Of a stretch of 64,000 nucleotides of DNA, positions 1 to 64,000 are shown in pieces. A program made the translations under genes and the position numbers. Position 1 is the first letter of the stretch; the number at the start of each line of letters is the position of its first letter. Origin of the DNA: Saprospiraceae bacterium (lineage in GTDB: Bacteria; Bacteroidota; Bacteroidia; Chitinophagales; Saprospiraceae); the NCBI GenBank assembly GCA_020848695.1, contig JADLHT010000061.1, forward strand, positions 35,788 to 99,787, given 5' to 3'. The notes beneath the pieces were generated by a model. The model was given only the letters and a program-made list of their open reading frames with translations. It searched no databases and was not told the origin of the DNA.

Positions 1-1
1 A

Positions 2-790
2 ATTTATTCTGTTGCTGGAATCCTTCCGGGTAATTCAGGATTGGTTTCTATCCGACCTTTTCGATCACCACATCATACGATAAGTGACGTTGCTCTTGTT
101 GGAGGTGGTAGTCATCCTTCGCCGGGAGAAATTTCGTTGGCCCATAATGGAGTTTTGTTCTTAGATGAATTACCAGAATTCAAGAGAACTGTTCTGGAAG
201 TATTAAGACAACCGATGGAAGAAAGAAAAGTTAGCATCTCTCGCGCCAAACAAAGCATAGACTATCCGAGCAGTTTTATGCTAATTGCCTCAATGAATCC
301 CTGCCCCTGTGGTTTCTACAATCATCCCGACAAGGAATGTATATGCGGTCCTGGAATAGTAAAAAAATATCTCTCAAGAATCAGTGGTCCATTATTGGAT
401 CGTATTGATCTGCATGTTGAAGTAACTCCTGTTTCTTCCGATGAATTGATGTTACAGGATCAGCAAGCTGAAAAATCAGAATCTATTCGACAAAGGGTAT
501 TGCTAGCAAGAGAAAGACAAAAGAATAGATTTAATGAATTCAAGGATCTTCATTGTAATGCCATGATGCAGAGCAATAAGATTCAGGAAATCTGTAAAAT
601 AAATACTGCAGGAATGGGATTATTAAAAACAGCTATGAATAAACTACAATTATCAGCACGAGCTTATGACCGCATTCTGAAAGTGTCGCGTACGATTGCG
701 GATTTAGCGGATTCAGATGAGATAAAGATTGAACATCTTGCAGAAGCCATACACTACAGAAGTCTGGATAGAGAAGGCTGGGCAGGATAA
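2..790 (+). CDS. comM: YifB/ComM family Mg-chelatase-like AAA+ ATPase, C-terminal part (5' end lies outside the window)
   Basis: The frame is open from nt 2. 'FRSPHHTISDVALVGGGSHPSPGEISLAHNGVLFLDELPEF', 'MNPCPCG' and 'SARAYDRILKVSRTIADL' are characteristic ComM/YifB motifs. Confidence 0.9.
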   Translation: MYSVAGILPGNSGLVSIRPFRSPHHTISDVALVGGGSHPSPGEISLAHNGVLFLDELPEFKRTVLEVLRQPMEERKVSISRAKQSIDYPSSFMLIASMNPCPCGFYNHPDKECICGPGIVKKYLSRISGPLLDRIDLHVEVTPVSSDELMLQDQQAEKSESIRQRVLLARERQKNRFNEFKDLHCNAMMQSNKIQEICKINTAGMGLLKTAMNKLQLSARAYDRILKVSRTIADLADSDEIKIEHLAEAIHYRSLDREGWAG

Positions 791-858
791 ATCATAATCC
801 GGGATATTACAATTATTCAAAACAGAATTTTCAGATCAGAGTATTGTAAATATCCTAA

Positions 859-1599
859 TTACCGATACATTTCAAAAGCTGCTATTCCCGTTCTTTGCAA
901 AAAATGTTTCAGGGATGTAATTAGTACACCCATTCCATAGCAAACAGACCTGCTGAAATTGATAGATGAAGCTTCATCAAAATAGTTTGTCGGGCAGCTG
1001 ATTTCACCAATATGAAATTTTTTATAAATGATTTGTGACAAGATCTGATTGTCAAATACAAAATCATCTGAGTTGTTCTTATAGTTTATTGCATTTAATA
1101 CTTTCGCATCAAAGGCACGATAGCCTGTGTGGTACTCTGATAACTTATATCCGGTTAAGGCATTCTGCGTTAAAGTGAGAAGTCTATTAAATATATATTT
1201 ATAATACGGCATTCCCCCTTTTAATGCACCTTTACCAAGAATCCTTGAACCAAGAACTACAGGATAAAGATCATTTGCAATAAGGTTGATCATGCTCGGA
1301 ATAAGTTTGGGTGTATACTGATAATCCGGATGCAACATAATGATAATATCTGCTTTTATCTCAATAGCCTTATTGTATAAAGTTTTTTGATTGCCTCCAT
1401 ATCCTGTATTTTTTTCATGACGAATAACGTGATGAATCGCTAATTTTTTAGCCAGATTAAAGGTTTCATCACGACTTGCATCATCGCAAAGAATCAATTC
1501 ATCAACAAGATCAAAGGGAATTTCATGAATAGTTCTTTCCAGTGTTTTGGCGGCGTTATAAGCAGGAAGAACAACGACAATTTTTTTATTCAGAAACAT
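859..1599 (-). CDS. Glycosyltransferase family 2 protein (soluble, dolichyl/polyprenyl-phosphate sugar synthase-like)
   Basis: N-terminal 'VVVLPAYNAAKTL' and 'CDDASRD' are GT-A fold signatures. The ATG start was verified. It overlaps the upstream DUF5606 gene by 14 nt. Confidence 0.8.
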   Translation of the reverse strand: MFLNKKIVVVLPAYNAAKTLERTIHEIPFDLVDELILCDDASRDETFNLAKKLAIHHVIRHEKNTGYGGNQKTLYNKAIEIKADIIIMLHPDYQYTPKLIPSMINLIANDLYPVVLGSRILGKGALKGGMPYYKYIFNRLLTLTQNALTGYKLSEYHTGYRAFDAKVLNAINYKNNSDDFVFDNQILSQIIYKKFHIGEISCPTNYFDEASSINFSRSVCYGMGVLITSLKHFLQRTGIAAFEMYR

Positions 1600-1993
1600 T
1601 TTCTTCTGTATTAATCAGCCTGAATTCTTTTAACTGATGGTACCAGCGAAGACATTTTTTCATATCTTTATATTTAACCTTGTAGGTATCGTATTCCGGG
1701 ATTACGTTTTGAAAAAATTGTTTCATTTCTTCTTCTCCTGTTGACTCAGGAGGAACTGGATATTCACTTTCTTTAGAGATAAACATTTCATACACTTCTT
1801 TTAAAGGCATTGTACCTCCCAGGATGTAGAGGCCCATGCTGTCCAGAGGAGATATCTGATAAATTCTGCCGGAGAAAAAACTGTTTTTTCCATTGCTCAG
1901 ATCTTCCAGAATCAGTCCATTGGACTTCGATGCAATAGCCTTGAATAAAGTATCTTTCGAACTGACAGCAACTATTTGTTCTAATTTGACCAT
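1586..1993 (-). CDS. DUF5606-like conserved hypothetical protein
   Basis: 'MVKLEQIVAVSSKDTLFKAIASKSNGLILEDL' resembles the Bacteroidota DUF5606 N-terminus. The track ORF starts at a TTG (2029); the first ATG is at 1993. Confidence 0.55.
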   Translation of the reverse strand: MVKLEQIVAVSSKDTLFKAIASKSNGLILEDLSNGKNSFFSGRIYQISPLDSMGLYILGGTMPLKEVYEMFISKESEYPVPPESTGEEEMKQFFQNVIPEYDTYKVKYKDMKKCLRWYHQLKEFRLINTEENVSE

Positions 1994-2142
1994 GTAATTT
2001 TTTATTCTAAATTCAGATTTAAAGGGCAAATATCGAAATAATTTGCCTTATAAGGATGGCTGCCATGGATCGACTGGATTTAACTTTTTGTTAAGTTCAA
2101 TGTGAAATTTTTTATACAATTTTGCGGTTTAAATTGTAAAAA

Positions 2143-2682
2143 ATGTCCATTTCTTTATTCTTTAGACAACTTGTGTTGGTATTCATATCACTAATGTCAT
2201 TTGTTCATATGTCATGTAGTCAGAGTAATACCGGCAAATCCAAATCCTCCACTGCGGGCTATCAATCTGAAAATGAAGGATGGTTGGTAGATGTTGATGA
2301 AGCTTATGCCTTATCCAAAAAAACCAATAAGCCGATATTGGCAAATTTTACAGGCTCAGACTGGTGTATATGGTGTAAAAGACTGACAGCCGCAGTATTT
2401 GTCCATGACGAATTCAAAAACTGGGCAAAGAAAAATGTAATCCTTCTCGAACTTGATTTTCCACGAGGCAAAAGTATTCCTGCCAAAAATCAACAACAAA
2501 ACCAAAGCATGCAACAGGCTTTACAGGTTCAGGGATTTCCAACAATTTGGTTATTCGATCTTAACAAGAAAAATTCCAATAGTCAGTATTCCATTGATGC
2601 TCTGGGTTCAACTGGCTACACAACAACACCTAAAGAATTCATCAGCAAAATTGAAAGTTTTATAGCTCAAAGGAAGAAATAA
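2143..2682 (+). CDS. Secreted thioredoxin-fold protein (CxxC), probable lipoprotein
   Basis: It has a signal peptide with a lipobox-like 'HMSCSQ'. The redox motif 'SDWCIWCKRL' and 'GFPTIWLF' are typical of the thioredoxin fold. Confidence 0.75.
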   Translation: MSISLFFRQLVLVFISLMSFVHMSCSQSNTGKSKSSTAGYQSENEGWLVDVDEAYALSKKTNKPILANFTGSDWCIWCKRLTAAVFVHDEFKNWAKKNVILLELDFPRGKSIPAKNQQQNQSMQQALQVQGFPTIWLFDLNKKNSNSQYSIDALGSTGYTTTPKEFISKIESFIAQRKK

Positions 2683-3143
2683 TTCTTCTTTAGTCTTGAT
2701 CTGCTTGATCAATTCATCCAATAATTGTGTTTTTTATCCATTATTTGTAAATTAGGCATCAATTTGCAAACAATGTCCTTTTTTTACACAAAATTCTGTA
2801 TAATTTTTCAAGATTAAAATTATCCAGTTATACAAAGTATTTTACACTCTCGTTTGACAAAAACTTAGATTTATCTCATTGTGTAGCTTAGAAATTTCTT
2901 TCTACTTAGCTCTCTTGAATAGTAACAAAATAATTATTATACCAGCTATGATAATATGTGGACTATTTTACTTTTTGAACTTTAAGCCCTGATCAATCAA
3001 TTATTAAGTGTTACTTTACCTGTGTATTGCAGGTATAATCTTTGTATTAATAATAATCAAATTGAGATTCAAATATCTCACTTTTGTTGATTTGGGGAAT
3101 AGCTGTTAAATTATTTTAAAATTTTCAAAAAACTGAAGCTGTT

Positions 3144-3515
3144 ATGGACAATTATCGTAATATTGCAATATTAAATTACAAATTGATGGGTGCTTCGAAA
3201 ACAGAACACTACACAGAAAGGCAGAATTCCATTGCAATGTTGGCCAAAGCAATCGGGCACCCTGCTCGAGTAGCTATAATCGACTATCTGTTGAAAAAAG
3301 ATCAGTGTATCTGTAATGATATAGTTGATGAATTACCACTTTCTCAGCCAACAATCTCTCAACATCTTAAAGAACTGAAGACTGCTGGATTAATCAAAGG
3401 TAACATTGATGGTAATTCTATATGTTATTGTATCAATCAGATTACATTACAGAAGCTTGTAAGCTATTTGGAAAATATTTCTCAAAAAATAACCAATAGA
3501 AATAAATGTTGTTAA
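3144..3515 (+). CDS. arsR: ArsR/SmtB family metalloregulator (As(III)-responsive type)
   Basis: The winged-helix region is '[17 protein letters not shown]...[19 protein letters not shown]'. 'QCICNDI' matches the ELCVCDL-type As(III) site, and there is a C-terminal 'KCC'. An alternative start at 3186 would give 109 aa and place the palindrome upstream. Confidence 0.85.
3158..3173. promoter_or_regulatory. Perfect 16-bp palindrome TAATATTGCAATATTA, candidate ArsR/SmtB operator
   Basis: The sequence is self-complementary as read directly. It lies between the two possible arsR ATGs (3144 and 3186), 13 nt upstream of the second. Confidence 0.4.
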
Positions 3516-3528
3516 AATTATTATAAAT

Positions 3529-4365
3529 ATGGAAACTAATCAAATCAAAAACATCGTAAAGAGCAAATATAGCGAAATTGCTTTACAGAATAAAGAAACT
3601 AACCAAAGTTCATGTTGCGGATCAGGTTCATGTTCTACAGAGGTATATAACATCATGAATGAGGATTATCAAACCCTTGATGGTTATCATCCAGAAGCAG
3701 ATCTTGGATTAGGCTGTGGACTTCCAACCCAATATGCAAAAATTAAGAAAGGCGATACAATTATAGATTTGGGAAGCGGTGCAGGGAATGACTGTTTTAT
3801 TGCAAGAAATGAAGTGGGCGAAGACGGTAGAGTCATTGGTATTGATTTTACTCAAGCGATGGTAGACAAGGCCATTGCCAATGCCGCCAAACTAAATTAT
3901 CACAATGTAGAATTTCGTCTGGGCGATATTGAAAACATTCCTGTATCTTCATCTGTAGCTGACGTAATTGTGAGTAATTGTGTCTTGAATCTCGTTCCGA
4001 ATAAAGACAAGGTTTTTAAAGAAGTTTTCAGAACATTAAAACAAGGAGGGCATTTCAGTATATCTGACATTGTATTGGTTGGCGAAATTCCGGTGAAGCT
4101 GAAAGATGCTGCTGAATTGTATGCGGGATGTATAACCGGAGCTGTACAAAAGGATGATTATTTAAACTTAATTAAAACAAATGGATTTACAAATATTTCT
4201 ATTCAAAAAGAAAAACCGATTCATATCCCAAATGACATTCTGAAAAATTATCTTAGTAATGAGGAAATTCAAATCTTTAATACCTCTAAGTTTGGAATCG
4301 AAAGTATTACTGTATATGCAGAGAAACCAAAGTCTTGCGGATGTAATGTAACTTGTTGTACTTAG
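3529..4365 (+). CDS. arsM: Arsenite S-adenosylmethionine methyltransferase
   Basis: The SAM motif is 'IIDLGSGAGND'. The conserved Cys positions are 'SSCCGSGSCS', 'LGLGCGLP', 'VSNCVLNL' and 'YAGCITGA'. There is a Cys-rich tail 'SCGCNVTCCT'. It lies immediately downstream of arsR. Confidence 0.85.
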   Translation: METNQIKNIVKSKYSEIALQNKETNQSSCCGSGSCSTEVYNIMNEDYQTLDGYHPEADLGLGCGLPTQYAKIKKGDTIIDLGSGAGNDCFIARNEVGEDGRVIGIDFTQAMVDKAIANAAKLNYHNVEFRLGDIENIPVSSSVADVIVSNCVLNLVPNKDKVFKEVFRTLKQGGHFSISDIVLVGEIPVKLKDAAELYAGCITGAVQKDDYLNLIKTNGFTNISIQKEKPIHIPNDILKNYLSNEEIQIFNTSKFGIESITVYAEKPKSCGCNVTCCT

Positions 4366-4435
4366 TTCCTTTTTCTTTATTTCAAAATACAAATTGTAAA
4401 GTCAGGTTCAATATATAAGGCATCTGTTAGCTCCA

Positions 4436-4729
4436 ATGAAAATTCAGTTCAGTTTCTCGGCAAAAGTTTGGCAATATTCAGGAAAGGGTCGATGGTATTT
4501 TGTTACACTCCCAACTAATCTTTCTGCAACCATCCGAAAAGAATTTAAATCAGAGGAAAAAGGCTGGGGTCGATTGACGTGTACAGTAACTATCGAAAGC
4601 TCTGAATGGAAGTCATCAATATGGTATGATTCTAAAAAATCGGCTTACCTGCTCCCAATAAGATCTGAGATCAGATTGAAAGAAAATATCCAGATCGATC
4701 AATTATTAAAAGTAAAGATTTTAATTTAA
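4436..4729 (+). CDS. DUF1905 domain protein
   Basis: 'WQYSGKGRWYFVTLPTNLSATIRKEF...GWGRLTCTVTIESSEWKSSIWYDSKKSAYLLPIRSEIR' matches the DUF1905 pattern. Confidence 0.7.
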   Translation: MKIQFSFSAKVWQYSGKGRWYFVTLPTNLSATIRKEFKSEEKGWGRLTCTVTIESSEWKSSIWYDSKKSAYLLPIRSEIRLKENIQIDQLLKVKILI

Positions 4730-4761
4730 AAAATCTCCTATTTTCTAAATTGAAATATTGA

Positions 4762-6075
4762 TTAATATCGATAATAATCGGGTTTGAACGGACCATTAAC
4801 GGTTACTCCAATATATTCAGCCTGATCATGACTTAGATCTTCAAGTTCAACACCAATTTTTGCAAGGTGTAGTCTGGCAACTTTTTCATCAAGATGTTTT
4901 GGAAGCATGTAGACTTTTTTCTCATAATTATCTGAATTCTTCCAAAGTTCTAATTGAGCCAGAACTTGATTGGTAAATGAATTAGACATAACAAAGGAAG
5001 GATGTCCTGTTGCACATCCAAGATTAACCAATCTGCCTTCGGCAAGAAGGAGGATTTCTTTTCCATCAACCGTATATTTATCAACCTGCGGTTTTATTTC
5101 TACTTTTGAATTTCTAAAATTACTGTTTAGCCAAGCAACATCGATCTCATTATCAAAGTGTCCAATATTGCATACTATGGTTTTATCCTTCATTGATTTG
5201 AAGTGTTTGGCTGTAATTATGTCTTTATTTCCCGTTGCAGTAACAACAATATTAGCAAGCTTCACAGCATTCTCCATTTTCAGAACCTGATATCCGTCCA
5301 TCGCAGCTTGTAATGCACATATAGGATCAATTTCAGTTACAATTACTCGACAACCGGCTCCTCTCAAGGACGCAGCTGAACCTTTCCCAACATCTCCATA
5401 TCCGGCAACAACGGCTACTTTTCCGGCCATCATGATATCTGTAGCTCTGCGAATGGCATCAACACAGGATTCCTTACATCCATATTTGTTATCAAACTTG
5501 GATTTTGTTACAGAATCATTGATATTAATTGCAGGAAGAGGCAAGGATCCTTTGGTCATTCTCTCATATAATCTGTGAACTCCGGTTGTTGTCTCCTCGG
5601 ATATCCCTTTAATGTTTTGAACCAGTTCCGGATATTTATCCAAAACCATATTGGTAAGATCTCCTCCGTCGTCGAGAATCATATTTAGTGGTTTCCCATC
5701 TTTAAAAGCAAATAAAGTCTGTTCAATACACCAATCAAATTCTTCATTATTCATTCCTTTCCAGGCAAAGACAGGAATTCCAGCATGGGCGATTGCGGCT
5801 GCTGCATGATCTTGTGTTGAGAAAATGTTACATGAAGACCAACTCACTTCAGCACCTAATTCAATTAATGTTTCAATAAGTACAGCTGTTTGAATGGTCA
5901 TATGGAGACAACCTGCAATTCTGGCACCGGCAAGCGGTTTAGATTTACCGTACTCTTCACGAATACTCATTAATCCGGGCATTTCGGCTTCCGCCAGGTG
6001 AATCTCTTTTCGACCCCAATCAGCCAATGATATGTCTTTTACTTTGTATTTTAATTGATTCGATACTAGTTCCAT
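4762..6075 (-). CDS. ahcY: Adenosylhomocysteinase
   Basis: '[26 protein letters not shown]', the NAD site 'GYGDVGKG' and 'GHFDNEID' are all present. It is 437 aa and full length. Confidence 0.95.
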
Positions 6076-6091
6076 ATTTTTAATTATAAGA

Positions 6092-6099
6092 CAAAGATA
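6092..6099 (-). promoter_or_regulatory. Bacteroidota -7 promoter motif (TATCTTTG on the minus strand) upstream of ahcY
   Basis: The reverse complement of 6092-6099 reads TATCTTTG (TAnnTTTG), 16 nt upstream of the ahcY ATG. Confidence 0.35.
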
Positions 6100-6183
6100 G
6101 TTGTATTTGTTCTAATCATATATTCAGTAACTGAACTTTGCAATTCATTTGAAATTTACAAAATCAATTTACTTATATAGCTG

Positions 6184-6546
6184 CTAATGAATTTTATACC
6201 CCAATGCAACTAGAAGAATACAAATTGTAACACTTATTCCGATATACGCAATGACTTCAATAATTTTACCTTCTTGTATTAGTATTAAATTTTCACTGGA
6301 AAAACTTGAAAACGTACTCAAACCACCACAAAATCCAGTAATTAAGAAAAGTTTTATCCAATCTGAATTTTGTGAATCGTTTACCTTATTTAGGAAATAA
6401 CCTATAAGTAAGGAGGCTATTCCATTTACAATGATTGTGCTGAGATACACAACTTTATTATTGCTTAAAGTTATAGATAATAAGTATCTGAATACAGAAC
6501 CAAAGCCTCCTCCAACAAATACCCATATCAAAGATTGTAAGTTCAT
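6184..6546 (-). CDS. crcB: Fluoride channel CrcB/FluC
   Basis: It is 120 aa with 4 TM segments. 'GGGFGSVFRY' and 'GFCGGLSTFSSF' are CrcB signatures. Its start overlaps the upstream stop (ATGA). Confidence 0.9.
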   Translation of the reverse strand: MNLQSLIWVFVGGGFGSVFRYLLSITLSNNKVVYLSTIIVNGIASLLIGYFLNKVNDSQNSDWIKLFLITGFCGGLSTFSSFSSENLILIQEGKIIEVIAYIGISVTICILLVALGYKIH

Positions 6547-7595
6547 GGGATATCAATCAGCTTTTTATTTCTTAAATAATGAATCAAGCTTGTTATAAAT
6601 ATTCCTGTTAGAAGGATTATCCACAATAAATTTATATTGCCTAAAAACTGTAATTTATAAGTAATGGCGATAATAAAAGTATTAATTAGGATGAGAATCG
6701 TGGTAACCTGAAGATGTGTAAAACCAAGATCTAAAAGCAGATGATGTAGATGTTGACGATCAGCCTGAAAGGGTGATCGTCCTTTAATAATCCTGATAAA
6801 AAATATACGAATCATATCAAACAAAGGAATAAAAAGTACAGCGATAGCTATAGCAGGTGCCGCATGAATATGATATTCCGGATTCAATACATTTTTGTTG
6901 GATTCAATAAATCCAATGGTCAGTATGCTGCATATTACTCCAACAAGCATTGATCCTGTGTCACCCATAAAAATTCTGGCCGGAGATATGTTAAATTTCA
7001 TAAAAGCTACCAAAGATCCAACCAACGCTGAGGAAATAATTGCATAGACATTCTGATCAATAGACTTAAACCAATAACCTAAGGTAACGCAGATGATTAG
7101 TCCCACGCTGGCGCATAATGCATTTACACCATCAATTAGATTCATGGAATTAATGATTACCAGAATCGTAAACATCGAAATGAGAATACTTACCCACTCA
7201 GGCAATTCAAATAATCCAAAGATTCCGTAGAAACTGGTAATTTGAATATTGGCTTTAAATACCAAAATTGACGCAGCAAATATTTGTCCTACAAATTTCT
7301 TATAAGGATCTAAAGGTATGATATCATCTTTTGCACCAATTAAGAATAGAATAACCATGGCGCAAAGAATATATTGCAAGTCTCCAAAAATCTGAAAAGG
7401 AGTCCAAAGAATTAGACTAAAAATTACTCCGGCAAATATAGCGATACCTCCCAGAGTCGGAATAGATTTAGTATGGGCTCTTCTCTCTTCAGGTTCATCA
7501 ACTAGTTTTTTAACTTTTGCTATGGTAATAATAGACGGTATGGCAATGTAGGTTACCAAAAACGAAGTAATAAAACACAAAATAAGATGATACAT
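6543..7595 (-). CDS. MraY/WecA-family polyprenyl-phosphate N-acetylhexosamine-1-phosphate transferase (glycosyltransferase family 4)
   Basis: It is polytopic. 'GAKDDIIPL', 'NLIDGVNAL' and 'IFMGDTGSMLVG' are the MraY/WecA motifs. Confidence 0.85.
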   Translation of the reverse strand: MYHLILCFITSFLVTYIAIPSIITIAKVKKLVDEPEERRAHTKSIPTLGGIAIFAGVIFSLILWTPFQIFGDLQYILCAMVILFLIGAKDDIIPLDPYKKFVGQIFAASILVFKANIQITSFYGIFGLFELPEWVSILISMFTILVIINSMNLIDGVNALCASVGLIICVTLGYWFKSIDQNVYAIISSALVGSLVAFMKFNISPARIFMGDTGSMLVGVICSILTIGFIESNKNVLNPEYHIHAAPAIAIAVLFIPLFDMIRIFFIRIIKGRSPFQADRQHLHHLLLDLGFTHLQVTTILILINTFIIAITYKLQFLGNINLLWIILLTGIFITSLIHYLRNKKLIDIP

Positions 7596-7627
7596 ATTAC
7601 TATGTACTGCAAATATATGAATAAACT

Positions 7628-8299
7628 TTAATCTGAATTTATTCCGATGTACATCTTGTTTTCAACTACTTTTAAGATGCTATTGTTTCTAAATTCATTC
7701 AGAAAAATTGAATTAAAGAATTCAGCTTGATTGTTCTCTTCTTTTGTATTCCCTTCAATGGTATTCCAGATTAAATAGGCTCCGGGATTCATTGCTGAAT
7801 GTAGTTTTTTTATAAACTCGCTACTGAGAAATTGAACCGGTATGAATCTGTTAATAAATAAATCAACACAAATTAAATCAAAAGATTTTGAATTTTTCAA
7901 CATAAAATTCTGTGCATCTTGATTAATTATATCAATACCTGAACTTAATTCATTGAAAACAAACTTTCTGAACAAAGAAATAATTTCAGAATCAATTTCT
8001 ACAACTGTATAATTATACCTTAAATTAAATTTTCTTTCTAGCATAAACGGAATACTTCCTAATCCGAGGCCAAGCACTAAAACATCTTTGAAATCTTTAC
8101 TTTTAACTTTTATATTCTTAAAAGTCTCCAAAAAGTTGTAGTATTTATCCTCTTCAGAATAAACGGCATCGCCGGCAACTAATTTGAATCGATTGTTTGA
8201 GAGATAAACTCTTAAAGTTTCACTGTGTTCAGATATTCGTTCATCAAATTTAATATCATTAAGATAACTTAAACATTTGATATACCAGGGAATTTTCAA
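7628..8299 (-). CDS. Class I SAM-dependent methyltransferase / spermidine-synthase-like protein
   Basis: 'VLVLGLGLGSIP' is a GxGxG SAM loop; 'VVEIDSEII' and 'ICVDLF' are also present. The only in-frame start near the 5' end is a TTG at 8299. Confidence 0.6.
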   Translation of the reverse strand: MKIPWYIKCLSYLNDIKFDERISEHSETLRVYLSNNRFKLVAGDAVYSEEDKYYNFLETFKNIKVKSKDFKDVLVLGLGLGSIPFMLERKFNLRYNYTVVEIDSEIISLFRKFVFNELSSGIDIINQDAQNFMLKNSKSFDLICVDLFINRFIPVQFLSSEFIKKLHSAMNPGAYLIWNTIEGNTKEENNQAEFFNSIFLNEFRNNSILKVVENKMYIGINSD

Positions 8300-8306
8300 A
8301 AAATAA

Positions 8307-10448
8307 TTACTTAATGGTAAATCCTGCCGGCCAGTTTTTTGAAGGAGCTACAAAAGTTAATTTTCCGTTTTCATCTTCAGCCATCAGAATCATTCCTTTG
8401 GATTCAACTCCTCGTATTACTCTAGGAGCTAAATTTGCCAAAAGTGAAACTTCCTGACCAATAATATGGTCAGGTTCGAAGTGCTCTGCAATACCGGATA
8501 CAACAATGCGTGTTTCATACCCAAGATCAAGTTGAAGTTTCAACAGTTTGTCTGCTTTAGGAATTCTTTCTGCGGACAAAATTCTGGCTGTTCGAATATC
8601 CATTTTTGAAAATTCATCATAACTGATTTCTTCTTTAGGAGTTGGGTAATTCATGGACATCGATTTTACTTGACTCAACTTATTATTTTCCAATTTATTA
8701 ATTTGCTGTTCTATGAGATTGTCATCCATTTTGGTATAAACATATGAAGCTTCATTTAACTGGTGACCAGATTCTAACAATAATTCACCTTCTGCAAGCT
8801 GATCAAGCATTTTTACCAATTCTCCGGATTCATTGATCTCCGGAAGATTTAATAGTCTCCTGATCTTCCTAGAAGCATCCGGTAAAAATGAATGAATAGC
8901 AACACTGATAGCTGTTACATAATGAAGACAAAGATTAATAACAACTTGTACAGCATCAGGATCTTCTTTAATTATTTTCCAGGGTTCATTCTTTTGTAAC
9001 AATAAATTTCCGGAGGTAGAAATATCCATTAAGGTCTTCAATCCAGTGCGAAAATCAAAACTTCTCAAAGAATCACACATCACATGCAATTGATCAAATA
9101 AATAAATACACTCACTATCATGGAAACCTCCAAGATCAGAATCTTCAACACTATTGATTGGTACATCAGGATCAAAAGAGGGAACCTGTCCTTGATAAAA
9201 CTTATGTGTCAAAACCAATACTCTGTGAATGAAATTTGAAAGATTATTTACCAACTCACTATTATATGCATCTTGAAAACCCTTCCAGGTAAATTCGCTG
9301 TCTTTTTGCTCAGGCATATTTTTAATCAGATAATAGCGAAGAGCATCTTCATAGCCCGGTAATTCTTCCAGGTATTCATGAACCCATACAGCCCAATTCC
9401 TAGATGTTGAGATTTTATCTCCTTCAAGATTCATAAATTGATTTGCCGGTACAATATGTGGAAGAATATAAGTTCCATGAGCTTTTAAAATTGCCGGAAA
9501 AATCACACAGTGAAAAACGATATTATCCTTGCCAATAAAATGTATGAGTTGGCTGTCTTCGCTTTGCCAATATTCTTTCCAATTCTTATTGTTTTTATTC
9601 GCCCATTCTTTAGTAGAACTTATATAACCGATTGGAGCATCCAGCCAGACATATAGCTTCTTCCCTTTACTTCCGGGAATGTCTTGCGGAACGTCAACAC
9701 CCCAATCCAGATCTCTGGTCATTGCTCTTGCTTGTAATCCATTGTCAATCCAAGATTTGCATTGACCTAAGACATGATTTTTCCACAATTCAGGATCATG
9801 ATGTTCCTTTCCTTCTATTTGACCTTTAAATAAATAATTTGACAACCAGGATGCATGTTGGTCTAATGGAAAATACCAGTGGCGCGTGGATTTAAGAACC
9901 GGAGACTCACCACTAAGTACAGATCTCGGTTGAATGAGATCTGTAGGATTCAGTGAGCTTCCACATTTTTCACACTGATCGCCATAGGCAGATTCATAAC
10001 CGCATTTGGGACAGGTTCCAATAATATACCGATCAGCAAGGAATTGATTGTATTTCTCATCAAAATACTGATTACTTTCGATCTCAATAAATTGATTGTT
10101 ATTGTAAAGATTTCTAAATATTTCCTGAGAGGTCTGATGATGTTCTACAGAGGAAGTTCGATCATAATGATCGAAAGATATTTCGATTTTTTTAAAGGTG
10201 TCAACAAATTGTGCATGATACTTGTCAATAATCTGTTGAGGACTGAGATTTTCTTTCATGGCTCTCATGGTTATTGCAGCTCCATGTTCATCAGAACCAC
10301 AGATAAAGATTACATCTTTATCCATCAGTCGTAGAAATCTTACATAAATATCAGCTGGAAGATAGGCTCCGGTCAAATGCCCAATATGTAAGGGTCCATT
10401 TGCATATGGAAGCGCTGCTGTAACCAAGTGGCGATTAAATTCCTTCAT
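8307..10448 (-). CDS. metG: Methionine--tRNA ligase with C-terminal tRNA-binding domain
   Basis: It has the HIGH motif 'PLHIGHL', the Zn knuckle 'CPKCGYES...CEKCGSSL', the KMSKS variant 'KISTSRN' and a C-terminal Trbp111-like 'DIRTARILSAERIPKADKLLKLQLDLG'. Confidence 0.95.
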   Translation of the reverse strand: MKEFNRHLVTAALPYANGPLHIGHLTGAYLPADIYVRFLRLMDKDVIFICGSDEHGAAITMRAMKENLSPQQIIDKYHAQFVDTFKKIEISFDHYDRTSSVEHHQTSQEIFRNLYNNNQFIEIESNQYFDEKYNQFLADRYIIGTCPKCGYESAYGDQCEKCGSSLNPTDLIQPRSVLSGESPVLKSTRHWYFPLDQHASWLSNYLFKGQIEGKEHHDPELWKNHVLGQCKSWIDNGLQARAMTRDLDWGVDVPQDIPGSKGKKLYVWLDAPIGYISSTKEWANKNNKNWKEYWQSEDSQLIHFIGKDNIVFHCVIFPAILKAHGTYILPHIVPANQFMNLEGDKISTSRNWAVWVHEYLEELPGYEDALRYYLIKNMPEQKDSEFTWKGFQDAYNSELVNNLSNFIHRVLVLTHKFYQGQVPSFDPDVPINSVEDSDLGGFHDSECIYLFDQLHVMCDSLRSFDFRTGLKTLMDISTSGNLLLQKNEPWKIIKEDPDAVQVVINLCLHYVTAISVAIHSFLPDASRKIRRLLNLPEINESGELVKMLDQLAEGELLLESGHQLNEASYVYTKMDDNLIEQQINKLENNKLSQVKSMSMNYPTPKEEISYDEFSKMDIRTARILSAERIPKADKLLKLQLDLGYETRIVVSGIAEHFEPDHIIGQEVSLLANLAPRVIRGVESKGMILMAEDENGKLTFVAPSKNWPAGFTIK

Positions 10449-10556
10449 GAATTAAATGACACGCGAAGATAAGTTCCTAAAATGGATTAAAAATAATTAT
10501 ATATATATAAAATAAATATTAATATCTATTGAATCCATTCCGGGAGAAGAAATACA

Positions 10557-11672
10557 TTATTCTTTGAAAAACGGAATGTTTTTTAACAATTGCTGCGATT
10601 GGAGTTTAATAAAATATAATCCACGCTGTAGCTGATCAATTCTAAGTTGCCCGGATTGTATATTTGCCAGACTAAGAATTCGCCTCCCTTCCAAATTAAT
10701 AATTTCTAAAAGGTCTATTGGTTCATCTCCAAGTTCAATGAAGTCTCTTAAATATAAAATACCAGATTTTTTACTCGCATTTAAATTGTTTAAAGACAAA
10801 ACGGATTCCAGATTTACTCGATATAATCTTCCTCCATTTCGTATCATTGAATTATACTCATCAGTGATAAAAATTGTTTTTGAAGCCATATAGCTAACCC
10901 CTTCTTTTTGACTAAAATGACCTAGAGATATTCTTTTGACAGGTGAAGAGAATAATTTTTCTTTATTTAAAGGATGGAACAACCAAATCTTATCGTGAGT
11001 CAAAAGGCAAAGCTGATCAAAGTCTGGACTGATTGCAGCCCCTGTAATCCAAAAAAATAAGCTTGGTCCTGAACCAGTATAAAAACTATCTATGCGAGAA
11101 GCCGCATAACTTCCTGCTGAATCAGGTATCCGGTATTGGTAAGTATAACCCGAAAAAGGATTCGTTCTGTTTTTTGAAAATAGATAAATATTGTGATTAA
11201 GCCAAATCATAGCTTCCATATCATAATTCTTATTGATGTCCTCAGGAGGAAACTCAGTCTGATCCGAATAATGAAAGTCAATAATTTCTGGACTAACCTC
11301 ATCTGAATTCTTGTAATCGGATTTTTTGATCTTGTATATTCTTTGATCTTTACGATTGTTGCTGTTGTTTCCAAAATCTCCTATATAAAGATTACCCTCG
11401 GAATCAAGTGTAATTTCTTCCCAGTCAATATTAGCAGCATTTTTTATTATAAGAGTGCGTAGTATCTGACAAGTCGTATCGATTTCGTACAATTTAGGTT
11501 GTCCATCACTATCCACTATTGTCCAAAAACTTTGACTTGAATTATCATAGACTAGTCCAGAACTTTCGTGAAGCTTTTCATCCAATTTACACAATTCAGT
11601 AAGGGATACTTGTGCTTTAGTTTCCAGGCTATATATGAACAGGATGAAAAGCAAGAGTTTATTTTTGAACAT
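10557..11672 (-). CDS. Secreted beta-propeller-like protein with T9SS C-terminal sorting domain
   Basis: The signal peptide is 'MFKNKLLLFILFIYSLETKAQ', starting at a verified ATG at 11672. 'ESSGLVYD', 'DWEEITLDSEGNLYIGDFGNNSNNR' and the CTD-like end 'LYFIKLQS...' are present. The longer track ORF starts at a TTG. Confidence 0.6.
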   Translation of the reverse strand: MFKNKLLLFILFIYSLETKAQVSLTELCKLDEKLHESSGLVYDNSSQSFWTIVDSDGQPKLYEIDTTCQILRTLIIKNAANIDWEEITLDSEGNLYIGDFGNNSNNRKDQRIYKIKKSDYKNSDEVSPEIIDFHYSDQTEFPPEDINKNYDMEAMIWLNHNIYLFSKNRTNPFSGYTYQYRIPDSAGSYAASRIDSFYTGSGPSLFFWITGAAISPDFDQLCLLTHDKIWLFHPLNKEKLFSSPVKRISLGHFSQKEGVSYMASKTIFITDEYNSMIRNGGRLYRVNLESVLSLNNLNASKKSGILYLRDFIELGDEPIDLLEIINLEGRRILSLANIQSGQLRIDQLQRGLYFIKLQSQQLLKNIPFFKE

Positions 11673-12285
11673 AAATAATGTATTTCTGCTTAAAAAATTC
11701 TTCTTCAAATTGATCAAAGATTTTCCAGATTTCGTAAGGATTCGATTTTTTTAATTGCAAAAGCTCTTCTCTTAAATCTCCTCCTTTATAGGCAAAAATT
11801 CCGTTTGGTAGTGCGTTTATTTCGTGTTTATCAAAAGAATTTCTTGTCCATTGTATTAGTTCATTAAACTGAGAGACGGCCCTTGAAACTACAAAATGGA
11901 ATTTTTCTTTATGTTCCTCTGCCCTTTTATGATATGCCCTTACATTCTTCAATTCTAATTCATTTATAATTTCATTGACAACCTTAATTTTTTTTCCAAT
12001 TGAATCAATGAGAACAAATTCAACTTTTGGAAAATAAATTGCCAGGGGTATTCCTGGAAATCCTCCTCCACAACCTAGATCCATAACTTTTGTATCCGGC
12101 TTAAAATTAAAAAATCGCGTTAAACTTAAGGAATGAATAATGTGATGAAGGTAAAACTGATCAATGTCTTTTCTTGATATTACGTTAATTTGTGCATTCC
12201 AGAATTCGTATAACGGTTTTAATTCTGTAAAAAGTTTCTTTTGATCGTCTGAAAGTTTGTTAAAGTATTTGAGTACTTGTTCCAT
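11659..12285 (-). CDS. rsmG: 16S rRNA (guanine527-N7)-methyltransferase
   Basis: 'VMDLGCGGGFPGIPLAI' and 'SRAV' are present and the length is typical of RsmG. The ATG at 12285 overlaps the TAA of the upstream gene (TAATG). Confidence 0.9.
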   Translation of the reverse strand: MEQVLKYFNKLSDDQKKLFTELKPLYEFWNAQINVISRKDIDQFYLHHIIHSLSLTRFFNFKPDTKVMDLGCGGGFPGIPLAIYFPKVEFVLIDSIGKKIKVVNEIINELELKNVRAYHKRAEEHKEKFHFVVSRAVSQFNELIQWTRNSFDKHEINALPNGIFAYKGGDLREELLQLKKSNPYEIWKIFDQFEEEFFKQKYIIYVQK

Positions 12286-13379
12286 TACCAATCTCTTTTA
12301 GGAATAAATAAAAATGGGGCTTGAGCAACAAGAAAGAGTAGATATAATAAATGAAAGAAAGGAATATAAAATACATTTATTTTTTCTTTAAGGAGTTTTG
12401 CGTTTCTGATTAAAAAGTAACTACTGATAAACAAATAAGAAATAATACAAAAAATCGGGAAGACAATGCTGTGATGAAACAATAAATAAATACTTAGAGC
12501 AAAAATAGAAAAATAGCTGAAGAAATGCAAGAGTAAGAACATTTGGTCCTTGAATTGGTAATATTGAGCGCTGGAATAGTGTCTTCTTCTTTGTTGAAAA
12601 TATTGACTTAGGGTTGCTTTAGGTTCAGTATATACAAATGAGGACGGATCAATAGAGACAATGGTATTTATCCGGTTACTTTTATTGTTGATTAAAATGT
12701 CATCATCACCTGAAGGATGGGACGGAATGCTTTCCTGAATATTAAATATCCTCTTTTGATATAATAAGTTTCTCCCTACACCCATATAAGGAAATTTACT
12801 ATTTGCCATGCCAAGGTATTGAGAGGTATTCAACAGGGTTTCAAATTGAATAAATTCATGTACCCACGTACCTTTAGTCTTGTAAGGAGAAACACCAAGA
12901 ACAATTTCTGTAGAAGGATTGATGTTCTCTACCATTTTTTGAATCCAATATTGTGATGACGGTGAACAATCCGCATCAGTCAACAGAACCCAGTCGTATT
13001 TTGCCCGCTGAATTCCTTCATGTAAGGCCAATTTTTTTCCTAATGAGCTTTTATTGTGTTCGATATACACGAATCGACTATTACTATCTTGCTGAAACTC
13101 CAATATAAGCTCAGCCAGCCCTTTTATAGGTCCATCGTTTACGATTATAATTTCAAAATCCGAATAAATTTGATCTGCAATCCTTTTGAAGTTCACTTGC
13201 AAGGCATTTGACCATTCATGAACAACAATGATGATCGAGATCGGTAAACTTTGATTTTTAATAGTTTCTTCCGAATCAGATGCTCTTAGTTTCGAGTAAA
13301 TAAATCCCCAAAAGAGACATTGGATTAAAGTACATATGAGTAGGTTGACCTGTAAGATAAAAGTTAACAAATTTTCCAA
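12285..13379 (-). CDS. Membrane-bound glycosyltransferase family 2 protein
   Basis: It has a GT-A core 'ISIIIVVHEW...', 'IIIVNDGP' and 'LLTDADC' (DxD). There is an N-terminal TM segment and several C-terminal TM segments. The start codon is a TTG at 13379. Confidence 0.7.
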   Translation of the reverse strand: MENLLTFILQVNLLICTLIQCLFWGFIYSKLRASDSEETIKNQSLPISIIIVVHEWSNALQVNFKRIADQIYSDFEIIIVNDGPIKGLAELILEFQQDSNSRFVYIEHNKSSLGKKLALHEGIQRAKYDWVLLTDADCSPSSQYWIQKMVENINPSTEIVLGVSPYKTKGTWVHEFIQFETLLNTSQYLGMANSKFPYMGVGRNLLYQKRIFNIQESIPSHPSGDDDILINNKSNRINTIVSIDPSSFVYTEPKATLSQYFQQRRRHYSSAQYYQFKDQMFLLLHFFSYFSIFALSIYLLFHHSIVFPIFCIISYLFISSYFLIRNAKLLKEKINVFYIPFFHLLYLLFLVAQAPFLFIPKRDW

Positions 13380-13425
13380 TTATATAATTTATACTGAAAA
13401 TATTAAATATTACAAATAAATGTAA

Positions 13426-13433
13426 TATGTTTG
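13426..13433 (+). promoter_or_regulatory. Bacteroidota -7 promoter motif TATGTTTG upstream of the PorU-like gene
   Basis: It matches TAnnTTTG, 22 nt upstream of the ATG at 13456. Confidence 0.35.
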
Positions 13434-13455
13434 CATTTCTAAATGGTTTCCTGAT

Positions 13456-16400
13456 ATGAAATACTACTCAATAATAGCACTTTTGCTTATCCTCAGCAAT
13501 ACCTCATTAAGTGCTCAAATGTACTTTAATGGTCAGCAATTGTATGGCAATGAATGGATAAAAACCAATCAAAGCTATTATAAGTTTTACATCACTGAAG
13601 ATGGATTCTACCGAATTGACTATCAGGATCTTGTGAATGCAGGGATTCCGCTTCAGAACATTTTAACCAGGAGCATCAGGCTTTTTAAAAATGGTTCAGA
13701 AATTGCCCTCAGAACTAGCTCTAACTCTACGATGAACCCAGGTGATTTTATTGAATTTTATGCTACGCACAACAGAGGAGAATTAGATCAGGCATTATTT
13801 AAGCCAAACACAGCTTTATTTAACAAAGAGTTTAGCATGTTTGACGATAAGTCTGCCTATTATCTAACCTGGGATAATACATCAGACGGATTGCGAATGA
13901 CTGAAAAGAACAATGATACTTCAAATCCAATCCGCAAAGAGGATAGTTATATAAAAAAAAGCATTTATTTCTACAGTGAGTATGCCACCAAAAGAGCATA
14001 TGGTTATCAAGGTTCCTTAAAGTTGCCCGACTTTGATGAAGGTCAGGGATTTGGAACAGGTCCCTCTAATGATAGAACATTCTCTCTTTCCTTTAAAAAT
14101 ATTTATAAACAAGGAAATGATGCCGAAATTAAAGTTACTTACTTTTCAATTGGTGCTGAAGATCGCACGGTACATAAAGTCAATTTTTTCATTGATAATG
14201 AAGTAAAAGCCAATTCACAATTTAATGGATTTAAAGTTAACGAACAAGTTTTAAATATATCTGCAGAGAGCTTGAACGAGAACCATTCACTTCGCGTGCA
14301 ATCTTTCGCAAGCGGTGATGATAAATTTAGCTTATCCACTATTGAGCTACGATACGAGTCCATGTATGAGTTTAATAATGAAACTTACGCACAATTGACT
14401 GTTTTGCCATCTTTAACCAGGAAGACCATCGTTATAGAAAAATTTAATGGAGGCGCTGATCTCTGGTTGTATGATCTTACCAATAATTATTATCTTAAAT
14501 CTCAAAAAAATTCAGACGATACTTATATGGTTGATTTACCGCCTTCGGACTTTGAGAGGGAAATTATCATACTTAATCCTTCAGTTTCATATAAGAATAT
14601 ATCAAAGATTGAAGAAGTAAAGATGGTAGAGTTTGAAAAGGGAGATTATAATTATCTTATGGTAACTTCAAAAAGATTGGTTGATCCTAACAATGACGCC
14701 ATATCAGAATATAAATCGTACAGAGAAAGTAAGGAAGGTGGAGCCTACAAAGTTAAACTTGTCTATATCGAAGATCTGGAAGAGCAGTTTGCTTACGGGA
14801 TCAGAGCACACAACATAACACTTAGAAATTTTTTCCAATTCACAAGGACAATCTGGCCAAATATGCATTACGTAGTGATAATCGGCAAGGGGCTCGAATA
14901 TCAGGTATATAGAAACAGTTCCATGAGATTTAATGAATATGATTTTGTTCATACTTATAGTGAGCCGGCTTCAGATTATATGTTGGTATGTGACAATAAT
15001 AGAGTTCCATTTTACACTCTTGGGAGAATTCCAATCGTACATAATGCAGAATTAAGAGACTATCTCAATAAGGTAAAAGAACATGAGAATGTTATCAGCG
15101 GAACACAACATGAAATTGCTAACCGTGAATGGTTAAAAAAGGTAATTCATCTATCTGGGGGTGATCCAAAGCTATATAGCACCTTGAGATCACAACTAAA
15201 AGGAATGGAAGATGAAATTGAAAACAATAAATTTGGAGCTGAAGTAGAAACATTTTATAAAGAAAGTACAAGCTCAACAGAAGTTATAACTTCTGAAAAA
15301 CTCCAGAATCTGATCAATACAGGAGTTTCTATTATTTCATTTCTAGGACACTCCATCTCTTATAAATTGGATTTTAGTCTGGAAAGTGTAAATGATTACA
15401 AGAACAAAGGAAAATATCACGCCTTTGTCGCTTTGGGATGTTATGCGGGACAGATGTTCTTAAACAATAAGAGTATAAGCGAAACGCAAAACTTAACTGC
15501 AGAGAAAGGTTCGGTACTATACATTTCCAATACTAATGCCGGACTTCCGGGATTATTGTATGAGTTTGGTACAAATTTCTATTCGCAACTAGGAGGTGAT
15601 TATTACAATGAACCTGTTGGCGATGCAGTAAGGGCAGTTTTTAGTAATCTTATATCAAGAAATCAGGAAAGCCTGATATCTCAGGCCTTGTCAATTAGCT
15701 TTAATGGAGATCCTGCTTTAAGATTAAACAACAATAAAGAGATAGATATTACACCCGATGGAAATACAGCAAAGCATCTTGACAAATATGTTTTTGCAGA
15801 TCAAAAACAGTTCAAGTTTAGTGTCGATTTAGTCAACTTGGGTAAGGCTTATTCAGATAGTGTAAAAATAAAATTAGAGAATGTATATCCTAATGGAACC
15901 CGTTTAGAAGTGTTTAATGGAAATGTTGTGCTTCCGGTTAACCGAACTAATTTTCAGTTTACTGTTCCTCTAGACGAAAACAGATCTACAGGTTCCAATA
16001 CCTTATTGCTTACTGTGGACCCGGACAACAAATTGATTGAAGGGCCACAACCCATAGCCGAAAACAACAATTCCTTAATAACCGGAAATAATCAGACGGG
16101 ATTTAGTTATATTGTAATCGGTAACAATGCAAGAATTTTGTATCCAACAGAGTTTGCAATTATTAATGAATCTAAACCTAAACTAGTAGCTTATAATGGG
16201 TTTTTATTTGGCAGGTCAAAGTATTTTATGGAATTGGATACTACAGAACATTTTAACAGCCCTTTGAAAAGATCAACAGAATTTAATCAGTTGGGCGGTG
16301 TTATCTCCTGGAGTCTAACAGAAGAATTAATTCCAGACCTTGTGTATTATTGGAGAGTAAGACCTGATAGCACAGGTTCTAATATACTTGCATGGAAGAA

Positions 16401-18465
16401 TAGTTCATTTGTATATATTCCGGGAAATGAAATTGGATGGAATCAATCCCATTTCTTCCAATATACTAAAGATAAGTTTAATCAATTAGCTATTAAAGAA
16501 GACCAAAGATATTTTGAATTTGGAAATTCAATACTTGAGTGTAGGCTATTCAATGGATATATCACACCGAGAAGCACTAATTATTTCAGACCCAAAATTG
16601 TATTGGGTTCAGATGTAAAAGCACAATATGATTATTGGGATTACCCTTCAGATGTTTCCGGTGTAGTTGTAGCATTTGTTGATCCGGTTTCTGGAAATCT
16701 GGTTAAAAATATAACGGGCTCAGATAAGAACAGTCGGGGCGGATCAAGAATGGCTAATCAGCCTTACTTTCTATTTTCAACTGAAAACAAAGAAGAAAGA
16801 GCTAAGCTTCTTGGCTTTTTAAAGTCAGAAATTCCTGATCAGAGCGTTGTGTTTTTTCAAACGTTGGTGCAAGAACCTTATTCTCTTAATTTGGCAGAAT
16901 GGAAATCAGATGGAACTGAAAACCTAATTGATTTCTTGAAATCAAAAGGAGCAGGGAGTATTGATCAATTGGTTGCACAAGGGAATCTTCCATATAATTT
17001 AATTTATGGTCAAAACAGGCAGGGCTATGAGACAAGAGATAGAATTGGAGATACTCTGATTGAATTGAACTTAGCTCATTCTCTAACTGTCAAATTAGAT
17101 AGAGGAAGTCTTGAATCAGCTCATATTGGACCCGCAAGCTCATATAACAAAATGCTTTGGAATTATGATTTATTTGATCCAAATACAGATACAATAAGTG
17201 TTGATATACTGGGTATTGATGTGACGGGCAAAGAAGAATTAATATTGGGATCACAAAAGGCCAGTTCTATTGACTTGCAATTTGTTGATGCCAAGAAGTA
17301 CCCATATTTAAAATTGAGATGGAACTCAAAAGATCAATTCAAAAAATCATCGGCAAATCTTGACTATTGGAGAATCTATTATACTTCCGGACCAGATATT
17401 GCTTTTAATCCTGCACTATATTACAAAAAAAACGCAGACACTGTACAACAGGGAAAAATGTTCAGCGTGGACATTACAGCACAAAACATCAGTACCTATG
17501 ACATGGATAGTCTTTTGGTTAAATTCACATTAATTGATGTAAAAAACAAGCGCGTTGAATTTGAAAATCGATATATACCCGTAAAAGCATTTCAAGAATT
17601 GACTTTCAATTATCAGAAAAGAACTCTCTTGCAATTGGGTGCATATAAACTAATTGTAGAGTTGAATCCTAATCAGGATCAATCAGAGTTTAATACTTTT
17701 AATAATACTGCAATCATAGATTACTATGTACTAAGAGATATCAAGAAACCTTATGTCAGAGTTTCATTTGATGGCGTAAGCATTCGAAATGGTGATATTG
17801 TTTCACCTTCCAGCAGAATAGTAGTATTGTTACAGGATGAAGACAATAGTATTCCGATGGATAATCCGGATCGCTTCAAAATTAAGTTAGAATATCCAGA
17901 TGGAAACTTAATAAGTTTGGATCCTTCAATTCAGTCAAATGTTCGATTTATTCCTGCTGATACCGGGACCTCAAAAAATGAAGCAAGCATGATTATTGAT
18001 GGAGGATTAATTCAGGATGGTGACTACAAATTATTTGTCAGAGGAAGTGATGGTAATGGAAATTTTACTTCGGAAACTGATGAGGTCATTGAATTTAAAG
18101 TCGTTAAGGAGAGCAGCATATCCAATGTATTCAATTATCCTAATCCATTTAGTAGCAAAACAAGATTTGTATATACGTTAACTGGATCGAAGTTGCCCGA
18201 ATTTTATAAAATACAGATCATGACCTTATCAGGGAAAGTTGTTCGCGAGTTGGATGAATCTGAATTGGGTATTTTGAAAATCGGTACGCATTTGACCGAA
18301 ATGGAATATGATGGAACTGATGAGTTTGGAGACAAACTGGCGAATGGTGTTTATTTGTACAAAGCTTTATTTAAAGATTCAGAAGGGAATAGTATTAAAA
18401 AGTTTGAAAATGGAACTGATTCCTTTTTTAAGAATAATTTAGGCAAAATGGTAATTGCCAGATAA
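13456..18465 (+). CDS. Peptidase C25 family, T9SS sortase PorU-like protein (very long 'PorU2'-type paralogue)
   Basis: It has a signal peptide and the C25 N-terminal pattern 'YYKFYITEDGFYRIDYQDLVNAGIP'. The putative dyad is His 'IISFLGHSISY' and Cys 'AFVALGCYAGQMF', and the domain ends with 'SFNGDPALRLN'. The C-terminal Ig/CTD-like region is 'NVFNYPNPFSSKTRFVY...GVYLYKALF'. Confidence 0.75.
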   Translation: MKYYSIIALLLILSNTSLSAQMYFNGQQLYGNEWIKTNQSYYKFYITEDGFYRIDYQDLVNAGIPLQNILTRSIRLFKNGSEIALRTSSNSTMNPGDFIEFYATHNRGELDQALFKPNTALFNKEFSMFDDKSAYYLTWDNTSDGLRMTEKNNDTSNPIRKEDSYIKKSIYFYSEYATKRAYGYQGSLKLPDFDEGQGFGTGPSNDRTFSLSFKNIYKQGNDAEIKVTYFSIGAEDRTVHKVNFFIDNEVKANSQFNGFKVNEQVLNISAESLNENHSLRVQSFASGDDKFSLSTIELRYESMYEFNNETYAQLTVLPSLTRKTIVIEKFNGGADLWLYDLTNNYYLKSQKNSDDTYMVDLPPSDFEREIIILNPSVSYKNISKIEEVKMVEFEKGDYNYLMVTSKRLVDPNNDAISEYKSYRESKEGGAYKVKLVYIEDLEEQFAYGIRAHNITLRNFFQFTRTIWPNMHYVVIIGKGLEYQVYRNSSMRFNEYDFVHTYSEPASDYMLVCDNNRVPFYTLGRIPIVHNAELRDYLNKVKEHENVISGTQHEIANREWLKKVIHLSGGDPKLYSTLRSQLKGMEDEIENNKFGAEVETFYKESTSSTEVITSEKLQNLINTGVSIISFLGHSISYKLDFSLESVNDYKNKGKYHAFVALGCYAGQMFLNNKSISETQNLTAEKGSVLYISNTNAGLPGLLYEFGTNFYSQLGGDYYNEPVGDAVRAVFSNLISRNQESLISQALSISFNGDPALRLNNNKEIDITPDGNTAKHLDKYVFADQKQFKFSVDLVNLGKAYSDSVKIKLENVYPNGTRLEVFNGNVVLPVNRTNFQFTVPLDENRSTGSNTLLLTVDPDNKLIEGPQPIAENNNSLITGNNQTGFSYIVIGNNARILYPTEFAIINESKPKLVAYNGFLFGRSKYFMELDTTEHFNSPLKRSTEFNQLGGVISWSLTEELIPDLVYYWRVRPDSTGSNILAWKNSSFVYIPGNEIGWNQSHFFQYTKDKFNQLAIKEDQRYFEFGNSILECRLFNGYITPRSTNYFRPKIVLGSDVKAQYDYWDYPSDVSGVVVAFVDPVSGNLVKNITGSDKNSRGGSRMANQPYFLFSTENKEERAKLLGFLKSEIPDQSVVFFQTLVQEPYSLNLAEWKSDGTENLIDFLKSKGAGSIDQLVAQGNLPYNLIYGQNRQGYETRDRIGDTLIELNLAHSLTVKLDRGSLESAHIGPASSYNKMLWNYDLFDPNTDTISVDILGIDVTGKEELILGSQKASSIDLQFVDAKKYPYLKLRWNSKDQFKKSSANLDYWRIYYTSGPDIAFNPALYYKKNADTVQQGKMFSVDITAQNISTYDMDSLLVKFTLIDVKNKRVEFENRYIPVKAFQELTFNYQKRTLLQLGAYKLIVELNPNQDQSEFNTFNNTAIIDYYVLRDIKKPYVRVSFDGVSIRNGDIVSPSSRIVVLLQDEDNSIPMDNPDRFKIKLEYPDGNLISLDPSIQSNVRFIPADTGTSKNEASMIIDGGLIQDGDYKLFVRGSDGNGNFTSETDEVIEFKVVKESSISNVFNYPNPFSSKTRFVYTLTGSKLPEFYKIQIMTLSGKVVRELDESELGILKIGTHLTEMEYDGTDEFGDKLANGVYLYKALFKDSEGNSIKKFENGTDSFFKNNLGKMVIAR

Positions 18466-18473
18466 AGATATTT

Positions 18474-19526
18474 CTAAAGTATTTTTTTTATTTCGTAACA
18501 GGCATCCAGATAAAATTTATGGGTCCAATTCACATACTGGTATGGAAAATAATTTCCGGATTTTGGATGACTGGCATATAATGCGCCATTGTGATCTTTA
18601 TTTGTACTTTTTATCTGCCAGGACATCAATTCTTTTATCAATTTGATTGCAATTTCTTTGTAAATTGAATTTTGGCTTATCTGATAGGCTTTACAAAAAA
18701 GAGAAATAAATTGAGCTTGTCCTGTTGTGCAGCAATAGTTTGATTGGTTCCTAAATTGATTATCATATTCAGCACCGAGCAGTTTCGTTTGTTGGATTTG
18801 TTCTGCAAATTGATCCAATGTCTTTATAGTTAATTCGATTAATGAACTATTGTTCAATAATCGGCCGGATTCTAAAAAGCCTTCCAGTCCATAGGCAATA
18901 GTATGAGTTAATGCATGAGGTGTATTGTAAAAGCTAAAAGAAGACAATCCATTCTTCTGATAAGCCTCGGCCAAGAATTGAAGAGACTGATTTATTCTGT
19001 CAAGATTGTCTAACTTACATTTTATCATGGGCCATAATGCCCTTGAGTAGTAAGATTGATACAAATTTTCAGTATAAAGTCCTTTGTAACAAATTCCATT
19101 GTGATCTAATGCATTCAGAAGCCAATCATAAGCAAGATTTAATGAATTTAAATAAATTGCATTTTTACTATATTCATATGCCTCAACCAAGCCAAAAAGA
19201 ATCTGACCTGTATTAAAGAAGGAAGGAGTTTTTAAAGAAATTCCTGAATTATAGCTTCCATCTTCATTTTGAATTTTTACTAACCATTCAGAAAGTTTAA
19301 TTCCTATCTCTATTGACTGAGGATGTGACCCAGAGTTGGTTCTCAATAGATTTTCAATAAGAAAACCAGTCGTTTCAGGATAAGCCTTTCTCCAGGCAAT
19401 TATTCCCGGAAGATAATTTCTACGGCTGTGAGATATTCCTTTTTCCTGAGTTACTTCAAAAGCCCTTTGCAGCCAACATATAGTTAAATGCTCAGATCTA
19501 TTAATATCCCGAATCAGATCTGACAT
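18474..19526 (-). CDS. Uncharacterised alpha/alpha-toroid-like protein (prenyltransferase / terpene-cyclase / AGE-like repeats)
   Basis: It has repeated helical hairpin motifs 'YPETTGFLIENLL', 'NEDGSYNSG', 'FNTGQILFGLVEAY' and 'CTTGQAQFISLFCKAY', and no signal peptide. Its function is not identifiable by eye. Confidence 0.4.
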   Translation of the reverse strand: MSDLIRDINRSEHLTICWLQRAFEVTQEKGISHSRRNYLPGIIAWRKAYPETTGFLIENLLRTNSGSHPQSIEIGIKLSEWLVKIQNEDGSYNSGISLKTPSFFNTGQILFGLVEAYEYSKNAIYLNSLNLAYDWLLNALDHNGICYKGLYTENLYQSYYSRALWPMIKCKLDNLDRINQSLQFLAEAYQKNGLSSFSFYNTPHALTHTIAYGLEGFLESGRLLNNSSLIELTIKTLDQFAEQIQQTKLLGAEYDNQFRNQSNYCCTTGQAQFISLFCKAYQISQNSIYKEIAIKLIKELMSWQIKSTNKDHNGALYASHPKSGNYFPYQYVNWTHKFYLDACYEIKKIL

Positions 19527-20414
19527 TTATCTTAATTTCTGAATATTCCGCAATATTGGGTTCGGAATATAATATGTGTTAGGATAAATTATTGTCCGGC
19601 TTCCAAAAGTTTTAAAAATTTTTGCAATTTCCAATTTGGAGGAACCGTCAAAATTGAAGTGGCAATTCTTAGTTAAAGCCCATTGAATACCTTCCCATAT
19701 TAATGAAAGATGACTACCTCTCATAGTCTTCTCTCGATTGTTATAATTAAAGCTGTAGTAAATACAATCTTTTGAATGAATAAAAACTGAGATTGAATGA
19801 ATAGTGTCATGAGACCTGCAAACAAATGCTTTTAAAATTCCTAGTTGAATTGAATTATCAATAAATTGTGAGAATTTTATTCTATTTAAATTGGATGCCG
19901 AGTAAGCTGAATTTTTAAATATTTCCTCTATAATTGTTTCAACGTTAGTACACTCTACTACTTCTGAATTTTGACGGGCATAGACTATATCATTGCGTGC
20001 TTCGCTTCTTAATTTTTCCCAAATTGAATTTATATCTTTGGATTTTTCAATCAACTCAGTAAATGCAAGTTGAAAAACCAATCGTTTACATGAAACTCGA
20101 GCCATATCCAAGGTATCAATTTTAAACTTTAATTGAGCAACATCCCATTTTTTTAGTTGGGTACAAAGTAATTGAATGAGATGCAATTCTGTATTGAATT
20201 TTGTGGATTTGTTAATATCTGAGTTGTGATGAATAATGACCGAATTAAATGGTGAAAATGGAATGGAATAAGCAATGTTGAGAAAGTACTTTCTCATTGG
20301 AAAGAGAACAACATGAAGATGAGATTCTTTATACTTTATCAAGATTTCTTCATGAGAGTTGCAAAAGCAATCAAGCCAGTTATCTGATAAAAAAAGTTCT
20401 TTAGTAATACTCAT
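19527..20414 (-). CDS. FemAB/GNAT-like acyl- or aminoacyl-transferase (PF13480-like)
   Basis: 'INSIWEKLRSEARNDIVYARQNSEVVE' and 'GSHLSLIWEGIQWALTKNCHFNFDGSS...IAKIFKTFGS' follow the FemAB-type GNAT pattern. Its stop abuts the start of 18474..19526. Confidence 0.55.
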   Translation of the reverse strand: MSITKELFLSDNWLDCFCNSHEEILIKYKESHLHVVLFPMRKYFLNIAYSIPFSPFNSVIIHHNSDINKSTKFNTELHLIQLLCTQLKKWDVAQLKFKIDTLDMARVSCKRLVFQLAFTELIEKSKDINSIWEKLRSEARNDIVYARQNSEVVECTNVETIIEEIFKNSAYSASNLNRIKFSQFIDNSIQLGILKAFVCRSHDTIHSISVFIHSKDCIYYSFNYNNREKTMRGSHLSLIWEGIQWALTKNCHFNFDGSSKLEIAKIFKTFGSRTIIYPNTYYIPNPILRNIQKLR

Positions 20415-20468
20415 TGTAATGACGTATGCAAAAATAAAAATAGATTAATATTTTTTACTATTTATTCA

Positions 20469-20476
20469 TAGTTTTG
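20469..20476 (+). promoter_or_regulatory. Bacteroidota -7 promoter motif TAGTTTTG upstream of the flippase operon
   Basis: It matches TAnnTTTG, 18 nt upstream of the ATG at 20494, in the 79-bp divergent intergenic region. Confidence 0.4.
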
Positions 20477-20493
20477 CAATTGCTGCTTTATTA

Positions 20494-21921
20494 ATGACGG
20501 ATCTACATCAGAAATTCAATTCAATTTTTCGCTGGCAATTCTTCTCAATAAGTGTTATATCTGTAATTCAACTGATTACCATAATACTACTGGGTAGATT
20601 GCTGGAGTATAAAGAACTGGGTTCGTTTGCGCTTTTTCAGATTGTATTTCGTTTTGCATTATATTGTCTGGATCCTGGGATGTTCTTCAGTGTTGTTCAG
20701 AAACATGAGAGTAACTTAAAATTAGTCCAAAAGCTCTTTGTACTACAATTAGTGTATGTTATTATTTCCTATTTAGTTTTAGGTTTACTCTCTATATTTT
20801 CCGATTCCTTTAAAGAATTGTATGGTTCATTATTAATCAATTGTTTTTTAATCATTATTATTATAGGTATTGGTTCGTATTTTCAGTCCAAGCTGGTTCA
20901 AAAATTCAGACAGAGAGAAATTGCCATTTTTCAAACTTTGGGGTATCTGGCTGAACTCTTGTTTGTTATTGTTTTTTGTACTAAGTTTAATCCGGTATTG
21001 GTATTTAGTTATGGGATAATTTTAAGATTTTTGATATTCTATATGTTATGCTTCATTCTTGTTTGGAATAAAAGCAATTGTATGGAAACTCAGGAATTAT
21101 TAAACAATACTTCAAGAGATCATCTTGAGCAAAATCATTACAACATTGCATCCCAGATTCTTAGTTTCTTTCAAGGACAGTACGATACATTTATCATTAT
21201 TAGCCTATTTGGAATGTCAACACTTGGAGGCTATATATTAACAACTGAAATAAGTTATGTAATATTTTCAAAATTAAATCCAATTTTCACAAAAGCGATT
21301 ATTCCTACTGTTTCAAAATCCATGGATGACTTACTAATGGCTTCTAAACTGATTGAAAACAGTATGAATAATTTTTTATTGATAAGTGGCTTGTTATATG
21401 GTTTTTTCTGGATATTTCGATTAGAATTATTTAGTTTTCTATTTAAAGACAAATCGACTGATCTAAGTTATTACGCCATATTTCTGTTTATTGTAGCTTT
21501 TAGCAAATCGGTAAACAATATAATTAATTCCTATTTTTTAGCCTTAGGATTTGCTAAAAGAATATTTCATTGGAATATTTTACTTTTAATTTTTAATTAT
21601 TTAATATTCGGAATCTTTTACTTTTTTAAATTAGATCTTGATATTTTTTTAAAGTTCAGCGTGATTTATTCATTGACTATAACAGGCATAGTATATATAT
21701 TATTGAGAAAGGTCATATTATTCTGTAATATACCCGAAATCAAGATTCAAATCAGACCATTAATAATCTTTCTAACCTGTATTATAATCATGTCAGGCCT
21801 ACACAACTTTGTATTAAATACAATGATTTCACTTTGCTTATCGATTATTTCTGTACTTTTAATTCTATACAATTTTGAAAGGGATAGATTGAATTCCTGG
21901 CTTAAATTAAAAGTAATTTAA
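20494..21921 (+). CDS. Wzx-type oligosaccharide/polysaccharide flippase (MOP superfamily)
   Basis: It is 475 aa with about 12-14 hydrophobic segments. It sits at the head of a glycosyltransferase operon, and its stop overlaps the next start (TAATG). Confidence 0.7.
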   Translation: MTDLHQKFNSIFRWQFFSISVISVIQLITIILLGRLLEYKELGSFALFQIVFRFALYCLDPGMFFSVVQKHESNLKLVQKLFVLQLVYVIISYLVLGLLSIFSDSFKELYGSLLINCFLIIIIIGIGSYFQSKLVQKFRQREIAIFQTLGYLAELLFVIVFCTKFNPVLVFSYGIILRFLIFYMLCFILVWNKSNCMETQELLNNTSRDHLEQNHYNIASQILSFFQGQYDTFIIISLFGMSTLGGYILTTEISYVIFSKLNPIFTKAIIPTVSKSMDDLLMASKLIENSMNNFLLISGLLYGFFWIFRLELFSFLFKDKSTDLSYYAIFLFIVAFSKSVNNIINSYFLALGFAKRIFHWNILLLIFNYLIFGIFYFFKLDLDIFLKFSVIYSLTITGIVYILLRKVILFCNIPEIKIQIRPLIIFLTCIIIMSGLHNFVLNTMISLCLSIISVLLILYNFERDRLNSWLKLKVI

Positions 21922-23537
21922 TGTCATCATTCGTTATTACAAATTTACTATTTAATCCAGGCACTAATGTGGCTAGTGACGAAAAGCCCTATAAAATATT
22001 AGATTATACTGTTCTTGTTAAGCAAACTAATTTGTTTAATCAACTATTAAAGGTAAATGATAACTTCATTTGTCATATTCTTGGCAACCCTGTTTTAAAA
22101 AGAACTTTTTCTTTGGTATGGAGTGAATGCAATTTACAAGAATTATGGAACGACGACAAGAGTATTTATAAATTCTTTAAGAATTGGAATGGAATTACTG
22201 CTCTTTTAATGGTAAATAAAGATCTCAATCAAATAAGAATTATTACAGATCCCTTAGGGTTTTTTCCGATTTTCATTTATGAGGATCCAAACGGATTAAT
22301 CATTACCAATGAACTGAAGCAGTTTTGGAATTATAATATTCAACCGTTGGAGTGGGATTTCGAATCCATACAAGCATATTACAATAATGGCCATTTTATT
22401 TCTGGGAGAACTTGGTTTAAAAATTGTTTAAGAGTCTTGCCCGCCCAAAGAGTTACGATTAATGCAGACGAGGTTAAAATCAATAAAGAATTTTATTGGA
22501 CCTGGAGTCAATCTATTCCTAATAAATTAAACTATGAAGATACAGTTGAGGAATATTATAATACATTTAGCAAGACATTTGAAGAAATAGATTTGAACAA
22601 CAAACATGTTGGAGTCGGGCTTAGCGGTGGAATGGATAGTCGTTGGGTAGCGTATGAACTTAGTAAAACCAAAGCACAGGTAAAAGCCTTTACCCTTTCA
22701 GAAGGAAATTCTATAGACTTGAATATTGCAAGAAAAGTTTCTTCAATTTTAAAAATGGAACATTTCAAAATTCCTATCCAAATAACAGGTTGGTACCGAA
22801 AGAGATTGAAGCAATTTTGGGAAATAGATGGCTTAATACCATTACAACATTTTCATGAAGGTCCCATTTATGAGCAGTTGACTCAAAAATTTGACCTAAT
22901 TTCAACTGGTTTTTACGGAGGTGGAATTTATGCCACAGGTAGCTATCTTAATCAAAGGATAAATAGTTTTCTTGCGAATCAATATTTGTCATTGAAGAAA
23001 ATTTCAGCCTGTTCAGACTTAGATTATTTTAATATTGATTCTATTGATCCTTATCTTTCATGGCAAAAAATTTCTCAGTGTGGAGCATTACAGGTATATA
23101 CCATGTCAAAGTATATTAATGTCCTTATCCCTTTTTATAATATTGATTGGATGGTATTTAATTATTCCATACGAGAACAATGGCAGGAATACAGTAAATT
23201 TTATCTTAAAGTACTAAGCCGATACCTTCCCGAAAAATTAGCAAGAAGCATATGGCAAAAAACCTTGATACCGGCATCATGGATTAATTCGAACTATTGG
23301 ATTCAGAGATTAAAGTTTAATAAAATTTTGAAGAAATTATTTGAATGGTGTGGTTTAAAAACAAGCTTTGTAAATTACAATTGTATTCATAAGGATTTTC
23401 AGGATATCCTTGAAATTCTGGAGATTCCAGATTTTTTAAAGGCCTGGAGACCTGAAACAACAGAACAAAAATTGCGATACTCTTCAATTATTATTTGGTA
23501 TCACATGTGGACTAAAAGAAGACCTGATGTCCTATAA
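21921..23537 (+). CDS. Asparagine-synthase-like PP-loop ATP pyrophosphatase (amidotransferase family) lacking the N-terminal Cys nucleophile
   Basis: The PP-loop is 'VGVGLSGGMDSRWVAYEL'. The N-terminus is 'MSSFVI', not 'MCG'. Confidence 0.65.
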   Translation: MSSFVITNLLFNPGTNVASDEKPYKILDYTVLVKQTNLFNQLLKVNDNFICHILGNPVLKRTFSLVWSECNLQELWNDDKSIYKFFKNWNGITALLMVNKDLNQIRIITDPLGFFPIFIYEDPNGLIITNELKQFWNYNIQPLEWDFESIQAYYNNGHFISGRTWFKNCLRVLPAQRVTINADEVKINKEFYWTWSQSIPNKLNYEDTVEEYYNTFSKTFEEIDLNNKHVGVGLSGGMDSRWVAYELSKTKAQVKAFTLSEGNSIDLNIARKVSSILKMEHFKIPIQITGWYRKRLKQFWEIDGLIPLQHFHEGPIYEQLTQKFDLISTGFYGGGIYATGSYLNQRINSFLANQYLSLKKISACSDLDYFNIDSIDPYLSWQKISQCGALQVYTMSKYINVLIPFYNIDWMVFNYSIREQWQEYSKFYLKVLSRYLPEKLARSIWQKTLIPASWINSNYWIQRLKFNKILKKLFEWCGLKTSFVNYNCIHKDFQDILEILEIPDFLKAWRPETTEQKLRYSSIIIWYHMWTKRRPDVL

Positions 23538-24657
23538 AGTATTACATGTGGTAGATCATTATCTACAGGAGACCATGAACTGGCTTCAGGAATTGTTCTT
23601 AGCAACTGAGTCTGAGGTTAATCATACTATTGCAGCCATTTACAGAAGCAGTGACGAGAATAGATATAAAATTCTGGAAGGATTCGGTCTGCAGATAACT
23701 TATCCTCCCAATCATTTTAATCGAATTTGCTCTTTCCTAACTCAAGGTATAGATGAAATGAAAATGATTGAATACTCAAAGAACGAGAATATAGATGCTG
23801 TACATTTTCATTTTGGCAATGTTGCCCTTCGATTTGAAAAAATACTTAATAAATTGAATTGTAAGAAATTTATTTCTCTTTATGGTTTTGATTATGAATT
23901 GTTGATTAGAAAAAATCCCGAAACATTAAACATCTATAGAAAATTGGCTAAGGGAGGTGCAAATTTTATAGTTGAAGGAAGGTATAGCAAAAAACTGGTT
24001 GAGTCCTACGGAATTCCAACTTCCCAAATTTATATTGTAGAAATGTTTTTTCAACGAGCTTTAAAACCTGCATATATTCCCTGGATCATTCCTATTAGAC
24101 TTATGCAGGCGGCTACTTACACAGAAAAAAAAGGACAACTTATCCTACTAGAAGCCTTGTCACGATTAAGAGAATCTCAAATGTTCATTGTTGATTTATA
24201 TGGCGAAGTGGTAGATCCAAATTATTACAAAGAATTGAAGCATATTTTAAAGATTAACAAACTGAATTCTGTAAACTTGAATCCAAAGATTACTTTAAAT
24301 TTATATATTGAAAAACTGAAAAATTCTCATGTAGTAGCCAGTTTGAGTAAGCATACTGAAAAAGGCGATTCAGAAGGTGGATGTCCGGTAATAATCAAAG
24401 ATTCTTTCTCAGTAGGCAAACCTGTGTTGACAACTGATCACTGTGATATTCCTGACATTGCAATTCACCAGTATAATGCATGGCTGGTTAAAGAGAATTG
24501 TATTCATCAAGCTAAAGAAGCTTTACAACAGCTTACGAGAATTTCAGAAAGAAAGTATCTGCATTTTTGTAAATCAGCATGGGAGACCGCTATTGAAAAA
24601 TTGCAATCAGAATGGACCCGATCTTGTTTATTGCAAGCGTATCAAAATGGAAAATAG
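23527..24657 (+). CDS. Glycosyltransferase family 4 (GT-B, group 1)
   Basis: The C-terminal GT-B motif is 'EGGCPVIIKDSFSVGKPVLTTDHCDIPDI'. It overlaps the upstream gene by 11 nt. Confidence 0.7.
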   Translation: MSYKVLHVVDHYLQETMNWLQELFLATESEVNHTIAAIYRSSDENRYKILEGFGLQITYPPNHFNRICSFLTQGIDEMKMIEYSKNENIDAVHFHFGNVALRFEKILNKLNCKKFISLYGFDYELLIRKNPETLNIYRKLAKGGANFIVEGRYSKKLVESYGIPTSQIYIVEMFFQRALKPAYIPWIIPIRLMQAATYTEKKGQLILLEALSRLRESQMFIVDLYGEVVDPNYYKELKHILKINKLNSVNLNPKITLNLYIEKLKNSHVVASLSKHTEKGDSEGGCPVIIKDSFSVGKPVLTTDHCDIPDIAIHQYNAWLVKENCIHQAKEALQQLTRISERKYLHFCKSAWETAIEKLQSEWTRSCLLQAYQNGK

Positions 24658-25795
24658 AAGAATTGTTCTCTTCACACCTTATTATCCGCCTTTGATTAAT
24701 CCAAGAAGTATCAGAGTAAAAAATTTAATATCAGAACTGATTAATTTGGAAGAATTTCTTCTGATTACTAATCCAATGAGATTAGAACGCGAAAATTCTG
24801 ATTGGATAAGAGAACATGGTATTGATTTGTCTCCACAGTTTGGAAACACAACACAAAAAAGTTTTGCGAGAAGATTATTAGGACAGCTGATTTGGCCAGA
24901 TTTATTTGTTCTAAATAGCCTCTATCAATTATTTAAATATATCATTAAGTATAGAAAGAAACAAGACATTCTGATAACAGTATCCAATCCTGTTTCATGC
25001 CATTTAATTGGATTATTTTGCAAAGCAATTTATAATCAATTCTGGATAGCTGATATTGGAGATTTGTTTGATTCAAAAAAAACAAATCGGTCATTTATTG
25101 CAAAGTACTATGAGAATATTGTTCTTCAAAAAGCCGATAGAATAATTGTGAACTCCAAGAGTATTTATGAATATTATCAGTCTGAATATAAGATTAATAC
25201 AAATAAATTGTCGATAATTTATAATGGCTCAATGATAAATTTTGAAGGACTTCAATCCAGATTGATTAAACCCTACAAGATTAGTTATTTTGGGAATTCT
25301 TATTTACCCATAAGACCCGGAATAGCAGAGCTTCTCATCTTACAAGAAGCAATTTCGAAATTAGAAGAATCTGGTTTTTACTTTGAAGTAAAACTTATCG
25401 GTCGGCAAAATGAAAATTTGATTAATAGTATTGATTGCGATAGAATTCAATTATTAGAATTTGTTGACTCCAGTAAGTTAGAAATTCAATATAGCAATAC
25501 TAGTATATTGTTTAGCTTGGCAAATATAAATTATAAAGGATTGCCGAGTAAGCTTGAAGAATATTGTTTGAGCGGATTGCCTATAATTTATTTCTATTCT
25601 TCTTTGGATGATCCCGGTTTAGAGTATCTAGAAGGATATCATCCTCTATTTCTGTTTCACCTTGACCGCAGTAAAGTTGATGAGCTAATTGAGTTTATAC
25701 TGAAATACCATGAAGCAGGAATAAAACATATAACAAAAAACCTTAAACCCAATTCTACATCCTGGAGAAAACTTTTAGAAGAACTTAACAAATAA
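24647..25795 (+). CDS. Glycosyltransferase, GT-B/GT4-like
   Basis: It begins 'MENRRIVLFTPYYPP', a typical GT4 start, and contains 'GLPSKLEEYCLSGLPIIYF'. The ATG at 24647 was verified. The track ORF from 24443 would overlap the previous gene by 215 nt. Confidence 0.6.
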   Translation: MENRRIVLFTPYYPPLINPRSIRVKNLISELINLEEFLLITNPMRLERENSDWIREHGIDLSPQFGNTTQKSFARRLLGQLIWPDLFVLNSLYQLFKYIIKYRKKQDILITVSNPVSCHLIGLFCKAIYNQFWIADIGDLFDSKKTNRSFIAKYYENIVLQKADRIIVNSKSIYEYYQSEYKINTNKLSIIYNGSMINFEGLQSRLIKPYKISYFGNSYLPIRPGIAELLILQEAISKLEESGFYFEVKLIGRQNENLINSIDCDRIQLLEFVDSSKLEIQYSNTSILFSLANINYKGLPSKLEEYCLSGLPIIYFYSSLDDPGLEYLEGYHPLFLFHLDRSKVDELIEFILKYHEAGIKHITKNLKPNSTSWRKLLEELNK

Positions 25796-25834
25796 AACAA
25801 CTTGTAAATAAGCTCTATATTCGATATTTACAAC

Positions 25835-27016
25835 ATGAATTCAAGGCTTTTTGACTCTAAGCTACCCTTATCTGGAATATCTGTTTTTGCACGAATGACT
25901 GAGCTGGCAAATCGGTATTCAGCTGTTAATTTGGCACAGGGCTTTCCCGATTTTTCTCCTCCGGTCCAACTTTTTGACTATCTGAATGAAGGCGTTCAAA
26001 AAGGATTCAACCAATACGCACCCATGCCAGGACTCTTGCAATTAAGAGAAGAAATCTCCAATAGATTAAAAAATACTTATCAACATGATTCAGATCCGGA
26101 AACAGAAATAACTGTAACAGCCGGAGCAACTCAAGCCATCTATACCATTGTTAGCAGTATTATTAGGCATGGTGATAAGGCTATTTTATTTGAACCGGCT
26201 TATGATTCCTATGCACCATCAATCATAGCAAATGGCGGAATTCCTGTGTATTTGCGTTTAAATGAACCTTCTTTTGACATTCCTTGGGACGAACTGGAGG
26301 CTACTTTGGCAAAGGAAAAAATAAAATTAATTATAATTAATAATCCTCATAATCCTTGTGGTACTATTTTAAGTAAAGACAACGTCAACCGTTTGTATAC
26401 AATGGCAGAACAATACAATTGCATTTTAATTTGGGATGAAGTATATGACTTATTAGTTTATGACAATAATACCCATCATTCCGGACTTGAGCATGAACTG
26501 ATGTTGAAGCGGGGAATCGTTGTGTATTCAATGGGGAAGACTTTGCATAACACCGGATGGAAAATTGGTTATGTTATTGCCAATTCATATATAACTTCCG
26601 AAATTCGTAAGCTTCATCAATTTACAGTTTTTTCAGTGAATACTCCTGCACAATATGCTTCTGCAATGTTTTTAAAGAATCATTTTGACTTTTTTAAAAA
26701 ACTTTCCGAGTTCTATCAAACCAAAAGGGATTTCTTTGTAAAAAATTTGACTAAATGCGGTCTTGAGATTTTACCTGCTTCGGGTTCTTACTTTATATTA
26801 GCAAGGTATAATTTTGATAAGTCAATATCTGATGAATCCTTTGCGCAAAGATTGGCCCAATATTGTCAGGTAGCCTGTATTCCGATTTCAGCATTTTATC
26901 ATGATCGATATGATTCACGCATTGTTCGGTTCTGTTTTGCTAAAAAGGAAGAAACCTTACAAATCGCCTGTGAAAGATTGAATAATTCAATTGATAAAAT
27001 CCAAATAAGTAAGTAA
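25835..27016 (+). CDS. PLP-dependent aminotransferase class I/II (YbdL/methionine aminotransferase-like)
   Basis: 'NLAQGFPDF' and 'NNPHNPCG' are present, and the PLP-lysine region is 'YSMGKTLHNTGWKIGY'. Confidence 0.85.
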   Translation: MNSRLFDSKLPLSGISVFARMTELANRYSAVNLAQGFPDFSPPVQLFDYLNEGVQKGFNQYAPMPGLLQLREEISNRLKNTYQHDSDPETEITVTAGATQAIYTIVSSIIRHGDKAILFEPAYDSYAPSIIANGGIPVYLRLNEPSFDIPWDELEATLAKEKIKLIIINNPHNPCGTILSKDNVNRLYTMAEQYNCILIWDEVYDLLVYDNNTHHSGLEHELMLKRGIVVYSMGKTLHNTGWKIGYVIANSYITSEIRKLHQFTVFSVNTPAQYASAMFLKNHFDFFKKLSEFYQTKRDFFVKNLTKCGLEILPASGSYFILARYNFDKSISDESFAQRLAQYCQVACIPISAFYHDRYDSRIVRFCFAKKEETLQIACERLNNSIDKIQISK

Positions 27017-27020
27017 TAAG

Positions 27021-29864
27021 ATGTTAAAGAATATTTTAGTTGTTATCTTCTCTTTTTCTTTAATTGATGCTATCGGTCAATCCGAGAAAGGCACAATAAA
27101 AGGAATGGTTAAAGATACTTCGAATGAAGTTTTGTCATTGGCTTCGGTAATGTTGCTGGATCCGGTCGATAGTACATTATTAGAATATACACAAGCTGAT
27201 GTTAGTGGATTTTTTGAAATCAATTCAGTACCTTACAGAAGTTACTTGTTAAAAATTAATTACGTCTCCTATATTCCCTTTCAGAAACTTATTGAACTGA
27301 ACAAAAAAGAACTTAATCTGGGAGAACTTATTATGCAACCGATTGCCAAACAACTTTTTGAAGTTGTAATTAAAGCGGCGAAAGCTCCTATGAGTATTAA
27401 GGGTGATACGATCGAATATGACGCATCCACTTTTAAAGTTCCTCAGGGATCTACCGTTGAAGATCTGTTAAGAAAGCTTCCCGGAATGGAAGTAGATATA
27501 CAAGGTAATATAACTTCTGAAGGAAAAAATGTAAACAAGGTTACCGTTGATGGAAAAACTTTTTTTGGTGGCGATCCTAAAGCAGCAACTAAAAACTTGC
27601 CTGCAGAGGGAATTAAAAAAGTTCAGGTTTTTAGTGATCAATCGGAAGAAGAAAAAATCACAGGTCATCGAAGATTGAATGCAGATAAAGCAATGAATCT
27701 GGAACTTAAGGACGAATTTAAAAATGGAGGCTTCGGTAAAGTCATTGTTGGTGCTGGTACAGAGTTTACTAAAGAACTTAAAATGTCCTACAATAAGTTT
27801 AGCAATAAACATCAGTTTGCTTTCCTTGGTTCAGGCACCAATACAGGTCGAAATGGATTGTCCTGGAACGATTATCAGGATTTTAAAGGAAGCAACTCAT
27901 TTAATTGGGGAGATGATGGTGAGTTTGGATTCGGCTCAGGATCTAATTTTAGAATGACAACATTTGATGATGGCGGTGATGATGATGACAATTCAGGAAT
28001 CGGCGGTTTCTTTGGTGGAGATAATTTCGGTTTTCCTGAAAAAGTATCAACAGGAATCAATTACAATTATGACTACAAAAAGACCAAATTAAGCTCGATG
28101 TATTTTTATGATCTCAATAATCTGTATTCAGACGCTTATCGTACTCAAAACTTTTTATATTATGAGAATCCGTACGACACACAAGATACTTCTTCCCGAT
28201 CAAATAGAAGACAAAGTCATAGACTTGAATTGCGATATGAACAGGATATTGATTCGCTTTCAGGATTTATTGTAAAGAGCAATCATTCTATAGGAATCCG
28301 CAATACCTTAACCAATACTAATACACATAGTTTTACAACATCTGCCTTAGCCATCAATGATCAATTGGCCAATATTGATGTAAATGGTTTAAATGTCAAT
28401 TCTCAAAATTCAATCATTTTTAAACGTAAATTTAAAAAACAAGGTAGAAATTTAGGGGTAAGCGGAGCATATAATTATAATAATTCTGATCGCGATTCAG
28501 ATCAAGATGCTACAAGTAATTTTTATTCAACAACAGGCGCCATTGATTCAACAATAATATTAAATCAGATATTTAGTACAAATCAACCGGTTAATACATT
28601 TAAAGCAAATGCTTTCTGGATGGAGCCTCTTGGAAAAAGACTATATTACAAAACCTTTTATAATTTTGCAAGAGCATTAACAAATTATGAAAGAAATGTT
28701 AGTGATTCAACGGATCAAAATCAATTAGTTGCCAATGATTTTCTTAGCCGAAAATTTAGCAATGTCAACGGTTATAATCGACTTGGACAAAGTTTAAATT
28801 ATATTCATAGCGGTTTTAATATTAATATTGGACTTGCGTATCAGGAAATATTTTTAACCAGTGAATTTAAAACTGGTATTGACAGTGCATTCACAGTTTC
28901 AAAAAATGTTTATCAAGATTGGATTCCGAATGCAGAAGTTGAATACGAAATGTCTAATGGATCAGAATTTTCAATATCCTATTCGAAATTTGTAACCGCA
29001 CCTCCATCAAGAGATTTGTTGCCAATACTGGATAATTCAAATCCACTTTTTATTCGTATAGGGAATCCAGATCTTAGGCCTGAAGTTGGACACGATGTTG
29101 GATTTTCATTTAGAAAATTTAATCGGTTGAATTTTACAAGCCTTTTCTCAAGATTTGGAGTTACTTATAATAAAAGTGATATTATCAATTTGATTGATAT
29201 CAACCAAAGTAGAGTAAGTATATCTACTCCTATAAATGTTGAAGGAACAAAAAGTATTTATGCTAATATTAATTTCGGATTCCCAATTGTCAAAAATAGA
29301 TATACTTTAAATCTAGGGTATAATTATAATTATAGCTATTTTACAACTCTTGTGAATTCAATTAGCAATAATCCTGTAACACAGACTCATGGATTTTCGC
29401 TTAGATCCAACATAACTCCTTCTGAGATATTCACTTTATTTATTAGCGGAAATTACCGGATTCAGTATCAACAAACAGATCCCGATAGTCTAATTTCTAC
29501 AAAAGTCTATAATTATGGAGTAAATTCTGAAATGAATATTAAATTTCCAAAACTTTTCTTTTTCAACTCCAGTGTAAATGTAAATACAACAAGGAATCCA
29601 ATTAATGATTTTAATATTACCATTCCAATTATTAATATATCTGTTTCAAAATTGTTTTTAAAGGATAATAAGGGTGAAATAAGATTAAGTGGATATGATA
29701 TCCTGAATAAAACTCAAGGAATTCAGAACAGTATCAGCTCCAACAGAATTAATCAAACACAGACCTTATCACTTGCTCGATATCTTATGTTAAGCTTTAC
29801 TTATAATATGCGAGGAATTAAATCATCGCTAGACAGAGGCGGAAGAAGAGGTATGTTTTTCTAA
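27021..29864 (+). CDS. Outer-membrane beta-barrel family protein (TonB-dependent-receptor-like, CarboxypepD_reg N-terminal domain)
   Basis: It has a signal peptide, a 'GTIKGMVKDTSNEVLSLASVMLL' beta-sandwich and a plug-like 'STVEDLLRKLPGMEVD...VTVDGKTFFGGD'. The rest is long alternating beta sequence ending in F. Confidence 0.75.
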   Translation: MLKNILVVIFSFSLIDAIGQSEKGTIKGMVKDTSNEVLSLASVMLLDPVDSTLLEYTQADVSGFFEINSVPYRSYLLKINYVSYIPFQKLIELNKKELNLGELIMQPIAKQLFEVVIKAAKAPMSIKGDTIEYDASTFKVPQGSTVEDLLRKLPGMEVDIQGNITSEGKNVNKVTVDGKTFFGGDPKAATKNLPAEGIKKVQVFSDQSEEEKITGHRRLNADKAMNLELKDEFKNGGFGKVIVGAGTEFTKELKMSYNKFSNKHQFAFLGSGTNTGRNGLSWNDYQDFKGSNSFNWGDDGEFGFGSGSNFRMTTFDDGGDDDDNSGIGGFFGGDNFGFPEKVSTGINYNYDYKKTKLSSMYFYDLNNLYSDAYRTQNFLYYENPYDTQDTSSRSNRRQSHRLELRYEQDIDSLSGFIVKSNHSIGIRNTLTNTNTHSFTTSALAINDQLANIDVNGLNVNSQNSIIFKRKFKKQGRNLGVSGAYNYNNSDRDSDQDATSNFYSTTGAIDSTIILNQIFSTNQPVNTFKANAFWMEPLGKRLYYKTFYNFARALTNYERNVSDSTDQNQLVANDFLSRKFSNVNGYNRLGQSLNYIHSGFNINIGLAYQEIFLTSEFKTGIDSAFTVSKNVYQDWIPNAEVEYEMSNGSEFSISYSKFVTAPPSRDLLPILDNSNPLFIRIGNPDLRPEVGHDVGFSFRKFNRLNFTSLFSRFGVTYNKSDIINLIDINQSRVSISTPINVEGTKSIYANINFGFPIVKNRYTLNLGYNYNYSYFTTLVNSISNNPVTQTHGFSLRSNITPSEIFTLFISGNYRIQYQQTDPDSLISTKVYNYGVNSEMNIKFPKLFFFNSSVNVNTTRNPINDFNITIPIINISVSKLFLKDNKGEIRLSGYDILNKTQGIQNSISSNRINQTQTLSLARYLMLSFTYNMRGIKSSLDRGGRRGMFF

Positions 29865-29882
29865 TTTGAATATATAAACAGC

Positions 29883-30614
29883 ATGAAATATTTTATATTA
29901 TCGATAATTATTATTTTCAACAATTCACTACATTCTCAAACTTCAAGGATTGACTATTCAAGAGTTCTGAAATGGAGTGAAATTGCAAGATCACTACCCT
30001 ATCTTTCCAAGGAAGAAAAAGATAGAATTAGTATGACTTGGGCAAAAGATAGAAACAATCCTGAACCTTATATTTTATTATTTGATCAAAATCAGGCAAT
30101 CTATTACCTTGACGAAGACAATCTTCCTCCTCAACAATGGAATTGGAGAAGAGAAAAAAGAATAATACATACATTATACAGCGAAAAGAAAAGATCAGAT
30201 AATATTGAAGTCCTTGGAAAAACTTTCATAATTGATGATCAGATGATAAAGTATAAATGGAAAATTCTCAACGAAATTAAAGAAGTTGCAGGATATGTGT
30301 GTATGAAAGCAGAAACTACTGATACCATAAAGAATCAAAAAATTGTTGCTTGGTTTAGTTCTGAAATTCCGATTTCGCTAGGACCAGAAGGATTTAACGG
30401 GCTTCCGGGTATGATTCTGGAAATCGATAAGAATGATGGACAAGCAGTCATCTCAGCAACTAAGATTCAACTGGACTCAATCTTAGTACCCATCAAAATT
30501 CCCAAGAAAAAAGGAAAAAAGGTTCAAAGTGAAAAGCTAGACTTATTAATTTCAAAGCATATAAGAGAAAGTATTGTGGCTCATAGAAATCCTTACTGGA
30601 GTATTTATTTTTAG
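29883..30614 (+). CDS. GLPGLI family protein
   Basis: It has the family signature 'FNGLPGMILEI' and a signal peptide, and it sits immediately downstream of the OM barrel. Confidence 0.8.
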   Translation: MKYFILSIIIIFNNSLHSQTSRIDYSRVLKWSEIARSLPYLSKEEKDRISMTWAKDRNNPEPYILLFDQNQAIYYLDEDNLPPQQWNWRREKRIIHTLYSEKKRSDNIEVLGKTFIIDDQMIKYKWKILNEIKEVAGYVCMKAETTDTIKNQKIVAWFSSEIPISLGPEGFNGLPGMILEIDKNDGQAVISATKIQLDSILVPIKIPKKKGKKVQSEKLDLLISKHIRESIVAHRNPYWSIYF

Positions 30615-30668
30615 TTAATTTGTTAATTAATCGATCTTATTTCAAAAATCGATTTGAGATATTTTTTA

Positions 30669-31625
30669 ATGAGATATTATTTTATCTACATATTTTTTTT
30701 AATCAATATCAAAAGTAATGCACAATGCTTTAGTAAAGAATTTTTTATTCCTGCTGATTCCTTAAGCATTCATAGAGTTTATCTGAGTGCAGGTTTCAGT
30801 GCTGCTGCATATTCAAGTTTCTCTACGGGATTATACTATGCCTGGTATAGAAAAAATGAGTTGTCATCCTTTCATACTTTTAATGACTGGAATCAATGGA
30901 AATTTATGGATAAAGCCGGGCATATGTTCACCACTTATATTCAATCGGAATTAATATTTAAAGGATCAAAATGGGCAGGATTAAGCAATCAGAATTCAAT
31001 GATCATGGCACTCTCCATCAGTAACTTGTTTCAATCTACAATAGAAATCATGGATGGATTTAGCCATCAATGGGGATTTTCCTGGTCAGATTTCGGAGCA
31101 AACTTAATGGGTTCGGCTTTTTATGCAACTCAACAAATTATTTGGAATGAACAAAAATTTAAACTTAAATTCAGTTCGCAAAAGGTAAAATACAGTATTG
31201 ATTCTGACGAATTAAACAATCGTATAAACAGTCTCTATTCTGAACGATTATTTGAAAGACTGTTAAAAGATTATAACGGACAGACTTATTGGATTTCTTT
31301 TCATCCTATCTCACTCTGGACCAATAAAAAAAGTTTCTGGCCTGATTATTTAAATTTGTCAATAGGATATGGAGTTTCCGGTTTGTATGGAGGGCACAGT
31401 AATTCATGGTTCAATGAAGGCGGAAAGAAAATACAACTGGATCCTGAACAATTTCCAAGAATTAATCAATATTACCTTTCATTCGATTTAAATTTGTCAA
31501 AACTGAAAGTGCAAAGTCCAGTCTTGAAAACCATATTTTCAATGATCAATATTATAAAATTTCCGGCTCCCACAATCGAATTTAATTCTAAAGGGAAATT
31601 TAAATTTCATCCCTTATATTTTTAA
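30669..31625 (+). CDS. DUF2279 (YfiM-like) domain protein
   Basis: 'FMDKAGHMFTTY' is the DUF2279 core. The signal peptide is 'MRYYFIYIFFLINIKSNAQ'. The track ORF starts at a TTG at 30654; the first ATG is at 30669. Confidence 0.65.
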   Translation: MRYYFIYIFFLINIKSNAQCFSKEFFIPADSLSIHRVYLSAGFSAAAYSSFSTGLYYAWYRKNELSSFHTFNDWNQWKFMDKAGHMFTTYIQSELIFKGSKWAGLSNQNSMIMALSISNLFQSTIEIMDGFSHQWGFSWSDFGANLMGSAFYATQQIIWNEQKFKLKFSSQKVKYSIDSDELNNRINSLYSERLFERLLKDYNGQTYWISFHPISLWTNKKSFWPDYLNLSIGYGVSGLYGGHSNSWFNEGGKKIQLDPEQFPRINQYYLSFDLNLSKLKVQSPVLKTIFSMINIIKFPAPTIEFNSKGKFKFHPLYF

Positions 31626-31666
31626 TACATAGATTAATTTTGTTTCTTTATCCAGATGTACGATCT

Positions 31667-33196
31667 ATGAAAAAATTATATATCTTATTAATCTTAATTC
31701 TAATTTCTTGCTCTGCAAGCAGAAAGTTAGCAGACAATTCAATTGTAGAATTCACAATACTTCAGTTCAACGATTTCTATGAAATTGCTGGAATAGAAAA
31801 TGGAACGCGTGGTGGTTGCTCCAGAATAACAACACTCCGAAACAAATTGCTAAAGGAGAATAAAAACCTACTTACCGTTCTTGCGGGTGATTTTATTAGT
31901 CCATCATTGACCGGAACCTTGGTGTTTGAAGGTGAAAAAATCAAAGGAAAACAAATAATTGAATGTTTGAATGCTACAGGAATTGATTTAGTATGTTTTG
32001 GAAATCATGAATTTGATCATGATCAGAAGACTTTGCAGAAGAGAATTAATGAATCACAATTTGATTGGATTAGCAGCAATGTTTATGAAGTTCACAATGG
32101 AAGTAATTCAAGATTTTTAAAATATCAAAATGGAATTTCTGAAGAAATTCCAACCAATAGGATTTATACTTTTTCAAATCAATCCGGAAAAATAATAAAG
32201 GTTGGAATTATTTCACCTTGTGTTGATGCCAATAAGGCTCAATATGTACTTTATGAAAATATTTATGAGAGCACAGAAAGAGAATTGAATATATTAAAGG
32301 ATAAGGTAGATTATATAATATGCTTAAGTCATTTAGATAAGGAACAAGATATGGAAATTGCTAGACGCTTTCCCAAGATCAATTTAATTCTAGGAGGTCA
32401 TGAACATTACAATATGTTTTATCAGATTGGAAATACCCGATTAACCAAAGCGGATGCCAATGCAAGAACCGCTTATATTCATCGGGTTAAAATTAACACA
32501 AACAAATCAACTAAGGATATAGAATCTGAACTGGTAGAATTAAACTCTTCAATTCCAAAAGATGAAAAGACTGAATTGGTAGTTCGAAAATGGGTTAATA
32601 TTGAATCAAAAATTATTCGTGAAATGGGATTTAGTAAGGAAGAAGTTATTCCGGGAGAACCCGTTCACTATATTACATCAGAAAGTACATTTAGAAGTAA
32701 GCAAACTAATTTTGGAAAATTGGTCTGTAAATCTATGCTTGCTACCTGTGATTCCTGTCTAATGGCTTTCTTTAACTCGGGAAGCTCAAGACAGGAAGAT
32801 GATATTATTGGAACTATATCACAATATGATATACTCAAGACTTTCCCATATGCCGGCAGTATTATCGAATTGGAAATACTAGGTGATGTTCTGATTAAAA
32901 CTTTAAATGCCGGAATAAATAATAAAGGTAAGGGTGGCTATCTCCAATATTACAATGTTAATCAAGACTCAAACGGTAAATGGCTAATCAAGGATAAATT
33001 GATTGATGAAAAAAAATATTATAAAGTGATGTCAACCGAATTCCTAATGAGTGGCAAGGAAAGAGGTATGGATTTCTTAAATAAAAATAACCCGGGAATA
33101 AAAAATATTATAATTCCTGAGCCAACAGACCTTACAAATATCAAACGCGATATTCGAATGGTTATAATAGATTACCTCAAGAAAGGCGGAAGATAA
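31667..33196 (+). CDS. Bifunctional metallophosphatase / 5'-nucleotidase, lipoprotein
   Basis: It has the lipobox 'LISCSA' and the metallophosphatase motifs 'GDFISPS', 'FGNHEFD' and 'GGHEH'. The track ORF starts at a TTG at 31640; the ATG at 31667 was verified. Confidence 0.85.
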   Translation: MKKLYILLILILISCSASRKLADNSIVEFTILQFNDFYEIAGIENGTRGGCSRITTLRNKLLKENKNLLTVLAGDFISPSLTGTLVFEGEKIKGKQIIECLNATGIDLVCFGNHEFDHDQKTLQKRINESQFDWISSNVYEVHNGSNSRFLKYQNGISEEIPTNRIYTFSNQSGKIIKVGIISPCVDANKAQYVLYENIYESTERELNILKDKVDYIICLSHLDKEQDMEIARRFPKINLILGGHEHYNMFYQIGNTRLTKADANARTAYIHRVKINTNKSTKDIESELVELNSSIPKDEKTELVVRKWVNIESKIIREMGFSKEEVIPGEPVHYITSESTFRSKQTNFGKLVCKSMLATCDSCLMAFFNSGSSRQEDDIIGTISQYDILKTFPYAGSIIELEILGDVLIKTLNAGINNKGKGGYLQYYNVNQDSNGKWLIKDKLIDEKKYYKVMSTEFLMSGKERGMDFLNKNNPGIKNIIIPEPTDLTNIKRDIRMVIIDYLKKGGR

Positions 33197-33211
33197 TAGA
33201 GCAATAAATTA

Positions 33212-35833
33212 TTATTGCTTAATGAAACTGACTCCAGTTTCATTACCGTTAATCTTGATTAAATAGTAAGCGGAAGGAAGAAGATGAATATCAACTTTGT
33301 ATTGTCGATTACCTAAAGGTTGAAACTGTTGGTTTAATATACTTTTTCCCTCTGAATGAATAAACTCCAATTTTGAAATTTCAATTTCCGAATTCAAATA
33401 TAGTTCTTGATTGGCTGGGTTTGGATAAACTTTAAAAACAGTTTCGTTCAAATTTTTTGTGGATACATTCATTTTTATTTCAAACGATTTTGTTGTCTTA
33501 CATCCGTTTGCATCGGTAACTTCCAAGGTGTAAATACCTACAGGCAAACTGTCTAATCTATCTAAATTCAATACTTTGAATGAATATGGAGGAACTCCAC
33601 CTGATGTATTTACAGTGGTAACACTTCCTAGATTAAATCCGGGATTAACATTTTTTACATCTATTTTGTCAATGTTCAATTTGGGAAAATTGGGTAAAGT
33701 AATTTCAAATATATTCTTCGTTCCCAATCTACTGGTAACTTCTACGGACACTTTCCCTGAAACATTTTTAACCGGATTAATGCTTGTACCATTATTCCAT
33801 AAAAAGGTAAATGGATCCGCACCGGTAAGACTGTCTAATTTTATGTCTGTTACATCTCCAAAGCATTTTATTTCAGGATTAATACTATATTGTATTAATT
33901 GAGGAACACTGCATAAATAATCAAAAATTACCGCATCACTTTGGTCGGTATTACATTGTCCTTTGGCAGTTAAAGTAATAGTATAACCCTGAGGTTGACA
34001 AGGAAACTGAATAGTAATTGAATCCCCTGCATAATCTTTTCCCAAAACTTTCCATTCATGACTGGTAGCGTTCGAGCTTCGAGCTTTGAAAGTTATAAAT
34101 TCATAATCGGCCGTATAAGTGAAGTTAGCCCGTGTTGCTTGTGAATTTTTTAATATAATTGAAACTCGAATTCCCGCAGACCGATTGTAGAATGTTCCTG
34201 AAGCATTTTTATCTAATTTGATTGCATAGACTAAATACTCAATAGGAATATTTTTATTCTGACACTGATCAATATATGAGGTTGATTTAATATTATAAGC
34301 AACAGGCTCCCATTTTCCATTTGGATTAATTCTTCTTAATATACCATAACCTTCAGTAGCTTCCGTTGAGGGGCTCCAGTTTAGATTAACCGCTCCTTTA
34401 TCTTCTGTAGCCATAAGTCCAGTAGGAGGAATAACCGGTATTAGGGTAAGACTTGGATCACCCAGCAATGAGACATGAGCAGGTCTGTAAGCTGAGAAGA
34501 AAGGATTACCTGAGTAAATTGTTTGACTATTATTTGTAACTAATGTGCTGTATCCAATAGTTTCTCCCATCGACATATGCTGGATATACCAGGAAGGACG
34601 TCCTGCCCATGCACAAGTTAAAATCGATCCGCTTCCTAAAGAAGAACGCAAGAAATTATTCTGAACATCCCAATCTCCAAAATAAGAACCAAATAGAAAT
34701 GTAAATACGGCCCGAAGGGAGTCTGATGCCATATTGCTTGTGGTTGAAATACCACCGGCACTTTGATAGGATCCTGCACCAGCGCCATAAGCAAGCAAAT
34801 AAGACTTTTGCAACAGTTGATCTCTGAACACATCAGTCTTTACACTATCTGGACCAACAAGGACTGTATAATTTTTATAGCCGGATGATCCAAAAAATTC
34901 ATTCGGAAAATCGAAATTATCTTGCACCAAAGCTCTTCTGACTGCACGCGTTTTAGCAATCCTGTGTAGATGATCTTTAGTCAAATAATTTTTAAGTAAT
35001 TGAATCTCAGTCTTACTAAAGGCAGGCATATTGTAAAAATCAACTCTTCCTACTTCAAATTCTAAGTCTGAAGGAATAACATCATCATCAAATTTGCCGT
35101 CATTAGGAATATTTTTATTTTCATTTCTTGAAGGGGAAGTATTATTTACAAATTCATCCGTCCAATTTCCATTGATATCTGCATAATAATTGTCACATAC
35201 CCAAGCGCCTTCATGATCCGCATGACCATCCCATCGCGTATTTCCACTATAAGGAACTGCAACATGACCAATTATAAATAAGGTTGTTAATTCCGGATTT
35301 TTATCATAAAATTCAAAAATCATTTCCCGGACTTCAACAGCTGTTTTATCTGTTGGAATGACCAGTTCCTGAACGTTCCAGGTCTCGTTGAGTAAATCTT
35401 CTTTAAGGGTGCTCAATTCTGCCAAAATGCCACTGCGAATTCTTTCATCTACCAACAATAAAATTGTCTTGCGATACTCAACTTCTTTCACTTTTACTCC
35501 TCCAAATAAATACGATTCTGAAAAAATATTTCCTGCTTTTCTTCTTATTCGGTATTCGTAAGCAGAACCTATCACTATCGTTGAGTCTAAGTACTGAGAT
35601 GCAGTTGATGGCAATGAAGCCATTGGTAAAAAGGGCCAGGTTCTATCTGATTTTAGCTTTCTAAAAATTGTAAAACTACTATCATTAGTTGATTTCTTCC
35701 ATTTTAATGTTAACTGAGCTTTGGAAGTATCTGCTTCTGCCCAAGCCATTACAGAATTTAGTAATGAATTATTCTGTGCAAATGAATAATTTACAATTCC
35801 CAAGATAAAAGTAATAAAAGATAAATATCGCAT
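33212..35833 (-). CDS. T9SS cargo: C25-like (apparently non-catalytic) domain + FN3 + SprB-type repeats + type A C-terminal sorting domain
   Basis: The C25-like scaffold is 'TLFIIGHVAVPYSG', 'EFEVGRVDFYNM' and 'HVSLLGDPSLTL'. The SprB-like repeats are 'CFGDVTDIKLDSLTGADPFTFLWNNG' and 'GGVPPYSFKV...LEVTDANGC'. The CTD is 'VYPNPANQELYL...YYLIKINGNE'. Confidence 0.6.
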   Translation of the reverse strand: MRYLSFITFILGIVNYSFAQNNSLLNSVMAWAEADTSKAQLTLKWKKSTNDSSFTIFRKLKSDRTWPFLPMASLPSTASQYLDSTIVIGSAYEYRIRRKAGNIFSESYLFGGVKVKEVEYRKTILLLVDERIRSGILAELSTLKEDLLNETWNVQELVIPTDKTAVEVREMIFEFYDKNPELTTLFIIGHVAVPYSGNTRWDGHADHEGAWVCDNYYADINGNWTDEFVNNTSPSRNENKNIPNDGKFDDDVIPSDLEFEVGRVDFYNMPAFSKTEIQLLKNYLTKDHLHRIAKTRAVRRALVQDNFDFPNEFFGSSGYKNYTVLVGPDSVKTDVFRDQLLQKSYLLAYGAGAGSYQSAGGISTTSNMASDSLRAVFTFLFGSYFGDWDVQNNFLRSSLGSGSILTCAWAGRPSWYIQHMSMGETIGYSTLVTNNSQTIYSGNPFFSAYRPAHVSLLGDPSLTLIPVIPPTGLMATEDKGAVNLNWSPSTEATEGYGILRRINPNGKWEPVAYNIKSTSYIDQCQNKNIPIEYLVYAIKLDKNASGTFYNRSAGIRVSIILKNSQATRANFTYTADYEFITFKARSSNATSHEWKVLGKDYAGDSITIQFPCQPQGYTITLTAKGQCNTDQSDAVIFDYLCSVPQLIQYSINPEIKCFGDVTDIKLDSLTGADPFTFLWNNGTSINPVKNVSGKVSVEVTSRLGTKNIFEITLPNFPKLNIDKIDVKNVNPGFNLGSVTTVNTSGGVPPYSFKVLNLDRLDSLPVGIYTLEVTDANGCKTTKSFEIKMNVSTKNLNETVFKVYPNPANQELYLNSEIEISKLEFIHSEGKSILNQQFQPLGNRQYKVDIHLLPSAYYLIKINGNETGVSFIKQ

Positions 35834-35928
35834 TATAAAATAAACTTTAAGTGATCAAAAGTACAGAAATCCAGACATTTGAAGTTTATTAATTTATTCA
35901 AATTATAAGCTCAACTTATCTTCGCCTT

Positions 35929-36774
35929 ATGATCACCTTCTCTACCGTAGATTCACTTTCCAAAAGATTAAATAAAATAAAAGGAAGCCAACAATCAATT
36001 GCACTAGTTCCAACAATGGGCGCACTACATGAAGGTCACATTAGTCTAATTCTTACCGCACTGGAAGTAGCCAATAAAGTCTGTGCAAGTATTTTTGTTA
36101 ATCCTACTCAATTTAACAATCCAGATGACTTGGCAAAGTACCCCAGAACTTTTCAAAAGGATAAAGAGATGCTTGATCAGGCTGGTTGTAACTATTTATT
36201 TGCACCTACTGTAGAAGAAGTTTACCCAAACGGAACTCAGTCAGTAGTCAATCTAAAGTTAAAGGGTATGGATAAGATAATGGAAGGTCATTTTCGTCCA
36301 GGTCATTTTAAAGGTATGTTGCAGGTCGTAAAAAGATTGCTGGATATTGTTCAACCTGATTTTCTAATTATGGGTCAAAAAGATTATCAACAGTTCACTT
36401 TGGTTAATCAAATGATTCTGCAATTAAATATTCCTACAAAATTAATTGTAGTTCAAACGATGAGAGAACCGGATGGTCTTGCTATGAGTTCTAGAAACAG
36501 AAGATTATCGACACCAATGAGAAGAAAATCAGCCATTCTTTTTAAAGCATTAAATTATGCACGATTAAATCTGGCTTTAATGAGTATTACTTCATTGGAG
36601 AAGGAATGCAGCAAGCTCATTGATTCAGTTGGATTGAAAACAGAATACTTTAGTATAGTTGATGCACTCAATCTAACGAGTATCAGCAAGTATAGATCTG
36701 ATCAAAAGCTGGTTGCATGTGTTGCTGCCTGGGCCGATGATGTTCGATTAATTGATAATCTTATTCTTAATTAA
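35929..36774 (+). CDS. panC: Pantoate--beta-alanine ligase
   Basis: 'PTMGALHEGHISLI', 'SIFVNPTQF' and 'GQKDYQQ' are present. Confidence 0.95.
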   Translation: MITFSTVDSLSKRLNKIKGSQQSIALVPTMGALHEGHISLILTALEVANKVCASIFVNPTQFNNPDDLAKYPRTFQKDKEMLDQAGCNYLFAPTVEEVYPNGTQSVVNLKLKGMDKIMEGHFRPGHFKGMLQVVKRLLDIVQPDFLIMGQKDYQQFTLVNQMILQLNIPTKLIVVQTMREPDGLAMSSRNRRLSTPMRRKSAILFKALNYARLNLALMSITSLEKECSKLIDSVGLKTEYFSIVDALNLTSISKYRSDQKLVACVAAWADDVRLIDNLILN

Positions 36775-36860
36775 GTTTTGGAAAGCTTGGTCATAACATT
36801 TAATTAAAGTAAAAAGAATTATTTCTACTACTATTAGTGTTTAATAAGGCTAAATGTACT

Positions 36861-37817
36861 TTAACGATTAATTACTTTTTTAACAGCATTCACAACATCC
36901 AAAATTCCCAATCCATATTTATCCAATAATTCCAATGGCTTGCCACTTTCCCCAAAAGAATCATTTACTGCAACAAACTCCATTGGTGAGGGATGGTAGA
37001 GAGCAAGCAATTGTGCAATTCCATCACCAAGACCACCATTGCGCTGATGTTCTTCACAACTAACCACTTTATTTGTTTTTCTTACTGAATTAAGGATAGC
37101 ATCAATATCTAAAGGTTTTATAGTATGAATATTAATTAACTCACAATCAATTCCTTCTTTTTCCAATAATCTAACAGCTTCTAATGCTTGCCATAGCATA
37201 TGACCTGTGGCAAAAATACTGATGTCGTTTCCTTCCTTTAATCGAATTGCTTTTCCGATTTCAAATTTTTGATTTTCTAAAAAAACCGGCCAGTCTGGAC
37301 GTCCGAATCTTAAGTAAGCTGGACCATGGTGATCTACAAGTGCAAGTGTTGCCGCTTTGGTTTGCGATGCATCTGCAGGATTAATAACTGTCATTCCAGG
37401 CAACATTTTCATCATACCGATATCTTCAAGAATTTGATGGGTTGCGCCATCTTCTCCAAGGGTCAATCCCGCATGAGATGCACAAATTTTTACATTTTTA
37501 TTGGAATAAGCGATAGATTGTCTAATTTGGTCATAAACCCTTCCTGTTGAAAAATTGGCAAAGGTTCCTGTAAATGGAATTTTTCCTATAGTTGCAAGTC
37601 CGGCTGCAATACCCATCATGTTTGCCTCGGCAATTCCAACCTGAAAAAATCTGTCCTGAAATTCTTTTTCGAATGCATCCATTTTAAGAGACCCAATCAG
37701 GTCTGCACATAAAGCTACAACCTGATTATTCTTTCTGCCAGCTTCTAATAATCCTTCGCCAAAACCATTCCGGGTTGCAACTTTCCTCGTGCTTTCAAAA
37801 ATATCCCAATTTGCCAT
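36861..37817 (-). CDS. Transketolase, C-terminal (pyrimidine-binding) subunit
   Basis: 'VGIAEANMMGIAAGLA' and 'GEDGATHQ' are present. It lies directly downstream of the N-terminal subunit gene. Confidence 0.9.
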   Translation of the reverse strand: MANWDIFESTRKVATRNGFGEGLLEAGRKNNQVVALCADLIGSLKMDAFEKEFQDRFFQVGIAEANMMGIAAGLATIGKIPFTGTFANFSTGRVYDQIRQSIAYSNKNVKICASHAGLTLGEDGATHQILEDIGMMKMLPGMTVINPADASQTKAATLALVDHHGPAYLRFGRPDWPVFLENQKFEIGKAIRLKEGNDISIFATGHMLWQALEAVRLLEKEGIDCELINIHTIKPLDIDAILNSVRKTNKVVSCEEHQRNGGLGDGIAQLLALYHPSPMEFVAVNDSFGESGKPLELLDKYGLGILDVVNAVKKVINR

Positions 37818-37819
37818 TT

Positions 37820-38659
37820 TTAATAATCTCCTAAGGTTTCTTCTAATTGATTTAATGCTATTTGTGTTTGCTCAGCATTAGGAGCTACCCCATGCCATTT
37901 ATGAGTTCCCATCATAAAATCAACTCCAAAACCCATGATTGTTTTCATTAATATTACTGTAGGTTTAGTATTTCTGCTTAAATCTATTGCTTTTTGAATT
38001 TGACTCACGACTTCATCCATATCATTTCCATTCATGTGTAAAACCTGCCATCCAAAACTTTTCCATTTTTCTTCTAGATCACCCAAAGACATAACCTTAT
38101 CATTTGGGCCATCAATCTGTTGACCATTCCAATCTACGATGGCGATAAGGTTGTCTGCTTTAAAATGCGCTGAAGCCATCATAGCTTCCCAGATTTGACC
38201 CTCCTGTAATTCTCCGTCACCGGTTAATACAAATACAAGTCCCTTGTCATGATCAATTCTTTTTCCTAAAGCAGCACCCAAGGCAACACTCAAACCCTGA
38301 CCAAGAGAACCTGAGGACACTCTTATACCCGGTAATCCTTCATGGGTAGTAGGATGCCCCTGTAGCCTAGAATTAATCTTTCTAAAACTTGAAAGCTCCT
38401 GGACTGGAAAATATCCACTTCTTGCCAAAACACTATAAAAAACCGGTGAAATATGACCATTCGACAGAAAAAAAAGATCCTCGTCCTTTCCTTCCATGAT
38501 AAATGGAATTTTTTTTCTTAAAAATTTAAAAAACAAAGCCGTAAAAAAATCGGCACAACCCAGTGATCCTCCAGGATGCCCACTTTGACAGGCGGAAACT
38601 TGGCGGATGATGTCTCTTCTTACCTGAGAAGCAATTCTCCTAAGCTCATGGTTGGTCAT
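37820..38659 (-). CDS. Transketolase, N-terminal (thiamine-diphosphate-binding) subunit
   Basis: 'SGHPGGSLG', 'LSNGH' and the TPP motif 'GDGELQEGQIWEA' are present. Confidence 0.9.
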   Translation of the reverse strand: MTNHELRRIASQVRRDIIRQVSACQSGHPGGSLGCADFFTALFFKFLRKKIPFIMEGKDEDLFFLSNGHISPVFYSVLARSGYFPVQELSSFRKINSRLQGHPTTHEGLPGIRVSSGSLGQGLSVALGAALGKRIDHDKGLVFVLTGDGELQEGQIWEAMMASAHFKADNLIAIVDWNGQQIDGPNDKVMSLGDLEEKWKSFGWQVLHMNGNDMDEVVSQIQKAIDLSRNTKPTVILMKTIMGFGVDFMMGTHKWHGVAPNAEQTQIALNQLEETLGDY

Positions 38660-38829
38660 GGCACAAAGATAGAAACTTATATATACAATTATTGAATATT
38701 AGAAAATCCTTTGGGTTTATAGTTTGTTGATTCGTAAGAATTTAGAAAATCTAATTGATAATTGAATGTAAACTCGATAATTTTGAGCAATAATTCTTTT
38801 AAAAGCCAATGATTAATTTGATTATTTTA

Positions 38830-39381
38830 ATGAAAAGAACTTTTGCAAAAATCAAGATAATTCTATTTTCATTTAGTCTTCTTATCGTTCTGTCATGCAG
38901 TGATAATTATACCAAAATATTAGATCCAAAATCTAAGAAAAGCTTCATTGAAATTAAAGAAGAGTTACAGGCTAAGAATTGGCTCAATGTGATAAATGAT
39001 TCATTCCAAATTAGTAAGAATGAATGGGTTCATTATTCCATAGATACACAATCAATGGAAACGCGGATCAAAAGATTGGTAAGAGAGATTGCCAATGAAA
39101 GAACTTCCTTGTACTTTTTAAGGGGAAACGATCTAATTTATGTCAAACATGTTGCAATCAATTCTGCTAAGATCAAACATCGGATTCAGATTGAAATGAA
39201 GGAATATTTTTACACTGATAAAAAATGTATTTTTGCAATTCAAAAATCTAGAATTTCAAAGTTTAATTCACTAAATGAAGTTGAAAAACTGGAACGGAAG
39301 AAATCTAAATTGTTTCAACCCTCTTCCAAGATTTATCAGGATGAAGTACAAATTATTGAAAGAATTAAAGTCAGGAGGTAA
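38830..39381 (+). CDS. Hypothetical lipoprotein
   Basis: It has the signal peptide and lipobox 'MKRTFAKIKIILFSFSLLIVLSC'. A TAATTTTG -7 motif lies at 38778-38785. An upstream in-frame ATG at 38809 is also possible. Confidence 0.5.
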   Translation: MKRTFAKIKIILFSFSLLIVLSCSDNYTKILDPKSKKSFIEIKEELQAKNWLNVINDSFQISKNEWVHYSIDTQSMETRIKRLVREIANERTSLYFLRGNDLIYVKHVAINSAKIKHRIQIEMKEYFYTDKKCIFAIQKSRISKFNSLNEVEKLERKKSKLFQPSSKIYQDEVQIIERIKVRR

Positions 39382-39397
39382 AAATTTGATTCAAAAT

Positions 39398-40276
39398 ATG
39401 AATAAATATTTCCTGGTAATTGCAGGCGTTTCATTTATACAGATTATTACCTCATGCAATACCGATATTAGCAATGAGATTGGTCCATCAATAGGATTTG
39501 AAAATGAATCTGGTTATATTACAAACGATGTAACTTTGGATGAAGGCTCAGAGATTAAAGTAAGAATCAAAGCTTTTAAAGGAAGTAGCGAGCTTAAAGA
39601 ATTTGCAATTTATCAGAAATCATCAAATCAGATACAGGAAAGTCTTGTGAGACCTGAACTTTTAATTGTTGACAATAAACCTTCCATTGGAAATCCTTCG
39701 TTTGTTAATGATCTGAATGACAAAACTTCTTTTGTTAAGAATATATATTTTTCTTCATCAAAGTATGCTGATACCATAATTTATACTTTTGAAGTTACAG
39801 ATATTAACAGAATTAATAGCCGAATTCAATTTTTAGTTATCACTAAGGATGTAATTACAGATCTAATTGCAGGAGCAAAATTATTCAACCGAGAAGGATC
39901 ACCTGGGAGAGGTGGAATTGACCTGCAGACCGGCACTTCAACAGGATCCTTAACTTCAGATTCAACTTCCGCAACAGCAGAATTATTTGATTTAGGCAAC
40001 AATATAACTACAGGAACTTATGCAGCCAGATTTGCTCCAGCAAATCCGGAAACAAGCATTAAAGCAACTTTGGACACATGGGATAGTTTTATAACTTCAA
40101 AGAATATTGAAGAAGCATACAACACAGGTAATAATGTGGGTACTGTTATTACTGCAATTCCAAATTCAATTTACACCATTAAAAACGGAAAGTTATACTT
40201 CGCCATTAAAATCAATAAAATAGTAGATACCCCCAATAGTAATGATGATTATATAGAAATGGATATAAAGCTGTAA
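39398..40276 (+). CDS. Hypothetical lipoprotein
   Basis: It starts 'MNKYFLVIAGVSFIQIITSC' (signal peptide plus lipobox), and the ATG at 39398 was verified. The track ORF from 39275 overlaps the previous gene. Confidence 0.5.
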   Translation: MNKYFLVIAGVSFIQIITSCNTDISNEIGPSIGFENESGYITNDVTLDEGSEIKVRIKAFKGSSELKEFAIYQKSSNQIQESLVRPELLIVDNKPSIGNPSFVNDLNDKTSFVKNIYFSSSKYADTIIYTFEVTDINRINSRIQFLVITKDVITDLIAGAKLFNREGSPGRGGIDLQTGTSTGSLTSDSTSATAELFDLGNNITTGTYAARFAPANPETSIKATLDTWDSFITSKNIEEAYNTGNNVGTVITAIPNSIYTIKNGKLYFAIKINKIVDTPNSNDDYIEMDIKL

Positions 40277-40557
40277 TACTGTTGTTTGAGGTTATTAATG
40301 ATTTTATTTTGAACTGAAACTTTGTTTATATTGGAAATGGTTGATTTTTTTTCAAAATAAATATACATATTACATAAATCTGAGATTACTTGTTTGTAAT
40401 CATTACATCGTACAAATTCTAATAAATTATTGATTTCGTGAATAATACAGATGTGATGTGTTCTTTGATAAAAATAAGATCCAACAACAGTAGGACTTCT
40501 CGATAATTAGACCAGTGATTTAGTTAAGGGCAGTGCTACATAAATTTCTTAAAAATG

Positions 40558-40584
40558 TTTTGCAAAATTTGCAGTATATTTGCA
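40558..40584 (+). promoter_or_regulatory. Bipartite promoter-like motif TTTTGCAAAA-N7-TATATTTGCA
   Basis: It contains TATATTTG (TAnnTTTG) at 40575-40582, 19 nt upstream of the ATG at 40602. The same architecture recurs at 41238-41264. Confidence 0.45.
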
Positions 40585-40601
40585 AAATAAAATCATAAAC
40601 T

Positions 40602-41069
40602 ATGATGAGCAGATTTATAAAATTTTTTATTCTTTCTATTCTGTTTGCAAATAGCTCATTTTCACAAAGAGCACAAGCATTTTATGCCGAGCTGGGAGGC
40701 ACAGGATTAATCTTTAGTGTTAAATATGACACAAGGTTCAAAAGTGAGAAAAAAGGCATTGGAGCTCAACTAGGCTTAGGGTATTTTGGATCAGATGATG
40801 TCAATATACTTACAATTCCTGCCCAAATCAATTGGTTATTGGGTAAAGGTCCTAATTATTTTGAAGTTGGAGCAGGAGCAACTTACTTAAGTGGTGACGG
40901 GGATTTCTTAAATGATGAATTTGATCAATTGATAGGCACTTTAACTTTTGGTTATAGAAGACAACCCTTAGATGGCGGATTCACTTGGAAAATTTCATTA
41001 ACACCGTTATTTGCAGAAGGGGTTTTCTGGCCATATTTTGGGGGTGTTGGAGTCGGTTATTCGTTTTAA
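40602..41069 (+). CDS. Small outer-membrane beta-barrel-like protein (hypothetical)
   Basis: It has a signal peptide ending 'SSFSQ', alternating Gly/aromatic beta-strand pattern and the C-terminal 'GVGVGYSF' (terminal Phe). Confidence 0.5.
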   Translation: MMSRFIKFFILSILFANSSFSQRAQAFYAELGGTGLIFSVKYDTRFKSEKKGIGAQLGLGYFGSDDVNILTIPAQINWLLGKGPNYFEVGAGATYLSGDGDFLNDEFDQLIGTLTFGYRRQPLDGGFTWKISLTPLFAEGVFWPYFGGVGVGYSF

Positions 41070-41237
41070 ATGTAATAGCAGATTAATTACTATTCAACGA
41101 ACTGTAGTTCATTACAGCATAATAACTTGTTAATGTAAGTATTGTGTAATATTTAATTTTATGAGAATCATAAGATTATATATTGAATATATTTAATTAA
41201 ATCTTAATTTGCTCAAATTCAACAACTTACTAAAAAA

Positions 41238-41264
41238 TTTTGCAAAAATTATCTTAGATTTGCA
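41238..41264 (+). promoter_or_regulatory. Bipartite promoter-like motif TTTTGCAAAA-N7-TAGATTTGCA
   Basis: It has the same spacing as 40558-40584. It contains TAGATTTG (TAnnTTTG) at 41255-41262, 111 nt upstream of the ATG at 41374. Confidence 0.4.
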
Positions 41265-41373
41265 GATCCTGTTTCTTACTAAAATCTAGACCTTTTTATT
41301 CTCTCCCGATTGAAAAATCGATAAAGATTTTACTGGAATAGGAAAAAGGAAATAAGAAAATTTTAGTTTAGAC

Positions 41374-42414
41374 ATGCAGACTCAAGTTCAATATAAGGTG
41401 ATTATCCAGGGAAAGCTGGAACTGGCTTCCGAAAAAACCATGAAGCAGGTAATCGATCAAATTACACCTAGACTTGACACCCATTATAAAAGGGAGTTAA
41501 TATTCAAACAACCAGAACTTATTTTCAAACTGGAAGACTATACCCTGGATTTGGGTAGATACATCGGTAATGTCACAGAAAAATATTGGAAAAACACCAT
41601 AAATTTTATTGAGTACTGCGCAGGATTTGCCTCTGCCGGTTCGGTTGATGCTTGGATGACAGATTCCGGAAAAATTCTTCAACATTATCATATTGAACCA
41701 AAAGGAGAGAAATCTTGTGTCATGCTTTATCAGTCCGGCAAGAAAACTTCTGAACAAAAAGGAGCAGAAAAAGAAGCCATTCAAATTCTGACCGAAGCCA
41801 TTGAGAAGTTTGAAAGACATTCACAAGCGTATACACAACGTGGGTACATGAATTATACCTTAAAGAATTATGATGATGCCTTGTATGATTTTAAAAAAGC
41901 TATCAGCTTTGATAATCTTAATTCATCGGCGCATTATGGGGTTGCCAGAACTTATATGATTAAAAAAAATTATTCTGAGGCAATTAATTCATTAGAAGAA
42001 ACTACTAAATCTTCCATCGCATTACAACCGATTTATTGGGCAGCAAGAAGAACAAAAGCCTATTGTCATCTGGAATTAAAACAGTATGAGCAGGCAATCA
42101 ATGAATTTAAATTAGTAAGTACACGAAATTTTGAGAAATCAGATTCTAATTTCAAGCATTTGCCAATGATGTGGTTTAGTTACGGAAAGGCTTTTTTTGC
42201 AACCGGAAAATTGGATGAAGCATTACATGCATTTGATAAATCAGAATCTTTTGAAGACAATCATGGATTTGATAACAGGTCTGAACTTTTTATGCAAAGA
42301 GGACTGGCCCGTAAAGCTGCCGGCAAGGCTGATTTTATTATTGATTTGAAAAGAGCATCAGAATTAGGTAATGAGGATGCTGTTAGATTGCTAAGCGAGT
42401 TGCAACTTAGCTAA
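41374..42414 (+). CDS. TPR-repeat protein with an uncharacterised N-terminal domain
   Basis: The C-terminal two-thirds show repeated 34-residue A/Y/L patterns, for example 'AYTQRGYMNYTLKNYDDALYDFKKAISFD' and 'AHYGVARTYMIKKNYSEAINSLEE'. There is no signal peptide. Confidence 0.6.
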   Translation: MQTQVQYKVIIQGKLELASEKTMKQVIDQITPRLDTHYKRELIFKQPELIFKLEDYTLDLGRYIGNVTEKYWKNTINFIEYCAGFASAGSVDAWMTDSGKILQHYHIEPKGEKSCVMLYQSGKKTSEQKGAEKEAIQILTEAIEKFERHSQAYTQRGYMNYTLKNYDDALYDFKKAISFDNLNSSAHYGVARTYMIKKNYSEAINSLEETTKSSIALQPIYWAARRTKAYCHLELKQYEQAINEFKLVSTRNFEKSDSNFKHLPMMWFSYGKAFFATGKLDEALHAFDKSESFEDNHGFDNRSELFMQRGLARKAAGKADFIIDLKRASELGNEDAVRLLSELQLS

Positions 42415-42578
42415 TAATTCATAACATTTATTCGTTTATAGATTAAAGTATAATTTGATATTTTTCAAATATCTGATTATTAAATATTTGTTTAATCATA
42501 TTAAATGTTCATTAATTTTACAAACAAAGAAGTACAATTTTTTTTAAATCCTAAATTTCAAACTATTTTTAAAAGTAT

Positions 42579-44510
42579 ATGAGACTGAAGGCATTGGTAT
42601 TCTTTATATTTGGTTTCATTTTTTCTGGACATACTCAGGTTGTTAATTTTAAAAATGCAAATAATTCCCAGAAAAAATCCTACCAAAAAGCGCTTCAACT
42701 CTATCGTTCGGATCAATATGAGAAAGCTAAAATTTCTTTTGAAAAACTAATCAAGAAGTATCCTGAGTTTATTGATGCGCAACTAATGCTGGGCTCAATT
42801 TACTTTGATCTGAAAGAAGCTCAAAAAGCCGAGATTTACTTCAATAAAGTACTGGCCTTAGATAAAGACTATAATCCAAAAGTTTATTATACACTTTCGC
42901 TTTGTAATTACTATACCCAAAAATATGATCAGGCATATTCCAATTTGAAAGAATTCCTGAGTCGCGAAAAAATCAATCATGATTTAATTGAAAAGGGAAA
43001 GAAGAATTTAATCACTTTTAGGTTTGCAGATTCTGCTACAAGACATCCGGTTGAAAATATTTCTTACCCCTTGGCAAATCTTAATTCTTCAAATTCAGAA
43101 TATCTTCCTAGTCTCACTGCAGACGGAAGAACAATTGTATTTACAAGAAAAATTAATGATTACAACGAAGATTTATTTATCAGCTATTTGAATGATCAAA
43201 ACCAATGGGAAACTCCACAACCCATCAAGGATTTAAACACTACGTACAACGAAGGCGCTCCTGCTTTAACTCCGGATGGAAATACTTTGGTCTTTGTCAG
43301 TTGTGACCGAAAGGAAAGTTATGGTGGATGTGATTTATTTATTAGTCATAAAACAGAGAACGGATGGAGCGCAGCAGCAAATTTTGGAAATAAAATTAAT
43401 TCTCCCGCATATGAAACCCAGCCTTGTTTTGCAGATAATGGAAGAGTCCTGCTTTTTACAAGCAATCGTGTTGGCGGATATGGCGGAAGAGATATCTGGA
43501 TGACCCTAAAGAATGCCAATAATACATGGATTACTCCCTTCAATCTGGGTCCTGATATAAATACAACTGGAGATGAAGAATGCCCTTTTCTGCATCAGGA
43601 TGGAATTACTCTATTCTTTAGTTCAGATGGACATCCGGGAATGGGTAAGAAGGATATTTTTATGAGTAAGATGAAAACTTTTACAACATGGACAATTCCT
43701 CAGAACATTGGTTACCCGATTAACAGCCCACTGGATGAATCTTCATTCGTAGCTTATTCTAATGGCAAGAAAGCTCTGATGGCTAGCGACAAATCTTTTG
43801 TAGGAATTTACAAAAGTGAAGATTTGAAAAAATTAAATCTGGATCTTTATGAGTTTGATATTCCGAATTTCGTACAACCAACATTAAGTTGTTTTTTAAA
43901 ATTTAAAGTAGTAGATTCTAAAACCAAAAATCCGATCAGTGCCAATGTGGCTATCTATCGTGTTAAGGATAAAAAAGTATTTTTTTCAGATCAATTAAAC
44001 GCCACCGGTATAAAACAGATTTCATTGCCCGGTGATGATGAATATTTTATTAATATTACCCATCCAAATTACTATTTATATTCTGATAATTTTCAATGCA
44101 ATTCAAATGGAAGATTCAATATCTTAACACAAGAGTATAATCTGATTTCTGCTCAAATAACAGAAGTACCTATTGTTCTTAAAAACGTACTATTTGAAGT
44201 TAATTCGGCCGATTTAAAAGAAGAATCCTATTTTGAGTTAACAAAACTGCTTAGCTTTCTTAAAGAAAAAAAAGATTACAATGTTCAAATAATCGGACAT
44301 ACCGATAATCAGGGTTCCCATGAAACAAATTTAATTTTATCAGGTAAAAGAGCAGACAGGGTACTAAATTATCTGGTTCAAAACGGTATTGCAAAAGAAA
44401 GAATTACAAGTATAGGTAAAGGAGAAACAGAATCAGTGTCGAGCAATGACTCTGAGCGAGGCAGATCGCTAAATCGAAGAACAGAGTTTATTCTGAAACA
44501 AACAAAATGA
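42579..44510 (+). CDS. OmpA family protein (TPR + TolB-like WD40 repeats + OmpA C-terminal domain)
   Basis: It has an N-terminal TPR region. The repeats 'PSLTADGRTIVFT', 'PALTPDGNTLVFVS', 'PCFADNGRVLLFTSNR' and 'PFLHQDGITLFFSS' are TolB-like. The OmpA motif is 'GHTDNQGSHETNLILSGKRA...NRRTEF'. Confidence 0.85.
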   Translation: MRLKALVFFIFGFIFSGHTQVVNFKNANNSQKKSYQKALQLYRSDQYEKAKISFEKLIKKYPEFIDAQLMLGSIYFDLKEAQKAEIYFNKVLALDKDYNPKVYYTLSLCNYYTQKYDQAYSNLKEFLSREKINHDLIEKGKKNLITFRFADSATRHPVENISYPLANLNSSNSEYLPSLTADGRTIVFTRKINDYNEDLFISYLNDQNQWETPQPIKDLNTTYNEGAPALTPDGNTLVFVSCDRKESYGGCDLFISHKTENGWSAAANFGNKINSPAYETQPCFADNGRVLLFTSNRVGGYGGRDIWMTLKNANNTWITPFNLGPDINTTGDEECPFLHQDGITLFFSSDGHPGMGKKDIFMSKMKTFTTWTIPQNIGYPINSPLDESSFVAYSNGKKALMASDKSFVGIYKSEDLKKLNLDLYEFDIPNFVQPTLSCFLKFKVVDSKTKNPISANVAIYRVKDKKVFFSDQLNATGIKQISLPGDDEYFINITHPNYYLYSDNFQCNSNGRFNILTQEYNLISAQITEVPIVLKNVLFEVNSADLKEESYFELTKLLSFLKEKKDYNVQIIGHTDNQGSHETNLILSGKRADRVLNYLVQNGIAKERITSIGKGETESVSSNDSERGRSLNRRTEFILKQTK

Positions 44511-45922
44511 GTAAGAAAGAAAAATTGGTTGAGTTACAACTTACCGGCATAACACATCAGGGCGAGTCCATTGGTAAGACCGATGAGGGCATTGTAATAT
44601 TCGTTCAAGGAGGAGTTCCCGGCGATAAAGTGAAGGTTGCACTATCCAGAAAAAGAAAAGGTGTTTGGCGAGGAGTTGTAAAAGAATTTCTAAAATTGTC
44701 CAATGACCGTATAACTCCAGCTTGTCAGCATTTTAATTATTGTGGTGGATGCAGCTGGCAGAATTTAAATTATACTAAACAACTGAATCTAAAGGAAGAA
44801 ATAGTATTGAATGCAATACAAAGAATTGCCAAAATTAGCACCTGTACAATAGAACCAATTCTGGGTTGCGAAGAAGAATTGTATTATCGCAACAAGCTGG
44901 AATTTACCTTCTCCAATAAGAGATGGTTGCTTCCTGAAGAAATTAAAACTGACACACCTGTAATGCAGTCGGGTGCTTTGGGATTTCATCGGGCAGGATT
45001 GTATGATAAAATCATAGATATTCATACCTGTCATTTACAGTGTACCTTGAGCGATCAGATTCGAAATTCAATTCGAACTTATTGTATAGAACATGAATAT
45101 TCTTTTTATGATCTGAAGCAACATATCGGACTATTAAGAAATTTAATAATTAAAACCAATGAAAGAAATGAAGCCTTAGTCTTACTTTCGTTTTCAGAGT
45201 ATCATCAAGAGAGAATTGATGAATTATTTGATTTTTTAAAACAGCAATTTCCGGAAATCGTTTCTGCATACTATGCCATCAATACCAAGAAAAATGATTC
45301 ATGGCATGATCTTTTTTGTACAAAAATCTTTGGGGAAGACTATCTCTTGACTCAATTGAAACATGTAAAATACGCTGTAGGTCCTAAATCTTTTTTCCAA
45401 ACCAATCGAAAACAGACAGAATATCTATATGAAATAATAAAGGAATATGCCTCATTAACAGGAACAGAAATCGTCTTTGACCTTTATTGTGGTGTTGGCA
45501 GTATAGGTATTTTTCTGGCAGACGAAGCAAAGAAAGTAATTGGAATTGAAGAAATTGGCGAAGCCGTTGAAGATGCTAAGTTGAATGCCAGGTTGAATAA
45601 CATTCAAAATTGTGAATTTTATAAAGGAGATGTAAAATTATTATTGAACAATGATTTATTAGAGAATTACGGGACTCCAGATCTCCTAATCGTTGATCCC
45701 CCAAGAGTAGGTTTGCATCCGGATGTAATTGATCAAATTATTCAACTGTCACCTCGTAAATTAATCTATGTATCCTGTAATCCGTCCACTGCCGCAAGAG
45801 ACTTCGGATTATTGAGTAGTCATTTTGATTTAGTAAAACTCCGTCCCGTGGATATGTTTCCAATGACAAATCATATAGAGTTAGTATCTTTACTTACTAT
45901 CAGGACCGATGAGCAAAGTTAA
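44507..45922 (+). CDS. rlmD: 23S rRNA (uracil1939-C5)-methyltransferase (RumA/RlmD family)
   Basis: It has an N-terminal TRAM-like region, the Fe-S cysteines 'CQHFNYCGGCSWQ', 'FFQTN', the SAM loop 'DLYCGVGSIG', 'VDPPRVG' and the catalytic 'YVSCNP'. Its start overlaps the upstream stop (ATGA). Confidence 0.9.
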   Translation: MSKKEKLVELQLTGITHQGESIGKTDEGIVIFVQGGVPGDKVKVALSRKRKGVWRGVVKEFLKLSNDRITPACQHFNYCGGCSWQNLNYTKQLNLKEEIVLNAIQRIAKISTCTIEPILGCEEELYYRNKLEFTFSNKRWLLPEEIKTDTPVMQSGALGFHRAGLYDKIIDIHTCHLQCTLSDQIRNSIRTYCIEHEYSFYDLKQHIGLLRNLIIKTNERNEALVLLSFSEYHQERIDELFDFLKQQFPEIVSAYYAINTKKNDSWHDLFCTKIFGEDYLLTQLKHVKYAVGPKSFFQTNRKQTEYLYEIIKEYASLTGTEIVFDLYCGVGSIGIFLADEAKKVIGIEEIGEAVEDAKLNARLNNIQNCEFYKGDVKLLLNNDLLENYGTPDLLIVDPPRVGLHPDVIDQIIQLSPRKLIYVSCNPSTAARDFGLLSSHFDLVKLRPVDMFPMTNHIELVSLLTIRTDEQS

Positions 45923-46295
45923 TTTTGAAAAATATCTACAACTGGAACAGGATCTTCGAAGATATCGTAAGGCAATCAGAGAAGCCAGAGAAATTATTAT
46001 GGATCAAGAAATTACCCATTATCCAATCTTTATTTTGCATCAACAACAATTGGATATGGGTATCCCAATAATAGAAGCTGAAAATAATGCAGGATTATGG
46101 ACAGTACATGCTTCAAGCATTGAAGAATTTGTAATTAAAAGCATAATACTCGACTCCAAAATAGAGGAATTTAAGAAAGTGTACAATTCACACGATCACC
46201 ATTTCTGTATATTTGTAATATCGGAATTAGGAGCTCAATTTATTTTTTTCCCGGATCAGGACGAAATTTATAAAGAATATGGAAGTCTCAATTGA
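45909..46295 (+). CDS. Hypothetical protein (128 aa)
   Basis: It is an open frame with the local codon usage. It overlaps rlmD by 14 nt and the next gene by 17 nt. I recognised no motif. Confidence 0.45.
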   Translation: MSKVNFEKYLQLEQDLRRYRKAIREAREIIMDQEITHYPIFILHQQQLDMGIPIIEAENNAGLWTVHASSIEEFVIKSIILDSKIEEFKKVYNSHDHHFCIFVISELGAQFIFFPDQDEIYKEYGSLN

Positions 46296-46608
46296 TACCC
46301 GATATTTATCGCAAATAGTTTTTAATGATCCTGCATTGAAGAAAGATATGCTGGAATCTTGGTTGAGTGATACCTATGATAGAATCCAGAAAATTAATGA
46401 AACAAGCAGGATAGCGACTTCCGAACAAAATTTCAAATCAATACATACCCTCAAGTCCAATTATTTTATGATTGGTTGCGTTGAGATGATTAAAGCATGT
46501 GAAGATTATTTGAAATCAAACAGAGATTCAAAAGATACTTCGAATATTATAAAACTAATTAATGACTCAATTTCTCAAATTGAGATATTACTAAGGCCGG
46601 GGATATAA
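46279..46608 (+). CDS. Hpt (histidine phosphotransfer)-like domain protein
   Basis: 'FKSIHTLKSNYFMIGCVEM' fits the Hpt HxLKG/S phospho-histidine helix. The 109-aa length fits a four-helix bundle. Confidence 0.5.
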   Translation: MEVSIDTRYLSQIVFNDPALKKDMLESWLSDTYDRIQKINETSRIATSEQNFKSIHTLKSNYFMIGCVEMIKACEDYLKSNRDSKDTSNIIKLINDSISQIEILLRPGI

Positions 46609-46920
46609 CTCAACATTGATATAAATTAGTTTTTCTTAAATACATATACATAAATAGTAATCTGAATTTAATGCCTTATTTAGCACTTTACTAATTCCTT
46701 TTTTTTATAAACTAACTTGAACTGTAATACGGTTGAAACGAATATTGGGTTACCTATACTGGACAGGGCTTTGCAAGATCCATTAACTAAACAAGCTTAC
46801 TAATTTTGTATGATATTATTACCATTTTAAGTGCAGCTTCTTTTGCAGAAAAACCTTTCATAATAAATCCTTCTATACAAAGTCATTTTCCTGTTCTTTA
46901 ATTCTATTTTCTACAATTGG

Positions 46921-47461
46921 TCATCCTCATTTGATTCTGATTGATCTTTGTCTTGGGTATTATTTTGATCTTCGGATTGATCATTACTTTGTGTTTCTAT
47001 TATCCTAAATGCAAATATATCTTGAGCGTTATTGATCTTCATAATCTGCTTATTGATCTCATTAATAGCATTTTTGTCAAGCTTTACTCGTTAATCTACA
47101 AAACAACGAAGGATTGAACGGTGGCTCGCTGTTAAAACTACTATAGCCGATGAAGAATTGCATTTTAATGTTCTTCAGAATTGCCGTAATGGAGTCTCTA
47201 TCACTTAGATCGTAAATATGCTTTAGGTCAAAGCTCCAAATACAACTCGAGTATTAATTTTACCAGCTCCAAAGGGTCTATTTCTTAATTTCTTTAGACA
47301 AGTGTCAACCAAAAGATCCCAAGGAATTGATTTAGCTAATACTACCCACCGATTCTTAGGATCAAGTTGCTGTTCAAATTGGGCCTCAAATCCAGGTATT
47401 TCTTTATTGTTGGGTTTTTATATTTGACCTTAGATGCACGAAATCTTTTTGTTATGGCCAT
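46921..47461 (-). pseudogene. Frameshifted N-terminal remnant of an IS5-like (DUF772 N-terminal domain) transposase; no DDE domain remains
   Basis: The minus-strand translation, after at least 3 frame changes, reads 'MAITKRFRASKVKYKNP', then 'PGFEAQFEQQLDPKNRWVVLAKSIPWDLL', then 'RVVFGAL', then 'LKHIYDLSDRDSITAILKNIKMQFFIGYSSFNSEPPFNPSLF', then 'KLDKNAINEINKQIMKI', then an acidic tract. This is the DUF772 pattern interrupted by stops. Confidence 0.75.
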
Positions 47462-47502
47462 TTTTCTTTACAGCTACTTGCATAAAGATACGTATTAATT
47501 GT

Positions 47503-47578
47503 CAGATTTTCAAATATTTACTTGTTAAAAAGCAAACCCTAATTAGCAGATTTTCAAATATTTAGTTGTTAAAAAGCA
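47503..47578. repeat. Tandem direct repeat, 2 x 32 bp (CAGATTTTCAAATATTTA[C/G]TTGTTAAAAAGCA) separated by 12 bp
   Basis: The copies at 47503-47534 and 47547-47578 differ at one position. They lie between the transposase-remnant start and susC. Confidence 0.85.
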
Positions 47579-47662
47579 TCCTTTAAATAATAATTAAATA
47601 TAAAAATTTATATAATATATAAAAGTTAAATTTAATAAATTATTAACTTTTTTTGCAAAAAA

Positions 47663-47693
47663 TTTGGGACAAAGAGAATTACCTCTATCTTTG
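47663..47693 (+). promoter_or_regulatory. Candidate Bacteroidota promoter for susC: -33 TTTG (47663-47666), 19-nt spacer, -7 TATCTTTG (47686-47693)
   Basis: It matches the TTTG / TAnnTTTG consensus and spacing, 42 nt upstream of the ATG at 47736. Confidence 0.45.
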
Positions 47694-47735
47694 GCATTCA
47701 CAATCTTTTTACTAAAAACAAAATCTAACCGTATT

Positions 47736-50700
47736 ATGAAGAAAGTGTTATTTACAGGTTTGGCCTTTCTGATGGCGCTGAGCTTTTCAGTCGCACAAAG
47801 GATGGTTAAAGGTACCGTCACCGACAAGAACGGACAGGCAATTATTGGTGCCAATGTAGTAGCCAAAGGTAGCAATGCAGGTACAGTTACTGACGTTAAT
47901 GGAGCTTATTCATTGAACGTACCAGCGGGAACAACAGCGTTGACCATAAGCTATACAGGGTATAATTCACAAGATATTACATTGGGTGCGAGCAATATGG
48001 TCGATGTCTCATTGTCTGAAGGACTTATACTTGGCGAAGCAGTTGTTACTGCGCTTGGAATTTCAAGAGATGAAAAGTCACTTACTTATGGTGTTTCCCG
48101 AGTACAGGGTCAGGAATTGGATGGCTCTGGTGAGGTAAATGCTATTCAAAGTTTGGCCGCAAAGGTCGCTGGAGTTCAGGTAATTGGATCCGGTGGTACG
48201 CCGGGTGCTTCCTCTAAAATTCTTATCAGAGGTAACAATACTTTTACCGGAAATAATCAACCCCTCATTGTTATTGATGGAATCCCTTATGACAATCAGA
48301 CAAATGGTTCAGTTGCAGGTGACTATCCATTTAATGCTAACCTAAGTGGGGTTAACAACTCTAATAGGGCGCTGGATCTTAATCCGGCAGATATTGAGTC
48401 TGTAAACGTATTAAAAGGTGTTGCAGCAGCTACACTTTATGGGACAAGAGCAGCCAATGGAGCCTTAGTTATTACAACCAAAAGAGGTAAAATTGGTCAG
48501 AAGAATTTTAATATTAACTTAGCTTCTTCGATTGATGTTGCTTCAGTTAATAAGTTACCTGAATTGCAATCCACTTACGGCATTGGAAGCGGAGGTGGAA
48601 GATTTGTTACCGGAAGTACTACTGAGGTAAATCCTGAAGGAACTGCTCCAACTAGTCCTACAGTAAACAGCTGGGGTCCTATTATACCAGCCGGAAAATC
48701 TTACGATAATTTAGATGCTTATTTCCAGAATGGTACAACTTTTGACAATGCGATTTCCATTTCAGGGGGAAACGATGTAGCCGCTTTAAGATTTTCATAT
48801 GGTAATACAGACCAAAAAGGTGTTGTTCCTAATACCTATCTTAAGAGAAATACTTTCAGCATCAATGCCAATTCATCAATTGGAAATCTGACGATAGGAG
48901 CTTTGATCAACTTTGCCAATACAAGGACAAATAAGTCACAAAATGGTAGCAACCTTTCAGGCGTTATGTTATCCTTAACTCGTATGCCAGCCGATTTCAA
49001 TTTATTGGGTGGAAATTCTCCTCTAGGTTATGAAAACCTTGATGGATCTCAACATACTTATTTTCCGGTATATGATAATCCATTATGGTCAGCAAATCAT
49101 AACACCCATAAAGACGAGATCAACAGGGTTACCATCGGATTTAATGCCGGATATAAATTCAACAGTTGGCTTAGACTTAACTGGAGATTAGGAACGGATA
49201 ATTATACCGATTACAGAAAACAAATTTTTGATATTTTGTCAAATGATCCACCTGAACCAATTGGTGAGATCTGGGAAGATACAAAGAGACACTCAGAGAT
49301 CAACAACGATATCATTCTTACATTCAGTCCGAAGTTAAGTAATAATTTAAGTACGTCTTTGGCAATAGGAAATAATCTAAATACCAGAAGGGACAACGAT
49401 CAGTTTTTCAGAGGTCGTGGACTTGGAGTACCGGGCTTCTTTAATATTTCGAATGCTTCTAATTTTTATGCTTCAGGATTTGAAATCCGAAAAAAACTTG
49501 CCGGAATTTTTGCCGATTTGAATTTAGGTTGGAAAGATTTCTTATTTGTTGACCTTGCAGCAAGAAACGACTATGCTTCAAGCTTTGGAGAAGCAAAAAG
49601 AGATAAAGGCTTCCTATATTCATCAGCTGGAGCCTCATTGGTATTTACAGAATTAATGAATTCTACAGGTGTTCTAGACTTTGGAAAGGTTAGATTCGCC
49701 TGGGGACAGGCTGGTATTGAACCTGCTGCTTATCAGACTAGGACTTATTTTAATCAACCTTTTATTACAGATGGTTTTACAGATGGACTTGGCTTCCCAT
49801 TTAACGGAGTAAATGGTTTTGGTTATTCTACTCAATTAGGAGATCCTGAGCTCGAGCCGGAAGTTGTAACAGGTATGGATGTTGGTTTTGATTTAAGGAT
49901 GTTTAAGAACAGACTCTCTTTAGGATTTACCTATTATACAAAAAAATCAACCAATCTATTAATTCAAAGACCAATTGCTTCTTCAACTGGATTTGACTTT
50001 ATTTATACCAATGGTGGAGAAATGGAGAATAAAGGAATCGAATTGGAATTAGGACTTGGTGTAATCAATGCAACAAATTTCAAATGGGATATTGCAGCTA
50101 ATTTCTCACAGAACAAGAATAAAGTTCTAAAACTGGCACCAGGAGTTGACGAAATAAATATTGAATCTGCATTTACTTCTATAGGTTCCTTTGCAATTAT
50201 TGATCAACCTTATGGTGCTTTATTTGCAACTCGTTGGGAAAGAAGTCCTGATGGACAGATTGTTGTTGGAGCTAATGGAAGACCAATTGTTTCAGCAACT
50301 ACAGGAAATATTGGAAATCCATTCCCTGACTGGATTGCTGGATTAAGAAATACATTTACCTGGAAGAATCTAAGCTTAACAGGTCTTTTAGACTTTAGAC
50401 AAGGCGGCGCATTGTGGAACGGAACTTATGCTAGATTGAATAGAATAGGCCGTACTCAAGAATCTGCAGATGACCGTGCAAAGGTATTTGTTGTGGATGG
50501 TGTTGTAAAAAATGCGGATGGTACTTATTCTAAGAATACAACTCCAATTGATGCCTTTACTTATTACAATGTTGTTGTAGGAGATGGTGCAGGATCAGCT
50601 ACTGAGAATTCGGTTTCTGAAGGATCTTGGATTAGATTGAGAGAATTAACTTTGTCTTATGCTTTAAAATGCTCACAAGACAAGTTGCTTAAAAATGCTT

Positions 50701-50861
50701 CTATCTATGTAACAGGAAGAAATCTTTGGCTTCAGACCGACTATAAGGGTGTTGATCCCGAGACTAGTTTGACTGGTGCAGCTTCCAATGTAAGTGGATT
50801 CGATTATTTCAATTTCCCTAGTACTAAATCCGTAATATTTGGATTTAATCTTGGGTTTTAA
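47736..50861 (+). CDS. SusC/RagA family TonB-linked outer membrane protein
   Basis: It has the signal peptide 'MKKVLFTGLAFLMALSFSVAQ' and the CarboxypepD_reg region 'VKGTVTDKNGQAIIGANVVAKGSNAGTVTDVNGAYSL'. The plug is 'NPADIESVNVLKGVAAATLYGTRAANGALVITTKRG', and it ends 'FGFNLGF'. The track ORF N-terminal extension (47664) was rejected. Confidence 0.9.
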   Translation: MKKVLFTGLAFLMALSFSVAQRMVKGTVTDKNGQAIIGANVVAKGSNAGTVTDVNGAYSLNVPAGTTALTISYTGYNSQDITLGASNMVDVSLSEGLILGEAVVTALGISRDEKSLTYGVSRVQGQELDGSGEVNAIQSLAAKVAGVQVIGSGGTPGASSKILIRGNNTFTGNNQPLIVIDGIPYDNQTNGSVAGDYPFNANLSGVNNSNRALDLNPADIESVNVLKGVAAATLYGTRAANGALVITTKRGKIGQKNFNINLASSIDVASVNKLPELQSTYGIGSGGGRFVTGSTTEVNPEGTAPTSPTVNSWGPIIPAGKSYDNLDAYFQNGTTFDNAISISGGNDVAALRFSYGNTDQKGVVPNTYLKRNTFSINANSSIGNLTIGALINFANTRTNKSQNGSNLSGVMLSLTRMPADFNLLGGNSPLGYENLDGSQHTYFPVYDNPLWSANHNTHKDEINRVTIGFNAGYKFNSWLRLNWRLGTDNYTDYRKQIFDILSNDPPEPIGEIWEDTKRHSEINNDIILTFSPKLSNNLSTSLAIGNNLNTRRDNDQFFRGRGLGVPGFFNISNASNFYASGFEIRKKLAGIFADLNLGWKDFLFVDLAARNDYASSFGEAKRDKGFLYSSAGASLVFTELMNSTGVLDFGKVRFAWGQAGIEPAAYQTRTYFNQPFITDGFTDGLGFPFNGVNGFGYSTQLGDPELEPEVVTGMDVGFDLRMFKNRLSLGFTYYTKKSTNLLIQRPIASSTGFDFIYTNGGEMENKGIELELGLGVINATNFKWDIAANFSQNKNKVLKLAPGVDEINIESAFTSIGSFAIIDQPYGALFATRWERSPDGQIVVGANGRPIVSATTGNIGNPFPDWIAGLRNTFTWKNLSLTGLLDFRQGGALWNGTYARLNRIGRTQESADDRAKVFVVDGVVKNADGTYSKNTTPIDAFTYYNVVVGDGAGSATENSVSEGSWIRLRELTLSYALKCSQDKLLKNASIYVTGRNLWLQTDYKGVDPETSLTGAASNVSGFDYFNFPSTKSVIFGFNLGF

Positions 50862-50881
50862 TTTTAAAATTGTTGAAGACT

Positions 50882-52222
50882 ATGAAAAATTTAAATAAAA
50901 TATTTTTAATATTATTGCTGGGTGTTTTTACATCCTGCGGTTCCTTTGTTGATGGATTGGAGGATTCACCTAACAGTCCCTCTGATGCATCCATTAATTT
51001 AATTTTACCTACAGTCGAGTTAAGCACCTTTTCGAATTATTCTGGTCAATTAGCTCGTATTACTTCTGTATTTATACAGACCCAAGAGGGAAAGCAATTT
51101 CAATTTGAAGATTTTGCAGGTTACAATATTAGCGAACTGGATGTTAATAATGAATGGGGTCAATTTTATAATGGCTGTATTTTAGAATGTGATGCAATCA
51201 TCTCTAAAGCGGGTGATGCCAATCCACATTATCGTGGAATTGCAAAAATTCTGAAGGCAATGAATCTGGGATTGGTCACAGATCTATGGGGAGATGTTCC
51301 TAATAGCGAAGCTGGTAAAGGCTTGCTAGGAGAGGCACATTATAATCCAAAGTTTGATTCTCAGGAAAGTATAATTGCAAATATTCAAAGTTTGTTATCC
51401 GAAGGTATTACAGATCTTTCGAATGCAAACGGAGGAACAATAGTTCCTGGTGCTGATGATCTCGCATTTGGTGGTAAGGTTGCAAATTGGATAACTGCCG
51501 CACATATACTAAAAGCAAGATATGCAATGCGAATAAGTAAAAGAGACGCTAACGCATCAACTAAAGCATTAGATCACGTTAATGCAGCCCTGACATCAGG
51601 GGCTTCACCTGCAAATGATCTGAACGCAGTATTTGGAGTTAATGGAAATGAACTAAACCAATGGTATGCCTTCAACTTTACCAGACAAGGTTATATCGAT
51701 ATGGGTGATGGTTTTGTGGATATGTTAACCACTTTGAACGATCCAAGATTATCATTCTATGGTTCAGATAAAGCAAAATCTGTAGGTCCATATTTTGGTC
51801 AAGAGAATTCTCCTGCACCAATGGTAACATTTGTAGAATTAAAGTTTATTGAAGCTGAAGCTGCATTTGCTAATGATAAAGCCAGATCTGCAACCGCTTT
51901 GAATGATGCAATTAAGGCGCATATAAAGCAGGTTACCGGAGCAGATGCTCCTCCTGCCTATGTTGCTGCAAATGCAAATTTTGATATTACTAATGTTACT
52001 CTGGAAGCAATTTACAGACAGAAATATATTGCATTGTTTACTCAAATTGAAGGATATAGTGACTGGAGAAGAACTGATTTTCCTGTACTTACTCCTAATG
52101 CGGGTGCAACACGCAATTATATTCCTGTAAGATTGCCGTTGGCACAGAATGAAAGACTTTACAATAACAATGCTCCTCAAACTCCTTTGGATCTTAATGT
52201 TCCGGTTTGGTGGGATAATTAA
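50882..52222 (+). CDS. SusD/RagB family nutrient-binding outer membrane lipoprotein (short, SusD-like_2 type)
   Basis: It has the lipobox 'GVFTSCGS', lies immediately downstream of susC, and has TPR-like helical content including 'LKARYAMR' and 'KFIEAEAAF'. Confidence 0.8.
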   Translation: MKNLNKIFLILLLGVFTSCGSFVDGLEDSPNSPSDASINLILPTVELSTFSNYSGQLARITSVFIQTQEGKQFQFEDFAGYNISELDVNNEWGQFYNGCILECDAIISKAGDANPHYRGIAKILKAMNLGLVTDLWGDVPNSEAGKGLLGEAHYNPKFDSQESIIANIQSLLSEGITDLSNANGGTIVPGADDLAFGGKVANWITAAHILKARYAMRISKRDANASTKALDHVNAALTSGASPANDLNAVFGVNGNELNQWYAFNFTRQGYIDMGDGFVDMLTTLNDPRLSFYGSDKAKSVGPYFGQENSPAPMVTFVELKFIEAEAAFANDKARSATALNDAIKAHIKQVTGADAPPAYVAANANFDITNVTLEAIYRQKYIALFTQIEGYSDWRRTDFPVLTPNAGATRNYIPVRLPLAQNERLYNNNAPQTPLDLNVPVWWDN

Positions 52223-52251
52223 TTGAAATAGACTGTTAAAAATCTAAATAC

Positions 52252-52287
52252 AATGGCGACATTAATTCTGTAATGTCGCCATTTTTT
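52252..52287 (+). terminator. Rho-independent terminator after the susD-like gene
   Basis: It has a perfect 13-bp stem, AATGGCGACATTA (52252-52264) pairing with TAATGTCGCCATT (52271-52283), and a 6-nt loop. A T-run follows. Confidence 0.8.
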
Positions 52288-52311
52288 ATAGTTGTAAAAT
52301 GTTAAATATCA

Positions 52312-53952
52312 ATGATCCGTTTTATGAATTATTTTAGTCTTCTTTTGTTCCTAATTTTTAGTTGTTTCAATATTTCTGCACAAAATCCTGTGCTTATAAA
52401 AGATAATCTTGTAGGAGAGAAAGATGGTTGTCCATTTTCAAGACCTGTCGATGATATACTTATCGCATATAAATCAAAAATATATCTTTCTGGAACAAAT
52501 CGATTTGCTGATTTTTCCACGGAGGGAGATTTCGAGCCATGGGTTTATGATCCATCAACAAATGAGCTTAGTTTGTTTGCACAATTGGTTCCTTTTAAGG
52601 GTTCTACACCTAATAAATTTTTTATTTCTGGGGATAAACTTTTTTTCGGAGCGAGAGACGAATTCTATCTCACGGATCAACTATATGTAACAGATGGAAA
52701 TCGAAACAATCTGATTAATCTCTGTGACAGCGCAATAAATCAATTTCGAGGAATGTTGGTTAGTCCTTCAAGAAACACAGTTGTGCCATTTAAGAATGGT
52801 GCTATTTTTAATGCATATGAAAACTTATCTTCATTTAGTTTGTGGTTTACTGACGGAACGAAGCAAGGAACCATTAGATTAAATAAAAATGGATTTTCAG
52901 ATAATTTTGTAGTTCATCCTAAATACAATGTTGTTGTTTTTACTCAGGATAACAAGTTTATGGTATCAGATGGAACAGTAGCTGGAACAAAAGTTTTGAA
53001 CGATCTGATCAATATAGTAGAAATAAATAGCAACTCGAATGCTATTGGCGTTTTCGGTGATCATTATATTTTTGAAGCTTTAGATGTGAGTACGGGTTCA
53101 TTTGGGGTCTTTGTTACAAAAGGGATTTCTAGTCAGTATACCAAGTTAATAGAATTTGACCTTAATTTGCCCAATTCCAGAAACATAACAACATTGCCAA
53201 ATGGTAACTGTATTTTTTCTACCAATAAAGGAATATTTATTACTGATGGAACCGCATCTGGCACAAAGAAAGTTCCCGGACTTGCAAGTTTTAATTTAAA
53301 CAATCCTTATTCAGACTTGTGGACGATCTACAAGTCTAACGCTTATTTTGCAGCTACTGATGTAAGCTCCGGCAAAGGGGTTGAGCTGTTTACCTCAGAT
53401 GGAACAGTTGAAGGAACAAAAATGCTGTCGGACATTAATCCAAACGGATCTTCAAATCCATCCAATTTTAAAGTTCATCAAGAATTATTGTTTTTCTCTG
53501 CAAACAATGGAACGCAGGGCAATGAACTTTGGTACACGGACGGCGCCAGCTCGGCAAGACTTACCGATATTAATTCCGGAAGTAAAGACAGTAATCCCAT
53601 GTTCCTGACTGGACTGGATAACAATCTTTATTTTACTGCGACAACAGATGCAGAGGGAAGAGAGTTATATAAATATTCGCTTTCAAAAGTCAATGTTGAA
53701 AATATTCGACTCCAGGATAATCAAAACATATATTATAATTCAAGTTCAGGGGAATTAATTCTTCCTGATAATGAAAGGATGAAGGGCTGTTCAGTTTTTA
53801 TCTATGATTTATTGGGCAGAAATATTTACTCAGTCAACCGATATACTGGAAATGTTAACCTGAAATCCTTAAATTTTTCATCCGGTAATTATATTGTATC
53901 TATTACTAAAAATGAAAAGATTTTATTCAATATACGATTTTCTATTCCCTAA
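52312..53952 (+). CDS. ELWxxDGT-repeat protein with T9SS C-terminal sorting domain
   Basis: The repeats include 'GNELWYTDG', 'GVELFTSDGTVEGTK', 'FITDGTASGTK', 'MVSDGTVAGTK' and 'WFTDGTKQGT'. The CTD-like end is 'VFIYDLLGRNIY...GNYIVSITKNE'. Confidence 0.8.
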   Translation: MIRFMNYFSLLLFLIFSCFNISAQNPVLIKDNLVGEKDGCPFSRPVDDILIAYKSKIYLSGTNRFADFSTEGDFEPWVYDPSTNELSLFAQLVPFKGSTPNKFFISGDKLFFGARDEFYLTDQLYVTDGNRNNLINLCDSAINQFRGMLVSPSRNTVVPFKNGAIFNAYENLSSFSLWFTDGTKQGTIRLNKNGFSDNFVVHPKYNVVVFTQDNKFMVSDGTVAGTKVLNDLINIVEINSNSNAIGVFGDHYIFEALDVSTGSFGVFVTKGISSQYTKLIEFDLNLPNSRNITTLPNGNCIFSTNKGIFITDGTASGTKKVPGLASFNLNNPYSDLWTIYKSNAYFAATDVSSGKGVELFTSDGTVEGTKMLSDINPNGSSNPSNFKVHQELLFFSANNGTQGNELWYTDGASSARLTDINSGSKDSNPMFLTGLDNNLYFTATTDAEGRELYKYSLSKVNVENIRLQDNQNIYYNSSSGELILPDNERMKGCSVFIYDLLGRNIYSVNRYTGNVNLKSLNFSSGNYIVSITKNEKILFNIRFSIP

Positions 53953-54020
53953 ACAGTGTCTTGTATTTTTGTGTGCATAACACCTGGAGATTTATTAACT
54001 TTACTTAATATTTTTAAATT

Positions 54021-55676
54021 ATGGAATCGCGACCTTGGTTAAAAAATTACCCTCCCGGAGTTCCCGCTAATATTGATCCTGAAAGATATTGCAGCCTCAT
54101 CGATTTTGCCGAAGAATCGATGCAGAAATATGCAAATCTGGTTGCTTTTAATTGTATGGATGTTGAGATCAGCTATAAACAACTTGACGAGTATTCAAGA
54201 AATTTTGGTGCTTACTTGTTCTCAAGAGGATTAAAACCTGGTGATCGTATTGCATTGATGATGCCAAATCTTTTACAATATCCAATTGCTGTATTTGGCT
54301 GTCTTAGGGCTGGTTTAATCATAGTGAATACAAATCCTTTGTATACCCCTCGTGAAATGGAGTATCAATTTGTAGATTCCGGTGTAAAAGGAATTGTTAT
54401 TGCTGAGAATTTTGCATCAAATCTTGAAAAAGTAATACCCAATACAAATATTGAAGTAATAATAACCACGAGTATCGGAGAATTGCTTGGTCCAGTAAAA
54501 GGTAGATTTGTTGATTTTGTAGTGAAATACATCAAAAGAATGATTCCAAAATTCAATTTGGTTAATACTGTGCGATTTAAGGATGCGTTATACCAGGGTA
54601 AAAAATTTACCTTACCTGTGTTCGAAAGGAAAAGAGAAGATGTTATAATTTTTCAATATACCGGCGGAACAACCGGGGTTAGTAAGGGAACGATGTTAAC
54701 TAATGCAAGTCTTTGTGCTAACGTCGAGCAAATTCGTGCAGTAATTTGCTTCAAGTTGAAAGAAGGCGTTGAGACCACTTTATCACCGCTTCCAATGTAT
54801 CATATTTTCGCTTTTGCAGTAAATGCACTGGCAATGATGAGCATTGGTGCGAGAACAATACTCATCGTAAATGCGCGGGATCTTAAATCTGTCTCAGCAC
54901 AATATAAAAAATATCGCATCAGTCTCATGACAGGTGTTAATACTTTGTATAAAGCATTATTGAATTTTCCAGGATTTGAAAAGAATGATTTTTCTGCTTT
55001 AAAGGTTTCAGTCGCTGGTGGTATGGCTCTTCAAAGTTCAGTAGCGGAACAATGGCAAAAGATTACTGGAAATGCATTGATTGAAGGATACGGATTAACC
55101 GAAACTTCACCGGTTGTTACATTAAATCCTTTAGACGGAACAGGGATAACTGGCTCCATAGGATTTCCACTGCCAAATACAGATATCAAATTAATTGATG
55201 AACAAGGAAATGAAGTTAAGATAGGAGAGCCCGGTGAAATTTTGGTTAAGGGTCCACAACTTATGAAAGGATACTACAACAAACCCGATGAAACCGCAAT
55301 CGCAATCAAAGATGGGTGGCTATATACTGGTGATATAGGAATTATGGATCAAAGTGGATTTTTTAAAATTGTAGATCGGAAAAAAGATATGATTTTAGTA
55401 TCCGGTTTTAATGTTTATCCTAATGAAATTGAAGACGTAATTACGTCTCATCCTAAAGTACTTGAAGCTGCTGCTGTTGGTTTGAAAGATGAGAAATGTG
55501 GTGAAGTAGTTAAGGCCTTTATCGTCAAAAAAGTTCAAAGTCTTACTGAAGATGAAATTTTAAAATTTTGTAAAGAAAGATTAACCAATTATAAGATGCC
55601 GCGAAAAATTGAATTTAGAGATTCTTTACCAAAATCTCCAATAGGCAAAGTATTAAGAAAGGAATTAAAAGAATAA
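54021..55676 (+). CDS. Long-chain fatty acid--CoA ligase (AMP-binding family)
   Basis: 'YTGGTTGVSKG', 'GYGLTETSP', 'GWLYTGDIG' and 'KMPRKIEFRDSLPKSPIGKVLRKEL' are present. Confidence 0.9.
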   Translation: MESRPWLKNYPPGVPANIDPERYCSLIDFAEESMQKYANLVAFNCMDVEISYKQLDEYSRNFGAYLFSRGLKPGDRIALMMPNLLQYPIAVFGCLRAGLIIVNTNPLYTPREMEYQFVDSGVKGIVIAENFASNLEKVIPNTNIEVIITTSIGELLGPVKGRFVDFVVKYIKRMIPKFNLVNTVRFKDALYQGKKFTLPVFERKREDVIIFQYTGGTTGVSKGTMLTNASLCANVEQIRAVICFKLKEGVETTLSPLPMYHIFAFAVNALAMMSIGARTILIVNARDLKSVSAQYKKYRISLMTGVNTLYKALLNFPGFEKNDFSALKVSVAGGMALQSSVAEQWQKITGNALIEGYGLTETSPVVTLNPLDGTGITGSIGFPLPNTDIKLIDEQGNEVKIGEPGEILVKGPQLMKGYYNKPDETAIAIKDGWLYTGDIGIMDQSGFFKIVDRKKDMILVSGFNVYPNEIEDVITSHPKVLEAAAVGLKDEKCGEVVKAFIVKKVQSLTEDEILKFCKERLTNYKMPRKIEFRDSLPKSPIGKVLRKELKE

Positions 55677-55733
55677 AATTGTATTATCGAATGATTAGAT
55701 TTTGTGATTAATCCATTGTAATTACTTTTGTGA

Positions 55734-57014
55734 ATGAAAGTAAAATTCAATGTCTTGCTAATTGGATCAGGCGGAAGAGAACACGCCATAGCCTGGAAAA
55801 TTAGCCAAAGCTCAAAGTTAAATAAACTGATCTGTATCCCAGGAAATCCGGGGATAAGCTCAATTGCAGAATGCATTAACTGTTCTCCGGATAATCATTT
55901 AGAAGTATTGAAAATTGTGGTTGAGTATAAGATCGATATCGTTGTTTGTGGACCTGAAGTTCCTTTGGCTAACGGAATTATGGATTTTCTCAAATACAAA
56001 GTTTCAGATTCCTGTATACTCATTGGTCCGGAACAATTGGGTGCTCAATTAGAGTCTAGTAAGAGATTCTCAAAAGAATTTATGCTTAGACATAAAATCC
56101 CAACAGCATCTTATCAATCATTTAATCTTGCACAGCTATCAGACGCAAAGAAATTTATTCAATCTATGAATACTCCTATCGTGTTAAAAGCAGATGGACT
56201 TGCGGCTGGTAAGGGAGTAATCATCTGTAAGGATCATACACAAGCCAATAACGAGATTGAGGAAATGTTAAATGGAAAATTTGGTGAGGCATCAACAGAA
56301 GTTGTTATTGAAGAATTTCTGAAAGGCATAGAATTTTCTTACTTTGTATTAACTGATGGGAATGAATTTATAGAGCTGCCAGAAGCCAAGGATTATAAAA
56401 GAATTGGTGAACAGGATACAGGATTGAATACGGGTGGAATGGGTTCAATTTCTCCGGTGAGTTTCGTGGATGATCAGTTAAGAGAAAAAGTTCGTATAAA
56501 GATTATTAATCCAACTATTCAGGGATTAAAGAAGGAAAATATTCCTTATCAGGGATTTATATTTTTTGGATTAATAAAAGTTGAGAATGAACCATATGTT
56601 ATTGAATACAATTGCCGCTTGGGTGATCCTGAGACAGAATCGATAATGTTGAGGATTAAGAATGATTTAATTGACCTTTTTGTAGCCTGTGGGAATAATC
56701 AATTAGGTACTGTTAAAATGGAATTTAATAATGAATTTGCAGCAACAGTTTTTTTAGTAAGTAAAGGTTATCCCGGAGAAATTGAAAAAGATAAGATGAT
56801 CTCTAATTATAACTTAGATAATTATTCATCCAAAGTATTTCATGCAGGAACAAGATACGCTGAAGAGAAATTACTAACCCAAGGCGGACGTGTTATCGCA
56901 ATAAGTTCATTGGCGAGTACAAAACAAGAAGCTGTGGCATTAAGTCTGGATCTGGCAGAAAAGATTCAATATGATGGAAAATATTATAGAAGAGACATCG
57001 GATTTGATTTGTAA
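55734..57014 (+). CDS. purD: Phosphoribosylamine--glycine ligase
   Basis: 'VLLIGSGGREHAIAWK', 'ADGLAAGKGV' and 'VIEYNCRLGDPE' are present. Confidence 0.95.
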   Translation: MKVKFNVLLIGSGGREHAIAWKISQSSKLNKLICIPGNPGISSIAECINCSPDNHLEVLKIVVEYKIDIVVCGPEVPLANGIMDFLKYKVSDSCILIGPEQLGAQLESSKRFSKEFMLRHKIPTASYQSFNLAQLSDAKKFIQSMNTPIVLKADGLAAGKGVIICKDHTQANNEIEEMLNGKFGEASTEVVIEEFLKGIEFSYFVLTDGNEFIELPEAKDYKRIGEQDTGLNTGGMGSISPVSFVDDQLREKVRIKIINPTIQGLKKENIPYQGFIFFGLIKVENEPYVIEYNCRLGDPETESIMLRIKNDLIDLFVACGNNQLGTVKMEFNNEFAATVFLVSKGYPGEIEKDKMISNYNLDNYSSKVFHAGTRYAEEKLLTQGGRVIAISSLASTKQEAVALSLDLAEKIQYDGKYYRRDIGFDL

Positions 57015-57016
57015 AG

Positions 57017-59464
57017 ATGAATTTGTCAGTTGATGAAATTTCAAGAATTATTTCAGCGGAAGTTACAGGCTACTGTGAACTTGATAAGAAATTCTGGAGA
57101 ATTGAGATCGACAGTCGGCATATTGTCTATCCGGAAACGAGTATTTTTGTTGCCATCAATGGAGTTCATCACAAAGGCAAAGATTTTATTCCCGGTCTGA
57201 TAAAAAAAGGAGTTAAAGTATTTATTCTGGATGAAAGTATTCAATATCAATCAGAAGTTACTTATCTAAAAGTTCATAACTCATTATTTGCAATTCAAGA
57301 ATTAGCGATTGCCGTTAGGAATAGTTTTAAGATTCCCGTAGTTGCTATAACAGGAAGTAACGGAAAGACGATAATTAAAGAATGGCTGGGTCAAATTCTT
57401 AGTACAAAATACTCGGTATGTAAAAATCCAAAATCATTTAATTCACAATTGGGTGTTGCGTTATCTGTCTTGCAATTGCAGGAAAATCATGAAATCGGTT
57501 TGTTTGAAGCCGGTATTTCACAAGCTCATGAAATGGATAGGTTGGCTCATATTATTCAAGCTACACAAGGTATATTTTCAAATCTGGGTGACGCTCACGA
57601 TTCGGGTTTTATAGATCGGAGTTCTAAGTTAAATGAAAAGCTGAAGCTCTTTGAAACTTGTAAATTTTTCTACTATTGTGGAGATGATGATTTTGTATAT
57701 CAGCAAATTTACAATCAGCCAAATGCAAAATCCTGGGGATTTAAAATTCACAACGAAATTCAGATTGCTTATGTTGATTCTAGTGAAGCTGAAGTTAAAA
57801 TTGTGATTAGCAGAAACAATGAAAAGAAACAATTTCAAATTCCGTTTCAAGATAAAGCCTCTATTGAGAATCTTGTTCCATGTATTTTAACAGCCATTGA
57901 TTTCGGCATTTCAGATTTTGAAATTCAGAAAGTTCTTTATGAATTGAAAGGATTTAAAATGCGATTAGAACGAAAAGATGGAGTAAAAGGTAGCATCCTT
58001 GTTAATGATAGCTATTCGTTGGATGTTAATTCACTCAAACTTTCGTTTCAGTTTGCGGATCGTCAGAGTCAAACCTCTGAAAGGATATTAATCATTTCGG
58101 ATTTTCCAGGGGGAAAAGTTGAGGATAGAAATTATTCTGAATTGTTAGAACTCATTATTAGTTATAATTTCAAGTTAATCTTAACCGTTGGAGAAAGGAT
58201 AAAAATAATTCATCGGCTATTACCTGCAGATTTTAAAAATCGAAATTTTGAATCAACAGAAGATTTAATTCAAAATCTGAATGAATTTAATTTTACCAAC
58301 TCATTAGTTCTTGTTAAAGGTTCAAGAAAATTTCGGTTTGAAAGAATAATCGACGAATTATCATTATCAAATCATGAAAGTATTTTGGAGGTTAATCTTA
58401 AATCTATCGCTCACAATATTTCCGTTTATAAAAAGTATTTGAAACCTGAAACCGAAGTGATTGCTGTTGTGAAAGCGGCAGCTTACGGATCAGGTCATTA
58501 TGAAGTGGCTAAATATTTAGAACATCTTGGAATTAGTATACTAGCAGTTGCTTATCAGGATGAAGCGATACACCTTAGAAGCAAGGGAATTCATTGTCCT
58601 ATAATGGTGATGAATTCAGGCCTGTCTGATTTTGAAAAATTGGCTGATAATAATATTGACGTTGTTATTTTTGATAATCAACAGTTGAGGCGACTCCTTG
58701 AAGAGTTAAGTGATGATAGAGAAGTTCGAATACATATTAAATTGGATTCGGGGATGAATAGATTGGGTTTCAAACCCGATCAGCTTGAAGAATGCATACA
58801 ACTTTTGAAATTCAATAAGTTTCTCAAAGTAGTTAGCATATTCAGCCATTTGTCTGGTAGCGATTCTTCACAATACAAAGAATTTACCAATCAACAATTT
58901 ATTTTATTTAATACCATGTTTAACCAATTGGTTCAGGAATTGAATTACAAACCCAAAGCTCATATACTTAATAGTGGCGGGATCGCTAATCATGCGGACA
59001 AACAAATGGATATGGTTAGACTTGGTATTGGTATGTATGGGATTGATTCGTCACCAATAATTAAATCTCAATTGGAAATTGTTCACCAGTTAAAAACCAG
59101 AATTACCCAAATCAAGACTGTGAACAGTCATGATAAGATTAGCTATAATCTATCAGGTAGTTTAAGAAGCAGTGGTAAAATCGGCGTTCTAAGCATTGGT
59201 TATGCAGATGGCTTGCCAAGATCTGCAGGTAATGAGTATGAGGTAATTGTAAATAATAAGAAATGCCAAATATTAGGACTTGTGTGCATGGATATGTGTA
59301 TGATTGATTTAAGTCAAGTTAAGGATCCTCAGGTTGGAGATGAGGTTGAAGTATTTGGAAAGCAAGCATCTATTGAAGATCTGGCATCCAAAACAAATCG
59401 TATTCCCTATGAGATTTTATGTGGAATTTCTTCTCGTGTAAAGAGAATTTATCTGGAAGAATAA
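57017..59464 (+). CDS. Bifunctional UDP-MurNAc-tripeptide--D-alanyl-D-alanine ligase (MurF-like) / alanine racemase fusion
   Basis: The N-terminal half has the Mur ligase P-loop 'ITGSNGKTIIKEW'. The C-terminal half has the Alr PLP-lysine region 'AVVKAAAYGSGH' and 'PYEILCGIS..RVKRIY'. Confidence 0.85.
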   Translation: MNLSVDEISRIISAEVTGYCELDKKFWRIEIDSRHIVYPETSIFVAINGVHHKGKDFIPGLIKKGVKVFILDESIQYQSEVTYLKVHNSLFAIQELAIAVRNSFKIPVVAITGSNGKTIIKEWLGQILSTKYSVCKNPKSFNSQLGVALSVLQLQENHEIGLFEAGISQAHEMDRLAHIIQATQGIFSNLGDAHDSGFIDRSSKLNEKLKLFETCKFFYYCGDDDFVYQQIYNQPNAKSWGFKIHNEIQIAYVDSSEAEVKIVISRNNEKKQFQIPFQDKASIENLVPCILTAIDFGISDFEIQKVLYELKGFKMRLERKDGVKGSILVNDSYSLDVNSLKLSFQFADRQSQTSERILIISDFPGGKVEDRNYSELLELIISYNFKLILTVGERIKIIHRLLPADFKNRNFESTEDLIQNLNEFNFTNSLVLVKGSRKFRFERIIDELSLSNHESILEVNLKSIAHNISVYKKYLKPETEVIAVVKAAAYGSGHYEVAKYLEHLGISILAVAYQDEAIHLRSKGIHCPIMVMNSGLSDFEKLADNNIDVVIFDNQQLRRLLEELSDDREVRIHIKLDSGMNRLGFKPDQLEECIQLLKFNKFLKVVSIFSHLSGSDSSQYKEFTNQQFILFNTMFNQLVQELNYKPKAHILNSGGIANHADKQMDMVRLGIGMYGIDSSPIIKSQLEIVHQLKTRITQIKTVNSHDKISYNLSGSLRSSGKIGVLSIGYADGLPRSAGNEYEVIVNNKKCQILGLVCMDMCMIDLSQVKDPQVGDEVEVFGKQASIEDLASKTNRIPYEILCGISSRVKRIYLEE

Positions 59465-59567
59465 AATTCCTGTAAATATGGCATGTATTAAAAGTAAAAA
59501 TAAGACAAAATTTCCGAAAAAAATGTCTGGTCAATTTTTTGATAGGATATATAAAAATTGATAACTT

Positions 59568-62303
59568 ATGACATATGAAAATTTTACTTTAAGGGCACAA
59601 GATGCGATTCTCAAAGCACAGCAAATTGCATCAGGAAATAATCAGCAGGTTGTTGAGACTCTTCATTTATGCAAAGGAATAATCGAAACCGATGAACAGT
59701 TATGTAGTTTTCTCTTCGAGAAACTCGGTTCCAATATTGCAAGACTAAAGACAGAAATTGATTCAGAAATTAAAAAATTACCCAAAATTTCCGGTAATGA
59801 AAAGCAGTATCTGTCCAATGATGCCAATCAGGCATTAATACAAGCTAAAAAATTATTAAGTGAATTTGGAGATGAATTTATTTCGCTTGAATTGTTGATT
59901 CTTGGTCTGTTAAAAGTTACTGATAAAACTTCCAAAGTTCTTAAAGACAATAAGATTAATTTTGATGGGATTAAACAAGGAATACTTGATCTTAGAAAAG
60001 GAAAAAAGGTTAATGATGCCAGTAGTGACAGTACCTACAATTCTTTGCTGAAATATGCCGTTAATCTTAATGCCAATGCGGAGAATGGAAAACTGGATCC
60101 AATCATCGGTCGTGACGAGGAAATTAGAAGAATTCTGCATATTCTCTCAAGAAGAAAAAAGAACAATCCGATACTTATTGGAGAAGCCGGAGTTGGTAAG
60201 ACAGCCATCATTGAAGGAATTGCATGGCGAATTGTTAAAAGCGATGTTCCTGAAAATTTAAAATCCAAAAAAATTTTTGCTCTAGATATAGCAGCGTTGA
60301 TTGCGGGAGCAAAGTATAAAGGAGAATTTGAAGAGAGACTAAAAGCAGTCATTAAAGAAGTTGAAGAGTCCAACGGTAATATAGTTTTATTCATTGATGA
60401 AATACATACCTTAGTTGGTGCAGGAGGAGGTTCAGGATCCATCGATGCGGCTAATATTTTGAAGCCCGCTTTAGCAAGAGGTGATATCCATACCATTGGA
60501 GCAACCACCCTTGACGAGTACCAGAAATATTTTGAAAGTGACAAGGCATTGGTGAGAAGATTTCAACCAGTTATGATTGATGAACCTTCTGTAGAAGATA
60601 CAATCTCTATATTAAGAGGCGTACAGGATAAATATGAAGTTTACCATAAAGTTGCAATCCAGGATGAAGCACTTGTTGCGGCAACCAATCTTTCGCATCG
60701 TTACATTACAGATAGACAGTTGCCCGATAAAGCCATTGATCTGATCGATGAAGCTTCTGCAAAATTGAGACTTGAGTTAGACAGTGTTCCGGAGGAAGTG
60801 GATGAATGGGAAAGAAAGGTGCGTCAGCTTGAAGTTGAAAAGGAAGCTGTCAAAAGAGAAAACGAAAAGAATAAAGTAAAAGTAATAGAAGAGCAACTGG
60901 CAAATGCCAAAGAAAAATTAAACTCAATTACTGCCAGTTGGCAAGCAGAAAAACAAATCGTTGATGAAATACAAAGTAAGAAGAAGAGAATCGACGAAAT
61001 CAATATTGAAATAGATAGAGCTTACAGAGAATCAGATTTTGGAAAGGTTGCACAGTTGAAGTATGGTGATCTTAAAGCTCAGGAGGAAGAGCTTAAATCT
61101 GCTGAAGTAAAATTAAATAACTTACCTGAAGAAACCCGATTTACCTCTGATACAGTTACTGCCAATGATATAGCTGAAGTAGTAAGCAAATGGACTGGAA
61201 TTCCATTGCAGAAAATGCTTCAGACTGAAAGAGAAAAGTTGTTGCATCTTGAAAAAGAGATCGGTATTCGGGTAATTGGTCAGTCAGAAGCAGTATCTGC
61301 AGTTTCTGATGCAGTACGCAGATCAAGAGCAGGATTACAGGATCCTAATCGACCTATCGGATCATTTATTTTTTTAGGACCTACAGGAGTAGGAAAAACA
61401 GAATTGGCAAAAGCCCTTGCACAAGCATTATTTGATGATGAAAAAGCAATGACCCGAATTGATATGAGTGAATACATGGAATCCCATTCTGTGTCAAAAC
61501 TCTTAGGTGCTCCTCCCGGATACATTGGATATGATGAAGGTGGACAATTAACAGAAGCAGTTCGAACTAAACCATATTCGATTATTTTATTAGATGAAAT
61601 TGAAAAAGCACATCATGATATTTTTAATATTCTTCTACAAGTCTTGGATGATGGAAGATTAACAGATAGTAAAGGACGTGTTGTTAATTTTAAAAATACA
61701 ATTATTATTATGACCTCCAATTTGGGTTCGGACATCATTCTTGAAAATTTTGAGGATCTTGAAGCCATGGGGGATAAGCACAGAATAGAAATATTAGAAA
61801 CTACAAAAATTGAAGTTTTCAATAAGCTGAAGGAAAGTGTTAGACCTGAATTTTTAAACAGGATTGATGATAAAATAATGTTTTTGCCACTGAGTAAATC
61901 GGAAATTAAAAGGATCGCACAAATTCAGGTAGGTGCTTTAACAAAAAATCTACTTTCTCAGGGGTTACAATTGGAATTGAGCGATAGGGCTCTTAATCTT
62001 TTATCAGACTTAGGGTATGATCCACAGTTTGGCGCAAGACCTTTAAAGAGAGTAATTCAAAAAGAAATCGTCAATGAGCTGGCAAAAATTTTATTGTCCA
62101 ATGAAGTCATTCCGGATTCTATGATTAAGATAGATGCAGATCAGAAAGGTTTTCTTTTTAATGGAAGATCAATGGGAATTGTAAATTTTGCATTGTCAGA
62201 CGATAGAAAATCGAAATTAAATGATCTGACTAAAGCTACAGAAGATGTTGAAAAGAGTTTGAAAGACTTGAATTCAGAGGATCCGAAAGAAGAAAACGAT
62301 TAA
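59568..62303 (+). CDS. clpB: ATP-dependent chaperone ClpB
   Basis: It has two AAA+ modules with Walker A sequences 'GEAGVGKT' and 'GPTGVGKT'. A coiled-coil middle domain lies between them, and the signature 'GARPLKRVIQ' is present. Confidence 0.95.
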   Translation: MTYENFTLRAQDAILKAQQIASGNNQQVVETLHLCKGIIETDEQLCSFLFEKLGSNIARLKTEIDSEIKKLPKISGNEKQYLSNDANQALIQAKKLLSEFGDEFISLELLILGLLKVTDKTSKVLKDNKINFDGIKQGILDLRKGKKVNDASSDSTYNSLLKYAVNLNANAENGKLDPIIGRDEEIRRILHILSRRKKNNPILIGEAGVGKTAIIEGIAWRIVKSDVPENLKSKKIFALDIAALIAGAKYKGEFEERLKAVIKEVEESNGNIVLFIDEIHTLVGAGGGSGSIDAANILKPALARGDIHTIGATTLDEYQKYFESDKALVRRFQPVMIDEPSVEDTISILRGVQDKYEVYHKVAIQDEALVAATNLSHRYITDRQLPDKAIDLIDEASAKLRLELDSVPEEVDEWERKVRQLEVEKEAVKRENEKNKVKVIEEQLANAKEKLNSITASWQAEKQIVDEIQSKKKRIDEINIEIDRAYRESDFGKVAQLKYGDLKAQEEELKSAEVKLNNLPEETRFTSDTVTANDIAEVVSKWTGIPLQKMLQTEREKLLHLEKEIGIRVIGQSEAVSAVSDAVRRSRAGLQDPNRPIGSFIFLGPTGVGKTELAKALAQALFDDEKAMTRIDMSEYMESHSVSKLLGAPPGYIGYDEGGQLTEAVRTKPYSIILLDEIEKAHHDIFNILLQVLDDGRLTDSKGRVVNFKNTIIIMTSNLGSDIILENFEDLEAMGDKHRIEILETTKIEVFNKLKESVRPEFLNRIDDKIMFLPLSKSEIKRIAQIQVGALTKNLLSQGLQLELSDRALNLLSDLGYDPQFGARPLKRVIQKEIVNELAKILLSNEVIPDSMIKIDADQKGFLFNGRSMGIVNFALSDDRKSKLNDLTKATEDVEKSLKDLNSEDPKEEND

Positions 62304-62373
62304 ATATTGATTAAAAGATGAGATAATTAGAATAACTTTCGACCTTATTCGTTATTTGTAAGTCCCGGATTGT

Positions 62374-64000
62374 ATGAAGTTATTCATTTTATTATTTGTT
62401 CCTATAGTTTTGTTTTCTCAATCAGAGTTGCGCATTGGAGAATGGCAAAATCAGATACCTTATAATAATGGTATAAAAATTACACAAAGCGAAGAAGCCA
62501 TTTACTATGCAACAGATTTGGCAGTATTAAAAATACTAAAGAATGATTTAAGTACAACTAAAGTAAGTACAACTGAAGGATTGTCAGGATCTAAAATAAG
62601 TGCGATATTTTTTCATAAGAATACTAATACTCTTGTCATTGCATATTCTGATGGCTTGATTGATTTAGTCAGTGAAGATGATGTTACTGCCATTCCCTTT
62701 ATAAAAATCTATAATAATATTCCAATACTTAAAAATATTAATACTATTAGTTATAAGGATGAGGAAAGCGTTTTTATAAGTGCAGATTTTGGTTTGATCT
62801 CTTTGAATCTGATAAATCAATTGGTAGAGTTTACTGTATTTACCAATAGTATAAAAATTAAAAATACCATTAAATTTGGTAATACTTTCTATTGTGCATC
62901 CACTTCAGGTGTTTATTCTTACAATTTGAATGCCGGGAATCTGGTTGAAGATTTTTCAAATTGGAAATTACTCGGTAATTCTGATGGCTTGGACCCTACT
63001 GATTCATACAATCAGGTGTTTGTACATAAAGGTAATATATTTATCTTGGGGAATGAGATGCTTTATGAATGGAAAGGGATGAAGTTTGAGTCATTAAGAT
63101 CCATGAACGGATTTGTTTTCTTACATGCAGCGGCTGATGGAAATGATATCATCCTTAGTCTTAAATATATTGCAAGTAATGAGAATGTACTATTGATTTA
63201 TCGTAATAATTTTGATTGGATTGAGTATAAATCGAATTGCGTAACACAATGTACGGAAACTATACAGGATGAGCTGAATAGAATTTGGACAGCTGACCCT
63301 CGTTTTGGATTTAGATATATAACCGATCTTACAAATGAATGTCAGACTATTAATATTTCAGGACCTTATAACAATAATGTTTTTTCAATAAGTTCCTTGC
63401 AAGATGCAAGCTATATAGCAAGTGGTGGATGGGATGAAACCTATACTTACCTTTCGAGGAAAGACGGCGTATTTAGATACTCTAATAAGCAGTGGGATTT
63501 TCTCAATTTTTCCTCAGTTGAATTCTTTAAGATCAACGATATAAGAGATATCCTTAGAGTGGCAGAGAACAAGGATAAGAACAAACTCTATTTTGCGAGC
63601 TTTCAACAAGGATTAATACAATATGATAAAGTAAAAGAGGAATATACTTTGTTTAATAAGCTGAATACCGGAGGAAAATTAGGTGAGGCTGTAGGGGATC
63701 CCGGAAAAGTGAGAATTTCCGGATTAGATTTTGATGATAAGGAAGAGAAACTTTGGTTAAGCAATTACTTAGCAGCAAAACCAATTGTATCAGTTGATAA
63801 AAATGGCAATTGGGAATCATTTGCTTTGCCAAGTTCGATCTCAACCCAAATAATAAATATTACAGTTGATCATAATGGATATAAATGGTTAGTCCTTCGC
63901 GACGGATTGGCAGTTTTTGATGAGGGAATTTCTACGAGTTCCACAGATGATCGGTTTATTGTTTTAAATTCATCAAACACAAATATTACATCCAACATTA
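62374..64000 (+). CDS. Secreted two-component-regulator-propeller-type beta-propeller protein, PorZ-like (3' end lies outside the window)
   Basis: This ORF is not in the track because it runs off the window. I translated it by hand from the ATG at 62374 and found no stop through 64000. It has the signal peptide 'MKLFILLFVPIVLFSQ'. 'EGLSGSKISAIFFHKNTNTLVIAYSDGLIDLV', 'VFISADFGLISLNL' and 'GYKWLVLRDGLAVFDEG' fit my recollection of the PorZ/Reg_prop N-terminal pattern. Confidence 0.55.
   Translation, partial: MKLFILLFVPIVLFSQSELRIGEWQNQIPYNNGIKITQSEEAIYYATDLAVLKILKNDLSTTKVSTTEGLSGSKISAIFFHKNTNTLVIAYSDGLIDLVSEDDVTAIPFIKIYNNIPILKNINTISYKDEESVFISADFGLISLNLINQLVEFTVFTNSIKIKNTIKFGNTFYCASTSGVYSYNLNAGNLVEDFSNWKLLGNSDGLDPTDSYNQVFVHKGNIFILGNEMLYEWKGMKFESLRSMNGFVFLHAAADGNDIILSLKYIASNENVLLIYRNNFDWIEYKSNCVTQCTETIQDELNRIWTADPRFGFRYITDLTNECQTINISGPYNNNVFSISSLQDASYIASGGWDETYTYLSRKDGVFRYSNKQWDFLNFSSVEFFKINDIRDILRVAENKDKNKLYFASFQQGLIQYDKVKEEYTLFNKLNTGGKLGEAVGDPGKVRISGLDFDDKEEKLWLSNYLAAKPIVSVDKNGNWESFALPSSISTQIINITVDHNGYKWLVLRDGLAVFDEGISTSSTDDRFIVLNSSNTNITSNI

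Follow-up and report, generated by a model that had tools for sequence, protein, structure and literature searches.

The PorU2 gene and its neighbours

Within the window, i.e. the whole 64-kb stretch of Saprospiraceae DNA that was analysed, a gene encoding a long C25 cysteine peptidase of the PorU2 family stands tail-to-tail with a two-gene unit, encoding an (alpha/alpha)6-barrel protein (referred to below as the toroid) and a FemAB-like protein. Beside this unit lies a divergent, translationally coupled operon of four genes (Wzx, AsnB-like, GT4a, GT4b), and on the other side of PorU2 a divergent GT2 gene follows after a 76-bp spacer. The genes concerned are as follows:

6543..7595, minus strand: WecA/MraY-family polyprenyl-phosphate sugar-1-phosphate transferase (PF00953, 1.4e-37), candidate initiating transferase of uncertain membership in the system
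8307-10448, minus strand: metG, 3 kb from PorU2
10557..11717, minus strand: secreted protein with a weak T9SS C-terminal sorting domain (PF18962, 6.7e-4; PF06977), candidate cargo
12285..13379, minus strand: GT2-family glycosyltransferase (PF00535, 1.2e-22), possible extra member of the glycan set
13456..18465, plus strand: PorU2-family C25 cysteine peptidase, 1669 aa (NF052324, PF01364), putative second T9SS sortase
18474..19526, minus strand: cytoplasmic (alpha/alpha)6-barrel protein (toroid), 350 aa, sugar epimerase- or hydrolase-like (AF2 model and Foldseek)
19527..20414, minus strand: FemAB-like GNAT (Acetyltransf_6) family protein, 295 aa (family PF13480), putative N-acyl/aminoacyl transferase acting on an amino sugar
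20494..21921, plus strand: Wzx/MOP-family flippase, 475 aa, first gene of the operon (PF13440, 1.4e-13; PF01943, 6.4e-10)
21921..23537, plus strand: AsnB-like PP-loop (adenylating) enzyme, 538 aa, putative ammonia-/amine-dependent amidoligase for a sugar carboxylate
23527..24657, plus strand: GT4-family (GT-B) glycosyltransferase a, 376 aa (PF00534, 2.7e-11; PF13692)
24647..25795, plus strand: GT4-family glycosyltransferase b, 382 aa (PF13439 only, 1.6e-7)
25835-27016: class I aminotransferase of the methionine aminotransferase type (NF006569, 466.9 bits), the only aminotransferase of the window

The layout of the block had been described in an earlier note, whose ORFs and junctions were confirmed to the base. 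The ORF coordinates agree exactly; the last ORF is counted from the ATG at 24647, whereas in the mechanical ORF list it begins earlier, with the GTG at 24443. A gap of 8 bp separates the TAA of PorU2 (18463-18465) from the stop codon of the 350-aa ORF on the opposite strand (18474-18476), no intergenic base lies between the toroid and FemAB-like genes, and wzx and the AsnB-like gene are joined by a TAATG at 21919-21923, read in the sequence. Both remaining junctions are overlaps of 11 nt, likewise read directly: the ATG of GT4a at 23527 precedes the AsnB-like stop at 23535-23537, and the ATG of GT4b at 24647 precedes the GT4a stop at 24655-24657. The gene classes that had been guessed (C25, toroid, FemAB/GNAT, Wzx, AsnB-like and two GT4) also proved right in profile and structure searches. 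The block stays with PorU2 in loci whose PorU2 is 64%, 55% and 44% identical to that of the window (L081-L083), and the recurrence of the gene order there shows the genes to be real and conserved rather than ORFs arisen by chance.

The long C25 protein, previously taken for a PorU-like sortase and PorU paralogue, is a member of the PorU2 family: in the NCBIfam search it scored 615.9 bits against NF052324 (cut-off 450), with residues 16-863 covered, and 138.6 bits against the canonical PorU model NF033707, below the cut-off of 420. PF01364 (C25) was matched over the full length of the model (E 2e-47), the domain comprising residues 400-757, and His632 and Cys662 are invariant in an alignment of 34 homologues. 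The top PDB match is PorU of P. gingivalis (6za2, E 1e-13), gingipains being less close. An N-terminal signal peptide, MKYYSIIALLLILSNTSLSAQ, is visible in the translation. The C-terminus is Ig-like and resembles a T9SS CTD; its tail reads NYPNPF...KMVIAR, and the motif NYPNPF...R is nearly invariant across the family, while the match to the CTD model TIGR04183 is weak (E 1.8e-3). A C-terminal extension of about 800 aa is absent from PorU. NCBI already names the family (NF052324, "putative" T9SS sortase), and no mention of PorU2 was found in the literature searched. Judged by its sequence, PorU2 has kept the His/Cys dyad intact and is paralogous to PorU, the T9SS sortase; its own role as a sortase is putative.

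The AF2 model of the toroid protein (pLDDT 95.6, pTM 0.94) matched cellobiose, glucose and GlcNAc 2-epimerases as well as GH88 hydrolases in Foldseek, with TM scores of 0.66-0.73 at 10-14% identity; H208, E219, C266, K337 and D341 are invariant, and a search for a signal peptide found none. Among 11 aligned members of the FemAB-like family PF13480 is matched by nine and PF02388 by two, and the window copy itself gave no Pfam or NCBIfam match above threshold, although its orthologue in L082 carries PF13480. The model pepcterm_femAB (TIGR03019) is matched by one of the 11 members (5e-6) and not by the window protein. In L083 and L087, a formyltransferase is found where the FemAB-like gene would be, an exchange which looks like O-antigen-style diversification.

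In the operon, the flippase scored 77.7 bits against the MOP flippase model NF007773, under the model cut-off. The AsnB-like protein possesses the PP-loop SGGMDS and matches TIGR01536 (E 2.4e-17), PF00733 and PF13537 being matched weakly; it reached only 45 bits against the WbpS-type model TIGR03108 (cut-off 816.9) and lacks the glutaminase nucleophile Cys2, as its N-terminus reads MSSFVIT. This short form of 538 aa occurs only in the window and in L081-L083. GT4a shows an additional weak match to PF13439. Of the glycosyltransferases in the cassette, GT4b is conserved most widely: strong homologues adjoin PorU2 or the toroid in L001, L019, L065, L084 and L093, and 27 of the 83 loci centred on the toroid (L084-L166) have weaker homologues. 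Although a Wzx is present, neither the block nor the other scanned ORFs of the window showed a Wzy_C or Wzz domain.

Conservation of the flanks is more variable. The GT2 gene and rsmG are kept upstream of PorU2 in L081-L083, L007 and L010, and the WecA/MraY-type gene is kept in L081 and L082, not in L083. Homologues of the candidate cargo are present in L081-L083; outside the closest clade this gene does not accompany the block. The metG gene is followed in the same direction by a methyltransferase-like gene and the WecA-like transferase. The locus had been proposed as a candidate for a self-contained one, for which the 64-kb window gives no support, as it holds no PorV2-, PorQ- or PorZ-like partner gene.

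Distribution of the cassette among PorU2 loci

For comparison, a set of 80 PorU2 loci from other species was used. In 54 of them PorV2 lies directly upstream of PorU2, on the same strand and with a gap of about 18 nt, and just one of these 54 loci contains a cassette-type gene (a single GT4b). The PorU2 tree separates this PorV2-adjacent clade from a monophyletic, PorV2-less Saprospiraceae clade, in which no locus (the window, L081-L083 and the loci of the genome scan) has a PorV2 within 10 kb. Of the 19 usable loci of the Saprospiraceae clade, 12 have strong matches to toroid, FemAB, Wzx or GT4b no further than 10 kb from PorU2 and seven lack the module; the difference between 12/19 and 1/54 loci is significant in Fisher's test if kinship is ignored (p = 3e-8). 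Synteny of the block with PorU-like genes, a check proposed in the earlier note, holds inside the Saprospiraceae, down to 44% PorU2 identity, but not across Bacteroidota, where PorV2-PorU2 operons prevail (54/80).

At least six gene orders occur among the linked loci (convergent, head-to-head divergent, interrupted by one or two genes, or at a distance of 5 kb), and identity between the PorU2 proteins of these loci is only 30-46%. In L083 both outer flanks are different and the block is still found beside PorU2. The module is also present in L084, which is closely related to L093, but there PorU2 is missing. In L002, PorU2 sits between FemAB/Wzx/GT2/methyltransferase genes on one side and PMT_2/Wzy_C/epimerase/DegT genes on the other. 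No gene stays beside PorU2 in Saprospiraceae as persistently as that of the toroid, which adjoins it in 14 loci; the PorU2-linked toroids all fall into one clade, 12 of its 16 members being linked, and four more linked loci (L089, L091, L093, L115) were found independently when starting from the toroid. Distant toroid homologues (more than 555, from JGI metagenomes) lie mostly in ordinary-looking Wzx/GT4/AsnB polysaccharide clusters without PorU2. This weakens the reading of the earlier note. The lineage-specific link between PorU2 and a glycan cassette appears to be undescribed, PorU2 itself having already been named.

A possible anchor glycan and competing explanations

The explanation we tentatively favour, at somewhat less than an even chance for the whole, is that the cassette glycan might be the anchor to which the Saprospiraceae PorU2 attaches proteins. 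The cassette would assemble a short glycan unit on undecaprenyl phosphate, which nothing encoded at the locus would polymerise; the toroid enzyme would set the configuration of a sugar, the FemAB-like enzyme would N-acylate or aminoacylate an amino sugar of the unit and the AsnB-like enzyme would amidate the carboxylate of its modified sugar. Once flipped to the periplasm by Wzx, the unit would be attached to a glycolipid or polysaccharide of the cell surface. PorU2, by analogy with PorU and its A-LPS linker in P. gingivalis, would remove the CTD from a subset of T9SS cargo and transfer the new C-terminus to an amine on the cassette glycan, and the gene linkage would reflect the shared function of an enzyme and its acceptor substrate. 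The position of the cassette beside PorU2 suggests such a relation, short of proof. In its favour count the persistence of this proximity through at least six gene orders, the embedding of PorU2 in the L002 glycan cluster, the contrast between the two PorU2 clades (12/19 versus 1/54 loci), the single clade of PorU2-linked toroids and the precedent of P. gingivalis described below. Against it count the seven of 19 loci without the module and L084 with the module but without PorU2; the missing Wbp core and CE4 genes, the AsnB-like protein devoid of its glutaminase cysteine, the scores below cut-off with WbpS- and VimA-type models and the formyltransferase swap, as N-formylation would leave no free amine; and finally the 54 of 80 PorU2 loci with PorV2 and the ordinary toroid-bearing polysaccharide clusters. 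A more far-reaching version, which we regard as rather unlikely, holds that the Saprospiraceae PorU2 gave up its PorV2 operon and became coupled to its own acceptor-glycan cassette, serving a dedicated cargo subset with a lineage-specific, diversifying anchor; the FemAB-like aminoacyl transferase would in that case supply the amine nucleophile, and type IX secretion would have a second attachment branch of compact genetic make-up.

The linkage may also stem from one ancestral juxtaposition, because the PorV2-less (type 2) PorU2 clade is monophyletic and one event is enough. The block would then be an ordinary O-antigen- or EPS-type locus, passively inherited in Saprospiraceae, whose generic surface glycan has nothing to do with PorU2 catalysis, and we consider this a serious possibility, if one we would not presume. 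The unrelated housekeeping gene rsmG is likewise retained beside PorU2 in six loci, and toroid, GT4b, AsnB and Wzx genes often occur together without PorU2, as does the module of L084. Pyruvyl transferase, FkbM methyltransferase, Wzy_C and Wzm/Wzt genes, as are typically seen with generic surface polysaccharides, are present in sister loci, and this O-antigen-like variation includes Wzx versus Wzm/Wzt and FemAB versus formyltransferase. Against passive inheritance count a proximity which outlasts at least six rearrangements among PorU2 proteins of 30-46% identity, the replacement of both outer flanks around an intact block in L083, the position of PorU2 inside the glycan cluster of L002, and a toroid-PorU2 link that is wider than that of rsmG (14 versus 6 loci).

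Two further explanations seem less probable. LFG loci, which determine the species-specific outer glycan of the general protein O-glycosylation of Bacteroidota, are made up of metG, the flippase gene wzx, a variable set of genes and glycosyltransferases at the end, and they yield a non-polymerised oligosaccharide (PMC12871550, PMC8698959). Were the block such a locus, PorU2 and its cargo would merely be glycosylated, with no relationship of sortase and acceptor. The window resembles an LFG in having metG in the vicinity (3 kb from PorU2, with the co-directional methyltransferase-like and WecA-like genes behind it), a wzx and several glycosyltransferases with neither a Wzy polymerase nor a Wzz (PMC12871550), and L067 likewise has metG upstream of PorU2. 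Yet in LFG loci metG is co-directional with the wzx that follows, whereas here metG is on the minus strand and wzx on the plus strand, about 10 kb away with four genes between; no metG is found near L083 or the more distant linked loci; the operon ends in two GT4 (GT-B) enzymes instead of the conserved LFG fucosyltransferase, which groups with GT2 (PMC8698959); the FemAB-like, AsnB-like and toroid genes fall outside the LFG description; and, as a review of these loci states, the LFG organisation is not conserved beyond Bacteroides and related genera. We regard an LFG-like locus as improbable. Even less credence is given to PorU2 being a secreted or surface gingipain-like C25 protease, or an enzyme processing glycan-associated proteins, which would be no transpeptidase and be linked to the cassette through co-regulated surface remodelling. 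The C25 fold is shared with gingipains, the sortase role is only a "putative" NCBIfam name and the extension of some 800 aa has no equivalent in PorU, but the N-terminal 860 aa fit the PorU-related model from one end to the other, PorU and not a gingipain comes closest in the PDB, and in 54 loci PorU2 is in an operon with a barrel of the PorV/PorQ family, partner of the PorU sortase.

Comparison with known attachment systems

PorV2-PorU2 operons (NF052325/NF052324) of Chitinophagaceae, Flavobacteriales and other Bacteroidota encode PorU2 proteins of the same family, length and domain order, aligning with the window protein over the full length at 27-34% identity. They differ in their surroundings: PorV2 is upstream and glycan genes are not nearby, whereas in the window PorV2 is absent and glycan genes flank PorU2. 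The EPS loci of the PEP-CTERM/exosortase system (XrtA/EpsH) are similar in that a sorting transpeptidase is clustered with FemAB-like, AsnB-like, glycosyltransferase and polysaccharide export genes, and it has been speculated that loci of this type make an amino-acid-modified sugar acceptor (Veith et al. 2020; PMC7468200, section 20). Their sortase, however, is a membrane exosortase recognising another sorting signal, unrelated to the secreted C25 peptidase of the window, and the window proteins are far under the cut-offs of the marker models pepcterm_femAB (TIGR03019) and eps_aminotran_1 (TIGR03108).

The closest point of reference is P. gingivalis, whose biology the earlier note described correctly (PMC7468200, PMC13086638). 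An amide bond joins its cargo to the seryl or glycyl amine carried by a Wbp/Vim sugar, whose synthesis involves the FemAB-like VimA and the AsnB-like WbpS (PMC7468200). PorU and PorU2 have in common the C25 His/Cys dyad, the signal peptide and a retained CTD-like tail, PorU2 with its 1669 aa having the additional C-terminal half, and no PorV/PorQ/PorZ-type gene of the PorU attachment complex lies near the window PorU2. The glycan genes, which had been called a Wbp/Vim-like module, correspond to those of P. gingivalis as enzyme classes, namely a FemAB-like GNAT (VimA), an AsnB-like enzyme (WbpS), a GT4 (VimF) and a Wzx (PorS). Orthology to WbpS, VimA, VimF or PorS could not be demonstrated for any of them, the likeness to VimF and PorS consisting of GT4 and MOP flippase Pfam matches at class level. 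The AsnB-like protein lacks the glutaminase cysteine, unlike the glutamine-hydrolysing WbpS type, and the (alpha/alpha)6 enzyme has no Wbp/Vim counterpart. No CE4/polysaccharide-deacetylase domain as in VimE was found in the scanned ORFs of at least 90 aa across the 64-kb window, which is also devoid of the WbpA/B/E/D core (UDP-GlcNAc dehydrogenase, oxidase, DegT aminotransferase, acetyltransferase); these core genes could be located elsewhere in the genome. In P. gingivalis the glycan genes are dispersed, while those of the window cluster with the peptidase gene. The anchor of P. gingivalis is a single, non-polymerised pentasaccharide on Und-PP, built by an initiator and three glycosyltransferases (PMC13086638), which matches a cassette with a Wzx, a few glycosyltransferases and neither Wzy nor Wzz.

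Anatomy of PorU2 and the adjoining cassette

The gene anatomy of the locus is solid. The ORF map reproduced exactly the coordinates claimed by the earlier note for the segment 13456-25795, and direct reading of the junctions bore out its 8-bp gap between PorU2 and the convergent toroid gene (stops at 18465 and 18474), the TAATG stop/start at 21919-21923 and the 11-nt overlaps at 23527-23537 and 24647-24657. The features are as follows:

Further upstream (-): methyltransferase-like gene, WecA/MraY-type transferase, crcB, AdoHcy hydrolase gene
Upstream of PorU2 (-): GT2 (divergent from PorU2), rsmG, protein with a weak T9SS CTD, metG
13456-18465 (+): PorU2, C25-family protein of 1669 aa
18474-19526 (-): toroid, 350-aa (alpha/alpha)6-barrel ORF
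19527-20414 (-): FemAB-like ORF, 295 aa
Divergent operon: Wzx, AsnB-like protein (21921-23537), GT4a, GT4b
Downstream of the cassette: methionine aminotransferase, TonB-dependent-receptor-like barrel, GLPGLI protein, DUF2279

The 1669-aa protein has a 100% identical NCBI entry, 'MAG: hypothetical protein IT267_12050 [Saprospiraceae bacterium]'. Its proposed identity as a PorU paralogue of the C25 family holds: it scores 615.9 bits against the cut-off of 450 of NF052324, the NCBIfam model 'putative type IX secretion system sortase PorU2', while the canonical PorU model is not reached (138.6 bits, cut-off 420). The C25 domain is full-length (residues 400-757), His632 and Cys662 are invariant across 34 homologues, and the protein opens with a signal peptide and ends in a conserved NYPNPF...R tail, for which the T9SS CTD match is weak. 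The best solved structure for the family profile is P. gingivalis PorU (6za2), with the gingipains ranking lower.

For the 350-aa ORF, taken to be an alpha/alpha toroid, a very confident AlphaFold model (pLDDT 95.6) together with Foldseek, which groups it with the (alpha/alpha)6-barrel enzymes, namely AGE-type sugar 2-epimerases and GH88 unsaturated glucuronyl hydrolases, at TM 0.66-0.73 and 10-14% identity, confirms the modelled fold, as distinct from the reaction. This ORF carries no signal peptide, and since none was present in any N-terminus examined, the toroid was ruled out as a periplasmic partner of PorU2. The 295-aa ORF itself gave no match in Pfam/NCBIfam searches and recovered only the query in a homologue search; its family was built from toroid-gene neighbours in other loci. 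Among the 11 proteins aligning with it, nine match PF13480 (FemAB-like GNAT), two PF02388 (FemAB) and one TIGR03019 (pepcterm_femAB), the family also matched by VimA (PMC7468200), and it is through these relatives that the FemAB/GNAT-like class can be upheld. In the PDB, the family profile gave no more than a marginal match, to an aminoacyl-tRNA-dependent peptide synthase (E 0.019). In two relatives (L083:16408-17349 and L087:639-1610), the place of the FemAB-like gene beside the toroid is taken by a Formyl_trans_N gene (PF00551). Exchanging the N-acylating enzyme in this way is typical where glycans diversify, and it fits poorly with the idea of a free-amine acceptor.

The divergent operon encodes the claimed MOP/Wzx flippase, AsnB-like protein and two GT4 transferases. 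With MSSFVIT at its start, the AsnB-like protein lacks the Cys2 nucleophile of glutamine-hydrolysing amidotransferases but retains the PP-loop SGGMDS; it reaches 45 bits with the WbpS-type model TIGR03108 (cut-off 816.9), and we infer an adenylating amidoligase with ammonia or an amine as substrate. Canonical AsnB/WbpS exceeds it by about 100 aa, and this short form is found only in the window and its three closest loci (L081-L083), the AsnB homologues of other toroid loci being of canonical length (615-660 aa). Searching the PDB by sequence brought nothing informative for GT4a, GT4b or the AsnB-like protein.

TAnnTTTG boxes lie at 13426-13433, 20429-20436 (-) and 20469-20476, 15-23 nt upstream of the PorU2, FemAB-like and wzx starts. 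They are compatible with three separate transcription units and do not count as evidence for them; the window as a whole shows no enrichment of this Bacteroidota -7 motif (87 observed, 93 expected).

Apart from one further CTD cargo gene and a SusC/D pair, the remainder of the window is housekeeping. No Wbp core enzymes, CE4 deacetylase, Wzy or Wzz were found within the 64 kb, nor any PorV-, PorQ- or PorZ-type genes, CTD-bearing cargo being the only T9SS component besides PorU2. The 873-aa protein at 33212-35833 (-), 15 kb downstream of PorU2, has a clear T9SS CTD (PF18962, 7e-9); in L083, although the flanks otherwise differ, its homologue (L083:2-1432) is located upstream of PorU2 at a distance of about 8.5 kb. 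The protein may be a cargo travelling with the PorU2 locus. At 6543-10448 (-), metG, a spermidine-synthase-like methyltransferase and a WecA/MraY-family transferase point the same way and are separated by 7 and 32 bp, an arrangement which recalls the transcriptional linkage of metG with glycosylation genes in Bacteroides LFG loci. Unrelated to PorU2, the 815-aa ORF at 57017-59464 fuses a Mur ligase middle domain and a complete alanine racemase (PF08245, PF01168, PF00842) in one cell-wall precursor enzyme.

Neighbourhoods of PorU2 and of the toroid

The order GT2-rsmG-CTD protein / PorU2 / toroid / variable gene / Wzx-AsnB-GT4-GT4 is kept at PorU2 identities of 64%, 55% and 44%; at 44% (L083), the outer flanks on either side differ and the variable gene is the formyltransferase, not the FemAB-like gene. 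Scanning one genome per species with a 34-sequence PorU2 profile yielded 80 further loci (identity 27-34%), whose ORFs were called, clustered and HMM-searched; the same scan with the single PorU2 protein as query found nothing.

These loci show two kinds of context. In 54 of them (L012, L018, L020-L080), PorV2 (NF052325, 487.9 bits, for example L012:8868-9965) lies directly upstream of PorU2 on the same strand, with a median gap of about 18 nt and sometimes an overlap. Outside Saprospiraceae, PorU2 nearly always has this PorV2 gene before it, and the pair appears to be the default or ancestral arrangement. Further upstream, on the opposite strand, 29 of these loci carry a gene judged from its sequence to be tyrosyl-tRNA synthetase-like. 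The second group, with no PorV2 within 10 kb, forms a single clade including the window in an NJ tree. Strong matches (at least 300 bits) to the toroid, FemAB-like protein, Wzx or GT4b occur in 12 of its 19 loci with usable flanks and in one of the 54 PorV2-PorU2 loci (Fisher p = 3e-8, uncorrected for phylogeny). Elsewhere in this PorV2-less clade, the glycan genes are different ones (Wzm/Wzt, GT2s) or lacking altogether. The one exception, L028, has a strong GT4b homologue (L028:4881-6146, 429 bits) 3.8 kb upstream of PorV2, which could be coincidental or represent an intermediate context. The PorU2 proteins of the linked loci are only 30-46% identical to each other, and the arrangement of the two genes varies.

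Position of the toroid gene relative to PorU2
Convergent: window, L081-L083
Head-to-head divergent: L004, L008, L089, L115
One or two genes between: L001, L010, L065, L091, L093
5 kb apart: L019

In L002, PorU2 lies inside a polysaccharide cluster, with FemAB, FkbM methyltransferase, GT2 and Wzx on one side and PMT_2, Wzy_C, UDP-GlcNAc 2-epimerase and DegT aminotransferase on the other. Polytopic membrane proteins adjoin PorU2 or the toroid at L093:10872-12350, L084:11061-12344 (both PMT_2), L010:7351-9063 (DUF6056) and L002:14997-16283, the last assigned solely by 39-40% identity to the PMT_2 proteins of L084 and L093. If they are GT-C-type transferases, they would be candidate periplasmic glycan ligases; no such protein lies beside PorU2 or the toroid in the window clade.

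A metagenome scan with the toroid alignment gave more than 555 relatives; among the 80 loci examined, PorU2 lies beside the toroid in four (L089, L091, L093, L115). Most others combine it with GT4b-like, Wzx, canonical-length AsnB and GT2 genes (for example L086) and have the look of ordinary polysaccharide clusters. In the toroid tree, all PorU2-linked toroids fall within a single clade; 12 of its 16 members are linked. The exceptions include L084, whose 15.6 kb contain no PorU2 although the locus is collinear with L093 and the neighbouring proteins are 55-78% identical. The earlier note had held that orthologues sitting in ordinary O-antigen or capsule loci would refute a sortase-glycan locus: since most toroid relatives examined lack PorU2 and the linked ones form one clade, this applies to the distant relatives only and not to the orthologous clade.

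Readings of the linkage

Gene neighbourhood and analogy suggest a functional link between PorU2 and the cassette. That PorU2 uses a product of this cassette we favour tentatively, at somewhat below even chances. Passive adjacency to a generic polysaccharide locus, which would agree with a cassette varying across sister loci in the manner of ordinary surface-polysaccharide diversification, has a sizeable but smaller probability. That the cassette makes an LFG-like O-glycosylation glycan is unlikely: metG is close to PorU2, but the defining LFG layout is missing, and the LFG identity that this gene had prompted was rejected for that reason. Least probable, and quite improbable, is that PorU2, for which P. 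gingivalis PorU outranks the gingipains among solved structures, acts as a protease and not as a sortase.

The names PorU2 and PorV2 come from curated NCBIfam models. A literature search returned no article on PorU2 and none joining PorU with Saprospiraceae, and the clade-specific occurrence of a glycan cassette in place of the PorV2 context therefore appears undescribed. To our knowledge, surface anchoring of T9SS cargo is essentially unknown outside P. gingivalis, T. forsythia and Prevotella intermedia. Should PorU2 indeed use the cassette product, this would provide its first testable function and a concrete acceptor hypothesis, as well as a compact set (the peptidase and about 6-7 glycan genes) which could be moved or deleted as a unit in studies of glycan-anchored surface display. 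Were the linkage inherited adjacency only, what is left is a correctly annotated polysaccharide locus beside a named, uncharacterised peptidase.

Comparison with the P. gingivalis anchor and exosortase loci

The PorU of P. gingivalis joins cargo through an amide bond to the seryl amine of a sugar whose synthesis needs the FemAB-like VimA and the AsnB-like WbpS (PMC7468200). An initiator and three glycosyltransferases build the anchor, a single pentasaccharide, on Und-PP, after which it is flipped (PMC13086638). A polymerase-free cassette comprising Wzx, two or three glycosyltransferases and one enzyme each of the FemAB-like and AsnB-like kind fits the needs of such a linker. However, none of its enzymes reaches the model cut-offs for WbpS or VimA, the window contains neither the Wbp core nor VimE, nothing in the Wbp/Vim pathway corresponds to the toroid, and the formyltransferase that can replace the FemAB-like gene would leave no free amine. 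The analogy is good in logic and weak in membership. A T9SS sortase plus glycan anchor is known already, and the locus would be a variant thereof, not a new category. The same P. gingivalis authors already pointed out FemAB and AsnB genes next to exosortase genes (PMC7468200); if the PorU2 linkage is functional, this pattern recurs in a second, unrelated sortase family, which would argue for a general rule that protein-sorting transpeptidases travel with enzymes making an amine-bearing sugar acceptor.
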